A stretch of DNA of 64,000 nt, taken from NCBI GenBank assembly GCA_044892525.1, contig CM097885.1, forward strand, positions 134,106,001-134,170,000, written 5' to 3'. The notes below the pieces were generated by a model. That model was not told the origin of the DNA and searched no databases. It worked only from the letters and a program-made list of their open reading frames with translations. Below are positions 1 to 64,000 of this stretch, one piece after another (the first letter of the stretch is position 1; each line of letters opens with the position of its first letter). The stretch is from Schmidtea polychroa (Eukaryota). Made by a program: the position numbers and the translations under genes.

Positions 1-699
1 AATAGTCAGAATAGGTATTTTATCGCGATATTCGCAGTTTTGTAAATTGTAGATTATACGAATTTGAATACAAACATACATTGAGTATTGTTCGTCTAAT
101 TGTTCTTTCAGAACACATGAAGTCAGCAACACCGTGTTAAATATTTATCTAATTAAAAACTCAGCAAAAAGGAAGTTTTTAGAATTATTTATACTGATAG
201 TGTAAGTACGACAATAAAAGAATTATCTCAGAAATACTAATCAAGAAATAACTTTTCAAGTTTATATTATCGTTCGGGAAATGTATAGAATGGAGGAGAC
301 AATTATAAATTATACGTAATGAATATCATATCGCTTTGAAAGGCAAAATGCATAAATAGAGAAACTTATCGAAGTAAAATAAATATTCATACTAAAAAAT
401 CAAATAATAAAAAGTTTGTTGAAATTTTGAATGGTAAAAATATATTTCTCGAATGGATAGAGTTAAAACTAAAGGGGAATAATGACAGAAATTCAATTTA
501 AGAGATGTCGTGATTCTTTTACTTTTACGTTCCATAATTTCATTTTTATCTGGAAAGTTTTCATTTAATCTGTAGAGGATCAAATAATTTTCTATTCTTC
601 TTTGCATGTTTAAATTTAGCTTATTAAAATTCTCAATTATGTCAACCAAATATGACAACTTAGAATCTTCTTCTTCTTCGCCTTCTTGCTGGAAATGTA

Positions 700-1330
700 T
701 TAGTAGTTCTTCCCTTTATTCGAAAAAAAACGATTCAATATGTGACCCTTAGAAAGCCATCTTATTTCCATATTGAGAATCAAGATGGTATGCAGAGCTC
801 CGATTTCTTTTTCAAAGTTTCGCCAATATTCACGAATTAAGTGGCTGAGACATAATTAATCATCATGACTTCTTCATCCAATACATGATTTAGTTCCAGT
901 TAAACAGATTTTACCACCAGTACCATCAGCAATGTATGATGTGTCAATAAGATATTTTCATTTTGTTTTTTACAATATGATACAAATCCTTTGAGACAGC
1001 CTATTATAGAGGGAGTATCATATCTGAATATACTTACACAAGATTCCCATGATATGCCAACAGATTGAAAATATGTATTCATTATGTTAAAAAGTTCTTT
1101 TCCAGTCGTAGTTTTTCAAATTTCCTACAACATAAAAAATCTTCTGTAATTTCTTCTTCTTCATTAAAACTAATACAAACTGAAAAGTGAGTTTTTTCTC
1201 CTGTATTCTCTTATATTCTCAGATTTATCTAACTGCAGATTCGTTGATTTGATTTTATAACATATTTTGATAGCAATTGACAAACCAAAAATACGTTTCC
1301 TCTCCGTATCATTTTATTAAAGAGTTTGCT
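700..1330 (-). mobile_element. Degenerate hAT (Buster/Charlie, ZBED5-like) transposase relic
   Basis: Minus-strand fragments read LQLDKSE, EDFLCCRK..TTGKELFNIMNTYFQSVGISWESCVSI..GCLKGFVSYCKKQN and IRWLSKGHIL, matching Buster-type motifs (LQLDEST, TDGA..M.G..KGFV, VRWLSRG). Several frameshifts; boundaries approximate. Confidence 0.75.
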
Positions 1331-3830
1331 TTGTTTCTTCAACCCTAACCCTATCCTTCACTCGGAGATAATCGTGTTATAATTTAATAAAACTTTTGCT
1401 AGGTATTGAAATTAAAATGCTTATGGGGTGCCCTAGTCAAACTCCAAAAAATTATCACATGTGGTGAATTTTTAAAAATATTTTTTTTAATGTCGAATCC
1501 TGCGTGTTGGAGATATTGAAGGTATGAACTGTTTTAGATAAGTTTTTACTTTGAGTTTAGAAAATTAAGAAACAATAAAAGTCCACAGAGGCTTTATAAA
1601 TGAAGCTTGAATACGTGTAAGTAAATAGATATAAAAATTAGTAGGTTGACCGCTTGATCAAATGGCTAAGATGTAGGCATACAATTCTCAAATATATAAT
1701 AATTTTTCATTTTAACATAAATTATTTCACATACTATTAAAGCCATTGAATTCCAATACTATTAAAAAATTTTCAATGTTCTTTTGGACAATTGCAACTA
1801 ATTACGATTATTATTAAATCCGTCATAATTATGTAGTGGGCTCTGGGTTATTGCGGTCGCATTTACCAAGTTTGAGATTATCCAAAATGTTGAAAAACTC
1901 GAATTTTATTTATTAATTTTTTGACACACGTTAATTAATAACCACTCGCGTTTGAATGACGTGCTACACCTTGTGTGCTCTTTGCTATGTTGCCAGTTCT
2001 ATCAATAAGTTAAAAATTTTGTAGTGGTTGACTTACTTAAATGAGTTAAAATAACATACAAACTCGATCTAACATGTATCGAAACATGCCTACATCCCCG
2101 TACATAATCTTTAATTTTAATTAATTTACCTTGATTTTAGACAACCCTAACAAATGGAGATTTTAAAAGATAAAATATAAGTTGAAAAATTTAATTTATG
2201 TTAATCAAACAAGTTTTGTCAGGAATTGTATAAATTTAGCAAGAGCAAGGAAGCTCTGAGTTACTAAGTTAAAGCTACAAAGTTCGATAATACCTCGAAA
2301 TATTTCATTTCGATAAATAAAAATTAGGTGGCCAGTAAAGTAAAAATAAGGTAAATATTTTGAACAAAATATTTATTTATGCAATAAGATTTTAAACGTT
2401 AAGAAAAAAACAAGAAACCTTTTATCATTTACTCATTTTTACTAGTAAGCTACGGTTCGATGTATGTGTAATATTAATTTATTATAAATTATTGTGCCAC
2501 AGTTGCCAGTGGTCAACAAGCTATGTTTGCAATGAAGATTGCGAACGTCTATTCCTTTGCATTGTTAGGTTTAATAATAATGAAAAGTTTTATTGATTAA
2601 TTTTCTGACTTCAATCGTCTTCTTTGGTATCAAATCGATGAACTCACAACACTATCAAAATTTATTGATATCACAATTTACAACACAAAATATATCACCG
2701 ACTTCCAAAATTTTTAAATTACAATGAACAATTGCAGTACTGTGTAGTACATACCAACAATTACACAACGGGTATGAAATTTAATAGTGAGTAAAACAAT
2801 TCTCCCTTCCTACATTATCACTTTAAGGTTTTATAAACGCCTGCTAGTAGTTAATATTTTTCAAAGGTAAATAATTTTTTAAAATTAATTTCGACCTTCA
2901 TGTTAATCTTCTTTAACTTAAGGTTTCTAGATTCATGAATACGGTTTTATTTAAATGTTATTATTTATTCTATTTAAATTAATTTTCCTGTTTCAGTTCG
3001 CTCATCCAAAATAACGTCCAAGTAAGGATTAATTTGTTTCTATTTTTATAAAACCCTAGCAGTATCCAAATACTGGTATGTGAATGAATCCAATTCATAT
3101 TGATGCATGGCATAAGCTGAGTGGCCAATTTCTTTTCGTTTAAAACATATTGTGTTTTTTATAAAATCACAATAAATCATTAAGAAACTTTTATCTCCAA
3201 CTTATTGTTTATTTGGTTTGAAAAATCCACTTTGGAAATGTTTAGCTTCTCATAGCATCGTGTATCGAATTGCTTACATTCATAAAATGTTTTGTTAAAA
3301 TGTTTTTTATAAAAATATAAGCAACCTTGTGTTGTTACTAATATTTTACATATTTAATTTCCTAACATAATAAGTGTAGGGCATCGAAATATAAATATAT
3401 TAATTAAGTTAAATGCATTATTAAATTAAGTAAATTAAAACAACATTGTTTAAATATTCTTACATACCAAAATTTCTATCTGCGCGGTAAAAATTTCGTA
3501 GCTGCGCGGTTTTTTTTGTTGATTTTGACAAAAAAAAATCATGTTAATTGATATCGGTGAATCATACTATTTTTGAAACGGAAAATAGTGATTCCCCGAA
3601 GATGTAGAGATTATAAGAGAGAAAAGGTTTACTAGTGAAAAACTATCAAATTTTTTAAAACTTGGTAGTCAACTTGAACAAGAAACTCTATATATGGATC
3701 CAGATATGGAGCGTGCCTTAAAATTTCGGAGAAATCTGACAGCAGCTTTAGCCCCATATGCTGAAATTTATAAAGACAAACGAAAGGCTGGTAAGCAATC
3801 AGTGTTAACAAGCATTTTTCAAAAACATAT

Positions 3831-4635
<805 letters not shown>

Positions 4636-6285
4636 TAAAACCACGTTATTTATATTTAATTTTTATTTATGTTTATATTCGTTATGTATAAGTCGTTGAA
4701 TTGAGACTGTTTTCTATAGATTTTATGTTTATATTAATGTAAATATGTATATTAGTCGTTGAATAAAGACTTTTATTTATATTTTTTGCATTTTTTCTAA
4801 TATCTGGAATTTAACCCCATAATTACATATAAAATCGGGTTCACATTGCGCGGTTTCGGTTTGCGCGTTGTTTTTGTGGAACGTATATACCGCGCAGTTG
4901 GATGGTTTACTGTATTTTGTAGCATATTTTACATTTAATTATGTTATTACCATTATAGCAGTATTACACTACATAAACGTACATGGATTACAGTGATGAT
5001 GATATAATCATTACACTTATTGGTCACTATCACGCTTACTGTTTTTCAAGCTCTCTTGAGATTATTTTCTATCAGTCGAACAATTTTCTAAAGCATTGTG
5101 AAATTTTGAAATCTTTCTAGTCGTTTGTATCGAGTATAGGTCATTATCTTAGTTGAAAGCGAATAGCATTATTTTAAATACAGCTCGGCATACAAGAGTA
5201 AAATGTTAAAAGAGACTTCCTGACCACCTTAATAGAAATAAAAGATAAAATCCAATCTCAATTTAGACAAAAAAAGATTTTGTACAGAAATAATGGCTTT
5301 TTTCTATTGTTATGAAATTTAATAGATTTTTATTTGTTATAGATATTTACTTCATTAGTCGCGTGTCCATTGTTTTCTATAACTTTATTTCACTTTCTGT
5401 TATTTAATATGCTTTTAATTACATATAAGAGGTTAAAATATCTTGTGTTATTTTGTTATGTAATTCAATCATCTTTGCTGGATAATTCAAAGGGTTGAAG
5501 GTAAAACAAGATGACATAAAAAGGGGTAGTAACCGGAAAATTTAATTAGTTGAGTGGCCCTTACAAAAGAGTTGATAAAGAATAGTCGAAGTAAATATTA
5601 ATTTCGAAACGCAGGAATCAACGTACTTCATATATTGAAAAGATTTCGGTTACTTCTAGAGAAGAAGTTCTAAAAAAGAATATGGAAAGCAATGACATTT
5701 ATCTATTTGTGACTTTTGAAGAAAGTGGGCGTGAAAGTTACACTTTATATTTTTTACAGTGGTTGGCAACAAGTCAAGCATATTAGCGAAATTTACGAAA
5801 ACTGAGATGCGAAGACTATCATTGGTTTGTGAACACCCTTAAGATATTTTTGAAAAAAAATTCCTTACATAAGTTACTTTGACGACAGTTTGAATTGATT
5901 TCAGATCTGTAGATCACATATTAAGATGTTATATAGCTGTATATAATGATCATAGGAAGATAAAATTGTTGGGATATGTGCAAATTGTTCATAGAAATTT
6001 TGTCTCAATCTAGCTCCTTGTGTTCAATCAAAATCAATAATCAAATTCCAACAAAATAACTTTAAACAAACAAAAATTGATTACACCTTGGTTTTCCAAC
6101 AATTAACAAATGCTGAGGTAGACATCCGATAGATATCACCTCCAAATCAAATATAAATTTTGGTTTGACTAACTTTATTCGAATAAATCGCTTTCAACTT
6201 CGTCCCTGTTTCCTCTTTACCTGATTAGTAAAATATTATTAATTTAACTTTTTATTTATCGACCACTGGCAATTTTACGTTACAT

Positions 6286-7290
6286 TTATCCTTTCCCTTT
6301 AATGGGAGTTGTCATCATCATTATTTTTTGTTCGATGGGTTTGTTATCTTGTTTTTTTCTTCCAATTTCACCACTGATTATTTTTTCCATTGAATTTATT
6401 AAAACGAGAGTTTGAAGATTATAAATCAATAATATATCGATGTTTGTTGATACTCGCGAATTTCCGGCACTGACCTTTTCAAGTGAATACATTGTTATTT
6501 CAAATCCGCTAAACCCAGTATTTTGAACTCTGTTGAAAACTCGGAAAGTTCATTTATTTTCAAATATGAAAGTTGTCATTTACATAGTTCAACAGCAAAA
6601 AATCAATAATTACATTAAATGTTAGAAATATAAATTTATCAAAAGCCTTCAATTCAATATCCGGTGTATTTTGTTCCTCAAACATTCGTTTTCTTATTCT
6701 ATCTCGTGTTTTGTCACTTAAATATTCATGTATTGATACAAGTTCATTCGCTTGCTTTTTCATTTCATTAAAATTGTTAGAAGCTATAACATTTAATTCT
6801 TCGGTCATCAAAATAAATTACTAAGACTATTAAATCCAAAATTATATTTCATTAAATCTGATTATATAAACAAATATTCTTGGGACATTTTCTAAATTTT
6901 AATTTCAACCAAATATCAACATACCATCGCATTCATACTTGAATTTCAATTTTATTAAAAATTATTTTATTTTAAAATTTCAATTATCATTTCAATTTTA
7001 ATATCTTAAAATAATTTAAGTTTCAATTAAAACTTTACAAATTTTAATCATGAACTAATTTAATTTAGTATTTTAATTTTAACTCCTCACAATAATTATC
7101 ACGCGTTGTCAAAAGAACATTTAAAAAGAGATTTATATATTTTTACAACACTGAGAATATTAATACTGACCTGTTGAAAAGACTGATTTGTTGCGTTGAA
7201 TCTGCTCATTAATGTGCGCCATATAACTATCATTATCCCTGTATCAAACTCGTTAATTTTGTTATTCAAATATTTTGTCTCCTGGCACAT
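6286..7290 (-). mobile_element. Degenerate hAT (ZMYM1-like) transposase relic
   Basis: ORFs 7099-7290 (DTGIMIVIWRTLMSRFNATNQSFQ) and 6560-6811 (RIRKRMFEE..DKFIFLTFNVIID) match central hAT helices (W..IL.RFN..SK.LQ; RKR.FDE..KFR..TF..IID). Confidence 0.65.
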
Positions 7291-7859
7291 AGTTCGATTT
7301 TGAGTATTATCCTAATATAATTCACTTAGAGCAATAAGCAATGATAAGCAATGAAATATTGGAACAATACAAATTTGGAAATGGTGTATCATCGATAAAT
7401 TTTTAAATAAAAAATGCAAAGAAATTTAAAAAAAATCATACTAATGATATGATATAAATTCATTACATCATTTCAAAACTCAATCTGGAATAAGCAGAAA
7501 AATGTGTTTAGTGCTCGAGGCACACAATCATACATATTAATGCCATGTAGTCAGATTAACGGGGTAAATGCAAAAACGAATATTATTAAATACCCAATTG
7601 AGCACAACATCAATCTCTCAAGTTGAGGTGCGACTATTTTCTACACAACCACAAAGTATTTCATTTGAATGGACATAAAAATTGTCTACTTATAGCATAT
7701 TCAATTTCGAAATGGTGTATGATATATGGCATAAAACAATTTCATATGGATGGTCAATAAGTTATTCAACATAGGAAGTGGTTTAATTAGTGTTGCAATT
7801 CATTATGAAAGACATAGCAATTAATGAAGTCACTTTATTTACAGACATCAATGTGAAAT

Positions 7860-10800
7860 TCAAGGTTTGTCACCAGATTTCCGATTCAAATAGTTTAAAG
7901 GATGACTGTCGGACATATGTTGCCAAAAATCGTCAATTTTCGTTGAACTGAAACCACATTCTTCACAAATGAATATTTTCTCTCTTCGTTCTTTATAACC
8001 GTAAGGCAGAAACATGTTGTGAAGTTTTTTCAAATGACTTTCTAATGAACATCTCTGAGTGAAAGATTTGAAACATTTCTGGCAATGATAAGGTCGGACA
8101 CCTGAAATGGTTTTACTATCATTAATATCATCTAAAATTACAATGTGATTTTGATTCAATTTTTTATTATCATTTTAAATATATTTCGTCTGTGAGAATT
8201 ATTTATGGAATGGATCGTATAAAAACTTTATCTTTTACCATTCGACACTTTGTAAGTTTATAATTGGACTTGAAACGATCCAGAATAGTTGAAATAAGAC
8301 ATTTTTTATCAGGCCAACAATCGAGCATAAAAAACTAAAATATTCAAATGTTGATAATAGAATTGTTAATAATTAAAATCGAAGAACTCTAAAATAAATT
8401 TTATGAGGTAAAGCTACGGTGGCCATATTGAAAAAAATAAAAATGAAGAATAATTCAAAAATATTCATATTAATTAAAAAAATTATTTTTACATTGTCCT
8501 TTAACCCAAATGTTGCCACCGTCCTTTTAAAAGAACGCTCCTTATATATTTTTTTATTTTGCATACGCTAGTTATTTAGAGATATCTATAATAAGAATGT
8601 GTTTAGCACATCACAATTACAAGTCTTGACCAGTTAACTTCTTTGTTTATTCTTGATTTTGTATACACTGCGGTATTTAGTTCTATGATAGTGCAAGAAG
8701 TTTTATGTTTTTTTTGAATAAAATAGTTTTGGCAACATCTGGGTTAATTTTATATTTTTAATAATATGCATAATCCCATTGCAAAATTATTTAATATGTT
8801 TCCCAATTGAAAATTACCAGATATTGAAAATTGAAGATTTCGGACATGGAATACTAATTCACTTTCTTCCTATTACCAAAAATAAAATAGCTGATATTAA
8901 AATTTTTTTTAGGGAATATTAATAAAAATTTATATACATTTTTACATAGGACTGCTAGAGGAGAAAACTTGAAATGGAGGACAAAAGTGACTTTTAGAAA
9001 AAAAAATAATTCTAAATGGCTGTCATTTGAAATAAATAACTTATGGTCATCGTATGTATAGCTCATCAATTTTGAGTTATTATTGTTTATAACTGATATT
9101 TTTAACAAAAAAATCTTTTTAATAAAATTTCAAATAAAAACAATTCTAATTCATTATTTTTTATTATAAAAAATATCGAAAAAATTTTGTAAAATGCATA
9201 TATTGTGACTGTGATTATTTTTACCTTCAAAATATTATTTATCTTTTCTTTCCATTAATTGATGGAAACGTATGTCAACAAAAAATTTCACTTTTGAGAT
9301 ACAAGGGCCAAACTGTTCCCTCACAACAATTTGAAAATAATTCAAGAGCCATAATAATATTTTTATAAATAGGGAAAATTTAAAGTAATATTATTATATT
9401 AATTATATCTTTATTAAATGAAGAAAAAATCACACAAAATATCGCATGTGGTTCGCGAGTCGCAGTCTGCAGACTCTTGATTAAGATGACCACATGCAGT
9501 GCTGTAACTAGTCTCTCAGGTACTCTAGGAAAGATATATTTTTTCCCTAAATTTTTTTAAGGGTAAATATATGTGAAGTCTATAAATATAGGATAAGTAA
9601 TTTTAAGTAATTAATTCAATTTCAATTTTCTTGATTTTATTTAAACAAATTCCTCAATAATGTCATAATATTTTTCTTGATGTTATATTAAAAAAATCAT
9701 CTATAATATTTTTTTAGACCCAACTTAGGGCCACTTTTATCATACCCCTATACAAGTCCGGTTCCTCCGTTAGGCAGCTGCTTAGGGCCGCCAAATTTGC
9801 AAAATAATTTAAATAAGCATCTAAAACATTTTTTGAAATATTTTTGATAAATATGGATTGATAAAATAATGATGCAAAAATAATATTTTATATGTAATAT
9901 CGATACTTATATAAAAACTCGAAAAAAAACGAAAATAAGTTTTCCTCCAAGTCATTGATATGGTGACAGCAAAATCGAAATCCGCCACTGGTTCAGAATA
10001 GTCCAAAATTTTGTAACATTGCTTATAATTTGTAATTATAATTCTGTAATTAATGTAATTTAAAAACAATTTGTAATCTTAAATTTAATAAAGAAAAAAT
10101 GAACTAAAGGATTCCTTTTTAACGCGAGTGACTTCGATTAAAATGGAAATAAAAGAAACCTTTCAAACTATTTGTACGTCATTGTATAATATATACAAGG
10201 CCTATTTTTTATTTTTAATCTTGATAAAATAGTCATTTTACATCTAAAGATTTAAAAATTAATTGAATTATCATTTTTTAAAAAATATTATCCAATAAGA
10301 TAGACAATAATTAATAGGAAAATAAATTATATGAAATTATCACGAACAAAAATATTATAATAACCTGTATGAGTTCTGGTGTGCCTTTTCAAATCGAAAG
10401 TGTCATTGAATCCTTTTAGACAATATTTGCAGAGATATTTTCGTATTTTACTGTGACTTTTAATATGCCTATTGAATAATCGACTGTTTGTGAATTCTTT
10501 ATTGCATGTTGAGCAATGTAAAACGTCTTCCATGTTGTCATCTAATTTGAATGTTGATTATAAATCCAAAATCAAATAGAATTTTTCAATTCCTACCTTT
10601 GTTCTTAGTCGAGTTTAGTAATGAAGTTACATTCTTTTCATCGGCTAATGGATTTTTTATTCCAGCTCCATTATTTACGAATTCTATTGATGGTTTAGAA
10701 ATCTGGAATTTGACAAAATATTTCGATGACAGAGATTCAGTATTCGACTTACCCAATTAACGTTGTGGTCGAGAAATTTGGTATACGGCCAAAAGTGAGG

Positions 10801-10953
10801 TCGGTTCATTAACCATGAAAGTTGTGTTGGAAATCCATGAAATCCCGAATAAAAGTTTTCATAAGTGATTGTTTCATTTTTCTTAAGAATTGTTTCAATT
10901 CCGAATTTCAATTGATTAGAAATGCAGAAATTTTTGTTTTCTGTTGGTAACAT
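7860..10953 (-). CDS. ovo: Ovo-family C2H2 zinc-finger transcription factor, 4 exons: 10953-10753, 10702-10597, 10541-10365, 8101-7860 (241 aa + stop)
   Basis: Exon phases join cleanly at GT-AG introns of 50, 55 and 2263 nt. Protein has KPSIEFVNNGAGIKNPL (ovo N-terminal motif), fingers [63 protein letters not shown] and CEECG..HMSDSH. The start codon is the first in-frame ATG; an upstream exon is not excluded. Confidence 0.93.
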
Positions 10954-11862
10954 TTGATTGAATTTTCTGACATCTATCAATATTATTTATAAATGAATAT
11001 CTGTTTCATTACTTATTTGTTAGCGATTTCAATTGGATGGATTTTCCGCCAATTAAAATGAGTTATAATTCGCAAAATAATTACTAAGTAAGTATCAATC
11101 AATCTATGCTGATGTAATTTTATTCCAATTGACCATTTGGTATTGTATTGACCTCGGCGCAACTTTGATTTTCTTGTGACAGGTGAGGTAATCTACGCTT
11201 TCAAGAAAATCCCCAATTAATGAAAATTGAAATGACCACACCTGTTGGAAAAGGAAATTATGTCAATGATCTGTTAGTAAGCTTAAGTAAGGTGTGATTA
11301 GAAATGGGATAACAGTTGTAATACTAATGGACATCAAGTGTGCATAATTCAATATATACATATTATATCAGCACAAATTTAATAAACTCACAATGCGGGA
11401 TTTCCTCTTATGTAACGTAAACGCATTAGTGGTTATTATAAATCACTTAATGATAACATCAATTTAGGGATTAAAATGGTAAATCACACTTAATGACTTG
11501 ATAAGTAGATAATGGAGTGCTGCGGTGAAAGTCAGAAATATCATAGTGACTTTTTATAACGGATGCAATTAAGGCCATTAGGTTAGGGAGTAAAATTTTT
11601 AAATAAATTATCTTAGCCTGATAAATTATATTAATTATTAAAGATATGTTTGTGAATAAATAAATACAAAATCCTACGCAATTTAAAATGGTCCCGGAAC
11701 ATCTCAAAATTATCAGTAAGACTTTTTGTGATCAGTACATCAATGAGAAGTTTTGGCTACCCACCTGTATGAAATTATTTTTTTTAAGTGGACTTAATTT
11801 TAAATTTATTCCTAAAAAATTAAATAATTAAAAGTGTAATACACTTGTAATACATATATATA

Positions 11863-12936
11863 CCGTAATTATCCGAATATAAGACGCATCCAATATAAGA
11901 CGCATCATTAAAAATTGACTGAATTCAAGAAAATATAAGTAACCCAAATATAAGACGCATGTATAATTATTACATTAAATTTATATTACATTAAATTTAT
12001 ATTACATTAAATTTATTTTTTGTTTAAAATTAAAATTTCAGTTACTTAAATTTAAATTTTTATTTCCCTATAATGTCTTCTAAACGCTGCAGTTATACGA
12101 CAGGTTTCAAATTGAAGGTAATTGAAGCAGCCGAACGTATCGGAAATAGAGGAGCATCTAGAGAATATGGACTCAGTGAAGCTAATGTAAGGCATTGGAG
12201 AAATAATAAAAATACTTTAAAAGAGTGCAGATCCTCTACAAAGGCCCCTGGCAGAGGGAGGAAATTATTTTTTCCTGACGTGGAGAAAAAATTAGTTGAA
12301 TATGTTCATGAAAGGCGATTTTCAGGTTCCTCAATATCCACTGTAGAAGTTAGATTGAAGGCTTTAGAGTTAGTCAAGGAGATGTATCCTGGTTCAATAT
12401 TTAAAGCCTCGGCGCGCTGGTGCCAGCTCTTCATGAAAAGGAATGATATTTCTATAAGAAGAAGGACTTCGATTGCACAGCGACTGCCGGATGATGTAGA
12501 AAATAAGCTGCTCGACTATCAGAAATATATAATAAATTTAAGGAAAAGGCATGAATATCCAATTAGTTGCATAGCAAATGGGGATCAGACTCCACTAAGT
12601 TTTGATATACCTTCATTTCAGACATTGGATTTCAAAGGAGTCAAGTCCGTACCTATTAAAACTACAGGCAACGAAAAGAATCGGTTTACAGTTATGTTGG
12701 GAGCTTATGGTGACGGCAAGAAGATGCCGCCTTATGTAATTTTTAAAAGAAAATCTTTACCAAAGAACATTCATTTTGTATTAATTTATGCTTTATTTCC
12801 CTTGCCCATACCGGGTTTTCAGAAAGTTTGCTGAGTAGGAAAAAATATTTCCTGTTATACCCATGTATAAGACGCACCACGATTATCATCCCCAAAAGTG
12901 ATGAAAAAAAAGCGTCTTATATTCGGATAATTACGG
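11863..12936 (+). mobile_element. Internally deleted pogo-family DNA transposon
   Basis: Perfect 25-bp TIR CCGTAATTATCCGAATATAAGACGC, TA on both sides, repeated subterminal ATAAGACGCA motifs. ORF 12073-12834 has a Brinker-type HTH, a CENP-B-type HTH and the start of the DDE domain (ANGDQTP), then breaks off after LPKN. Confidence 0.95.
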
Positions 12937-13902
12937 TAATTTAGTTTGTCAATGTTGTTATAAAGATAAATATTTTATTTTATTATACTTTCAGCAATAG
13001 CGTACTTATGATTAAACAATGATAGTTTTAATAAAATATTTTTACGAAAATACACCGTATGTTAATTTTTTTCAATTGTTCTTAATGTGTTATACGAACT
13101 GATATTTTCAATTTCTTGGAGGGGCATTCTTCAGCATCCTTTTTTATCAACCACCGACTAACAAGATTATAATTAAAGGGTGACATTAAAAATCTACACG
13201 AAATCAATGGTGTAATTAATTAAACAATTTTTATTAGAAATTAAACAATTGAATGTTGAAATTGTAAAGTATTTGATAGAACAGGCGAATTATTTTACAG
13301 AATTAATTAATGTCTTAATTTAATTATAGTGAATTTTATTTTTATTAGAATGAATTTCCCTTTGGTATCTCTAGCAATAACTATTATTTAGGATAGTAAT
13401 AATGGAGTTTGAAATAAAAAAGTCCTGGTGGGATTAATCGAACCCTCCTGAAAATCTGGACATATCTAATTTAATTATTTTCTGTTTTTTAATTTATCAT
13501 TAATTTATTAATTCTTATATTATAAAGTAACGGCTACATTATCATTTGCATTTCCCCAATGATACTGTCTTGTACAATACTTTTTAAAATTGTCTGCAGT
13601 ACTGACTTCAGTAATTCAGTGCTAGTCGCCAGTCGCACAGGTATCGGATACAATCTTTTGTTTGGTCCTCGGCTTGGTCATTTCGCGGTAGTTTGACGAT
13701 TGAAGTGCAGAAAGAGTGTGGTATATATCAGAAACTCCGAGTTGAGAACAGCGTGTATAACTTATGCAGTTGTACTATGCTGTTCCGTGAGTACACTTTT
13801 TCACTTTTCACTAATTTTTCAACTACACTACGTAAATTTGTTGATTCTTTGAATATTCCTTTTATAAGAGATATATTAATATTGTAGGTTTTTTGTTCCA
13901 TA

Positions 13903-14500
13903 ATGGACATAAGAAAATTTTTAATATCTAAAGCAGATCTAACTAAAACTTGGTACAGCACGAAGAAGAAATTAAGAAAATAACAACAACGAGACAATAA
14001 CAAATTCTGAATCCGAGTCTAATTTCGACAATAACGTTAAGAAACTTTGGTTCAATTTTGAATCTGTCTCTAACTGCGATATATAATTTTATATTGATAC
14101 AAAATCAAAGCACATTTCTTCCGAACTTAAATATAAATTATTGTAAAATGTCTTGATATCAACAGAAGATTATAACTTAAAAGAAAGGCTAATAGAGAAA
14201 AAAGAGTTTTAGGCATACCTGACCTTCTCAGTACTCCAAAACCAAAAGTTGCACTTTGTATTTATTATGTTCTGTTTCCCAAAAACGACCATCGTGGTTT
14301 TAAATGTGCGTTTATTACGTCGGCTTTCTCGAAGTATTAAAATTTTCATCAATAAGCTAAAACCAGATTCAATCTTGATGGTACAAAGAATCTTAACAAG
14401 GTGCTTAAACATTTCTAGCTGTAAAGAAAGATTAAGAAAAAAATTATACCATATTTTATCTTCACTAATATTTTGTGGCACGAAAGACCTTTTTCTAAAA
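13903..14500 (+). mobile_element. hAT (ZMYM1-like) transposase N-terminal relic with TTF-type zinc finger
   Basis: Starts MDIRKFL; downstream YSKTK..VALCIYYVLFPKNDHRGFKCAFITSAF resembles the TTF zinc finger. Stops and frameshifts throughout. Confidence 0.5.
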
Positions 14501-14598
14501 GGAAATTGATTGGCAATGACGTATATATATGTTTCATATTAAATTTTAAAAAAATCTCACACAAATATATTTTTTTCATATAAAATAATATTTGTCCT

Positions 14599-15063
14599 CA
14601 GGCCCATAACAAGGGTGGTGCGAGCGGTGCAATTGCACAGGGCGCACATCTGAAAGGGGCGCGAAATTCGGATGTAAAATTTTTTTAGTGTTACCAAAAA
14701 ATATGAATAATTAAAAAAATTATCACATGTCATGCACGAAAAACGTCTCTAGCTAGCCTATCCTATCTTTACCATTACTGGTTGAACTGGTCCTGGATGA
14801 TGATTAAAATAAGTTTCATTTTGTAAAAGTTAATGTTAGTTCACAAAATAGGTTCCAGTCATTTTTTTCAATTAGCAACATAATTTTAAGAACATTACTA
14901 CCTAGTATAGTAGCTGGAGATGAATAAATATTAAATAGTTAACAATCGTAACATGAACATTATATTATATACTTTTTATAGTAAGCTTGTTTTGAATTCG
15001 CGTGATGGGGGACGCCAGATATATGAACCTCATACGGCGCAATAATGCTTTGTTACGGCCCTA
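14599..15063. mobile_element. hAT-type MITE
   Basis: Imperfect TIRs CAGGCCCATAACAAG / CTTTGTTACGGCCCTA with an exact 8-bp TSD TTTGTCCT (14591-14598, 15064-15071). Confidence 0.85.
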
Positions 15064-15110
15064 TTTGTCCTATACTGTAAACATTTCTGACATTGCCCAT
15101 GGATGGGATT

Positions 15111-15380
15111 CAGTGGCAGATTCGAGTAATGAAGTAGAGGATTTTTTATGTTTAAACTATTTTGTTTTTTTATAATTGTTATAAAATCGATAAATCTAAG
15201 CCTCTTACTAGTCTAAAAAACTATACTATTTATTATTTTAATATATTTTATTAATAACTATAATTTTGATGAAATGTCATCCTTCCTATAATCAGTAATA
15301 AATGCTGCAAAATTAAAAAAAGTATGGAAAATTCTTGCTAACTATCACCCACATTGCCCCTCCCTATAAATCTTCCACTG
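15111..15380. mobile_element. Old hAT-type MITE
   Basis: Termini CAGTGGCAGATT / AATCTTCCACTG; flanking 8-mers ATGGGATT and ACGGAATC only partly match. Confidence 0.55.
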
Positions 15381-15586
15381 ACGGAATCAAATAATTCAAA
15401 GAATTCGTTTATCCAGTATTGTTATTATCATGGTATGATGTTCTAACCTCGTGTCCCTTTAACAATAATCTCTTTCTAATTATTGTTAAAGTTAATAACG
15501 GTCTCCGTTAGAAATATAGAAAAATGAATGTTTAGCAAAGAATCCAACTTCTTGGATCTCGAGCTTGGGAATTTCTTGGGCCAATT

Positions 15587-15943
15587 TCATATTTTTAAAT
15601 AATAAATTAAAAATATATATACCAGCGATGCAGAATCTTCCTTAGCTCTTATGCCAGAGAAGAGTTTTAAAAAATAAAAATTTACTGAAACAATTTGTAG
15701 GGACATACAATTAATTTGAACAAAGAATTTATTGTAATTAACATTGTTTAAGAACTTGAACATCATCAGAGATATCATTGTGAATAAGATGAAGGTTTCT
15801 GTTTCCTGTATTTCTGACATATTTGATCCATTGATTTTGACTCGATTTGATGATTCTTCAACTTCTTCAGTAACAGCTTCAGTTGAATCAACTTCTGCAA
15901 CTTCTTCGACTTCAGTGACAACTTCAGTGACTTCGTTAGACAT
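15587..15943 (-). CDS. Unidentified ORF with Glu/Val/Thr-rich N-terminus and a hydrophobic segment
   Basis: MSNEVTEVVTEVEEVAEVDSTEAVTEEVEE.. followed by FILFTMISLMMFKFL. Looks coding, but no consistent splicing model and no recognised family. Confidence 0.35.
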   Translation of the reverse strand: MSNEVTEVVTEVEEVAEVDSTEAVTEEVEESSNRVKINGSNMSEIQETETFILFTMISLMMFKFLNNVNYNKFFVQINCMSLQIVSVNFYFLKLFSGIRAKEDSASLVYIFLIYYLKI

Positions 15944-16279
15944 GTTTGAATTTGTTGGTGATTTTCGAGAAAAGTGAAAGTAAAAGATTATTTAAACAAT
16001 TGTTTTTAATTTTTAATTTTAGTTTAATTAATTTAATAATATATTTTTAGTTCAATTATTAAATTGATAAAAGTGCTAGTCAGAGGCACTACACAATTAT
16101 GTAATTTAATAAAATATTTAATGAAATGCAGTAAAATCTATTTTTTAGCAATTATTATTTAAATTAATATAATAAAAATAAAAATAAAAATAAAAAATTT
16201 AAAATAGTGCTTGCATATGGACCACCACATTGTCATTGAGAAATTTTATTGCTGCATTTTATGTTTTATGTTCGGTTTC

Positions 16280-16800
16280 TATTTTCTTGCTTTCAACGTC
16301 ATCCATGCAGCAATTGTATGATCGGTTAATCTGTTTCTAATATCAGACTTCATTACACTTATTGTGCGATAAAATTCCAAATGCGGCTGTTTAGAGTATT
16401 TTAAATACGCCAGGAAACAAAATTCATGTCAGAAGAACTTCAATTTCAGCATAAATATCTAATATTTTCCCTTCCAGATAGTGAGTTACAGCTGCTGCCT
16501 ATCTTCATTGATAAATGATTCTTGTGAATTTCCCTTGGAATTAATTTCACAATGAAAAAAGTTTTTCTACTTCTATCTATAACAACTATCTTGATATTTT
16601 ACTTTAAATTTGTATCGTTTCTATTTTGGACTTCAATTATCAATGTGGCAAGCTCGAGTATATTGCAGATATCCTTGAGTACTTCTATATTTACTAAAGC
16701 AAGCATATGCGAATAGGTTAATTCTAATAATGCCTTCGTGACGATTTGTTGGGGTTTTACGAACATGCTCATCATATTCGCCAAAGAATTCCAGCGAATA
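16280..16800 (-). mobile_element. Degenerate hAT transposase relic
   Basis: Minus-strand RWNSLANMMSMF (TRWNS-like) and C-terminal ISVMKSDIRNRLTDHTIAAWMTLK dimerisation-domain-like segment. Confidence 0.55.
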
Positions 16801-16974
16801 TTGCAGCTTTAAATTAGCTCCTGGTTGTAATTAAGTTTTGGCTTAATTTTTCGACTATAAGATAGCCCTTGAGATAGTCCCTTATAGTCGAAAATTTTTT
16901 CATTAAATACATTATTTGCAGCAAAAGGCTTAAATTATCATTTTATTGTTTTAAATAATAAATGCTGCTACCAA

Positions 16975-17223
16975 NNNNNNNNNNNNNNNNNNNNNNNNNN
17001 NNNNNNNNNNNNNNNNNNNNNNNNNNNNNNNNNNNNNNNNNNNNNNNNNNNNNNNNNNNNNNNNNNNNNNNNNNNNNNNNNNNNNNNNNNNNNNNNNNNN
17101 NNNNNNNNNNNNNNNNNNNNNNNNNNNNNNNNNNNNNNNNNNNNNNNNNNNNNNNNNNNNNNNNNNNNNNNNNNNNNNNNNNNNNNNNNNNNNNNNNNNN
17201 NNNNNNNNNNNNNNNNNNNNNNN
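16975..17223. other. Assembly gap
   Basis: Run of N. Confidence 1.
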
Positions 17224-17623
17224 TTTATAAAAATATTATTAATAAATTACTGGAATTTCCATAATTTACTTCATTTTTAACGAGTAAATACTTGATATAA
17301 TAATAAATTTGCATAACATTACAAAAATTACCAAAAAGTTAAAATTTATAAGCTATATTGAATAAATAACATTTATTTTGTCCTAAAATTAATTATTTGA
17401 ACGATTGTGAAAAGAAAAACTTAATAAAATATTCAAAATGCGTTAAAGATTGTTTCCAGTGCCATCGACTGGCAGTGAAATTAACTTTCAATTCTATGAA
17501 TTATTTTTCCTTTTCCCCAACTGCTGCTAGATCGGCGTCATCTCGTTTTGTTGGCGACTTCATGATTTCTAAATATAATAAACGATATCAATACCAAACT
17601 AGTTGCCGTATATCACCATTAGA

Positions 17624-17676
17624 AATAATAATAATAATTATTATTATTATTTTTATTATAACAACAACAACAACAA
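17624..17676. repeat. Compound microsatellite (AAT)n-(ATT)n-(AAC)n
   Basis: Directly visible trinucleotide runs; explains the spurious ORFs 17397 and 17603. Confidence 0.9.
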
Positions 17677-18976
17677 TGACAATGCTTCATTGTTCATTTT
17701 TTGTTTATGTTTAGGACCCAATTGTGAATATTTAAAGAGAAATCTATTACTTATATTAATTTTACAAAAAAATTCGTATAGATTGTAATATTCTTTTACA
17801 CTTTCACACGGGATTGGATGAGAGATTTCCGGGGACCCTGAAAAGAAGGAAGAAATAAGGAATAAACATAATTTTTATTAATTAATTCGAATTAATTCTA
17901 AGGCGTAAATAAAATTATATTAAATAGACAAAACAAGAATTTTTTAGAAATATACAGATAATTGGAGACCTGATACCATTGAACCGACCCTGAGTTAAAC
18001 ACAACATATTTCTTATCTATGGTCAGACACGTCACAGATTATAAACAGTACACTTTTACGTGTTTTTTAAATCCTCGATGATTGGTACGTATACTCACAC
18101 TTATAATATGAGCCTATAATTGTTAGAATTATGAAAGCTCATGGCCCCGGGAAAGATTCAAAAGTCCTGACATCTGAGCGGGTCCTGATTTTACAAGCAA
18201 TCGATTTGAAATATTTTTATTTATACTTATTCATGTCGCTTCAAAATAATTAAGTAAGAGAAAGTTGTAATTTTTTTCCCATCGGGATTTGTAGTATTTA
18301 TTGTCGGGGTTATTAAATTTAAAATTATTATATAATTAGAAAGGAATGTGAAAAATTCGAAATCATAAGAGATCAACAAATCATCGAATTAAAATTTTAA
18401 AAACGGGTCAGATGTGGATGAGATGATGGGGAAGATCATGTCGAGAATAAATTCATCAGAATATGTTAAAAAAGAATTGAAATGCAAGAAAATGTACAAA
18501 AACAAAATTAATTAAATAATTAAAGAAAACCCGAGTTTAAGTACACCAAAAGAAAAATAAACAAAGTTGATGCTGAAAATTAAACTTAAATTTTTTAACA
18601 TCTATTTATAATAACTAGGGCAACTTTTCATAATTTTTATCCTTTTTTAAAAAATTTTCATATAATATGCAGATTTTGAATCCTTTATTTTCTATTCGTT
18701 AAAGATTTCTGAAATTGAAATGTTAATAATGTTGAAGTACAGTCTTATAAAATTAATTTAATTTTCTAATCAATCCTCTATTTTTAAGGAAAAGTCGTTA
18801 TTATACGTAAATCAATACAAAGACGGGTTTTGCATTTTCAAATAGATTTTACTTGATAAATATGAAGATAATAAATTTACAATTGAACCTGGATAACATT
18901 TTATGCAATCTAAATTTTGAAGACGACCTTGTGGGTGTAAAATTACATTTAGAAAAAAAATTGAGTCATTCAGAGG

Positions 18977-19214
18977 CAGTAGCGTAACTAGTGGACGCAG
19001 GACCCTGCGTTGCGGGGGCCCAAAATTATTACTAAAAAAAATATTTACAATCATTTTCTGAAACTTTTTTCCCGCAGTTATATTTGCCTACAAACATAAA
19101 ACTATCATTGAATAGCGGCTGCTGTGAATAACTATGTATTAAACTTTAACCGAAAAATTTAAGTGGAAATATTTTACATTGCGCGGGGGGCCCAAATTTT
19201 GAAGTTCCGCCACT
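18977..19214. mobile_element. hAT-type MITE
   Basis: CAGTAGCGTAACTAG left end, GGGGGCCC subterminal motifs at both ends, right end GAAGTTCCGCCACT. TSD not clear. Confidence 0.5.
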
Positions 19215-19999
19215 TTTCAGAGGCTAAAAATATTCTAGAAAATAGCAATGAAGACATTTCACCAGGAGAGTATTATCATTTATACAAATTTTTGCGCTTA
19301 ACTGTGGGTGTTGAAAGAAGCTTTTCTGTGTTGTAAAGGTTTTTCAGCCAAAGATCGGAATTTCTTTATATTTTAATATATAAGGTGAAGAAATTATACA
19401 GTAATATTAACAGTTGATTAAATAAATTATAAATGTTGTATTATTTGCTTTATATGACTTACGGAAGCTGCATTTTTTAGCATACTTTATAGGTTTTATT
19501 TGCATTATTTCTGATTTTTTTTTGTATAAAAAATTGTCCAAATAATAACAATATTATTTTCTTTTCTCAACAAACAAAATTTACGTAGGGCTTTTAAAAC
19601 CAGTTGGTATTTTTATTTGTATTTTTTTAACTCCGTGACATAAACTGCTATCAAATACTTGTTGAGTGACTCAAAAAATTTTTTGGGTAATTTTGTAAAA
19701 CAAAAATTAACGACTCCATCGCAATTAACATGTTAACCCATCCGTAAAGATTCAAAATGCCAATTTATTCACTAGCGCATCATCGGCGATTCCAGATCAC
19801 TTCTGATTGGTTTAGAACAAAACTACGTTTTAAATTACTCCAGTCATTTTAAAAAAGACGATAAATAAACCATATAAAATGAATAAAAGTTAATTATTTA
19901 AAAAAACTTTTAAATTAAACTTAAATTTTCCCTGAGAACTGCATTCAGTAATTTAAATGACATTTGACTTTCATGAGAAATAAGGTCTAATGAGCCGTA

Positions 20000-20480
20000 A
20001 AAAGCCACCGACAATATAATTGTTATCAAATAATTATCATACACGTTCCCAGGCATATCAGAAATCTAATTTTATAACACTGCTTAACTCTTTGCGAATG
20101 CGATTCCCATGCGCCACAAGCCCATTGTTAGCAATAAAATTGAGCGTACTGTTGTTAGTTGGCGCTATTGAAACTGTGTTCACATCATTCACCACAATAT
20201 GGTGATCAGAGACCGTTAAATGCGTGTTTTAATCAGTACTGCCAACCAGTTAATGTCCACTCTCCCGTGACCGAGGCTAATATGAAAAGTCATTGGCTTT
20301 GTCACAGACATCAGTAGTCAAACATAATTCAGCCTCATAGTTTTACATCAATTGTATTGGTTATGTGGAGACACTAGAGGAATCGGTATTCTTGTATGAA
20401 CGTGAGAACGGCGTTTATCAGCAGACAGATCTTCAGAGTAAATTCTACAACTCTCCATTACCGTTCTGCACGTTGACAGT
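20000..20480 (-). mobile_element. Possible Ac/ZBED1-like hAT relic
   Basis: Minus strand gives ELCLTTDV followed by ..SY..VDINWL across frameshifts, resembling the first catalytic Asp region (LTTD.W). Heavily decayed. Confidence 0.35.
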
Positions 20481-20895
20481 ACTGATATGTCAATAACTAC
20501 TTGCTTTGAATAATTGTTATTATTTATTTTGAATATACTACTAAATTTAGATGTATTTTATAAGTAATATAATAAATAAAATTATTCATAATTTTGTGAT
20601 TTGTAAAATTGTAAAATATAATATTGAATTCTATTCGTAAATTCAAATTAAATAATTTTTATTTTTTCAATCGTTAATGAAAATTACTGCAAAATTTTAA
20701 TAAATTGCATATTTAAAAATAGGTTTGGTAAAAGTTTTTAAATAAAAAAAACTTAATTATCAAAGATTTGTTTTGATACTCAGAATTTTAAAGGTTGATT
20801 AAGAAAAATTTTTACGTAAAAATTCATCTTTTCAAAATTTTAAAAACTTTTATTTAAAGAGTTAAAAGTTTTATATTCCATTACATTAGTTGAGA

Positions 20896-22130
20896 TAAGG
20901 CCGAGCTAGAGTTTTTGTCGCCACAGGAAAGAATTTTTTTTGCCGCCCGAGTGCTAAAAGTAAAAAGCGGTTTTTTATATGACCTAAAAAATATAAATAA
21001 TACAAGTACAATAACAAAAACACAGATTTATTAGCAATTCATTTATAAATATAACATAAATCATATTTAAATGAACTTTGCAAAAACTAGGGAAGTTTCT
21101 ATGTGACAATTGTCAGCCGATCGGTTTTACAGTTAACTGTATAACTAAAAGGTTAAAATCTTCTTCTTACTTTTATGTTTGTATAATTTCCTAGTATGTC
21201 TTTCTTGTTTATTGCTCTCGAAATATCATTTTCAATGGACAAAATAGATAGCCGAGATAATCGGTTTTGTGTCATGGATGAACTTAGATCATTTTCTATT
21301 AATTTTAGTAGAGAAAATATCTTTTCGCTGCTAGTAACACAAACTGGTTTTGTTAAAAATATTTTTAAAAGCAATATATAAATTTGGATATATTGGTATT
21401 AACTCATTCTGTAAAATACATTCCAAAATATCGTACAAATCATCTGTTGGTTTGTGTAATCTTGAAATAAACATTAATCCTTCTGACAGTTGAATACCTT
21501 CAATGCCTTTTTTCCTATTACCACTCATAACCTCTTAATCCTTACAACACTTAAAAATATCTTCTTTCTTCAATGAAGTTAATATGGAAATGAAATGTAA
21601 GAAGCCAAATACATTTCTATAATATGATAGCTGTTGTAAACGTTCCTCTGTTGAATATATAGCGACGTCTATAAAAAACACAAGAGGTTCCAAACCAATT
21701 ATTTTTGCTAATTCACGAACAATGGAAACCTGGTTCTGGAACTCCTTATTCGGTTTAAATTATTAAGAATAAACTCAATTGTTTCTACTGCGGTACATAT
21801 TAGAATATGTTGGATCATACATTAGAAAATTCACTTCTAATAAAATATTGTACCAAAGCGCTAATGTACAAATAAATTGATTATTTTTAAATTTTTGTGC
21901 CAAATGTTTTGTGTCAATCTTCGTTTTTTTTCCATGAGAACCCATTGACCATGGGTCTTCCATAATATCAATTAGTGCGTCGCAAATTTTTCCCATTTGG
22001 TATCTACTTGGCCTTGGTTAGTTCTAACTACTCACGTCTGTGCGAACAAATGTTTTTGCCTGGTTGAAGACGCGAGTAATTGAGGTTGTAATTGGGTGTG
22101 TATGGTTTTGATTGTTGAGTTTTCTTCTGG
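20896..22130 (-). mobile_element. hAT (ZMYM1-like) element, 3' part
   Basis: Terminal TAAGGCCGAGCTAG; ORFs 21153-21996 with PVCVTSSEKIFSLLKLI..MTQNRLSRLSILSIEN (dimerisation domain), NELIPIYPN and FICTLALWYNILLEVN. Frameshifted. Confidence 0.8.
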
Positions 22131-22589
22131 AATTGTTCCTTTGTTGGGCAATAACTAAGAAAAAACCCAGTTGTTTAAATAAAACGAAAAAACAACGCGG
22201 GCGGAAGATGAAAAATTTAAATAATTAAAGGAAAAATAACAAAAAATGCAAATAAATAAATTGAAATGAAATAAAAAGGAAGTGAAAGAGAATAAAATAA
22301 AACATGTAAATGAATAAGAAAAAGCAGAAAAAATAAAATAAATGTCGAATAAAAAACAAGAGTATGAAAATATAGAAACATCAATTAAAACAAAAAATAA
22401 ACAAATTGAAAATTTGAAAAAAATTCAAAAATAAGCTAGAATAATGCTTGTAAATTAAAAAAAATCAAATAAAAAGCAGTAGGAGAACGAGACAAATTAT
22501 TTAGTGATGAAGATAAAATTTAGTAAGGAGAAGTGAGTAAATTAGAGATAAAGAAAATCTTAAAAGCTGGGTTTATTTGAATAACAGTG

Positions 22590-23030
22590 GCCACCAACAT
22601 CACAAGTCTTGGTGATGTGCTGGAGATCAATCCGTGACGAAATCAAAAAACATTCCTTACCAGAAAGAAATTCATACTGAGTCTGTTCTGGGACTCCGAA
22701 GGGATAATTTTGATGAATGTTCTGCCACCTGGTGAGACTATCACTGCCAAATATTACTGTGACTTATTGGAAAAACTGAATGCTACCGTTTTTGAAAAAC
22801 GGCGAAGACGAAAATCTGATGGAAACCACTATCTCCAATATGACAATATGAGGCAGATTTGAAACCGCAGCAATTCTTCGAGAAATGCATAACAAACTAT
22901 CGAGAAGATGACAATGATGCATTAATCACAATGGTGAATATTTTGAAAACTTGTGTGAGGTTGGCAATTAGACATTTCTTTTTATTTATTTGTTGTTGAA
23001 ATTTCAGCAGAAACTTTTGAGCCAATCCTG
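22590..23030 (+). mobile_element. Mariner transposase fragment with right TIR
   Basis: KKFILSLFWDSEGIILMNVLPPGETITAKYYCDLLEKL..YLQYDNMR matches the mariner catalytic domain; end GAAACTTTTGAGCCAATCCTG-TA. Confidence 0.8.
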
Positions 23031-23263
23031 TAAAATAAATGCGTTCATTTTAGCAGTTCTTAGCGATGCAGGTGAATATTAAATTTAGATCTCCAGGGTG
23101 AATTACTACAGGAATTAGGATAAAATAGGGCGAATTAAATGATGGCAAGAAAGTAACATTAAAAATTTATTAAAAATAAACTACAGTTTTTAGATTTACA
23201 TTTTAAAAAAACATAGACTATGGTAAAAACTTACATTAATATCAAAAATTATCTCAAAGTAGA

Positions 23264-24950
23264 CTATTTTCTAGCTTTTGTCAATGCAAATTTTTCAATG
23301 ACATCATTAAAATCAACTTTCTTTGCTAAATCATTTTCGATACTTAAAATTGTTAGATGATCGAGTCGATCTTTACTAGTTGTGCTTCTTTGCCATGTTT
23401 TTAATGAATTTGCCAGCCTGCTGAATGATCTTTCAGCTGAAGAAACCGTAACTGGTACGGTACAAAACACTTTAATGGCGAGGCAGATATTAGCAAATAT
23501 ATCTTGCAGTTTTTTGTCATAAATTGCATTCAGAAGTTTAATTGGACTTCTTTCAGTTTCGAAAACTGTTTTGTGAAGGAGAAGGATTTTGTGCAGTAAG
23601 TCTTCTGACAGATCTGTCTCATATGTTTTTACAAGCTTTGATGCTTTTGCGGTAAGTTGACTATCGTCTAAATTCTGGAAGTTCAAAATGGGTGAGAAAA
23701 ATTCGCATATGGTGTCTGCTGCTTCAAATCTTGTCTTTAAATCATTGATAATATAATCCAATACTGGGTAAACCACGGAAATTCTGAAACCTTGTTCAGG
23801 TTCTTTAGTGGTTTTTCTGTTTTCTCCAAATTGAGGTTGCACCCCCACTGCTTCAGCAACTATTTTTGCCTCTTGAAAAAAACTTTCACTCGTGTCACGG
23901 AAGTGCTGCATATCTTGCACCAAGTCTCTTATAAGTGCGGTCTCAACATCCAATGATATTCTTTTACTTTGTATGACAATGTTCTTGTTGTCAATACTTG
24001 CTAATATTTTGTGCCAAAACACAGTCATTAGCAGACTTAAAAGATCCGAAATATTTTTTCAGACCTTTTATTGTGTTCATTGCTGCAGGAGTTGAACCTG
24101 TATCCATTTCTCCAAGAAGGATATTTAACACAGCAAGTAGGCCTGGATGATGTTTGACAATTGGGCGCACCGCTTGAATTCTTTCACTCCACCTTGTTTC
24201 TGAAAGACTTTGAAGAGATAATGGTACATGTTTTTTCAGTACTTCCCACCATGCAGGACTGTGAGCTAACAAAGAGTAGAAGCTTTCTATATTTCCGAAA
24301 AACGTTACAACGTCTGGATTGATTTTTGCAGCGTTGACTCCTACACGTTCAATGAATGTACCCCGCAGGCAGAGAATAATGCACAGTTGTTCATTTCTAA
24401 GATGCGGGACTTAACAACTTTTATCTTGCCACACATATTTGCGCCACTATCATAGCCTTGCGAACGGCAATCTTCAAGAGGAATATTGTTTTTTTCCAGG
24501 CTTGCAAGTATTTCTTTAGTTATTTTTTTCTCCAGTTTTTACAGTAAAGTTCATGAACTCAATGAAACGTTCATTCACCTCAAATTGGCTTGAGTCCTGG
24601 TTTAGGGATATGTATCTTAGAATTAGGACGTTGTGTTCATTGTGAGAAATATACTGTGTTGCATTATACGGTGTTACATTATACGGTGTTGCATTATTAG
24701 TCCGTAGAAAATTGAGTCTCTTCTTTGGTCTAGAATTGTTTGGAGAACTTTGTCTGCAAAAAGGGTAATAAACTCGTTTTGAGAATTCCACGACAAATAA
24801 TGTGTATGACCTTTCATCCTTTTACCTTCCACCTGATTTTGTTGAACTTTGGCGAGATGTTGTTGTGTCACTTCATCATACTTTCCAATCAATTCTAAAA
24901 TTCCTAAGAAATTCCCATTATGAACATCTCCAATTTGAATACTTTTCGAC
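23264..24950 (-). mobile_element. hAT (ZMYM1-like) transposase pseudogene
   Basis: YLSWNSQNEFI, RSQGYDSGANMCG, SETRWS, VPVTVSSAERSFSRL..RLDHLTILSIE motifs, split over four ORFs by frameshifts. Confidence 0.9.
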
Positions 24951-25948
24951 CTTTCTAACCATTTTCTAATAAATCCCTAATCAGCATCTTGTTGACCATT
25001 AGCTAATCTATACCTGTCCCATTTTTCCGATTCAATTTCGATAAATTTACAATTTATTGGTTTTTTTCGGATTTCCGGATTTTTTCTTTTCGTAACTGCT
25101 TTTCCCATTTCCTAATACTGTTTCCATCATACTTTCCTTTACTATCAATTCTGTGCATGACCACGCTTTTATTTGTGTTTTTCATTCGCAATCCAAGTAA
25201 GATAGATTTTGTCTTATTTTATTTTTCTAATTGTTATATATTTTCTTTTCAGTGTTATGGACGTACGTGAAAATTTTAATTTTGTTTCATTATTGTTACC
25301 ATTACTGTTATTTATTAGTTATTCTTTTTGTATTATTATTGCTACTATTATTGCTATTTCTTGGTTATTATTATTCAATAGTTAGAATAATCCAAAGTTC
25401 TACTTAATACTCCTACTTCAGATTCTGAATTTTAAAATAATTTTCCCTCATTGCAACTGATCTTTTTCAATCGCTATCCAGTGTAGCCAAACCCCGGTGA
25501 TTGTAATTGTTCGTGTTGCTTGTCAATTATTATATAAATATTCCTCCCTCTCAAGATTCAGTGCTTCTTTTTATTATTCATTTCCATTCCGATTCATTAA
25601 CATTAATTTAATTATTATTTAGGGGTTATCACTTATCCCTACTTAATATCCTTATTTTTAATTACAGTGTATATTACGTTCGAATTAACTTTTAGTCATA
25701 TTTGTGTTCACAAATACTTAATTGATTGAAGTTTGTATTACATTATATAGCAGCCTGAGGTTTGATTTATTATTTATTTTATGTAAATTTATATCACATT
25801 TTATAACAATTTTTTAGGTCATTTTATTTTTCTCTCACTAATTTTCGGTTTTTAATTTAATACAGATTTATATATAATAAAAGAAAGACATTTATTTAAA
25901 CAAAACCTCTATCTTGTTAATGATTACCCCTTTGTATTAATTGTTTAA

Positions 25949-26191
25949 CCCTTAAATGCATGATTTTTTAATTTGACCGCCAAAGTGCGTATTCGAAAAT
26001 GCTGCGCCAAGCTGTCAAATTTTGACAATTGAAAAAGTTAACTGCCATATTGTGACAGCTTGCGTTCAGAAACTAAGATAAATATTTTTAGCACCTAATA
26101 AAAGCAAAAAATACTGTATTTGAGTTACCGTTTAGAAATTATTTAAGGACAAATACACTGATGTATAAATACATCATCATGCATTTAAGGG
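25949..26191. mobile_element. piggyBac-type MITE (243 bp)
   Basis: TTAA on both sides (25945-25948, 26192-26195) and a perfect 15-bp TIR CCCTTAAATGCATGA. Confidence 0.9.
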
Positions 26192-27477
26192 TTAAATGTG
26201 TTTCTATTTCTTAAGATGATTATCCAGAATTCTTTAAAAATTTATTTATAATTAAATTTTAGCCATAAGTTTACACATTTAAATATTTTCAGACTAATAA
26301 AAATTTAATTTAAAATTTTGGATTTTACTAAATGCTAAGACTGTGGTTTAATGTCCAACTGTGCAATTTGTATTATATTAATTATGTAACTCGTGCTTGT
26401 GTGCAGTTATCTATTTCTCTACTCTCAGTAATTTTACTTACTTAATGTTATTTATCTTATTAAATATCCAATTCACGGCTGTTCACGCTCTTATCAATTG
26501 GGCTTTGGTGTATTAGCTTTAAAGAATTCATATTCTATTTCTATGCTACTAAATATTTATTGGCGGCGCTATGAGATTCTGATTTTTACTAAATTACTGG
26601 TTAGACATCGGATTTTACATAATTTTATCAATCTATTACGTTTTTCAACTGTTGCTTATTCATATCGTTGCCGCTCCAAAATTTGAATATGTGGATGTTG
26701 TGAAATGGTTACTTCTTTACTGATATTCTAACGGGGTTTTATTTTCTTTTCAGGGTCCCTCTACCGTCGCGTCAACAGAGACTAAAACACACCTTCGTCT
26801 GCATGGGCAAGTCCAGCAGGTTTGAGCGACACCCCCTTGTAATGTACGCAAGGAGTATGACCATGGGTTCGAGAGCCCCATTTTATTGGACTCCAACGAC
26901 GAATAGACGGACACGCGCATTTTAATATAACGTTTAACATACACTTGTCTTTATTTGATTGGTATTTCTATTGTGATAACCGAAATCCTATATTTATTTC
27001 ACCTCAATTTATGCTAGGAGTATTAGGAAGGGTAGGATATTTGCAATTTTCATCATGATTAGCCTTTATTTACTTTCTAAAAATTTATGTTATTTACAAT
27101 ATTTAGCTATTATTCCTTTTCCTTTTCCGGACGTTACCCACTTAATTTAACTCTAGACTTTTTCACGATGTTCACCATAAGACCTATTATGGATGTGCCT
27201 CCCTTTTTATACCGAGTTTGCTTATTTATTTATTTATTTATTTGTTTATTTAATTTATTTATCTTTCGAGGACGAAAAAGAAAACGGGTTTCATTACTAT
27301 AATTTTTTGAATCAATTTAATGTTTCTTAATCTAACTGGTTGAGCTCACCTTAATTCTTCAATCATGCAATTTGTCGATATAACATTATGTATTTGTACA
27401 TTATTTATAGCATGCAGATCACAAATCTATAGTCTTGTTTCATAATTGGAATATGGTGGTGGTTGAATGACAGTTAG

Positions 27478-28756
27478 TTATCTCTTTTTCAAACATATAA
27501 AGATAGTGATAGTTATATATGTTACTGACAGGATGAGATAACCTGTTATCAGAATGTAAATGAGGTATTCACATATGTTGACTGTTAAATCCAAATTTGT
27601 TCGTATCAGTCTATTTGTGTTGATAAAAGGTTTTGTCGTTCTACCCGATGGTAGTTCGAAAGATATTAAAAGTGTATGTGATGTTCGCTTCGGTTCGATG
27701 ATTGTTTTGACTTCCACGAGAATTATTTGCCATCGGTCTAGTTCGGTCATCCACTGCTGATATTTAACTCTTATCTCCCACTCCGTCACTAAATCAGAAG
27801 TATAAAGTGTAAAAAAATGATTAACGGCATCTAATATAGTCAGGATTCTCTGTTTGTTGTTAATGATAACTCTTTCGTCAAGTCCTGATTTTCTATATAT
27901 TGTTACCGATCCATTTCCAACACTCAAGGTTGCACGATCGGGCTTGTTTCTGAGATAGATGGACTGGGTCTCACTTTTAAACTGTGACCATAGGTTTTTC
28001 GTTACCGTTCCATTTTCGAAGCATAGGTTCTCGTAACAATTTGCACTAATTGTATAATTCTGATTCATTTCCAATTAATCATATCGGACAAATGATTTTC
28101 GTGAGTTGAGGGTGTCGACATTTACACTCTGAAATGTGATTCGCACTTTNNNNNNNNNNNNNNNNNNNNNNNNNNNNNNNNNNNNNNNNNNNNNNNNNNN
28201 NNNNNNNNNNNNNNNNNNNNNNNNNNNNNNNNNNNNNNNNNNNNNNNNNNNNNNNNNNNNNNNNNNNNNNNNNNNNNNNNNNNNTTTCGATTAAGTCCCG
28301 TATCTCTTTCGTTTGCACTTCTATAGGAATTTGCGTGTACCATTTTGACATGTTTTGTCTCAACAACCATTGGTATTAAAAATTTGGCTTTAGCTTTCGT
28401 GTTGCGAACATATCTTTATCGTAATTGAGTTCCACGAATGATGTAGTAGTGTCCAGTAAATTGATGATTTCTATTTGTTCTGTAATCTGGCATCTACAAA
28501 TCCATACAATATTTGTTAGGGTGGAATATATATTGATTTTTTATATAGCCTGGATCTGGTTTACCGGATATGGCAATTCAATCTTTTTCTCCCTCGCATT
28601 TGTTAATAACATCAGCATTGTTGTCACATATAATATTTTGCTGATGTAGCTGACTGGTGTTGGATTTTTTGTAAATTGCTGTTTCAATTTTGTTTGGCCA
28701 GATACTTTATTTTGCTTTGACCTTAAGAGATATCTGGATTCATCTTCCTCTGCCAC
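27478..28756 (-). pseudogene. env-like type I membrane protein (disrupted)
   Basis: Hydrophobic leader (ILYVTTMLMLLTNA), several Cys and N-x-S/T sites, C-terminal TM YLIYILITGYLILSVTYITITIFICL then KKR*. In-frame stops, one frameshift and an N gap. Confidence 0.55.
28150..28284. other. Assembly gap
   Basis: Run of N. Confidence 1.
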
Positions 28757-31700
28757 TAATTAACATCGATTTATTGTTCGATTCATCGATGATTCTACAG
28801 GATTACAAATTTTCACAAATATGACTGACTCAGGATATTGTGTCTTGTTCAAGTTTGAATGCTTAAACTATTTCCAAATTTTACTTTAATGGCCTCTTTA
28901 TTGGGGTAGTTTTTAGTTTGTGCTATTTATACTCATGACTCTATACCGAACTATAAACCGGCTTCCGGAGACACATACATCATCAAACAGATTTTTCGTG
29001 GGTGTCCACTCTTGTTTCCTTATGTGATTGGATCTTACTTAGATTCTCGTCATAATTACTATTATCCAAAGTAATTTTCAAATATTTTTGGGCAGAAATT
29101 CGCCCTGCTTCTCGATTTCTCAACTTTAGTTTTAGTTTCCAGTCATAACTGACATCATTCATACCACTCTGATTTTCAGTTTTATTTAATCTATATTAGA
29201 CTTCGGTGCCAATAATTTAATATAATTCTCCTTACCCTTATTTCTAGCTCTATTTAGTTCATCAATATTTGGAGTTATACATCTAAATTTTGGATAGGGA
29301 TCCACCTTTATTTTCAAGTCAAATTTTATCTATTCTAGCTTCTCTGTTCAACACAATCTTTCTTAAGTTTTGAGCAGGGATCCGGCCTTGTTTTCATTAA
29401 CCTTTTTTCTTACATTAATCACCGATATTTAAAGTTAACTTTCTAAATTTATTTTGAGCAGGGACATACCCTTATTCTTAGGTTTTCTTGCATTCGCCTT
29501 AGATTTTTTAGTGAGAAGTTCGTAATATTCTCTGATGTTGTTACGTTGTTACTCGCCTCACATAGCCCATTGGAAATTAGTGTTGAGTACTTAGTGTCCT
29601 ATAGTAAAGAATAAAAGTCGCAATATAAGAGTGAATGTTAAGTATATTGTCGAATTGCACTGAGTCAATTACCATTAATGAATATGAAATGTTGCTCTAC
29701 CCATACGGCCCACTGGACATTAGTGTGACGAGCTCTTATTGTTATACAATTGTATAATAAGACTTTGGAACTATCAACAAACTGAAAAGTTTTGACTCAG
29801 TTCCCGATATCTCTTCAATTATTTGATCCAGATATTGGAATTTTATTTTATATTTTCCAGGGCTTCCTTGTTCTGATTCTTGATTTTTCTCTTTTCGAAT
29901 TACTTGGTCAAAATTTTCCGAATACCACTCATTTTTTCGACGATATTCCTCAATCTCTTTGACTAATGCCCAGAAGTTGTTGATATTTTTGAAATACGAC
30001 GTCATGTATTTCGCTAACTCCACTGCTTATCTTCGTTGATTTCTTGCGTCTGATCTTAAAATTTCAATGAGTCCTTGACATTTACTATTATCTGTCGTCT
30101 TCTTTTCAATTCATATCAGTAGGACCTAGTTCATGTCTTTGAAGCGCATATATTCTTCACATTTCCGTTACATTTTCTGTGGTATCATCTTCGTAAGGTA
30201 GTGGGTCATCTTGGAGTTCTAATGCACCCTCATCTGTTTCTTAAATGATATTCTCCTCAAAGACCCCTTCTTTCATCTTCCATTTATTTTTTACTTCGTT
30301 CCAGATTCCTTACCATGATTTTTGTTTGCATTCTCTGGTATCAAACCACTGTTGGTGGATTCATATAATCTTCTTTGGTTTTAGGTAAGCTCCTTTCTGG
30401 GCTTCCTTCAATTTTTTACGTTGAGAGTATCTATTTGTTGATGCTTCATCTGCCGGCATGATTTTTTCGTTTGCTCGACATTCCATATACCTAATTCGCT
30501 TAAATAGGTATTTTCATCCATTGTAAGATGTGTTTATTGTATATCATAACAACATTTTCTAAATTTCCATCTTTGCTATTTGCTCGAGCTTTTCTATTAT
30601 TGTCTCGTTTATCATTTTCATTAGCTCATTGACTTGGTATTGATTTGTTATTGCAAGGACGTCTTGTTCTTCAGTGGGTAATCCTATAGTTACTATAGAT
30701 CTCCTTACTTTTTCATCATCAGCCTCCAGTATCTTTTGGTCAACCTGGTAATTTTATAGTTACCAAGTCTCATTATTTATGTGTCTCTGATATCGCTTAT
30801 GCACTCTTTCATTTTTATTGGCTTCTTATTGATTAACAAATCCCAAATACTCTCTATTTGATCTTCAATTTGGTGAATTAGTTTCTTTTGATTTCTTTTC
30901 ATGATATGTTTATCTCATTTTTCAGATAAGCATTTAGGTTGAAGTCATATTCTGCTTTGGTGCCCTTTACCTACTTGCGACTCGTTATTAGCGTCTTGTT
31001 CTTCGTTATTGTTAGTATCTTGTGTTCCCCGTGCCATATTAAAGCATTTTCTAGATGTATATTCGGTTTTATTCGCCAACCTCCTTGATATTTTAAGTAA
31101 TTTAATTGTTTGTTGATTAGTGGCTTTTCTCCATATGGTATAATACCACCTTCCATATTTTCTAACTTTAGCAACCCTTGCAAATATCGCTAAATCGAGG
31201 CTTGTTCTATGAATTTCATATTTCGCACAATGAGAGTGATCGTTTCTATGATATTCCGTATGAGTTCATCTTTATCTTGTACTAATTCGACTTCCGTTTC
31301 TTCATTTTCATTTTCCTTTTCGTCTTTATTTCTTGTATAGTTTGTTCATCGCTTTCTGGCCTTTATAACATTTCTCCTGCGAGACTACTTATATGACTTT
31401 TTCCATCTTCGGACGAACTTGACGTTTGAATAATAATAGAGTGAACGAGTTTGCTTTATGTTAGTAGTCAGGGTTAGCGATGTAGGTCAACAATCTAAAC
31501 CCCACACGATTAATCGGGATGTTCGATAACCCTATTGTTAGGTGACCACAGATGATACATGAAGTAGGTAAACAGCCACAGCTCTACATTTTGAATAAAT
31601 TTTAGATAACCAACTAGCATTAAAATTTTTAACATTTAAATTTAAAACATTCGAAAATAAATATTTAAAAATTCATATATATTAACTTCAATTTAAATTA

Positions 31701-31894
31701 GAAAATGTTTATTTCATTTTATCTCTGTTCATTTTTTAGAAATTCAATCTTAAATTTATATAATATTATTCAGTTAGATCATTATTATATGAAAAAACAG
31801 GAAATTAATTGGTATTCTACAATAAATGTTGATTAAAATTATTTATTGTTTTTGTTTAAATTTTGATAAATTATTTTACTAAATACAATATAAA

Positions 31895-32250
31895 ATGTCT
31901 TACATATGTTCGTATTGCAAAACTGGTATTATGAACACACCAGAGCAATACCAGACCCACATTAATGGATCAAAGCACAAGAAGAAAGCATTTCAACTAC
32001 AAGCTCCAGATAGTGGAATTGAATATGATGAATTTAAACCACATAAAACTGTAAGAAATGCTGCACCTTTCCAGCAGAAAATTGAAGATTTTCCTACTTT
32101 AACAAATGAAACGTAATCACTTATTATTTATGAATATTTTACCTATTTTAAAATAGGTTTTCGAATGGAACTAACGTTTTGGCATATTCAAATATTAGAA
32201 ATAATTTGTCTTCTGGAAACAGACCAATTGTTGTGTATGAAGAACCTGTT
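31895..32250 (+). CDS. Exons 31895-32112 and 32157-32250 encoding a matrin/JAZ-type (U1-like) C2H2 zinc finger
   Basis: CSYCKTGIMNTPEQYQTHINGSKHKKK fits C-x2-C-x13-H-x5-H followed by a basic tail. A 44-nt GT-AG intron keeps the frame. Possible further small exons at 32480-32507 and 32687-32770. Linkage to the downstream ADAD-like exons is unresolved. Confidence 0.75.
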
Positions 32251-34071
32251 GTAAGAATTGCTTTATAACATTTAAAATTTTAAATATATTTTTTAAAATT
32301 TAATTTCCACTTTTATTAAAAATACACTATAACGGCGCCATTAAGGGTACAAAGAGCAATACGAGATAAACCGGAGTTTTAACCGACTAAATATTTATTG
32401 TATCCTTTCTTATAGTTAATCATTTTTAATTCAAGGAACATTTTAAAAACCTTTAGAATAACATTTGACTTTATTTTAGCGTTTTCTCGAGAGTGACTCA
32501 ATTACAGGTTATGTGTTACTTGAACTTGATTCTTAGTTTTGAATAAATCAACAGCATAGGATTTCCCGTGACAGAAAATTTAATTAATTTTCTTACAAGT
32601 CTTATTTGATCTAAAAACAAAGAAGTGATTTGTTAAATTTATATTAAAAACAAGCATATTTAATATCATAATAATATACATTTTAGAACATATTATTGAG
32701 AGTTTAGGTACTTTTGTGCTGTCCAATTTTAGCACTAGAATGCAACAATTTTTTCGTTATCTTGATTCAAGTAAAAACATTATATACAGTTTATTGGCTT
32801 TTAAATTATCAATTTATCAAAGAACATTTTATTATAAATCTCGTTAGTAAAATGTATATATATATATATATTTAAATTTTAATTAATTATTACACAATCA
32901 CGGGATGTTTCTAATTTATCACTTGTTTTTATAAATATTTGTACGACAAATTTTTGTTAATTTAGAAGTTTCTAAATCATGCCCCTTAAACTCTCTTGTT
33001 TAAGCATTGGCTTTAGTAAATATTTTCACTGGATAAGTCAATTATAATTTCTTGCTCTGTCTAAGATGACTCGGACGTTCCCATAACCGTTTTAATTTCC
33101 GACTTGACTTTGTTTTTCAAAATAATTTGGTGGAAGCTGCAAATCAACGCGTAATTCTGAAATTGTGAATAAATGATTTTCTGGAACATTAATAATCTAA
33201 AATTATTTTAGTTGGTTAATTCCACTATTTTTATCCCTTAACTTCTCTACCTGAAACAATAGTATTTTGTTGATTGAAGTCATAAGCATTTTCGTTTCGA
33301 AATAATTCCTTTTTTCACATGTTTCTCGATATTTTTCGGTTCTGTCGGGTTTTATAAATAATCTGATTTCTAGTATTCATTATTTTAACGACTAAACTAA
33401 GCATTAAAATCTGATAAAGGAAATTATGTGCAGTTTTAAAAAACCTTAAGTTTTCAATTAATTTGATTTTTATATTTTAACATCAAATATAGCTCCATAT
33501 TATTTGTTATATATGTTTATCTTCAATATTTTCGTTTCTAGTTAAATTAATTACATTTTTATTAATTTTACGCGACCACAACAGAATTTTTACAGATTTG
33601 TCAATATCTGCATAAATCAAAAATTGATAATTAAAGTTCATAAGGTAAAACGCCAAAAGTGTCAATTGATTATTAAAACACTTTTCTTTAATATTGCTTT
33701 TATATTTAATTTTATAAATTGTACAAGTAATTAATTTTAAATATTTAATTTATTAATAATTAATTTTACACATGGCAAATAATAATGCAAGTAATTTAAT
33801 ATTAAATCCCTTAGGTTTTTGGGAAGTTTTAATAATATAATTGGATCTAGTTTCTTTTTCAGAATCAAAAGGGTTTAATTAAAAAATAAATTATTTAAGT
33901 TAAAAGAAAAATTTATTAAATCTTTAGTTTCTTCTACCCTACTTGATGATGGTAAGGTGTCGAAATATCTCGCAAAACGGAAGTTTGCGAGACGCTTCTT
34001 ATTTTAATAACTTAAAATTTTTTATTATTTACATAATTAATAATTTCTATTATTTACCTATTATTAAATAG

Positions 34072-37000
34072 CATCATGAAGATTGTTTTGAGGAAGATGA
34101 ATTTCGTACAGTAGACGAAGTATTTTACAACGAAAATTCTAAAATTGAATCGGCTAGATATATTGTTAGTAGTTATTTAAAAAATCAAAAAACTGCAGCT
34201 CAAGCTCTTAATGAAATAGCCAAAGCAATGGTATGGGAATTAGACTTTGAACCTGTTCATTCTAAAACTTTACGATATGCAATGGCGGTTTTAATCAGTG
34301 GTAATGAATTTGCTGTTGGTGAAGGAGAAAATAAGAAAGATGCCAAACAAAATGCAGCAGCAGAAGCTATTAGTGAAATAAAAATAAGGCTTAAAAGACA
34401 AAATAGGAACGGCCATGTACCAAATAATACCACTAAAACAAAACAAGCGAATCATAGTTCTGATGAATCACCAGCTGATAGTTATCGAAAGATTGCTATT
34501 ACAAAATATGAAGAGTTACGGGAGAGTTTTCGAAGAACATGTTCAATGCCTAAAAGGTTTTATCGCATTTTGTTTGCTATTCATCATATATAATCAAATC
34601 AACTCAGATACGCTGCATTTATAATAACGGAAAGGTTTGATCAGCACGCAAAAGAAGGTTCAGTTGTTGCTTTCGGTGCTGGCAAAGGAGTTGGAAAATA
34701 TGATAATTTAGCAGAAAATCGGGTAAATATTTACGTTTTAAATACTTTTTTTAACATAAAGATATAACTTCGAAGGCAAATTATCTAAAGCAAATAACCT
34801 CAAATATTTCATTCTTAAAATGTTCCATAAATTTTTCAAAAATCAATTTTGACATTTAAACATTCAGATTATCACTTATTTTCGGTGTTTGGATCAATAA
34901 ATGACGTTTAATTATTATTTTAGTTCGTGAATTTACGCTTCATATAAATTTATGGTTGCTAACTGTAATTGTGTGATTGGATACATGCCATCCAATCAGA
35001 TTCAAATGACCATTTTAGCATAGACAAAAGATAAAATTGTTTCGGGTCCGGTCAAAAGGCATCAAATGATTTTCGTGGTGACGATATGGAAGGTTATTTG
35101 AGTTACCTTAGTGTCACGCGACATTAAGGCATGCTGTCAATGGCGTAGCTAGAAATTTTGGGCCCCTATGCAATGAGTCATAGATGGGCCCCCTATACTG
35201 CATACACAAGTGAAATAGGTGCGGAGCACCATAGCGTCACAGCGAAAAAATTGAATTAGACCAGGTTTTCCCAAACTTTTCCTGCGATGGAACACTTCGT
35301 AACTCTCGAAATTTTGATGGGACACCTTGTTTATTTTGTACGGTATGAGACCAGTGGCGTAGGCCTACCCAAGATTTTTTAAGGGGAGGGGAAAGTGTTA
35401 ATTGAAAGAAGGGCTTATAGTTACAGAGGAGTGTTGCGTCGGAGGCAAAAAATTTTTCTGGGTCCTATTTGGAAAGACGATTTAATTAAATAATTTGAGC
35501 TCAATATACAATATAACAGTATAAATCGTTATAAAATGATAGTAATGTATGAGGGACAAATGTGTAAAGCCGACAAGCGAAACAATTTTTTCGACTCCTA
35601 TATGAATGGGTGATTTACTTAGATAACTAAAGTTGCTTGCTTATACAGTATATTATTAGCGAGGGAGAGACAGAGGGGATTGCATAAATAGGTATAATGC
35701 AGGTAAATAATGTACTCAATGCAATATCTAAACAAAACAGTGAAGCTTTATTACATAAAACCACAAATCGATCATTTGGAGGTCCCTGTTGACTGGTGCC
35801 GACCGTACCGTTGTTTTACATTGTTTTCTGAAGAAAATTAAAGAAACTTGTAAAATGCCCCCCCCCCCCCTGTCTTGTGGGCCCCTATGCATTGCTTACT
35901 CTTGCTATATGGTAACTACGCCACTGCATGCTGTATCATATAGTTCAGTGACATTTTTTTAAACGATTTCAAAATTTTAGGGCACACGAAAGTTTCTATA
36001 ATACACGTTTGTGTGTGCATCAGTGAATATGACTCACCATTTATGAGAAAATGAAGTTATTTACTTCATTTATTCAATTTTATAAATAGTTTTTATAAGT
36101 AAGTTTTTTAAATTTAAATAACTTTTAAGGCTTGAATTTTGATTTTATATAATTATGAGATCATTTCGCGTCACAGTGGTTGAGAATCACTGATATTGTT
36201 GAATAACTCACTTACAATTCACTACATTTTTTGTATTTGATTAGTAATCGTTTGTTTTGACTTTATACTAACAGCTTAAATATCAGAATAGGCTTACTCG
36301 AGTCAGCTTTCGGTTTATCATTTTTCGGTTTTATGAAGAATAGATATGTATAAGAAAACATTTTTTTTATAATTTTATCGTAAACAGTTAAAGAGTGCAC
36401 GTATTTCTAATTTATTTTGTCAAGTTATTATTATTATTATTATTATTATTGGTTAAAATGTAAGTTTAAATTCCTGTTTCTACATTTCCAATATGGATTT
36501 CCCGAAAAACAAATATATAGAATAAGTCAAGCAAAAGTCTTGAAACCGGAGTTCGTTTAATAATATCTAGTGAAAAGTTTGATTTTCCAAATCTAATTGC
36601 CGGGTCACACTACCAAAAAAGCCTTCATTTATATATTTAAAATAAAATGGCTTTATTAATTATCTTTTTTCCTCTGTTCCAAAGCATGGCAACTTTATTT
36701 TTTAAAGATGATTGTTAGAAATTAAGTAACCATTTTCCGCCAATTTAAACGTTTGCGCACATATGGGATAAGTATTACCGTATTTTAGCGCATATAACGC
36801 GCGCGTTATACGCATTTTTACAAACCGTGCACCCCCCATGCGCGGTATCTGTGGGTGCGCGCTTTATGATTTATATTTTACACGTGGCGGCATTGCCAGT
36901 GGAAATATTTTTATGATGTGACAGTAACCCTACCATCGGTTTTATTGTTTATTGTAATCAGATACCGCGCGCGTTATATGCGCTAAAATACGGTAAACTC

Positions 37001-40000
37001 CCTGATTGAATATATGAAGAGATAAAGTAAGTTTAATATGCTTTGAAAGTTGTAATTTTTACATCAATTTAATATTTTGAATTCATTAACAATTATCCCA
37101 TATTTATTTTTCAACATAAATCGGTCAAAGCACGTAGTATGTTTGTTAGTCAATCTCAAACGCCGGTTGGATTGTGTTCGGATCTCGTTTATCAATTCAC
37201 ATGTAATTGGTGTAATGCCACATACATTCCCGTCATCTGTGTACTCGAGTTCAAGAACACTGTCGACTGAAGGGAGTGTCCAATATTAAGGATCATAATA
37301 AAGTCTGTATGAGAGGATTAGGAATGTTGGATTTTAAAATCTTATTAAAAAATTTTGATAATTGTTTTGAGAGTGTGATATGTGAAACATTATTGATAAG
37401 AACTTAGAATCCTAAAATCAATGTGCAGTATGCAGTGAATACGTGTGTTGAATGGTTTTAATTAGGTTTTTGTTTGTTGATGTATATTGAATAATAGTTC
37501 TGTTAAATAATTAAAATAATATTTTTTAAAGAGATTTAAAAGTGAAAAATAATTGTTTGTTGAAAATTATTTTTGAAAATAATTATTTAAAATTGTTATT
37601 TATAATTTAAAAATTTATAGATTTTATAATTTGTTTATTAATTATCAATATTTTATAGCTATTCATCTCTAGTTAATGTATGTAACCTGATGATGATAGT
37701 GATGCTATCGAAATATATTCTGAAAAAGATGTACGAATGGCGATTTATATTTATTTTATTGTTCATAATTAATTTGTAAACATGCATTTTATGTGATTTC
37801 AGATAAAATTTTTATTAATAAAACTTATTATTTTCAGGGATATTTTGTAAAAAACTTTGATGCTCTTATAATAGCAAAGCGATCTCTTCAATGTTTCTTT
37901 TATAATCAAATTTTGCTTTTACTTGACAAAAAACGGTCAAATCTTAAAGGAGAGAAAATATATTTCGAAGTGGCCAAAAATGGATATATTACTTTAAGAC
38001 ACGGCTGTCGTTTACATTTATATATGAGCCATGCTCCAAAAGGTGACTGTGTCGAATCAATTCCTCGAGATTGGGAAGTATGAAATTATTATATCTTTTT
38101 GTATAAATTTTTAAAATTACATAAATAATTTTCATCCGGGGGTCACATATGGAAAAGTTACATCTTGAGAGTCACGGCAACTTTTCTGTAGCTACGATGC
38201 AGTCAAAATTAAGAAATATAAAAAAACAAATTAAATTCAATACTTAGATTACGCCCAAATATATATATATATATATATATTATTAAGCAAAAATTAAATC
38301 GATATTGATATAATAAATTGATATAATAAATGATATTTGAATAATAATAATAATTCTAATACTATTAAGAATTTAATGAAAATATTAAATGTAAAACTAT
38401 CATTATATATTTTCGAAGTTATCTACTAAAACTAATTACTTCAATGTCGAGTAATGTGGCGCTCAGTCTTCGTCTAGTGACAGATTTATAGAATTTATAA
38501 TTAATTTAATACTTTAATTATTAGAAAAGCCACATGAACATCACTTATACATTCCAAAATGAATTTGTCCTCATTATTTATTACTTATTTTTCTAAAAAT
38601 TTGAAATTCTTAATTTTATATATATATAATTTTTTTCACATAATAAAACAATTACGTATCGAAAGTACACATGCATTTTTATTGTGTTTGTGTTCAATTT
38701 AGTTCTTCTACAACTTTATTCTATTACATTTTCTATAATTTTAAAAAAATCAATAAATTTTATCTTACGTGTTGTTTTGCACTGTTTAGCTCGCTGATTG
38801 AGTAGTAGTCGCAAACTTTTCGTCATGTTATACAGGGGAGTCCATTGTTTGTTGAAAATTTTGTTTCGAGCGAAAACACCTTCATTATAGAATTTAACTT
38901 GGTCAGAAAAATAACTTCCCTCGCAAAATTCCTATAAAAATAAAGACTTTTGTTATTAAGGTTTGTTATTAAAAATTCTTTTAAAATAATGAATTATTAA
39001 GTTATTTTTTATTCATAAATTTTCTTTCAATTACTAATAAATAATAAACTTATTTAATTCATTTTCAGTTAAAAATTATACCTAAAATTCAAGCATTTAT
39101 TAATATAATTTTTATTAAAATATAATCGATTAATTATATAAAATCTATACATCAAAATTACTTTTAATTAAATAAATATTACAATATATAAGAACTTTTT
39201 TTGACTTTTACCTCATATTTCTTTTCATTTTCAATTGAAATTATATTAAATAAAAAATTGACTATAAAGATATCGATGTTTTTTTATATCTTTACAGATT
39301 CATTGTCTATTTTTTGATAAAAATAATGTCAACTATTACAATGTAAAATGACTTGATTAACAGGCCTTATAAATCAATTTTAGGAGTGTAGTGTGTCAAT
39401 CCAACACGCTAGAAAAATGTTATCGAGTGAAATCAGTTGTATAAGTTTACACCTGTTTACATAATAACATCTATATTATTAAATAAATATACCAAACTTC
39501 CTCGTGTGTTGATTTTTAATGTTGCACAAAAAACATTATTTAGACCATTAACGCCCAAAAGAAAACTGCAAGTAAAAAAATCTTTATTTATTATGACATT
39601 GGGTAAATTAGAACATTTATAACAAAAAAATATGGAGAAAATCACATTTTTTCGTAGACTTACTAGTGCCGTCTATTGTTGAAATGGGTAATCATTATAG
39701 AAAAACATGAAATCACGCCTTTAACAAGTGTACCTATGTGAGTACATTAGGTTGGTAATTGGTTAATATAGAATTTAGAAAGTGGTAGAAAAAATAACAC
39801 ACAACATATAATAAAGAATGCATGCAATCTTCGATGTGTAAATGTTGTATGAAGAAACAAATAAAAATTTAGAATTTAATTCTAAAAACTCCAATCTTAC
39901 TATTTGGGTTGTCGAGAAAATTCATTTTAAACGGTAATTATGAAGACCACAAAGTTCATTTAGCTATATAATTTACTAATATGGAGATAAATTTATAAGT

Positions 40001-43000
40001 CAATATAAAAAAAATTAAACACTATTTTATTAATATTCGCCAATTTTGCCAAAAATGGATAAATAAAAAGAAAATGTATGGCCAATAATATAAAAACCGT
40101 TAAAATTATTCAAACTTGAAATGCTAAAATATTGGTTTGCACACAAATTTTTATTATACAGTGCATTGTCATAAGTAGATGGATGCACGAGAAAAATTAT
40201 AATTGTTAACGCCCATGAAAAAGAACGAGTCTTATCCATGAAAAACGATTATATTTCTCTCATATCTGGTAGTTTTTGTTCCCATTCCTTATGAAGGGTG
40301 ACCAAAAGACTTGCAGCTGATGTTGGCTTGCATTGTGGCTTTCTTAAGAGAGAGCATACATTTTCAATGGGATTCCTCTCTGGTGATTGTGTACTCTATT
40401 TGAGGCAGGAAATTCCATGTTCCTATAACCAGGTCTTTGTTGATCATGCAATGTATTAAGGTGCATAAAATATGAATGTTCTCTTCATATGTTACCGTTC
40501 TCATAGATGGGAAGAAGGGTCTCATGAAGTATTTGACGGTAAACTGGAGATGACAGAATTTTGATTTTCCATTGAACCAAATAGCTACACACACCATGAC
40601 AGAGATGCTGCGTTTTTCAGTGGATTGGGGACAAGTGTTATGGTGTTCTTGATCCGGACGACGCCACACTCAAACACGACCATTGTTGCAGAACTGCTGC
40701 AAGGAACTCTCATCACTAAAGATAACACGTTTCCAAAAGTAATGAGACTTTTTTCGATTGGTAATATTCATGAGTGTCAGAATTGGCTTTCGTCTTGTAA
40801 GCTCTGCCATTGTATCCCAAACTCTTCAAATAACGCATTTCAGTAGACACAGATATAGAAGTTTCTTTCGCTATATGGTAGCTGTTGTACAATGACTTCA
40901 TCTCACAGGCTGAACAATACGCTCAGATGGTTTTGGTCGTCCACTATGAGGGTTGACACTGGATTTTCCTGAATTACGAAATTCACACAATATTGTTCAC
41001 TGTCGACATGCAAAGTAGCCGCAATATTTCTTTGTGATCTTCCGGACTCACATTGGCCAATAATTCGACCTCTTAAAACACCTGATAGTTCACTGGTACC
41101 TGGAATGCGTGGCATGATTAAAACAAGTGTGAAAACACGTGGAAATGAGCTCTGTTATATAGGCAATGGGAAGCTACTAATCAATCATAATTAGGCTTCT
41201 CACAACGACTAACGATAGGATGATGCAAATTTTGAACTTTATTTTAGTTCTTTCAATGTGATGTTATTGATGATTTTAAGGATATTTTCTATTTTATGGG
41301 GTGTCCATTTACTTATGACAATAATCTGTAGATGTTAATATTCCATGAATCCAGGTGTATACGATTTCGTAAACGATGCACATACACATTTTCAATATGT
41401 AATAACATGTAAAATTTTCTTTTATAATTATTTGAAAGGTTGTGAGAAATGGTTGAATGTATTTTTGAAGACCTTATTTTGATTTTTCGAAGAAATAGGT
41501 TTACCTCTATCTTAGAAGATGATTAGTTATACATAAAAGTTCGGTTTGATATTTAATTTACAAATATATAAAATTAACTCAAAATAAGAATCGACGAATT
41601 CTAATAAAATTAGAAATATTTGGACATTAATTTGTAATAAAAATATTTTTAGTTTAAACCGTAATAAATTCATAAACAATTTTTTGAAAAATAATGTTAT
41701 GAATAAAAGTAGATATAATAAATTTAAAACAAATAAAATTGTCGATAATAATTAGCATTGAATAGCTCAATGGAATCAAAATACAATCACTAATTTGCAT
41801 TTTAAAGTTAATTAGCTGAGCCATTTCTAAAATAGCTTTTAAAAGTTTCTCATTATTTTTCTATTGAATGTTGTGGAATTATATAGTAAAAGTGCAACTA
41901 CTATTAAATTTGATGGTTTTCTCGTTTAAAAAGACGCATAATAATAATTTTGATGCCACTAGTAAGACATTTTTAATAAATTTTTTATAGTATAAATTAT
42001 TTATTATTTTGTTACATAAGCGGTTTTAAGATATTACAGCGCCTTTATGTTGTCATGCCTGAAAATGTTAGTTTGTTATTCAAACTAAACAGACGACTAA
42101 ATTTAACATTTTGTATATTTTCTCAGGAACCCTTAAGATTGCCAGTTAAAGAAATTGAACGTGATAGATGTGGTATCATGGATCCTATAATGTATATGAG
42201 TTACAGTCAAAATGCACTTTTGAAGGAACCGGGACATATTAGGGTGTTACGTCCCGATTCAGATGATGAATGGATCAGCTTAGTCTCTTTCCGAGTGAAA
42301 AATAAATTAAATCGAAATGTTACAATGTCTCCCACTGATAAACTAATGAGCTGGATTCATCTGGGAATACAGGGTGCATTATTATCTCATTTAATGAACC
42401 CCGTTTATTTGTACAGTATTCAAGTACTTAATGACATTTTTTAAATGGTTTTCTAATAGAATATTAGTTTGGTAAAGATTATATGCATGAACACATTTCA
42501 AGAGCTCTCTTATGCAGAGTGCCTCTTGAAAATATTATTAGTAATAGAGGTCCTTATTATGATACTATAAAATATTTCGATCCATATATTGAACGTGTAA
42601 CTGAAATGGATTCGGATCAAATCAAGTCTGATATTTATGAGAACCCCAAGTAAGTCTTAACTTTGCTAAATTTCATTATTGATTACATATTTAAATAAGC
42701 GCATTTAAAACCCGAAGATTATAAACATTTTATTTAACAATAATTCTCAAGGATTTCTAATGAAATTAAAGATATATCCATATTTTAGTATCATATATTT
42801 ATATCCAGTGCCTTCTTGAATTAAAAATAGCGTTTATTTAATAGGGTAAAAATGAAAATTTTTCTAAATTGTAATTGAATTGACCATGAATCATTGTGTT
42901 AAAATTGTAATTTTGAGTGAAAATCACCTATTTTGAGGTGACCTTGAATGTCTTTATTATTTACAGATAAAAGAACTGTTTTTCAAAGTTTTAGTTTTGC

Positions 43001-46000
43001 TAACAATTATTGTATTTCTCGAATTAGCCAGGAATTGTGTAATACCCTAATAAGTCATATATGTAAGTTTGTTCTTAATCAAAATTTAATGTAGAACAAC
43101 GTGAATCTAGTAGTTTTAGCATAACATTAACAGGTTTCATGGAAATTTTCTCAAAAATATGATAAACAAATTTCTGTGAGCTGTAAACACAAATACACAT
43201 ATTTGCGTGATACATTATGGCCTAGTGTATACCTTTGTCACTCCGTTTGTTTCCTCTAATTAAGCAAAAACGATGAGTTCTATACGAAACCATGTAAAAT
43301 CAAAAAATAATAATTTAGAAATAAAAATATGCGCTGTTATACTATCTAGGCTGGTTTGTATACAAGGAAAAGGTGGCAAAGAAATATACATATTAAAAGT
43401 TTTACAGTTAAGAAAAATTTATTTTATCACAAATTTAATTTTATATATTTTAATTTATTTTTTTACATTTGGTTTTGATCAATTAAAATTATATACATAA
43501 AATTAATTAAAGTTTTTAAATATAAATCTCAATTTTAAAAAGTTACAAATTCAATGGTCACAATTCTAAAATTTCTCAATAGAATTGTAATTATTAGATA
43601 TTGCTATCATTGGTTTGTGCTAAATTAATTCAATATCAAATCGCTATGTGAAATATATTCAAATGTGTAAATGACTAAATTGGAAATTTGGATGACTATT
43701 TCAATTATACACATTTGCATATCAATTTTATAAAATTATTCTATAAATAATATGACTACTTTTTTTTCGAATCACTTATTGATTTATAATAAAGTTTTTC
43801 ATTTTCAGTTCTATTTTTAGAATGACTAAATTAAAGGATGGTTTAAATTCGAAAATAAAACAAATTTTTAACTTTAACTTTAACATTTCCAGAAAATAAA
43901 ATTGTATAAATTGTAGCTATTTAATTGCTAAATATATTAATAGTAATTAATTAAAATTATTTATTTTTACTATATTGTTGGTGAAATTACACAGAACAAC
44001 GATCGATTTATAATTCAAAAATATTAGATTTTCAAATTTTTTCAAAAATATTTTCATCTCCACTGTGTAAAAAAATTCAGTTTTGGTGGCCCCTGTAATC
44101 ACATTTTATAAATATCAAATGTCCGAAGCACAGTTGATGTCGTTTCAAACCGTACCGGTATCCGCCGCAGGTTTCCTATTTGAGCAGCAAATAGATACGG
44201 GGAGTTGACAAATTAAATCTGTAAAAGGTTTGGGTCCATGAACCGAATATGATGGTCTTAATTAAGAAATGATTTTAAATTGAGATGGATTTTTGATATG
44301 AATAATGACCGAATTTTTGTCGTGATTTTCTTGTACACTTAAAGGTGAACTCAGAACTAACATAAAATTAATTAAGGATAAGAGTTTATTTATTTCTTAA
44401 GCCTAATATTACTCACCTATTTAAAAAAGATATTTAATTACTAATAACCTAATTGGTTTATTCCCTTATTCTCTCAGAATCAGCATCAATTGGTATATGA
44501 ATCCTGTTACCGAATTACCTGAAGTTATTGATGTTAGAACTGGTTGTGTCCATCATAGTTCTCCATATGAATTACCTGGTGGAGATGTAAGCAACAAATG
44601 TTCTCGTCTATCAAAAGTTTGCATGTTACTCAGATTAAAAGAATCTATTAATGCTGCAATTGATTATTTTGCAATGCGTCCTGAATACCAAAGAACAAGT
44701 AAACTTGCATTAATGTGAAAATATTTAAAAGATAATTCATAATTCTATAAAAACGCAAAATAATAAAAAAAGAATGTTTTTACAAAAACTATTTACCAGT
44801 ATCTAATTACTATGAACAATATTAGAATCTGCTGATCATATCCTTCCAAATCGAGATCTTATTTAAAACTAGGTATAAAACAATGAAAAAGATCTTTAAA
44901 TTTTTTTTTTATTTATCTCGCGTTGATCCAAAATGCAAATTACCCAAATTCAGCAAAATCATTTACTTTGTTCATCTTTTATCCGCTTTTTTATTTATTC
45001 TCATTGTGATTTTGACTATGTTTTTCTCTAGACAAAAAACTCAATGAAGATAAATGAAAACAATATATACTTAGTAATTTATCACTACATTAAATTGTTA
45101 AAAATCGAGAAAAAAACAGTATCTCATTAAACCCAACCTAAATAGCTTATTTATTTTAGTTTCGATAAAAATATTTATATTCTTATTTGTTAAATGAAAT
45201 TATTTGTAAAAATAACATTTAATCAAAATTCAATTTTGTTGTTTGAAATGAAACAATTCATATTTTCTGTCATTATTTTTGCATTGATCAAAAACATTGT
45301 TGATTTGGTGGTTTCGAAACTGAAAGCTATTTTTAGCAAGTCATAATAGGGAAAAAATAATTTTATGCATTAAATTTACATTTGAAAATATCATATGATT
45401 CACGTTACGACTAAAAGATCCTTAGATTCGCATAGAAATCAAGTTATTGGAACCAAATTCTTTATTATCAACCAGGCAGATATGTAGAATTTATTTTTCC
45501 ATTAACATTAATGCACTTTTTTATCATTGATTTGAAAGCCGCTCGGGTCCTTTTCTGTCACAATAATTACCAGAAAGTTTGGTCCAATGCGATCCAATAT
45601 GAAAATGTTATTTTCACAATCAAAATTTCATTTATCCATTACCTCTTCCGTTATAAACCATTTGAACCATCATATAAACCATCAGAATTTCAAATTTTTT
45701 CAAAAATATTTTCATAATGATCCAACATATGCTGCTATGTTCTCTTTGAGGCAAATCCATTTTTGTTAATTGCCTATGCTTATATATGTATATTGAGTTT
45801 TTCATTAAATAAATATTAACATGGGCATTTCTGACTCCACATGTTCTCTAAAAACAATTAGATAAACAACACTCAACATACATTTGTAATCAAATTGGTA
45901 TTATCTACAATTTACAAAGCTCCGAATATCGCAATAAAATGTCCATTCTGACTATTCAACAAGTCTCACTGTAACCGCTTGGGTTTTGTAACAATAGTCA

Positions 46001-47093
46001 CCTCTTTTCTTTAGTTAATTTGATTCTTTTATTTTCTTTTCCGCTAATTCTATCTTCTAATTTTTCCTTTAATCCTACTGTCTATTTCTTCGTACATATC
46101 TGAGGCAAAATGCCGATTGTTTCTGAATTTGAGCTCCCTTATATAGTTGAAATAATGGCGTTTCAACTAGATCGTCTCCTTTGACAAGCTTTGCCTCGTG
46201 GCCTTATTCATCTTCGAAAGAAATAATTAATTGTCCCTCTTGTGATAATCTTTTCCAATTACTCGTGTTGTCATGACAACGGTTTCCCAGAATTCATGTT
46301 GTTTACTTTTCTTTCTGTTTTCAATATTCCTTTTTAATCATGGAAATTTTATAACTCCAACGTATAAATAACTTTATATGTGAGTCTAAGAACGTAGTTA
46401 CTAGATTATAGTATATTTAACACTCAGTGCCATGTCAGTCATTTTTGACTTTTTTAAAAATAAGCTGTCAGGTCAATGTTAAAAAGGACTGTTTTATCTG
46501 CACTGGACAATTAAATCGTATTATCAGTTAATTAAAATAACTTTGTGATACTTTATGGTATTAGTCATAAAGTTAAAATCGCTAACATGTGTAAACCAAA
46601 AAGTGAAAAAATACCTGTTATATTATTTCTTAAGCGTTATACTCGCAATTCTATAATTCGCAATTTTATAATATCCCGGGTTCGAGGTTTTGTGGGAGTT
46701 GGCAACCCTATGGGTATCACAAATCTTACGCTATTTAATTAAATAGAAGTTCATAATTTTTCGGTATCATTAATACAATTATTTTATTATAAATTAATAT
46801 AAATTTTGATTTTTAAAACTCCAATAATTATTGAAATCCTTTTTATTTTTATCTATTATTATCCAAATTTTCATCAAAGCAAGTGTTACTTTTAATTAAA
46901 TATTTCCACAGGATACTTGCAGGGGATTAAAGGAGCCTGTGGATATGATTACAATAGTTTTAAAACGTCTGCAGTGGCTTATCGGCGATTGAAGCAATGT
47001 TTGTTTGAATCTTTATTAAATAAGCATTATGGGGAATGGGTGCCAAATATTGAGAGAAACAAATTTAATCTCCTTGAACTCTATGATATCTAA
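34072..47093 (+). CDS. adad: ADAD-like (catalytically inactive ADAR-family) protein: dsRBD plus pseudo-deaminase. Exons 34072-34556, 34608-34722, 37838-38077, 42127-42423, 42468-42649, 44478-44698, 46912-47093; 5' end unresolved
   Basis: All seven exons join in phase at GT-AG. dsRBD: ALNEIAK..GEGENKKDAKQNAAAEAI. Deaminase landmarks: VVAFGAG, IIAKRSLQCFFYNQI, LHLYMSHAPKGD, MSPTDKL..LGIQGALLSHLMNPVY, SINW, SRLSK, YGEWV. CHAE, PCG and SCSDK are replaced by FDAL, PKG and SPTDK. Confidence 0.9.
35138..35926. mobile_element. hAT-type MITE containing nested hAT-like ends
   Basis: TIRs CAATGGCGTAGCTA / TAACTACGCCACTG, exact 8-bp TSD CATGCTGT (35130-35137, 35927-35934). Internal CCAGGTTTTCCCAAAC and CAGTGGCGTAGG termini. 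Confidence 0.85.
36778..36993. mobile_element. pogo-type MITE (216 bp)
   Basis: Perfect 28-bp TIR CCGTATTTTAGCGCATATAACGCGCGCG with TA on both sides; same CCGTA terminus class as the 11863 element. Confidence 0.92.
37100..37460 (+). mobile_element. Penelope-like element 3' fragment (GIY-YIG endonuclease)
   Basis: LVYQFTCNWCNATYI [small deletion] RHLCTRVQEH..IKDH..DFKIL..CETLLIR matches the PLE GIY-YIG pattern VY.F.C..C...YIG.T.R.L..RV.EH. Confidence 0.8.
37687..37720 (+). ncRNA. Degenerate minimal hammerhead ribozyme motif (Penelope type)
   Basis: CTGATGA-T-GATAG-TGATG-CTATC-GAAA-TATAT: intact core and perfect 5-bp helix II. Helix I cannot be paired. Confidence 0.5.
40159..41328 (-). mobile_element. 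Full-length but decayed Tc1-like element
   Basis: Imperfect ~30-bp TIRs (CAGTGCATTGTCATAAGTAGATGGA vs CAGATTATTGTCATAAGTAAATGGA) with TA flanks. HTH start MPRIPGTSELSGVLRGRIIGQCESGRSQRNIA, then WRRPDQE and ISVMVCVAIWFNG. Frameshifts. Confidence 0.85.
46421..46452. mobile_element. Isolated piggyBac-like terminus
   Basis: TTAA-CACTCAGTGCCATGTCAGTCATTTTTGACT resembles the TTAA-CACT..GGTCATTTTGACC end of the 54767 element; no partner end found. Confidence 0.35.
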
Positions 47094-48940
47094 AGATTAA
47101 TAACCAATCTTTTGTATGACAATAAATTAAATGTAAAATACCGTCAAATTTTGTAATAGATGTATTTTATTAGACTTTCGTTTTAATATTTGTTTCTTTT
47201 TGGTAATTGATTTTTGGTAAGCATGAAGACCATATCTAAACCCTGACACAGTTAGAATAGTTTGTTTACTTTCTTTTGATGCATGTTAACGGTTCAAAGA
47301 ATGCCTGCTATTTTCCTAGCATAATGTTATGCCTACTATCAATAAGAGTTTCGATATCTTAACTTGAACAACTATGATCGAATGTTATTGTAACAAATTT
47401 GGTCGACATCTTTCTTTGAAATCCCAATAGTATTCTTATAATATTTTTACAAGTCTTAAAAGTTCACTTTATTTTTCTGCTGAATTCATTTTTTACTCTA
47501 TGTATTATATAAACAGTGTATTAGAGGCTCTACTCTTTTTGCCTTCTTTATTTTTCACTCTCAGCTATTGGGAAAAATATTTTTGAACCGTTTTCAAAAT
47601 TTTGTGAGTAAAAGCTTTTCTAATTTCTATTAATCGCGTTTATTTCATCCTTAGAAAATATTTATCCTTTAAGATTCTCTTTTTGAATCATTCAAATTAA
47701 TCTTACTCTGTTTTTAATTTTAATGCTTTCTCGTTTTCCATATACAGTAAAACCCCACTAAAAAGTGCCCCCCCCCTATTAAAGGTACATGAAAATGAGG
47801 CGCATTTGTATTTTTACGGGACATACAGATACAAATAAGCATAAGACTATACAGTGTGCATCGATTTAAAGTACACAATTTTATTTATATAATTTTAAAA
47901 AATATTAATTATCTTAATAGAAAAAATATCAATATATTTTAAATATCTTATATTTTTTATAATCTTTAAAATTCTAATTAGAGGTTTATTAGTGAAATAT
48001 ATTTATAATAATATTAAAAAGTTAAATATTAAAACAATTAAGTTGCTTTAATATTAAGAAAATTATTTCATAATTAAATTTTTAAGAGCCCATATAAAAA
48101 TGGGGAATTGCAACAAACAGACAGTTTGTGAATTTTTAGAAGATAAAGGTTATAGAATATCTAGGAAGGAATAAAAGAGTAAGATAAACGACAATAAGTA
48201 AGGATGATAAGTTAGAAAAAGAGTCAAGAGAAATGTCAACCGTTAACTAATTGTAAAGCAATGCAAATGATTTCAAAACTTGTTATTTGTGCTAAAACCA
48301 AGGGATTAATTGCAGTTTAATGAGAAAGTATGAAAAGTGCATGACAAAAAGAAAAAGCAAACATAACTTGATGAATTCTTAATTAGAAATAATTGTCGTA
48401 TCCTTATTTTGAAACATATTATTTGCTAGAATTTTAAACTTTACGACATTTACCATATATAAGACCCTCAATTTTTAATGAATATCAAACTTTTTATTTT
48501 TCAATATTTCTATTATAAGTACACGTGCATCCGAAGAAGAATTGTTTGCAAAAGGGTGTACTTTATATGGAGGTTTTACTGTTTTTATTGTTTTGAAAAT
48601 TTTGTTTTGTTATTTTTTAAAAATAGATTTGATAGCCCGATTCGACAGGAATTTATTAATTAATTCTTTTATGTCAGTAAAATTAAAAAATTAATTTGTT
48701 AGTGTTTTCAAACCTTTAAGACAGGAGGAGGATTGCAGTTTCAAATTCCATTTAAAAACGCCAATTCAATTGAAAGCCACCAAAATGGGTGATTTATTTA
48801 TGGTAAGGTTGAAGTTTAACTGAAGATAGCTAAAGAAATTTAATTATTCCAAAAATCTATGAAATAAATCACCTGCAAAATTCAAAAATATAAGAAAATT
48901 TTATTGTAAAAATTTAAAAATGATGTTAAAATAGGTTTAA

Positions 48941-48995
48941 CACATCCACTGCGCGCGTCGTAGCATATACAGCGACTATATGTGCAGTGAATTTG
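48941..48995. mobile_element. 55-bp piggyBac-like micro-MITE
   Basis: TTAA at 48937-48940 and 48996-48999; 14-bp imperfect TIR CACATCCACTGCGC / GTGCAGTGAATTTG (3 mismatches). Confidence 0.5.
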
Positions 48996-51312
48996 TTAAT
49001 GGACATAAAGTCTGTTTGTCAATAAGTGTAAGTTATGGTCAAAAAAGATTTCTTGAAAATTTTTATAACCGCATTAACAAATGAAGACCTTGTAAATTAA
49101 AAATAAACACATTAAATAAATTAATCAAAAAAAGCGACAACATATTTCAAAAAACTATACAAAGCATTTCAAAACATGAAAACAAGTTTTAAGTTCTACA
49201 TAAAAAAATTAATTTAAAATTGAATAAAATAAAAAACTAACCGTAAAAACATATTTTTAAACTATATCTCATTCTTAAAATTTCAATATGCCTGCTCCTA
49301 AAGTAAAATACCCTAATTAATATATTATTTTGAGAGGAACACTATTTATATTTTGAAGATTTTCAAAAAAGTTAATTATAGTACCTCCGATCGATCTGAA
49401 ATTTTGAAAGAATACATTGTTCTCGACGATGAATCTATCTGCCAAATTTAAGATTGATCCGATAACCGGAAATCGGTTAATTTTCCGCCACAAGATTTGT
49501 GTGACTAATACAAATATTCAAAGTGAAGTTAATATAGAGTTTTATTATAAAATACCAACAAAAATAAATTAAAAAAATTAAAATATTGTTGAGGATACCT
49601 AAATAATAAAATTAAAATAATTATTAAATGCGTAAAATTATTGGGGAAATGATGATAAATGAATGGGGTATTCTTCTGGAACTCAGTGAAATAGGAGTGG
49701 AATAGAGATATTGAAAAATGAGAAGGGAACAGAAGTAAATCAAATAAAACATACAATTTAATAGAAGGTCATTCTTAATTAACAAGTACAAGCGCAAAGG
49801 AAGCAAAACAGAATGCAATAAATATTTTAGTTCTAAATCTAATTTAGATTTAAATCTAAACCATGAAATCGAAGGGATCATTCGCGATCTAAGAATAAAG
49901 CCCACATAGATGCGGGAGTCTGTCGTATCTCGACCTTAACCGAGAACGAGCTCTTCCTGGCAATTGCAGCTCTACTCTCTAAAATACCAACAGCTCTAGT
50001 GAACGACAAGAGACTGTGAAAGCCGAGAGACCAGGTGGAACAAGTGGAAAAAGAAATGAATTATCAATAAGAGCCATCAGATGGAAAAGTATAAAAACAG
50101 AGACGAGAAAAGAATTTTGGACTAGAGAAAAATGTGCTACCAGAAAAATTTGTGACGAAAAGAGAAAATATGCTAGAGAGAAATTTGTTAAAAATTTGAA
50201 TTTTCAAGATATAAAATAAATTGTTGTGAATCTGGAAGCAGTTGGAAGAAACTTGAGTATTGACTTAGTAAATAGGAAGTAGTTGAGAAATTCAAATCAA
50301 GTTAAAGGCAATCAGATCAATTTTCCAAATCGCCCGTTACCGGCAGTAGTCAAGTGGTTGTGTTCTTAGAGTATTTTCATTGTTGTGCTACTCTTCATAA
50401 AGGGTTGTAATACGTGTCATGACTGTTCACCACATGACAATTCAACACACCCATCTCATCACTTTTGTCGGATGATGAGGGTAGGTCCATCACCACATTC
50501 ACCCTCAACAAATACTACAGGAGGGGCCTCAGAAGATATAGGATTAATGTATGTGCCGAAGAAAGGTGATAGATCCGAGCCGAAATCATTCAATCCAATT
50601 CTATCCACAAGTAATCCGACCCATCTTGTATAGAACATGTTATATAAACAATTGACTATTTTATTATTGACTATTCACTGTGCTATATATTTATTCTTAT
50701 ATTTTGTATTTTATTTCACTATGTTATATTGTGAAGATATCTATTTATATATTATATATTATATTGTATGAAGCAATTTATTTATTTTGGGTATGTTTTA
50801 TTTTTATTCTGATTACTCTTTTATGAAGTAATTGGAATAGAAACGGAGGAGTATTCTAGTTATCGGGACGATAACAATTCAAAGGGAGAAGGTAATGAAG
50901 GCCCTCTAGAAACATCTTCAAGGCCTAGCCGATCATCGAAAACAAAACTACTAAAAAAGTGAATCTACAGCAAAGAAAATCGAGATTTAAAAAATATCTC
51001 ACCATATGACCAATCAAAGGAAATTTATGGGAGAAAGCAGTCCTCAGAAGGAGAATATGACAGTTCAGACCAGAAATTCGACATAAGATCACCTAAACTT
51101 AAGAGGAGCCCGAGATATGCACAATTACCCAACTTGAGGAGTTTACCAACCGCACCAAAAGATGGGTTGGGACATTCAGAACATGACGCCACCAATGGAA
51201 AATTGGTGAGGATACAATATTCAATAACTTGACACATTCAACATTGCCAGAATTACCCAAAGTGCGCTATCCAAAGGAAGCGTTGGAGTCACTTAAAGCT
51301 AAATTTAAATAA

Positions 51313-52224
51313 TATAATATTCAACTGAGTGGTCCAGAATTACTGGAAGCAGAGCAAATACAATCGGCACCTCGTATGATACAATCTGATGGTAAATAAT
51401 CCAGTAAACCTGGATGAATTAATCGAATCGAACGAATAACAATTTTATTCGAAATAGACTCGATGGAGTCGGCTCTATGTGGCAACAAAATTTCACAGCA
51501 TTGAATGATCTGTTCGAAATCATAATTTACATAAACATCATCACTTAATTCATAATCCGATTTCATAAAGTCTAAGTTTGATTTTATCACATCGCTCGTT
51601 ATAGTAGAAGAAATTCTTCCTGTAGCCACAATGCATAAATATCTCGTTTCCTTTGCTAATTGAACTCCTGATGGATTGAGACTCGCAATATTGCGTAACT
51701 TGTAAATCATAGATCCGTCAACATCAACCACAGATGAGGCAATATATTGAATTTTATTATCATCTAATAAATTCCAAAACAATTTTGTATTAGAAAGCAT
51801 TTCTACAGAAGATTGTAGTAGATTACATTTGACCACGAGGAGCGCAAAATCACAATTTGCTGTCCGATTATTTGACAATACAGAAGGGTAATTGATATTT
51901 GATGGAATTTTTCTTAAAAACATCTCAAAATCTTCAGGATTGGCACAATTTTCAATTTTGCTATCAGAATCATCACTAAAATGATATTTCATCCATGAAA
52001 TAAACGCCATTTTAACAAAGGAACCGAAAGCCGTTTTTTAAAAACTTCACAAAAATCCAATTTAAGAAGCTGCCAATCTAATTTAATCAAAATTCCAGAA
52101 TTTCTACAAAAAACAATTTATAACATTTTATAAAAAATCAAAACCTACTTCTCGCGTCTGTGTGCGCACACCAACAAGAATCGGTCTAACCAGACCGCGC
52201 ACACAGACGCGATAGAAAAAAGTC
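51313..52224 (-). mobile_element. Unclassified ~912-bp insertion (hairpin-leader element, copy B)
   Basis: Sits between gag and protease of the host Gypsy; candidate TSD AAATAA (51307-51312, 52225-52230). Stem 52212-52196/52168-52152, GT-AG intron-like segment 52144-52104, then ATG 52010. Confidence 0.6.
51321..52010 (-). CDS. Intact 229-aa orphan ORF, possibly non-LTR ORF1-like (RRM)
   Basis: Single uninterrupted ORF from ATG in TTAAAATGG context to TGA. Alternating hydrophobic strand/helix pattern; no family confidently recognised. Confidence 0.55.
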   Translation of the reverse strand: MAFISWMKYHFSDDSDSKIENCANPEDFEMFLRKIPSNINYPSVLSNNRTANCDFALLVVKCNLLQSSVEMLSNTKLFWNLLDDNKIQYIASSVVDVDGSMIYKLRNIASLNPSGVQLAKETRYLCIVATGRISSTITSDVIKSNLDFMKSDYELSDDVYVNYDFEQIIQCCEILLPHRADSIESISNKIVIRSIRLIHPGLLDYLPSDCIIRGADCICSASSNSGPLS

Positions 52225-53519
52225 AAATAACTGCCAGTCAGAGGCAATCCCCCTCTGACTGGTTGAAACACCTGGATAAAAAGCCAATGATAAAAATAAA
52301 AGTGAACCGACATACACTCAATACTGCGATCGATTCATTAGCAGATGGTACTATAATTGAAGCAAAAATGTTGAATCAACGCGACCTACAGTCGTTAAAA
52401 CCGGCAGGAGTATCATTAACAGGAGCAAATGGATCCTCATCAAATGTAATAGGATCTTGTCAGATTAAGCTGTGTGACCAAGAGCTTCATCACGATATCA
52501 TAGTGATGAGAAGCTGCCAATCAGAATGTCTTTAAGGAACGGACATTTTAAAAAGATTAAAGGAGTAGTATTCGACTGTGCAACCAGATTGTTAATACGA
52601 GCACGAGGTAAAAAGAGGAAAATTTACAATGATGATACAGCTATCATACCACCCAGAGCAAAAACAGTATGCTTTGTAGCTACAAGCAATAATTGGGAAG
52701 GTGAAGTTATATTCGAACCAGACGAAAGGTTTTCTGAGAAATACAACATACCAGTTACTCATAGTGTAGGTTTAATAGTCAACGGCAGAATACCAATCAT
52801 GGTTTCTAATCTGAACGTTAGACCACTATACTTATATCCAAATATCAGAGTGGGCAGAATCTGGAAACAAAACGAATCACAAGCCTTGGGAGAGGGATCG
52901 ATACTCACCATAAAGGCAGAAGAAATGCTCCCACGGCCAATAGCAAAGTCCTTAACAGAAAAGAAAACATTCAAGTAAGTATGCTACTAAGAAAATACGA
53001 CCACGTATTTACGAAACATGAATATGATCTTGGGAAAGACGAACACTAGATTGTCCTTACCAATACCGTACCGAATCCCGTTCAGTCTTGAGGAATCGGT
53101 AGATAAGGAGTTGAAATTAATGTTGAAACATGGGATAATCAGACATAGTAAATCACCATATCAATCGCCAATAATAGTGGTAGCAAAGAAAGACGGATCA
53201 GTACGGTTGTGCAACGATTATCCCATGGTAAACGAGGCAACATGCAAGGATAGTCATCTGTTGCCATTATTAGACTATATTTATGGGCGCATGAGAAACG
53301 CTAGGTTTTTCTCAGTAATGGACGCTCAAAAGGTATTCTATCAAATTAAGTTAAAAGATGAGACCATACCAATAACAGCATTTTCGACAAGTATGGGTCA
53401 TTATGAATATAACGTTATGTCATTTGGAATCACGGGAGCTCCAGCCACATTTCAACAAGCAATGAATCTGATGCTCATGGATGTACATTACGCGATGGTA
53501 TACATTGACGATTCTCTAT

Positions 53520-56500
53520 TAGCTTGCAATCGTTTAGTATCACCTCTTGATGCATATCCTGTATCTGTCCTTGCAAGTCATGATATAAATAATCTTCTTT
53601 GTAATTTATATAATTCGTAATTTTAATATCCTTTATGTGTAAGGCCTTGGCAGTCGGAATATATTCCCTTGACAGGAAAATTCCTTTGTAGTTTGTCTCG
53701 TAAACTCTTTTCTCACATTTAGTCTTTTTATTCTTTCGGACAAATGAAATTGCTTCTGTTTTGTCTTCTGATATCAACACTAGAGGTGTGTTTTCCTCTC
53801 CTATATCTTCCTACTCTTGTTTGTTGATTTTCTTCAACGTTTTCGCTTTATCCCAAACCTTTTCTGAATTCTGGGAGTCCCGATATTTCGTTCCATTTAA
53901 TTTTACGAAAGTTATTTTCTTGAGGAATTTTTTTTTTTTGACAATGGTCTCTCATTTGCTCAGAAATTAATGTGATTGTTCCCGTTTTGCAACTACCGAA
54001 CTTGGTATTGCATTGTGGATGAACCATCAATTTTCCTGTGGCCACATCAAATGTTCCCTCGTATTCCCGAAACTCCATAGAGTAATCTTCTATATCTAAC
54101 ACATAGGAAACTAAATTGCTACAGCAAATTTTCTTCCTTCCTTCGCAAGATTCATCCAAGGCAACTGTTCCTTCTCGAGTAATGGTTATCCCTAATGTTT
54201 TCACAATTTCTACTGAGATTGATACTTCGTTATCTATCCTCACACTTCCTTTCCGGAATGCGTCTAGACAATCTTCGGGCAATATATTCACCGCTCTTGA
54301 GATTAATGTTGCTGATAGAAAAGCTGAATAGCTATGGCTACAGCAATAATATTCAAATGTAGCTCCCTGAATTCTACATTCCTTTATTGTAGTTCTATAA
54401 AACTCACTCCCTTGGTAGACGTAATATTCCTCCTTTTCCCTTGGTGAACTTTCTCCGGATACGCCTCTTTGCACTCAATTGCATCCACTAGCGAATATAT
54501 CCAAGATAGTTTGGGATTACTGCAGTGAAACGCTGTCAGTGAATTAGTTTGGTTTAATATACCCATCATTACCAGAAACATCAGGATCATGCTTGTCGTG
54601 TTCCTTGTTCCTGGACTACCATTATTTATGACTTCTTCCACGACCTCATATCGTGGTTTTGGGAGTATTTCCTTTTCCCAGAATTTGTTCACTGTCATCC
54701 ACACCTCAAGGTAATAATCTACCATTTTTATTATTTGATCGATTTCTCGGTCTATAAGTCTTTTAACACTAGGACGGCCAGAGCGGTCATTTTGACCGTT
54801 AAGCAATTTCATTTTTATTTTGTGAGAAAACGAAAAGGAATTAACGTCTCATATTTTGTGACAATTATTCATTTTTAGTGAACTTGTTGTGCATATCAAA
54901 GCTTCAATTATAGCATTTGTCACGACTGAGATAATGAGGCCATCCCCATGGAAGGCCGAACCGGTCAATTTGACTGGTATCTTGAAACACACAAGAAAGT
55001 CACACATAATCATCTTACATACTAGAAAATATAAAACCAAATATAATTTACACACAACCGAAGCATTTAACAGTCATTTGGGAATGTTTTCCACAGTAAA
55101 CTTTACTACATACATGGCATATAGCTCCGGATTTGTTATCACAATAAGGAGCAGAACAAGTTTTTCGCTTCTTTAATTTTGGTTGTTCAGAACAGAGCTC
55201 ACCAGAGATGGGACTTGCTGTTCGACGGCTTTTGAACTCCTCACAAAGAGATGTAGCTAATTCAAAAATAAAATCCCTTCTTTTTATAGTTGATCCCGTA
55301 GCATCTTTGAAAATAACATGAGCGTTGAGAGCTGCTTTATCAAGCAAATCATAGAAAGTAGCGACTGGCCATCTTGCTGTTGCGGCTTTACTGCTGTATA
55401 AACGCAATATGCTATCCATGGTATCTACAGCTGTCTTATTTTTGTTATAAAAGTGTATCATTTCAGGCTTTCTCTTTTCGTCAGATCTCACACTAGCAGT
55501 AGAATGGAATGTTGACATGACAATGACTTTCTTGTCCGATTTGCCTTGATAGGAAACAGTGACAGTGTTTTGACACGATAAATGAGTCGATTCAAAAAGA
55601 GGCTTTTTCTCCAAGTGAGCTGATGATAAAAAGCGTGAATTTAATCTTACAGTACCAACCAATGTTGTTCGATTTACAAGGAGATGTTCAGCTAGTGAGA
55701 GACTTGTAAAGAAATTGTCAGTGCAGACATTGTATCCTTTATTGAAAAATGGCTCCATTAGTTTCCTGACTACAAAATCACCCAGCCGTAATCCACAGCG
55801 TTCGTTTCTATCGTGAGCCCCTAAATATGGCATTTGATTGATGACAAATTTGGTTTTGACATCACTGAGAATCCAGTATTTGATACCGAATTTATCAGGC
55901 TTATTTGGCATAAATTGGATGAAGCAACACCTATTTTTTAGCGGCAAAAGTTGCTCGTCGACAGTAAGGAAGGGATTAGGAGTATAAACTTGAAGACAGT
56001 TTGAAACAAACAAGTCAAATATTTCACGAAAATGGGCATATTTATCTTGTTCTACTCTTTGACGTCGAGAACATTGTTCATCAAAACGAAGAAAGCGCAG
56101 TATCTCACGGAAACGGTTCCGAGACATGACTTCTCTGAAGTAAGGAGATACAAATTGAGATGACCAGATTGAATTGATAGAATGTCGGCGAAAGCCTAAC
56201 ACACCACGGAGATACAGCAATCCAAGAAAAGCATCTAATTCTTGTAGACTGATACACCAGTCTGACGAAGCTTCTTTTCCTTTCATAATTGTGTATTTTT
56301 GAATTAACTTCAGCATTCCCTCAGAGACTATCAAGCGCCAAGCGCTCAGGGGTGAGTCAATTTTGCGCTTTGCAAAAGCTTTCACACCAGGTGTTCCACT
56401 AAAAATATTATGCGCAGGGAATCTGCCAACACTAATAGCGTGATTGTTTTCTACTCGATTCCAAAGAGTGCCATCCCTGCTAGATAAAAGCTGATTTTCT

Positions 56501-57438
56501 AATGAAGAAATTGAGCTATTGACTGACTCATTGTCACTTTCTAACGAACTTCCATTATCATCAGAGTTCCATTAATGTAACTCTTCGTCAGAATCATTTC
56601 TTTCGGGCTCATCATCACTTCCCATAGGCTGATCTTCATCTTCGGAGAGAGCAGTGTCAATATTCCATAGCTTCTGTAAAGCACGTTGAGCAGCAATTCT
56701 TTTAGTTGGCATATTTGATTCTAAAATAATGATAAAAACTCCGTCAGTAAAATAAGAAACGTCAAATTTATTATTTGATTCTAATGAAAACACGGTTTTA
56801 TAATGTTTGTTATCCCAAGAAGTTTTAAGATTTTCTATAACAATTATTAGATATTGTCTTATGACATTTCGTTAAGTTTTTCGTTTGATTCTTTTAATTT
56901 ACCAAATTTCAAAACTTAGAACTCTTAATGCTTGCTTAATTACACTTTTAATAAGCACTATCTTTGAATAAAAGCAAGAGAATATTTATAAACAAGAAAT
57001 GAAGTATACATACATACCAGTCTGAATAAACGCGAAGACAATGTTTAAAATAGTGTAGCTTTGGGTCAGCTAAACAAATATTTTTATTTCATTGTTGTAA
57101 GTAGTTTAATAAATTAACTACTGTTAGAATAAAAATAGTTAAATTTTGAAAGCGTGTTAGTAGCACAAAGAAAGTATTGCTAAATGAGTTGCATCATAGA
57201 AATCTCAGCATGAAAATAAGGAGCATATGTGCACCGGTCAAATTGACCGGTTTGGCCTTCCAAGGTATAAATTATTTCCGGCCGTCCTAGTGTTAACGTC
57301 CCCTGCTCGGTCTAAGGCATTTTGAATTAACAACGATAGTGATGTTACCACTTTTCCACTTGTTAATCCTTGCTCCACGAATGCTTCTATGACATCCTGA
57401 ATATCTCCTGTCGAGACGTCTTTGGATACTTTATCCAT
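53520..57438 (-). pseudogene. Chuvirus-like (class III fusogen-type) envelope glycoprotein gene split by piggyBac and truncated
   Basis: Signal-like SMILMFLVMMGILNQTNS, then LTAFHCSNPKLSWIYSLVDAIEC, YYVYQ..KECRIQ..YYCCSHSYSAF, PEDCLDAFRKG, CEKRVYETNYKGIFL, ITNYINYKEDYL..VILNDCKL. Order and Cys spacing match chuviral glycoproteins as I recall them. Pieces at 57438-57297, 54766-54430, 54474-53848 and 53780-53520. Confidence 0.75.
54767..57292 (-). mobile_element. Full-length piggyBac transposon (2526 bp) with near-intact transposase
   Basis: TTAA TSDs (54763-54766, 57293-57296), 13-bp TIR CACTAGGACGGCC, subterminal GGTCA..TGACC palindromes. ORF 56712-55048 with TVDEQ, TDNFFTS, AVDTMD and a C-terminal Cys-rich domain; one in-frame TAA at 56574-56572. 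Confidence 0.97.
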
Positions 57439-57560
57439 TGTCTTCCTGACCTCTTTCGTGATCTTCTTGACTTCGATTCCTTTAATTTTTGAAATTCACC
57501 ATTCGGGCTTGATAATCCCACAACAATGACCTCTCTGGCGTTGTCTCTTCTTCTGCTTGG

Positions 57561-59771
57561 TCATCCACCTCTTGAGCTATCCATGCTAGTATTTTTAACT
57601 GAATTTTCCGAATTGTTTTGGGGTTTAACTGCTCCTTGGGGAGGTTTCATTTGATCCTTTCTAGGACGTCCTCGTCCATCTTTTTTCAATTTCACCAGAC
57701 AATTTTCAGTCTCTGAATTTACTTCTGCTTGTGACATTGTTGCTCCTACGTTTGTTTCCTCTGGGTTTAATCTGAAGTACTCTGAAAAATAATCTTCCTC
57801 GTCAATATCCACCAATTGACAGGGATTAATTTCCTCTAGCCTTATTTCCTCGATCTCCTCCACGATTTCATTTGCTATGTTGGGTAGTCTCATTAATGAC
57901 CATTGAGATTCGGGTGGCGTTACTCGGATGATTATTACCGTGGCCGTTGCCATTGGTAGACAACACATATCAACATCATCATCTACTTGCCTACCGTGGA
58001 TCATTATCAGGAATATACATGTTGTTTGATCGGTGGCAATCACATCTCTCCTCAAAATTTTGACTTTGATATAACAGTTATAAATCATTGTTAATGGTTC
58101 TCTTCCAATCATTCGCACGTCTAGATTAATGTTATCCTGCCTGCCAGGCTGACTTCAGATTGTTTTCCCTTTTCTCCTCATCAACGCTTCGATTTGCGTC
58201 TGGAATGGGCTTGTTTCTTTTATCACTGGTAGTATAATTGGAATTATTGCTTCCAAAAAATCTACTGGTATTCGTAATACTAACATCCAGTATAGTATTT
58301 CCTTTATGGTTTCTCCGTCTCGTGGAGATTTTTGCAATTCTAACCCTAGTCGCTGGATAAATTGTTGAGTTTCCTTCAATCTCTCGATTTCCATCTGAGT
58401 AATCAAGAATACACTGCCACTGGCTTCGGTGCTCTCTTTGCTATGAGCTTCGTCACTCTACCTGGGAGTATCCCGTTCTGAAGAAGTGTTTAGTTTGCTT
58501 CTAGTTTTATTTCACATAAGTACAAGTCATGTCCTTGGTGCTTTATACTTGTAAATGTCTCTGTTAATTTATGGTATTCTCTATGTGGTATTTGCTATTC
58601 TCGACATCTTACATTTATATCGAGATTATACTCTTTATCCTGGGGAGTTTTGTACTGAGCTGGGCATCTTGGAGATCCCACTCATGCTCCATGATTTCTC
58701 CTAATTTTCTTAGGATTTTATATGTGTCGTTATGATACTTCGGATCAACTTCAACCTGCGATATCAGTTTCACTACTGTATCAATTTCATGAATTTGAAT
58801 AAGTTAACCCTTGATCCTGGCTAACCATAAATGTCGTCTTAGGCTTTTTCACATTACCCTTATTGGTATTTTTTTGAACTGACCTGTGTTATCACTCTGA
58901 TTTTGAAGACATGACCTCATCAAATGTCAGAATTTCCCACATCCGTGACATTTTATCTTTCCGGATGAATTTACATCATCCCATTTAATTGTACCAAAAT
59001 TATTGCTGTTCTGAGTACTTCTAGTCTTACAGACTGCAGCAACATGTCCCTTTCGTTTACATTTTTCGCACTGCAACTTTTGTACTTTACAATTTTTCGG
59101 ACTGTGGTTACTCTGTCCACACTTGGTGCATTGAATAACTTTATGATTGTCAATCGTTTCCCTACAATCTTTTGCTATGTGCTCTTTTCTATGGCAATTG
59201 AAACTCTCTACAGGGGTCCTCTCAATGTTCACTATGAACATAGTTGATTTTTCCAAGCTGCTTTCGATTACGACCACTTTCCTGGGTCAATTCGTCAAAA
59301 TCATCACAAGTATGCAGTATCAAGGTGTTTCTGATAGTGGGGGTAAGTCTTGCTCACAACTGATCCTTGACCAACAATTCTGTTGGCTTTGCTTATGTGG
59401 TTTTTGGACCAAAATCTCTTTCAGCAATTAATGATAGCTGGTGTGCAAATTCTCCCACATGTTCATTGGCATTCTGTTTCCGATGATAAAATTGTTGCAT
59501 AAAAATTCTTCCCGCATCTCCGGGCAATATTCAGTCATTGCTTCTCTCATTTCGGCCCATGTTTTCGGTACTTGAACAGCTGGTAATGCTATTATATCAT
59601 TATATTTTTCGCTAGCAAGCCCCTTCAAATATATGGGTAATCTTTGGATCATAATATTATCTGGTAATTCTCAGACAAAATATTTGGAAATTCTCCTGAA
59701 TCGCCGCTGAATGCCTTTACGGGCAGAGCGGGATATCTGGCAAATGCGTTTACATTAGCTTCTTCTGCCAT
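57561..59771 (-). mobile_element. gag (four CCHC knuckles) and accessory ORF of a pol-less LTR retroelement
   Basis: ATG 59771 MAEEANVNAF..FSGD..QRLPIYLKGLASEKY (Gypsy-type capsid); knuckles CHRKEHIAKDC, CTKCGQSNHSPKNC, CEKCKRKGHVAAVC and a partial CHGCGK. Then one decayed frame ~58690-57561 with no PR/RT/IN motifs recognised. Confidence 0.8.
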
Positions 59772-59848
59772 TTGATTATTAAGTTTTACTCTGGCTCTAG
59801 TTCCTAACACTATCTTGTTTATTTCAAATTCTACCCACTGATAATTTT

Positions 59849-59866
59849 ATCACGGCGGGCTCACCA
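59849..59866 (-). promoter_or_regulatory. Primer-binding site, probably tRNA-Trp
   Basis: Minus strand TGGTGAGCCCGCCGTGAT, 3 nt downstream of an LTR-like ..CTAACA end; resembles the complement of the tRNA-Trp 3' end (TGGTGACCCCGACGTGAT). Confidence 0.75.
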
Positions 59867-59869
59867 AAA

Positions 59870-60668
59870 TGTTAGATTCGATGGTAGTTACTCGAACTAA
59901 CACAGTCGTAACTCTGACTCTAATAGATTTTGTTTGTAGATAGTGTGTAAGTGATTAATAAATAAGTGACAAATAAATAACCAATATTACTTAAAACTTT
60001 TTTTAAAAACAATATATGTATATATATATGGTCATTTAGTTAAATATTTAATAAAATATTTATTTTCTAAAAGAGTAATATATAGGTATTAAAGAATTGA
60101 TCCATCATCCATTGTTGATAGCAAAAATCATTAAAAATGAATAATGTTGTAAATATAAAATATATATTGGATGACAGGGGTCAAAGAATGCACATTAACA
60201 AAATATTACTTAACGGAACGGAATAAGCTGAATTAAGGAGTTGAAGCTATGATAAGCCTTTTATATTAAACTTGTGAACCCAGAAGCGCGCCAGGCCATT
60301 TGCAATCCTTTTGTTGAAGGCCAACACTAAATTACATCATCAACGTCGCTTACGATGTGTATTTAGCAGTAAAATTAATAGTTTTGTGGAGTTACGAAGG
60401 AAAAGATAGTGATATATGAGCAACGACAGAATTAGACGGACATTTACAATTAAAAACATAGAATGTTTCCCAACTTGTAACCCACTACTTTTCACACTTG
60501 GTTTTCTTTGTTGATAGGATTCCATGAACTGAGTATGTGATATAAGATTTGTATAGACTGTATAGATTCAATCAGACTGTATAATGGCTCACCACAATGA
60601 TATGAAGAAATGTTAATCTTCATTTCAATAAACTGACAATTGTGAGTCACCATATACTGTGTGATACA
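59870..60668 (-). repeat. 5' LTR of the minus-strand retroelement
   Basis: TG at 59870 next to the PBS and a plausible ..TGTGATACA end at 60668. No second copy in the window, so the distal boundary is inferred. Confidence 0.6.
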
Positions 60669-60875
60669 CTAAAGTTTGAATTACTATAAAATTTTCTTTT
60701 TTCAAATTATATTTCCAGAATATTCAATAATAATATCTAAAGATAAAATTAATTATCATTTTTAGTAAATTTTCTATATAATAAAAAAGATTTTAAAAAT
60801 TAAAATATTTGTTTATTTAAACTAACTTGATTTACACATAATTATTCTAGTTCTTATTTATCGCTGTCATATTTC

Positions 60876-63800
60876 ATGACAATTAGTACTATGATAAGAA
60901 TTTCTTGTATCAGCATCGTTGCTATCATAGCAATTGTTAAAAATTTTATAAGCCTCAATGCAGTGGCGGGCGAAAGTTGCTATAATCATTTTCTCAATAA
61001 TTCAATAATATTTTTAGGTTTTCTTGCTGTTACTGTTGCGACAGAAGACAATGATGCTCTCACCAGATATCGAAATTCCGCAGAATCTTTTAATATTCCA
61101 TATGAAGTTTATATTTTTTTATGGGACTTATTTTTAGTATTATATAACTAGATTTTTGGTACAGGACAATCCTGGTTGGGAGGTGATATTAAAAATAAAC
61201 CAGGAGGAGGTCAAAAGGTTAGGATTGTTCGAGAAGGACTCAAAAAGTATAAAGACCGAGAAGATTTTATTATCATGTTTACTGATAGGTCATTTACATT
61301 TTTGATTAAATTTTATTAATTCCTTTACATTTTACAGCTATGATGTCGTATTTCAAAACACATCGGAAACAATACTTAATAAGTTTAAAGCAACAGGTGC
61401 TAAAGTTTTGTTTTCTGCTGAAGGATTCTGCTGGCCTGATAGTTCTCTACATGTTAGTTCTTATTGATTTAAAATTCTGCGAGACTTTAATAAAAATCAA
61501 ATTAACAGATGCAAAAATTTGATATTTTTTTATTTAATCTACTAGAACTTTGTAATTTATGCTTTTTTCGATATTTTAGGATTCTTATCCCAAAGTCGGA
61601 GAATACGAAAAAAGGTATTTAAATAGCGGCGGTTTTATCGGATACGCTCCATATCTATATAAATTGATCACACACAAAGAAATTGGAAATGAAGACGATG
61701 ATCAACTTTATTATACAGAGATCTTTTTGAATGAAACATTAAGAGTACGTCTTTGTTTTATGAAATTTCAAATTTATTTATTCATGGCTCCCAAATCCAT
61801 AGTTTAAAATTTAATCATTTTAGAATGAATTTCAAATGAAATTAGATACGAAATCGGAAATTTTCCAAAATTTAAACGGGGTTTTAGGTAGAAATTGTCC
61901 ATTAAAGCATGAAAAAATGCTTATTAAAATGAATGAAATTATTTTGATTGAGTGATGCATGTTTGATGTTCATTATTACATTTTATCATTATTATTACTA
62001 TTTATTAATTATTAGTAGCATAATCGTGACGGAAATTAATTTTTCATTTATTGCAGATGAGGTTGTTTTGAACTTCCAAGACAATTTGGGATACCTGAAA
62101 AACGTAATTAGTGGTACGATTCCAGTTGTGGTACATGCAAACGGTCCTGTTAAAGTAAGATTTTAATGATTAATTGCAATTTGTAGTTCCATTATATTAC
62201 ATAATAACACTTGGGATATTCTTTTTACTTACGTAATAAATCAATTAGCATAAATTATGATGAGATTTTCTATATCGATTATTTATTTATTACTCGTGTC
62301 GATAATTATCCACGTGCATTTATTACATAATAAATGAATAATTTTTTCGGAATTATTACTTCACATAAATAAATTTATTTCTTTATTTTTCCCCATGAAA
62401 ATTCATGAATTAAAATTAAAATGTTTACCATTTGCTATTGTATTTTTATGTTAAGTTATTCGCAAAATTTTTTGAAATAATAAATAAAGGACCAGAAAAA
62501 ATATTCATTGTAATTTTATTTTAGTAAATGATATTAATTTTTTTATTTAATAAATTTATTTGTTAAAATAAAGAAACTAAAAAATTAGTGTTAAATAAAA
62601 GCGCTGTTAATATGTTAATTTAATCTATATTATTTTATTATTGATATTTATTGTGAAGGTCCCAAATTAACAATTTCATATTTTTGTTTTTAAATTACCC
62701 AAAATTTCCTAAATTAAGTTTGTCAATTGACTGTTACTTGTAATTTAATTGGTAAAATTAATTTTTGCTTATAATTATTAGTCGAATGTTTCATTTGTGT
62801 ACAAATAGTGAAATTGCAAAAATGTTACATAAGCTATAGCAGGCGTATGTAGAAAGTCTTTCAATATTCTGGAATATTAGTTTCTATTAATCTATAATAA
62901 TTTATATATGATTACAATCTATAAAGTTGATTAAGAGCAGGTGGTGGCAACTTTTTGAATATTGTCATAATTATACGCTGATAAGCAGAAAAAAATAATT
63001 TGGAATATTAATTTTTAACACTCCTCAGTCTCATTGTCAGTTAACATAAGTTTATAATTATCTAACTAGTAGTTGAAATGGCCAGTTTTTTCCCAGGTTT
63101 CAAACTTTCTCAAAACCTGATATAGTTGATATTTCAAAATATGGTCGGCTTCAAATTCTTTTTAATTGACTTTGGAACTGTTTCTAACACATGTATTTGG
63201 ATTACAATGTTTCATTCCTATTCTAGATTGAATTTAATTCAATGACCAATTATATTGGCCATAATTGGAACCCGGCAGAAGGTTGTCAGCAATGCAAACA
63301 AAACAGAATGGATTTAAAATTAAAAATGGTATTCATATTCAAACATATTGGCAATAAAATGAACCCATTCATTTTAGTTGGTTGATTATCCTCGAGTTAC
63401 CGTTGGAATATTCGTCAACGTTTTGACACCTTTTATTGATGAATTTTTTGCACGCATTCAAAAACTTTCATATCCTAATGAAAAAATGGATGTTTATATC
63501 TATTGCCTGGTTAATTCGATATTACTTACTGGAAATTAGTTAAATATTTGAATCTAGGAGGATTTACATTTAAAACGCTGTACTGAATTTGTGAATAAGA
63601 ATGATAATAAATTTGCTTCTATTCACATGATTGACAGCAAACAATTTTCTAAGGAAGCTTTGGCTAGAAATGATTTTATGTAAATCATTTATTATCATTA
63701 TTTATCATTATTATTTATTATTTTAGAAAGCGTTCAGTTGAAATCAACAATGACTTTGTCTTTATTCTTGATTCAATTGTTCATCTAACAAAAATCGACA

Positions 63801-64000
63801 CCATTGAGCATTTAGTAAGTCAAAATAGATCCATATTAGCTCCAATGGTTCCTCGGCGAGAGGCATTGTGGTCCAATTTCTGGGGAGCATTGAATAAAAA
63901 TGGTTTCTATGCGAGATCAGAAGATTACCTTGAAATCGTTCAAGATGTTAAAAAGTAAATTATTAACATTTATTTATCGAAAGTTATTTTCAATAATCAT
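60876..64000 (+). CDS. plod: Procollagen-lysine 2-oxoglutarate 5-dioxygenase (lysyl hydroxylase), 5' part. Exons 60876-60975, 61018-61106, 61152-61288, 61338-61452, 61580-61744, 61824-61887, 62057-62154, 63227-63328, 63378-63509, 63558-63679, 63727-63954; continues beyond window
   Basis: Phases consistent across 11 exons. Signal peptide, VTVATE, W.GGD..GGGQKV, MFTDSYDV, FSAEGFCWPD, YLNSGGFIGYAP, DDDQLYYT, IFQNLNG, HANGP, LWSNFWGAL..GFYARSEDY. Confidence 0.97.

What the first reader, a model, noticed from the sequence alone, without database searches (positions are those of the whole stretch)
37838..47093. ADAR-family pseudo-enzyme with ADAD-type signature substitutions
Seen: the positions equivalent to ADAR2 H394/E396 (CHAE) read FDAL (37856-37867), C451 (PCG) reads PKG (38036-38044) and C516 (SCSDK) reads SPTDK (42328-42342). 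The fold landmarks and all seven exons remain in frame, so the gene looks maintained but cannot deaminate. Established: vertebrate ADAD1/ADAD2 have one dsRBD, an inactive deaminase with PKG, and are germ-granule proteins needed for spermatogenesis; ADAD1 also has an SSPF motif matching SSPY here. Inference: an invertebrate ADAD orthologue, a candidate germline or chromatoid-body dsRNA/piRNA factor, distinct from the active ADAR1/2.
Basis: partly seen in the sequence, partly recalled or inferred. Interest (0 to 1): 0.7.

Follow-up and report, generated by a model that had tools for sequence, protein, structure and literature searches.

The report
Catalytically dead ADAR-family gene in a planarian
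This is an intact, single-copy gene for an RNA-editing-enzyme look-alike that keeps its double-stranded-RNA-binding domain and fold but has lost all four catalytic residues, a kind of protein known in vertebrates, nematodes and molluscs but not yet described in flatworms.

Summary
Aligned to human ADAR2/ADAR1, H394/E396 (CHAE) read FDAL, C451 reads PKG and C516 reads SPTDK. Seven GT-AG exons (34072-47093) give one open frame encoding a dsRBD plus an ADAR-type deaminase domain. No alternative deaminase exon exists in the window, and the gene is single-copy. The genome's other family members (ADAR1-like, ADAR2-like, ADAT1-like) keep all catalytic residues.

Eight of 12 IP6-pocket ligands are kept while 0 of 4 catalytic residues are. 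So this looks like a maintained pseudo-enzyme, not a decaying copy.

The genome is a close relative of Schmidtea mediterranea. A published BLAST table for that species lists a fourth, undiscussed transcript (dd_Smed_v6_4276_0_1). Its statistics and length match this gene.

ADAD orthology is plausible but unresolved:
- For: the ML tree places it beside vertebrate ADADs (UFboot 81), and it shares PKG and an ADAD-specific loop motif (xG-x5-SP-aromatic).
- Against: support falls to 64 without the catalytic columns, AU tests reject no alternative, and the histidine kept in all the vertebrate ADAD motif strings tallied is lost.

A germline role is untested. Verdict: new member of a known kind, moderate interest.

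The parts
31895..32112 (+). Tentative first coding exon: ATG plus a U1/JAZ-type C2H2 zinc finger (C-x2-C-x12-H-x5-H), donor GT at 32113
   Evidence: Read. Pfam zf-U1 1.1e-3 and zf-C2H2_jaz 2.8e-3, both below the curated cut-offs. Single copy in the genome. The link to the downstream gene is inferred from phase compatibility and from the 505 nt lying 5' of the dsRBD match in dd_Smed_v6_4276_0_1. Not shown by reads.
32157..32250 (+). Tentative second exon (phase 2 in, phase 0 out), following a 44-nt intron
   Evidence: Sequence reading only. It keeps the zinc-finger frame open and ends at GTAAGA. Unverified.
33928..33951 (+). Tentative micro-exon (FLLPYLMM), or an alternative start ATGATG at 33946-33951; donor GTAAGG
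   Evidence: Exon A has no in-frame ATG before the dsRBD, so some upstream exon is required. Which one is used is not shown.
34072..34556 (+). Exon A: dsRBD (about 34207-34377) with an intact KKxAK motif (NKKDAKQNAAAEA), plus linker
   Evidence: Pfam dsrm 9.4e-9. AG acceptor, GT donor, phase 2. RNA-like runs hold 0.77-0.83 of its 31-mers.
34608..34722 (+). Exon B: start of the deaminase domain (..VVAFGAGKGVGKYDNLAENR), after a 51-nt intron
   Evidence: aligns to ADAR 'VVSxGTGxxC'.
37838..38077 (+). Exon C: FDAL in place of CHAE (H394D, E396L); PKG in place of PCG (C451K)
42127..42423 (+). Exon D: degenerate flipping-loop region (no GEGTIP), SPTDK in place of SCSDK (C516P), conserved LGIQGALLSH
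   Evidence: Single copy.
42468..42649 (+). Exon E (FGKDYMHEHISRALLCRV...), after a 44-nt intron; ends in phase 2
44478..44698 (+). Exon F: ISINW motif; lengthened loop with TGCVHHSSPY (SSPY 44557-44568); SRLSK (K629 kept)
   Evidence: (hmm 277-326).
46912..47093 (+). Exon G: C-terminal IP6-pocket helix (Y658, K662, Y668, K672, W687 kept); stop TAA 47091-47093
   Evidence: Pfam A_deamin 0.029; family HMM 5.7e-5; alignment.
47121..47126 (+). AATAAA, candidate polyadenylation signal 28 nt after the stop
   Evidence: Sequence reading only.

Best explanation
The locus is a functional, single-copy, spliced gene of a Schmidtea-like planarian. It encodes a non-catalytic ADAR-family protein of about 575 aa, or about 685 aa if the upstream zinc-finger exons belong to it. 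The protein has one canonical dsRBD followed by a pseudo-deaminase domain. The domain cannot deaminate. All three zinc ligands are replaced (H394D, C451K, C516P), the proton-shuttle glutamate is replaced (E396L), and the GEG base-flipping loop is gone. It keeps most of the buried inositol-hexakisphosphate pocket, so the fold is probably preserved as a scaffold. The most likely mode of action (inferred) is dsRNA binding without editing. That could mean shielding or sorting structured RNAs, or modulating the two active planarian ADARs. Known parallels are ADAD1/2, C. elegans ADR-1, ADAR3 and squid ADAR/D-like. By architecture and several signature residues it is ADAD-like. Whether it descends from the same ancestral gene as vertebrate ADADs is open (about even odds).
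For: Shown: domain content and substitutions. In-frame GT-AG exon chain. P(open frame by chance) about 2e-21, set against a terminal branch of 2.8 substitutions per site, which would have destroyed an unconstrained frame. No alternative deaminase-like exon anywhere in the 64 kb. Single copy. The other three family loci in the genome keep HAE/PCG/SCSDK. IP6 ligands from the hADAR2 list in PMC10278661 Table 1, read on the alignment: R401, K519, K629, Y658, K662, Y668, K672 and W687 are kept; R400K and S531A are conservative or common variants; only R522S and K690N are lost. That compares with 0 of 4 catalytic residues kept. dsRBD KKxAK motif is intact. Expression, indirect: four RNA-like runs from two studies hold 0.77-0.83 of the exon A-B 31-mers, close to the 0.87 expected if the 51-nt intron is spliced out. 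Bar Yaacov 2022 S1 Table lists dd_Smed_v6_4276_0_1 at 24.0% identity over 541 aa to hADAR2, nt 505-2079. My model gives 24.8% over 428 aa to macaque ADAR2. I estimate the same dsRBD-to-C-terminus length for my model (about 1581 nt against 1574). The four family loci here map one-to-one onto the four S. mediterranea transcripts in that table.
Against: No orthologue sequence was obtained, so dN/dS and conservation of the substitutions across species are untested. No structure could be predicted, because the spliced protein has no reference. Two IP6 ligands are lost, so IP6 binding is not certain. The functional mechanism is entirely inferred from analogy.
Confidence: 0.8

Rival explanations
1. 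True orthologue of the bilaterian ADAD clade. It would descend from the same inactive ancestor as vertebrate ADAD1/2 and mollusc ADAD-like genes, and act in germ cells or germ-granule-like RNPs.
For: The ML tree places it sister to 13 vertebrate ADADs, UFboot 81 / SH-aLRT 67. C451K gives PKG, the commonest ADAD state. E396 is replaced by an aliphatic residue, as in ADADs. The loop between INW and SRL is lengthened and carries xG-x5-SP-aromatic in the same register as 44 of 112 ADADs (56 of 112 for xG-x5-SP), against 0 of 50 ADAR/ADAT sequences and 0 of 3 own paralogues. Chance is about 0.3% for SP and 0.04% with the aromatic. These loop columns were not in the tree. One dsRBD plus one AD.
Against: Very long branch (2.8) next to a long ADAD stem (1.09), so long-branch attraction is a risk. 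Without the catalytic-motif columns the grouping weakens to 64/69 and absorbs a long-branched sponge pair. AU tests do not reject ADAR1 (p 0.33), ADAR2 (0.12), ADAT1 (0.23) or the own ADAR2-like gene (0.16). Subfamily HMM scores are ADAR1 136, ADAR2 130, ADAD 124, ADAT1 105 bits. H394, present in every complete vertebrate ADAD motif string tallied, is D here, and the motif reads PKGD rather than PxGA. Introns shared by shark ADAD2 and bird ADAR1 (HMM positions 91/92 and 301) are absent. No invertebrate ADAD was in my data set. One dsRBD is also the state reported for planarian ADAR1 and ADAR2. The probable S. mediterranea orthologue comes from a transcriptome the authors used with the asexual CIW4 strain, which argues against gonad-restricted expression.
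Confidence: 0.4
2. Lineage-specific dead paralogue. A flatworm ADAR1- or ADAR2-like duplicate lost catalysis independently and converged on ADAD-like residues, as C. elegans ADR-1 did.
For: All four catalytic residues are lost, as reported for ADR-1 and unlike ADADs, which keep H394. AU tests allow grouping with ADAR1, ADAR2 or the own ADAR2-like gene. The highest subfamily HMM score is ADAR1. Planarian ADAR2 is itself too divergent to place (OWN_C1 is unresolved). Relaxed constraint at the same columns can mimic kinship.
Against: The free ML tree prefers ADAD. The SP-aromatic loop motif in the same register is hard to get by chance. There is no close paralogue in the genome. No exact shared intron with the own ADAR1- or ADAR2-like genes beyond a family-wide one.
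Confidence: 0.4
3. Decaying, unexpressed pseudogene left from an ADAR duplication.
For: Extreme divergence (at most 30% identity to any family member). Loss of all catalytic residues. No read-level expression proof here.
Against: 575 codons are open across seven exons with all splice sites intact in 30%-GC DNA (p about 2e-21). Selective retention of IP6-pocket and dsRBD RNA-contact residues. RNA-like runs hold the exons. A matching assembled transcript exists in S. mediterranea.
Confidence: 0.03
4. Still an enzyme: an alternative exon, RNA editing of its own message, or an unconventional metal site restores activity.
For: Asp (at the H394 position) can be a zinc ligand in other enzymes.
Against: No second deaminase-like exon in any frame of the window, even at E<=50. 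K and P at the two cysteine positions cannot bind zinc. A-to-I recoding cannot turn AAA (K) or CCC (P) into a Cys codon (my reading of the codons). The proton shuttle and flipping loop are both missing.
Confidence: 0.02

Closest known systems
Vertebrate ADAD1 (TENR) and ADAD2
   Same: One dsRBD plus one inactive ADAR-type deaminase domain. E396 replaced by an aliphatic residue. C451K (PKG). C516 replaced. Lengthened loop with SP-aromatic in the same register. Nearest group in the free ML tree.
   Different: ADADs keep H394 (every complete motif string tallied) and read PxGA; here H394D and PKGD. Placement is not statistically secured. ADADs are testis-specific, and expression here is unknown. 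There may be an N-terminal U1/JAZ zinc finger, which none of the roughly 120 ADAD hits carries in its Pfam list.
Squid sqADAR/D-like and mollusc ADAD-like proteins (PMC10278661, PMC6651903, PMC9989829)
   Same: Spiralian, catalytically dead ADAR-family members (E396A, C451S, C516A in squid) whose assignment to ADAD versus ADAR is also ambiguous. The squid protein inhibits ADAR2 in vitro.
   Different: The squid protein has two dsRBDs and keeps H394. No sequences of this group reached my data set, so kinship is untested.
C. elegans ADR-1
   Same: Every zinc ligand mutated. It acts as a dsRNA-binding partner and regulator of the active ADAR (as summarised in PMC7360552).
   Different: ADR-1 is reported to sit apart from other ADARs in published trees. 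It was not in my alignment, so no sequence-level link was tested.
Vertebrate ADAR3 (ADARB2)
   Same: A non-editing family member that competes for dsRNA.
   Different: ADAR3 keeps all catalytic residues and belongs to the ADAR2 clade with two dsRBDs and an R domain. The window protein does not.
Planarian ADAR1 and ADAR2 (Bar Yaacov 2022, PMC8797187)
   Same: Same genus-level lineage, one dsRBD plus one deaminase domain. Probable counterparts are at C3:94.04 Mb and C1:42.7 Mb of this genome.
   Different: Those keep CHAE or SHAE, PCG and SCSDK and are active. That paper states planarians have two ADAR homologues and does not discuss the fourth BLAST hit.

Membership tests
ADAR family (dsRBD + A_deamin) | Adenosine-deaminase (editase) domain, Pfam PF02137 | tested here: met
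   Exon C 5.9e-15, exon D 2e-13, exon G 0.029. The whole domain aligns end to end with ADAR1/2/ADAD.
ADAR family (dsRBD + A_deamin) | At least one dsRBD N-terminal to the deaminase domain | tested here: met
   Pfam dsrm 9.4e-9 at 34207-34377, same frame chain. KKxAK motif present.
Active ADAR (ADAR1/ADAR2) | Zinc ligands H394, C451, C516 and proton shuttle E396 | tested here: not met
   D, K, P and L at these positions. Every set-1 ADAR/ADAT hit with the motif columns covered (all but P0069) keeps them.
Active ADAR (ADAR1/ADAR2) | Base-flipping loop (..SGEGTIP..) | tested here: not met
   Replaced by HIRVLRPDSDDEW with a deletion.
ADAD (ADAD1/ADAD2 clade) | One dsRBD plus one catalytically inactive deaminase domain | tested here: met
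   The feature is also compatible with an independently inactivated planarian ADAR.
ADAD (ADAD1/ADAD2 clade) | Signature at the catalytic motifs: H394 kept, E396 aliphatic, P-x-G-A with x often K, C516 to A/D/G/E/S | tested here: inconclusive
   E396L and PKG match. H394D, GD instead of GA, and C516P do not (about 120 vertebrate ADADs).
ADAD (ADAD1/ADAD2 clade) | Lengthened INW-SRL loop with xG-x5-SP(-aromatic) | tested here: met
   Window has TGCVHHSSPY. 56 of 112 ADADs carry xG-x5-SP (44 with the aromatic), against 0 of 50 ADAR/ADAT and 0 of 3 own paralogues.
ADAD (ADAD1/ADAD2 clade) | Monophyly with ADADs in a deaminase-domain tree | tested here: inconclusive
   UFboot 81 / SH-aLRT 67. 64/69 in a mixed group without the catalytic columns. 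AU tests reject no alternative.
ADAD (ADAD1/ADAD2 clade) | Germ-cell-specific expression and requirement for gametogenesis | not testable with these tools
No expression atlas was reachable. dd_Smed_v6_4276 was absent from the supplements I could search.
ADAT1 (Tad1) | Deaminase domain alone, no dsRBD, catalytic residues intact | tested here: not met
   The dsRBD is present and the catalytic residues are lost. ADAT1 has the lowest subfamily HMM score (105 bits), although AU cannot reject the grouping (p 0.23). The genome has a separate ADAT1-like locus at C2:100.47 Mb.

The most novel reading that the evidence does not exclude
The upstream U1/JAZ-type (dsRNA-binding class) zinc finger at 31895-32112 is the true N-terminus. 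The protein would then be zinc finger - dsRBD - pseudo-deaminase. That architecture is not seen in any of the roughly 240 ADAR, ADAD and ADAT proteins fetched here. It would mark a flatworm-specific, non-editing dsRNA reader with two different dsRNA-binding modules. It could work with or against ADAR1/ADAR2 in the planarian dsRNA response or in neoblast RNP granules.
Probability: 0.35. Interest if true: 0.55.

Novelty: new member of a known kind. Interest (0 to 1): 0.4.

Why it matters
Inactive ADAR relatives recur across animals: ADAD1/2, ADAR3, ADR-1 and squid ADAR/D-like. What they do beyond 'bind dsRNA' is poorly understood, and mouse ADAD mutants are sterile without editing changes. Planarians are an RNAi-tractable spiralian in which ADAR1 and ADAR2 phenotypes and the dsRNA response are already characterised. 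The published inventory counts only two ADAR homologues. A third, dead member, already visible as an undiscussed BLAST hit in that paper's supplement, gives a direct handle on two questions. Do such pseudo-deaminases modulate editing, innate dsRNA sensing, or stem- and germ-cell RNPs? And is ADAD really a bilaterian-wide gene?

Tried and rejected
1. The search of protein representatives with exon C found one weak hit only: P0001, 36.8 bits, an active ADAT1-like gene on an AT-rich metagenome contig. No orthologue is in that library.

2. The search for homologous proteins with the genome's own ADAR2-like 259-aa exon found nothing.

No junction or expression evidence from reads followed. One local script did scan the six-frame translation of the whole window, those bases included, with a local HMM.

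4. The spliced protein has no reference. I therefore left out full-length homology search, cluster look-up, AlphaFold, fold search and complex prediction rather than type the sequence.

5. Intron positions were compared with shark ADAD2, bird ADAR1, cod ADARB2 and the three own paralogues. Only a family-wide intron (before 'EP..') and a near-match at 224-226 are shared. Apparent matches to the own ADAT1-like gene (1 nt off, different phase) and to the own ADAR2-like gene (2 codons off) are not exact. Uninformative.

6. Subfamily HMM scoring and dsRBD best hits do not discriminate.

7. ESM Atlas look-ups gave generic zf-JAZ/zf-met and dsRBD neighbours, all below 0.9.

8. Literature: no paper links ADAD to planarians or flatworms. 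dd_Smed_v6_4276 is absent from the held supplements of two further papers.

9. Rejected readings: an alternative catalytic exon and a multi-copy or transposon origin.

The N runs at 16975-17223 and 28150-28284 were left untouched.
Full report
**Observation**

The window is AT-rich eukaryotic DNA (30% GC). Exon C (37838-38077) translates to GYFVKNFDALIIAKRSL...LYMSHAPKGDC. Exon D (42127-42423) translates to ...NRNVTMSPTDKLMSWIHLGIQGALLSH....

phmmer against PDB chains aligns NFDAL to DCHAE and APKGD to SPCGD of human ADAR2. It aligns MSPTDK to MSCSDK of ADAR1, ADAR2 and ADR-2.

Pfam gives A_deamin 5.9e-15 (exon C), 2e-13 (exon D) and 0.029 (exon G). It gives dsrm 9.4e-9 on an exon at 34072-34556.

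**Gene model**

Seven exons join in one frame with GT-AG at every intron:
- 34072-34556
- 34608-34722
- 37838-38077
- 42127-42423
- 42468-42649
- 44478-44698
- 46912-47093

The frame ends at TAA 47091-47093, and AATAAA lies 28 nt downstream. The finding's start (37838) is therefore the third of these exons.

Exon A has no in-frame ATG ahead of the dsRBD, so an upstream exon is needed. There are two candidates:
- ATGATG|GTAAGG at 33946-33951.
- A U1/JAZ-type zinc-finger ORF at 31895-32112 (C-x2-C-x12-H-x5-H). Its Pfam scores are zf-U1 1.1e-3 and zf-C2H2_jaz 2.8e-3, both below cut-off. It continues through 32157-32250 and a micro-exon at 33928-33951, all phase-compatible.

**Is it more than chance, and is it alive?**

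- 575 open codons at this composition have p of about 2e-21.
- The protein sits on a terminal branch of 2.8 substitutions per site.
- An unconstrained sequence that diverged would not have kept seven exons open and all splice sites intact.

A permissive six-frame HMM scan of the whole window (E<=50) finds only the model's own exons. There is no spare exon carrying HAE or PCG. Exon D and the zinc-finger exon are single-copy in the 781-Mb genome.

**Rest of the family in this genome**

PF02137 hits four further places, which make three genes:
- A C3 gene with CHAE/PCG/SCSDK, placed in the ADAR1 clade.
- A C1 gene with SHAE/PCG/SCSDK. It has a ~99.9% identical copy on C2 and is unplaced between ADAR1 and ADAR2.
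- A C2 ADAT1-like gene.

Only the window's gene is dead.

**What is kept and what is lost**

I used the hADAR2 residue list in PMC10278661 Table 1 and the alignment.
- Catalytic centre: 0 of 4 residues kept. The SGEGTIP flipping loop is deleted.
- IP6 pocket: R401, K519, K629, Y658, K662, Y668, K672 and W687 are kept. R400K and S531A are conservative or common variants. Only R522S and K690N are lost.
- The dsRBD has the RNA-contacting KKxAK motif.

This pattern fits a protein selected for fold and RNA binding, not for chemistry.

**Species and published context**

S. mediterranea primers from Bar Yaacov 2022 match this genome imperfectly. adar1_R1 matches 21 of 22 on the C3 gene. adar2_R2 matches 18 of 21 on the C1 gene. 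adar2_F2 has more than 3 mismatches. So this is a close relative, not S. mediterranea itself.

That paper states that planarians have two ADAR homologues, each with CHAE and one RBD. Its S1 Table of tBLASTn hits lists four transcripts: 8562 (adar1), 4538 (adar2), 9448, and dd_Smed_v6_4276_0_1. The last is 24.0% identical to hADAR2 over 541 aa, spanning nt 505-2079. It is never discussed.

My model is 24.8% identical to macaque ADAR2 over 428 aa, with 18 gaps and E 4e-22. Its dsRBD-to-C-terminus span is about 1581 nt by my estimate, against 1574 nt in that transcript. The four loci here map one-to-one onto the four transcripts. So 4276 is very probably the orthologue, and it is expressed.

The 505 nt upstream of the dsRBD match fit the zinc-finger model (456 nt coding plus about 49 nt of UTR). 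That is arithmetic, not proof.

In this species, four RNA-like runs from two studies hold 0.77-0.83 of the exon A-B 31-mers. The expected share is 0.87 if the 51-nt intron is spliced out. Another organism's RNA-like runs hold 5%, as a relative about 9% diverged would.

**Is it an ADAD?**

Only exon-level references were available. I built a profile from P0001 plus window and paralogue exons (A2) and obtained 120 ADAR1, ADAR2, ADARB2 and ADAT1 proteins. From the one ADAD1-like hit I obtained about 120 vertebrate ADADs.

The ADAD signature from these sequences:
- H394 is kept in every complete motif string tallied.
- E396 is replaced by I, V, L, A, T or M.
- PCGD becomes P-[K/E/S/T]-G-A.
- C516 is replaced by A, D, G or E.

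The window shares E396L and PKG. It does not share the kept histidine or the GA.

A 73-row, 364-column LG+C20 tree puts the window sister to ADADs at UFboot 81 / SH-aLRT 67. Long branches meet there.

Removing 41 catalytic-motif columns leaves a 64/69 group that also contains a long-branched sponge pair.

AU tests do not reject the alternatives:

| Grouping tested | delta lnL | p |
|---|---|---|
| window + ADAR1 | 6.2 | 0.33 |
| window + ADAR2 | 6.0 | 0.12 |
| window + ADAT1 | 3.3 | 0.23 |
| window + own ADAR2-like | 7.1 | 0.16 |

Subfamily HMM scores are flat: ADAR1 136, ADAR2 130, ADAD 124, ADAT1 105 bits. Intron positions give no ADAD-specific match.

The best independent character is the loop between INW and SRL. 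These are insert columns and were not in the tree. ADADs have a longer loop:
- 56 of 112 carry xG-x5-SP, and 44 of those add an aromatic.
- 0 of 50 ADAR/ADAT sequences and 0 of 3 own paralogues do.
- The window has TGCVHHSSPY in that exact register. Chance is about 0.3% for SP, or 0.04% with the aromatic.

Overall I put ADAD-clade orthology at about even odds.

**What is known**

ADAD-like genes outside vertebrates are published:
- Sponges and ctenophores, by architecture (PMC4323055).
- 14 lophotrochozoans (PMC6651903).
- Protostomes and deuterostomes, with ADAD sister to ADAR1 (PMC9989829).
- Squid ADAR/D-like, inactive, inhibits ADAR2 in vitro, equally hard to place (PMC10278661).
- Mouse ADAD1/2 are testis-specific, needed for fertility, and do not change editing (PMC7360552).

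No paper in the library links ADAD to flatworms.

**Mechanism (inferred)**

The protein is a non-editing dsRNA binder. The dsRBD, and perhaps a dsRNA-type zinc finger, dock it on structured RNA. The IP6-stabilised pseudo-deaminase would serve as an interaction surface. Plausible outputs are competition with, or recruitment of, ADAR1 and ADAR2, or assembly of RNPs.

A germline or chromatoid-body role is possible but has no support here. The probable orthologue appears in the transcriptome the authors used with the asexual CIW4 strain. That speaks against strictly gonadal expression.

**Verdict**

The pseudo-enzyme reading is well supported. ADAD orthology is unresolved and the function is untested. 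It is a new flatworm member of a known kind, of moderate interest.

Noticed in passing
window 31895-32112 (+), continuing 32157-32250: ATG-initiated ORF with a U1/matrin/JAZ-type C2H2 zinc finger (CSYC-x12-H-x5-H), single copy in the genome. It lies 2 kb upstream of the dsRBD exon on the same strand and is phase-compatible with it. It could be the gene's N-terminus or a separate 72-aa product.
   Followed up: partly
G000 C1:42715475-42718627 (L011) versus C2:96537677-96540829 (L010): The ADAR2-like gene occurs twice, on two different chromosome-scale contigs, at ~99.9% identity where both copies align (97% of columns, gaps included), including introns and a 25-nt tandem repeat array. The two copies differ by three point differences (including one K/Q codon) and repeat-unit indels. 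This is either a very recent segmental duplication or an assembly duplication.
   Followed up: partly
Bar Yaacov 2022 (PMC8797187) S1 Table: The tBLASTn sheet lists two further S. mediterranea hits beyond adar1 and adar2: dd_Smed_v6_9448 (probably ADAT1) and dd_Smed_v6_4276_0_1 (probably this gene's orthologue). Neither is discussed in the paper.
   Followed up: partly
L017 (ENA metagenome contig ERZ27256358 k141_172184): The only library hit to exon C (P0001) is an active ADAT1-like gene on a 33%-GC eukaryote-like contig. Its neighbours are glycine- and serine-rich repeat proteins. It is an unidentified AT-rich microbial eukaryote, unrelated to the window's organism.
   Followed up: no
window 24000-32000: Strong negative AT skew (-0.15 to -0.23) over about 8 kb upstream of the gene, containing the N run at 28150-28284. 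It suggests a strand-biased repeat or element. I did not examine it.
   Followed up: no
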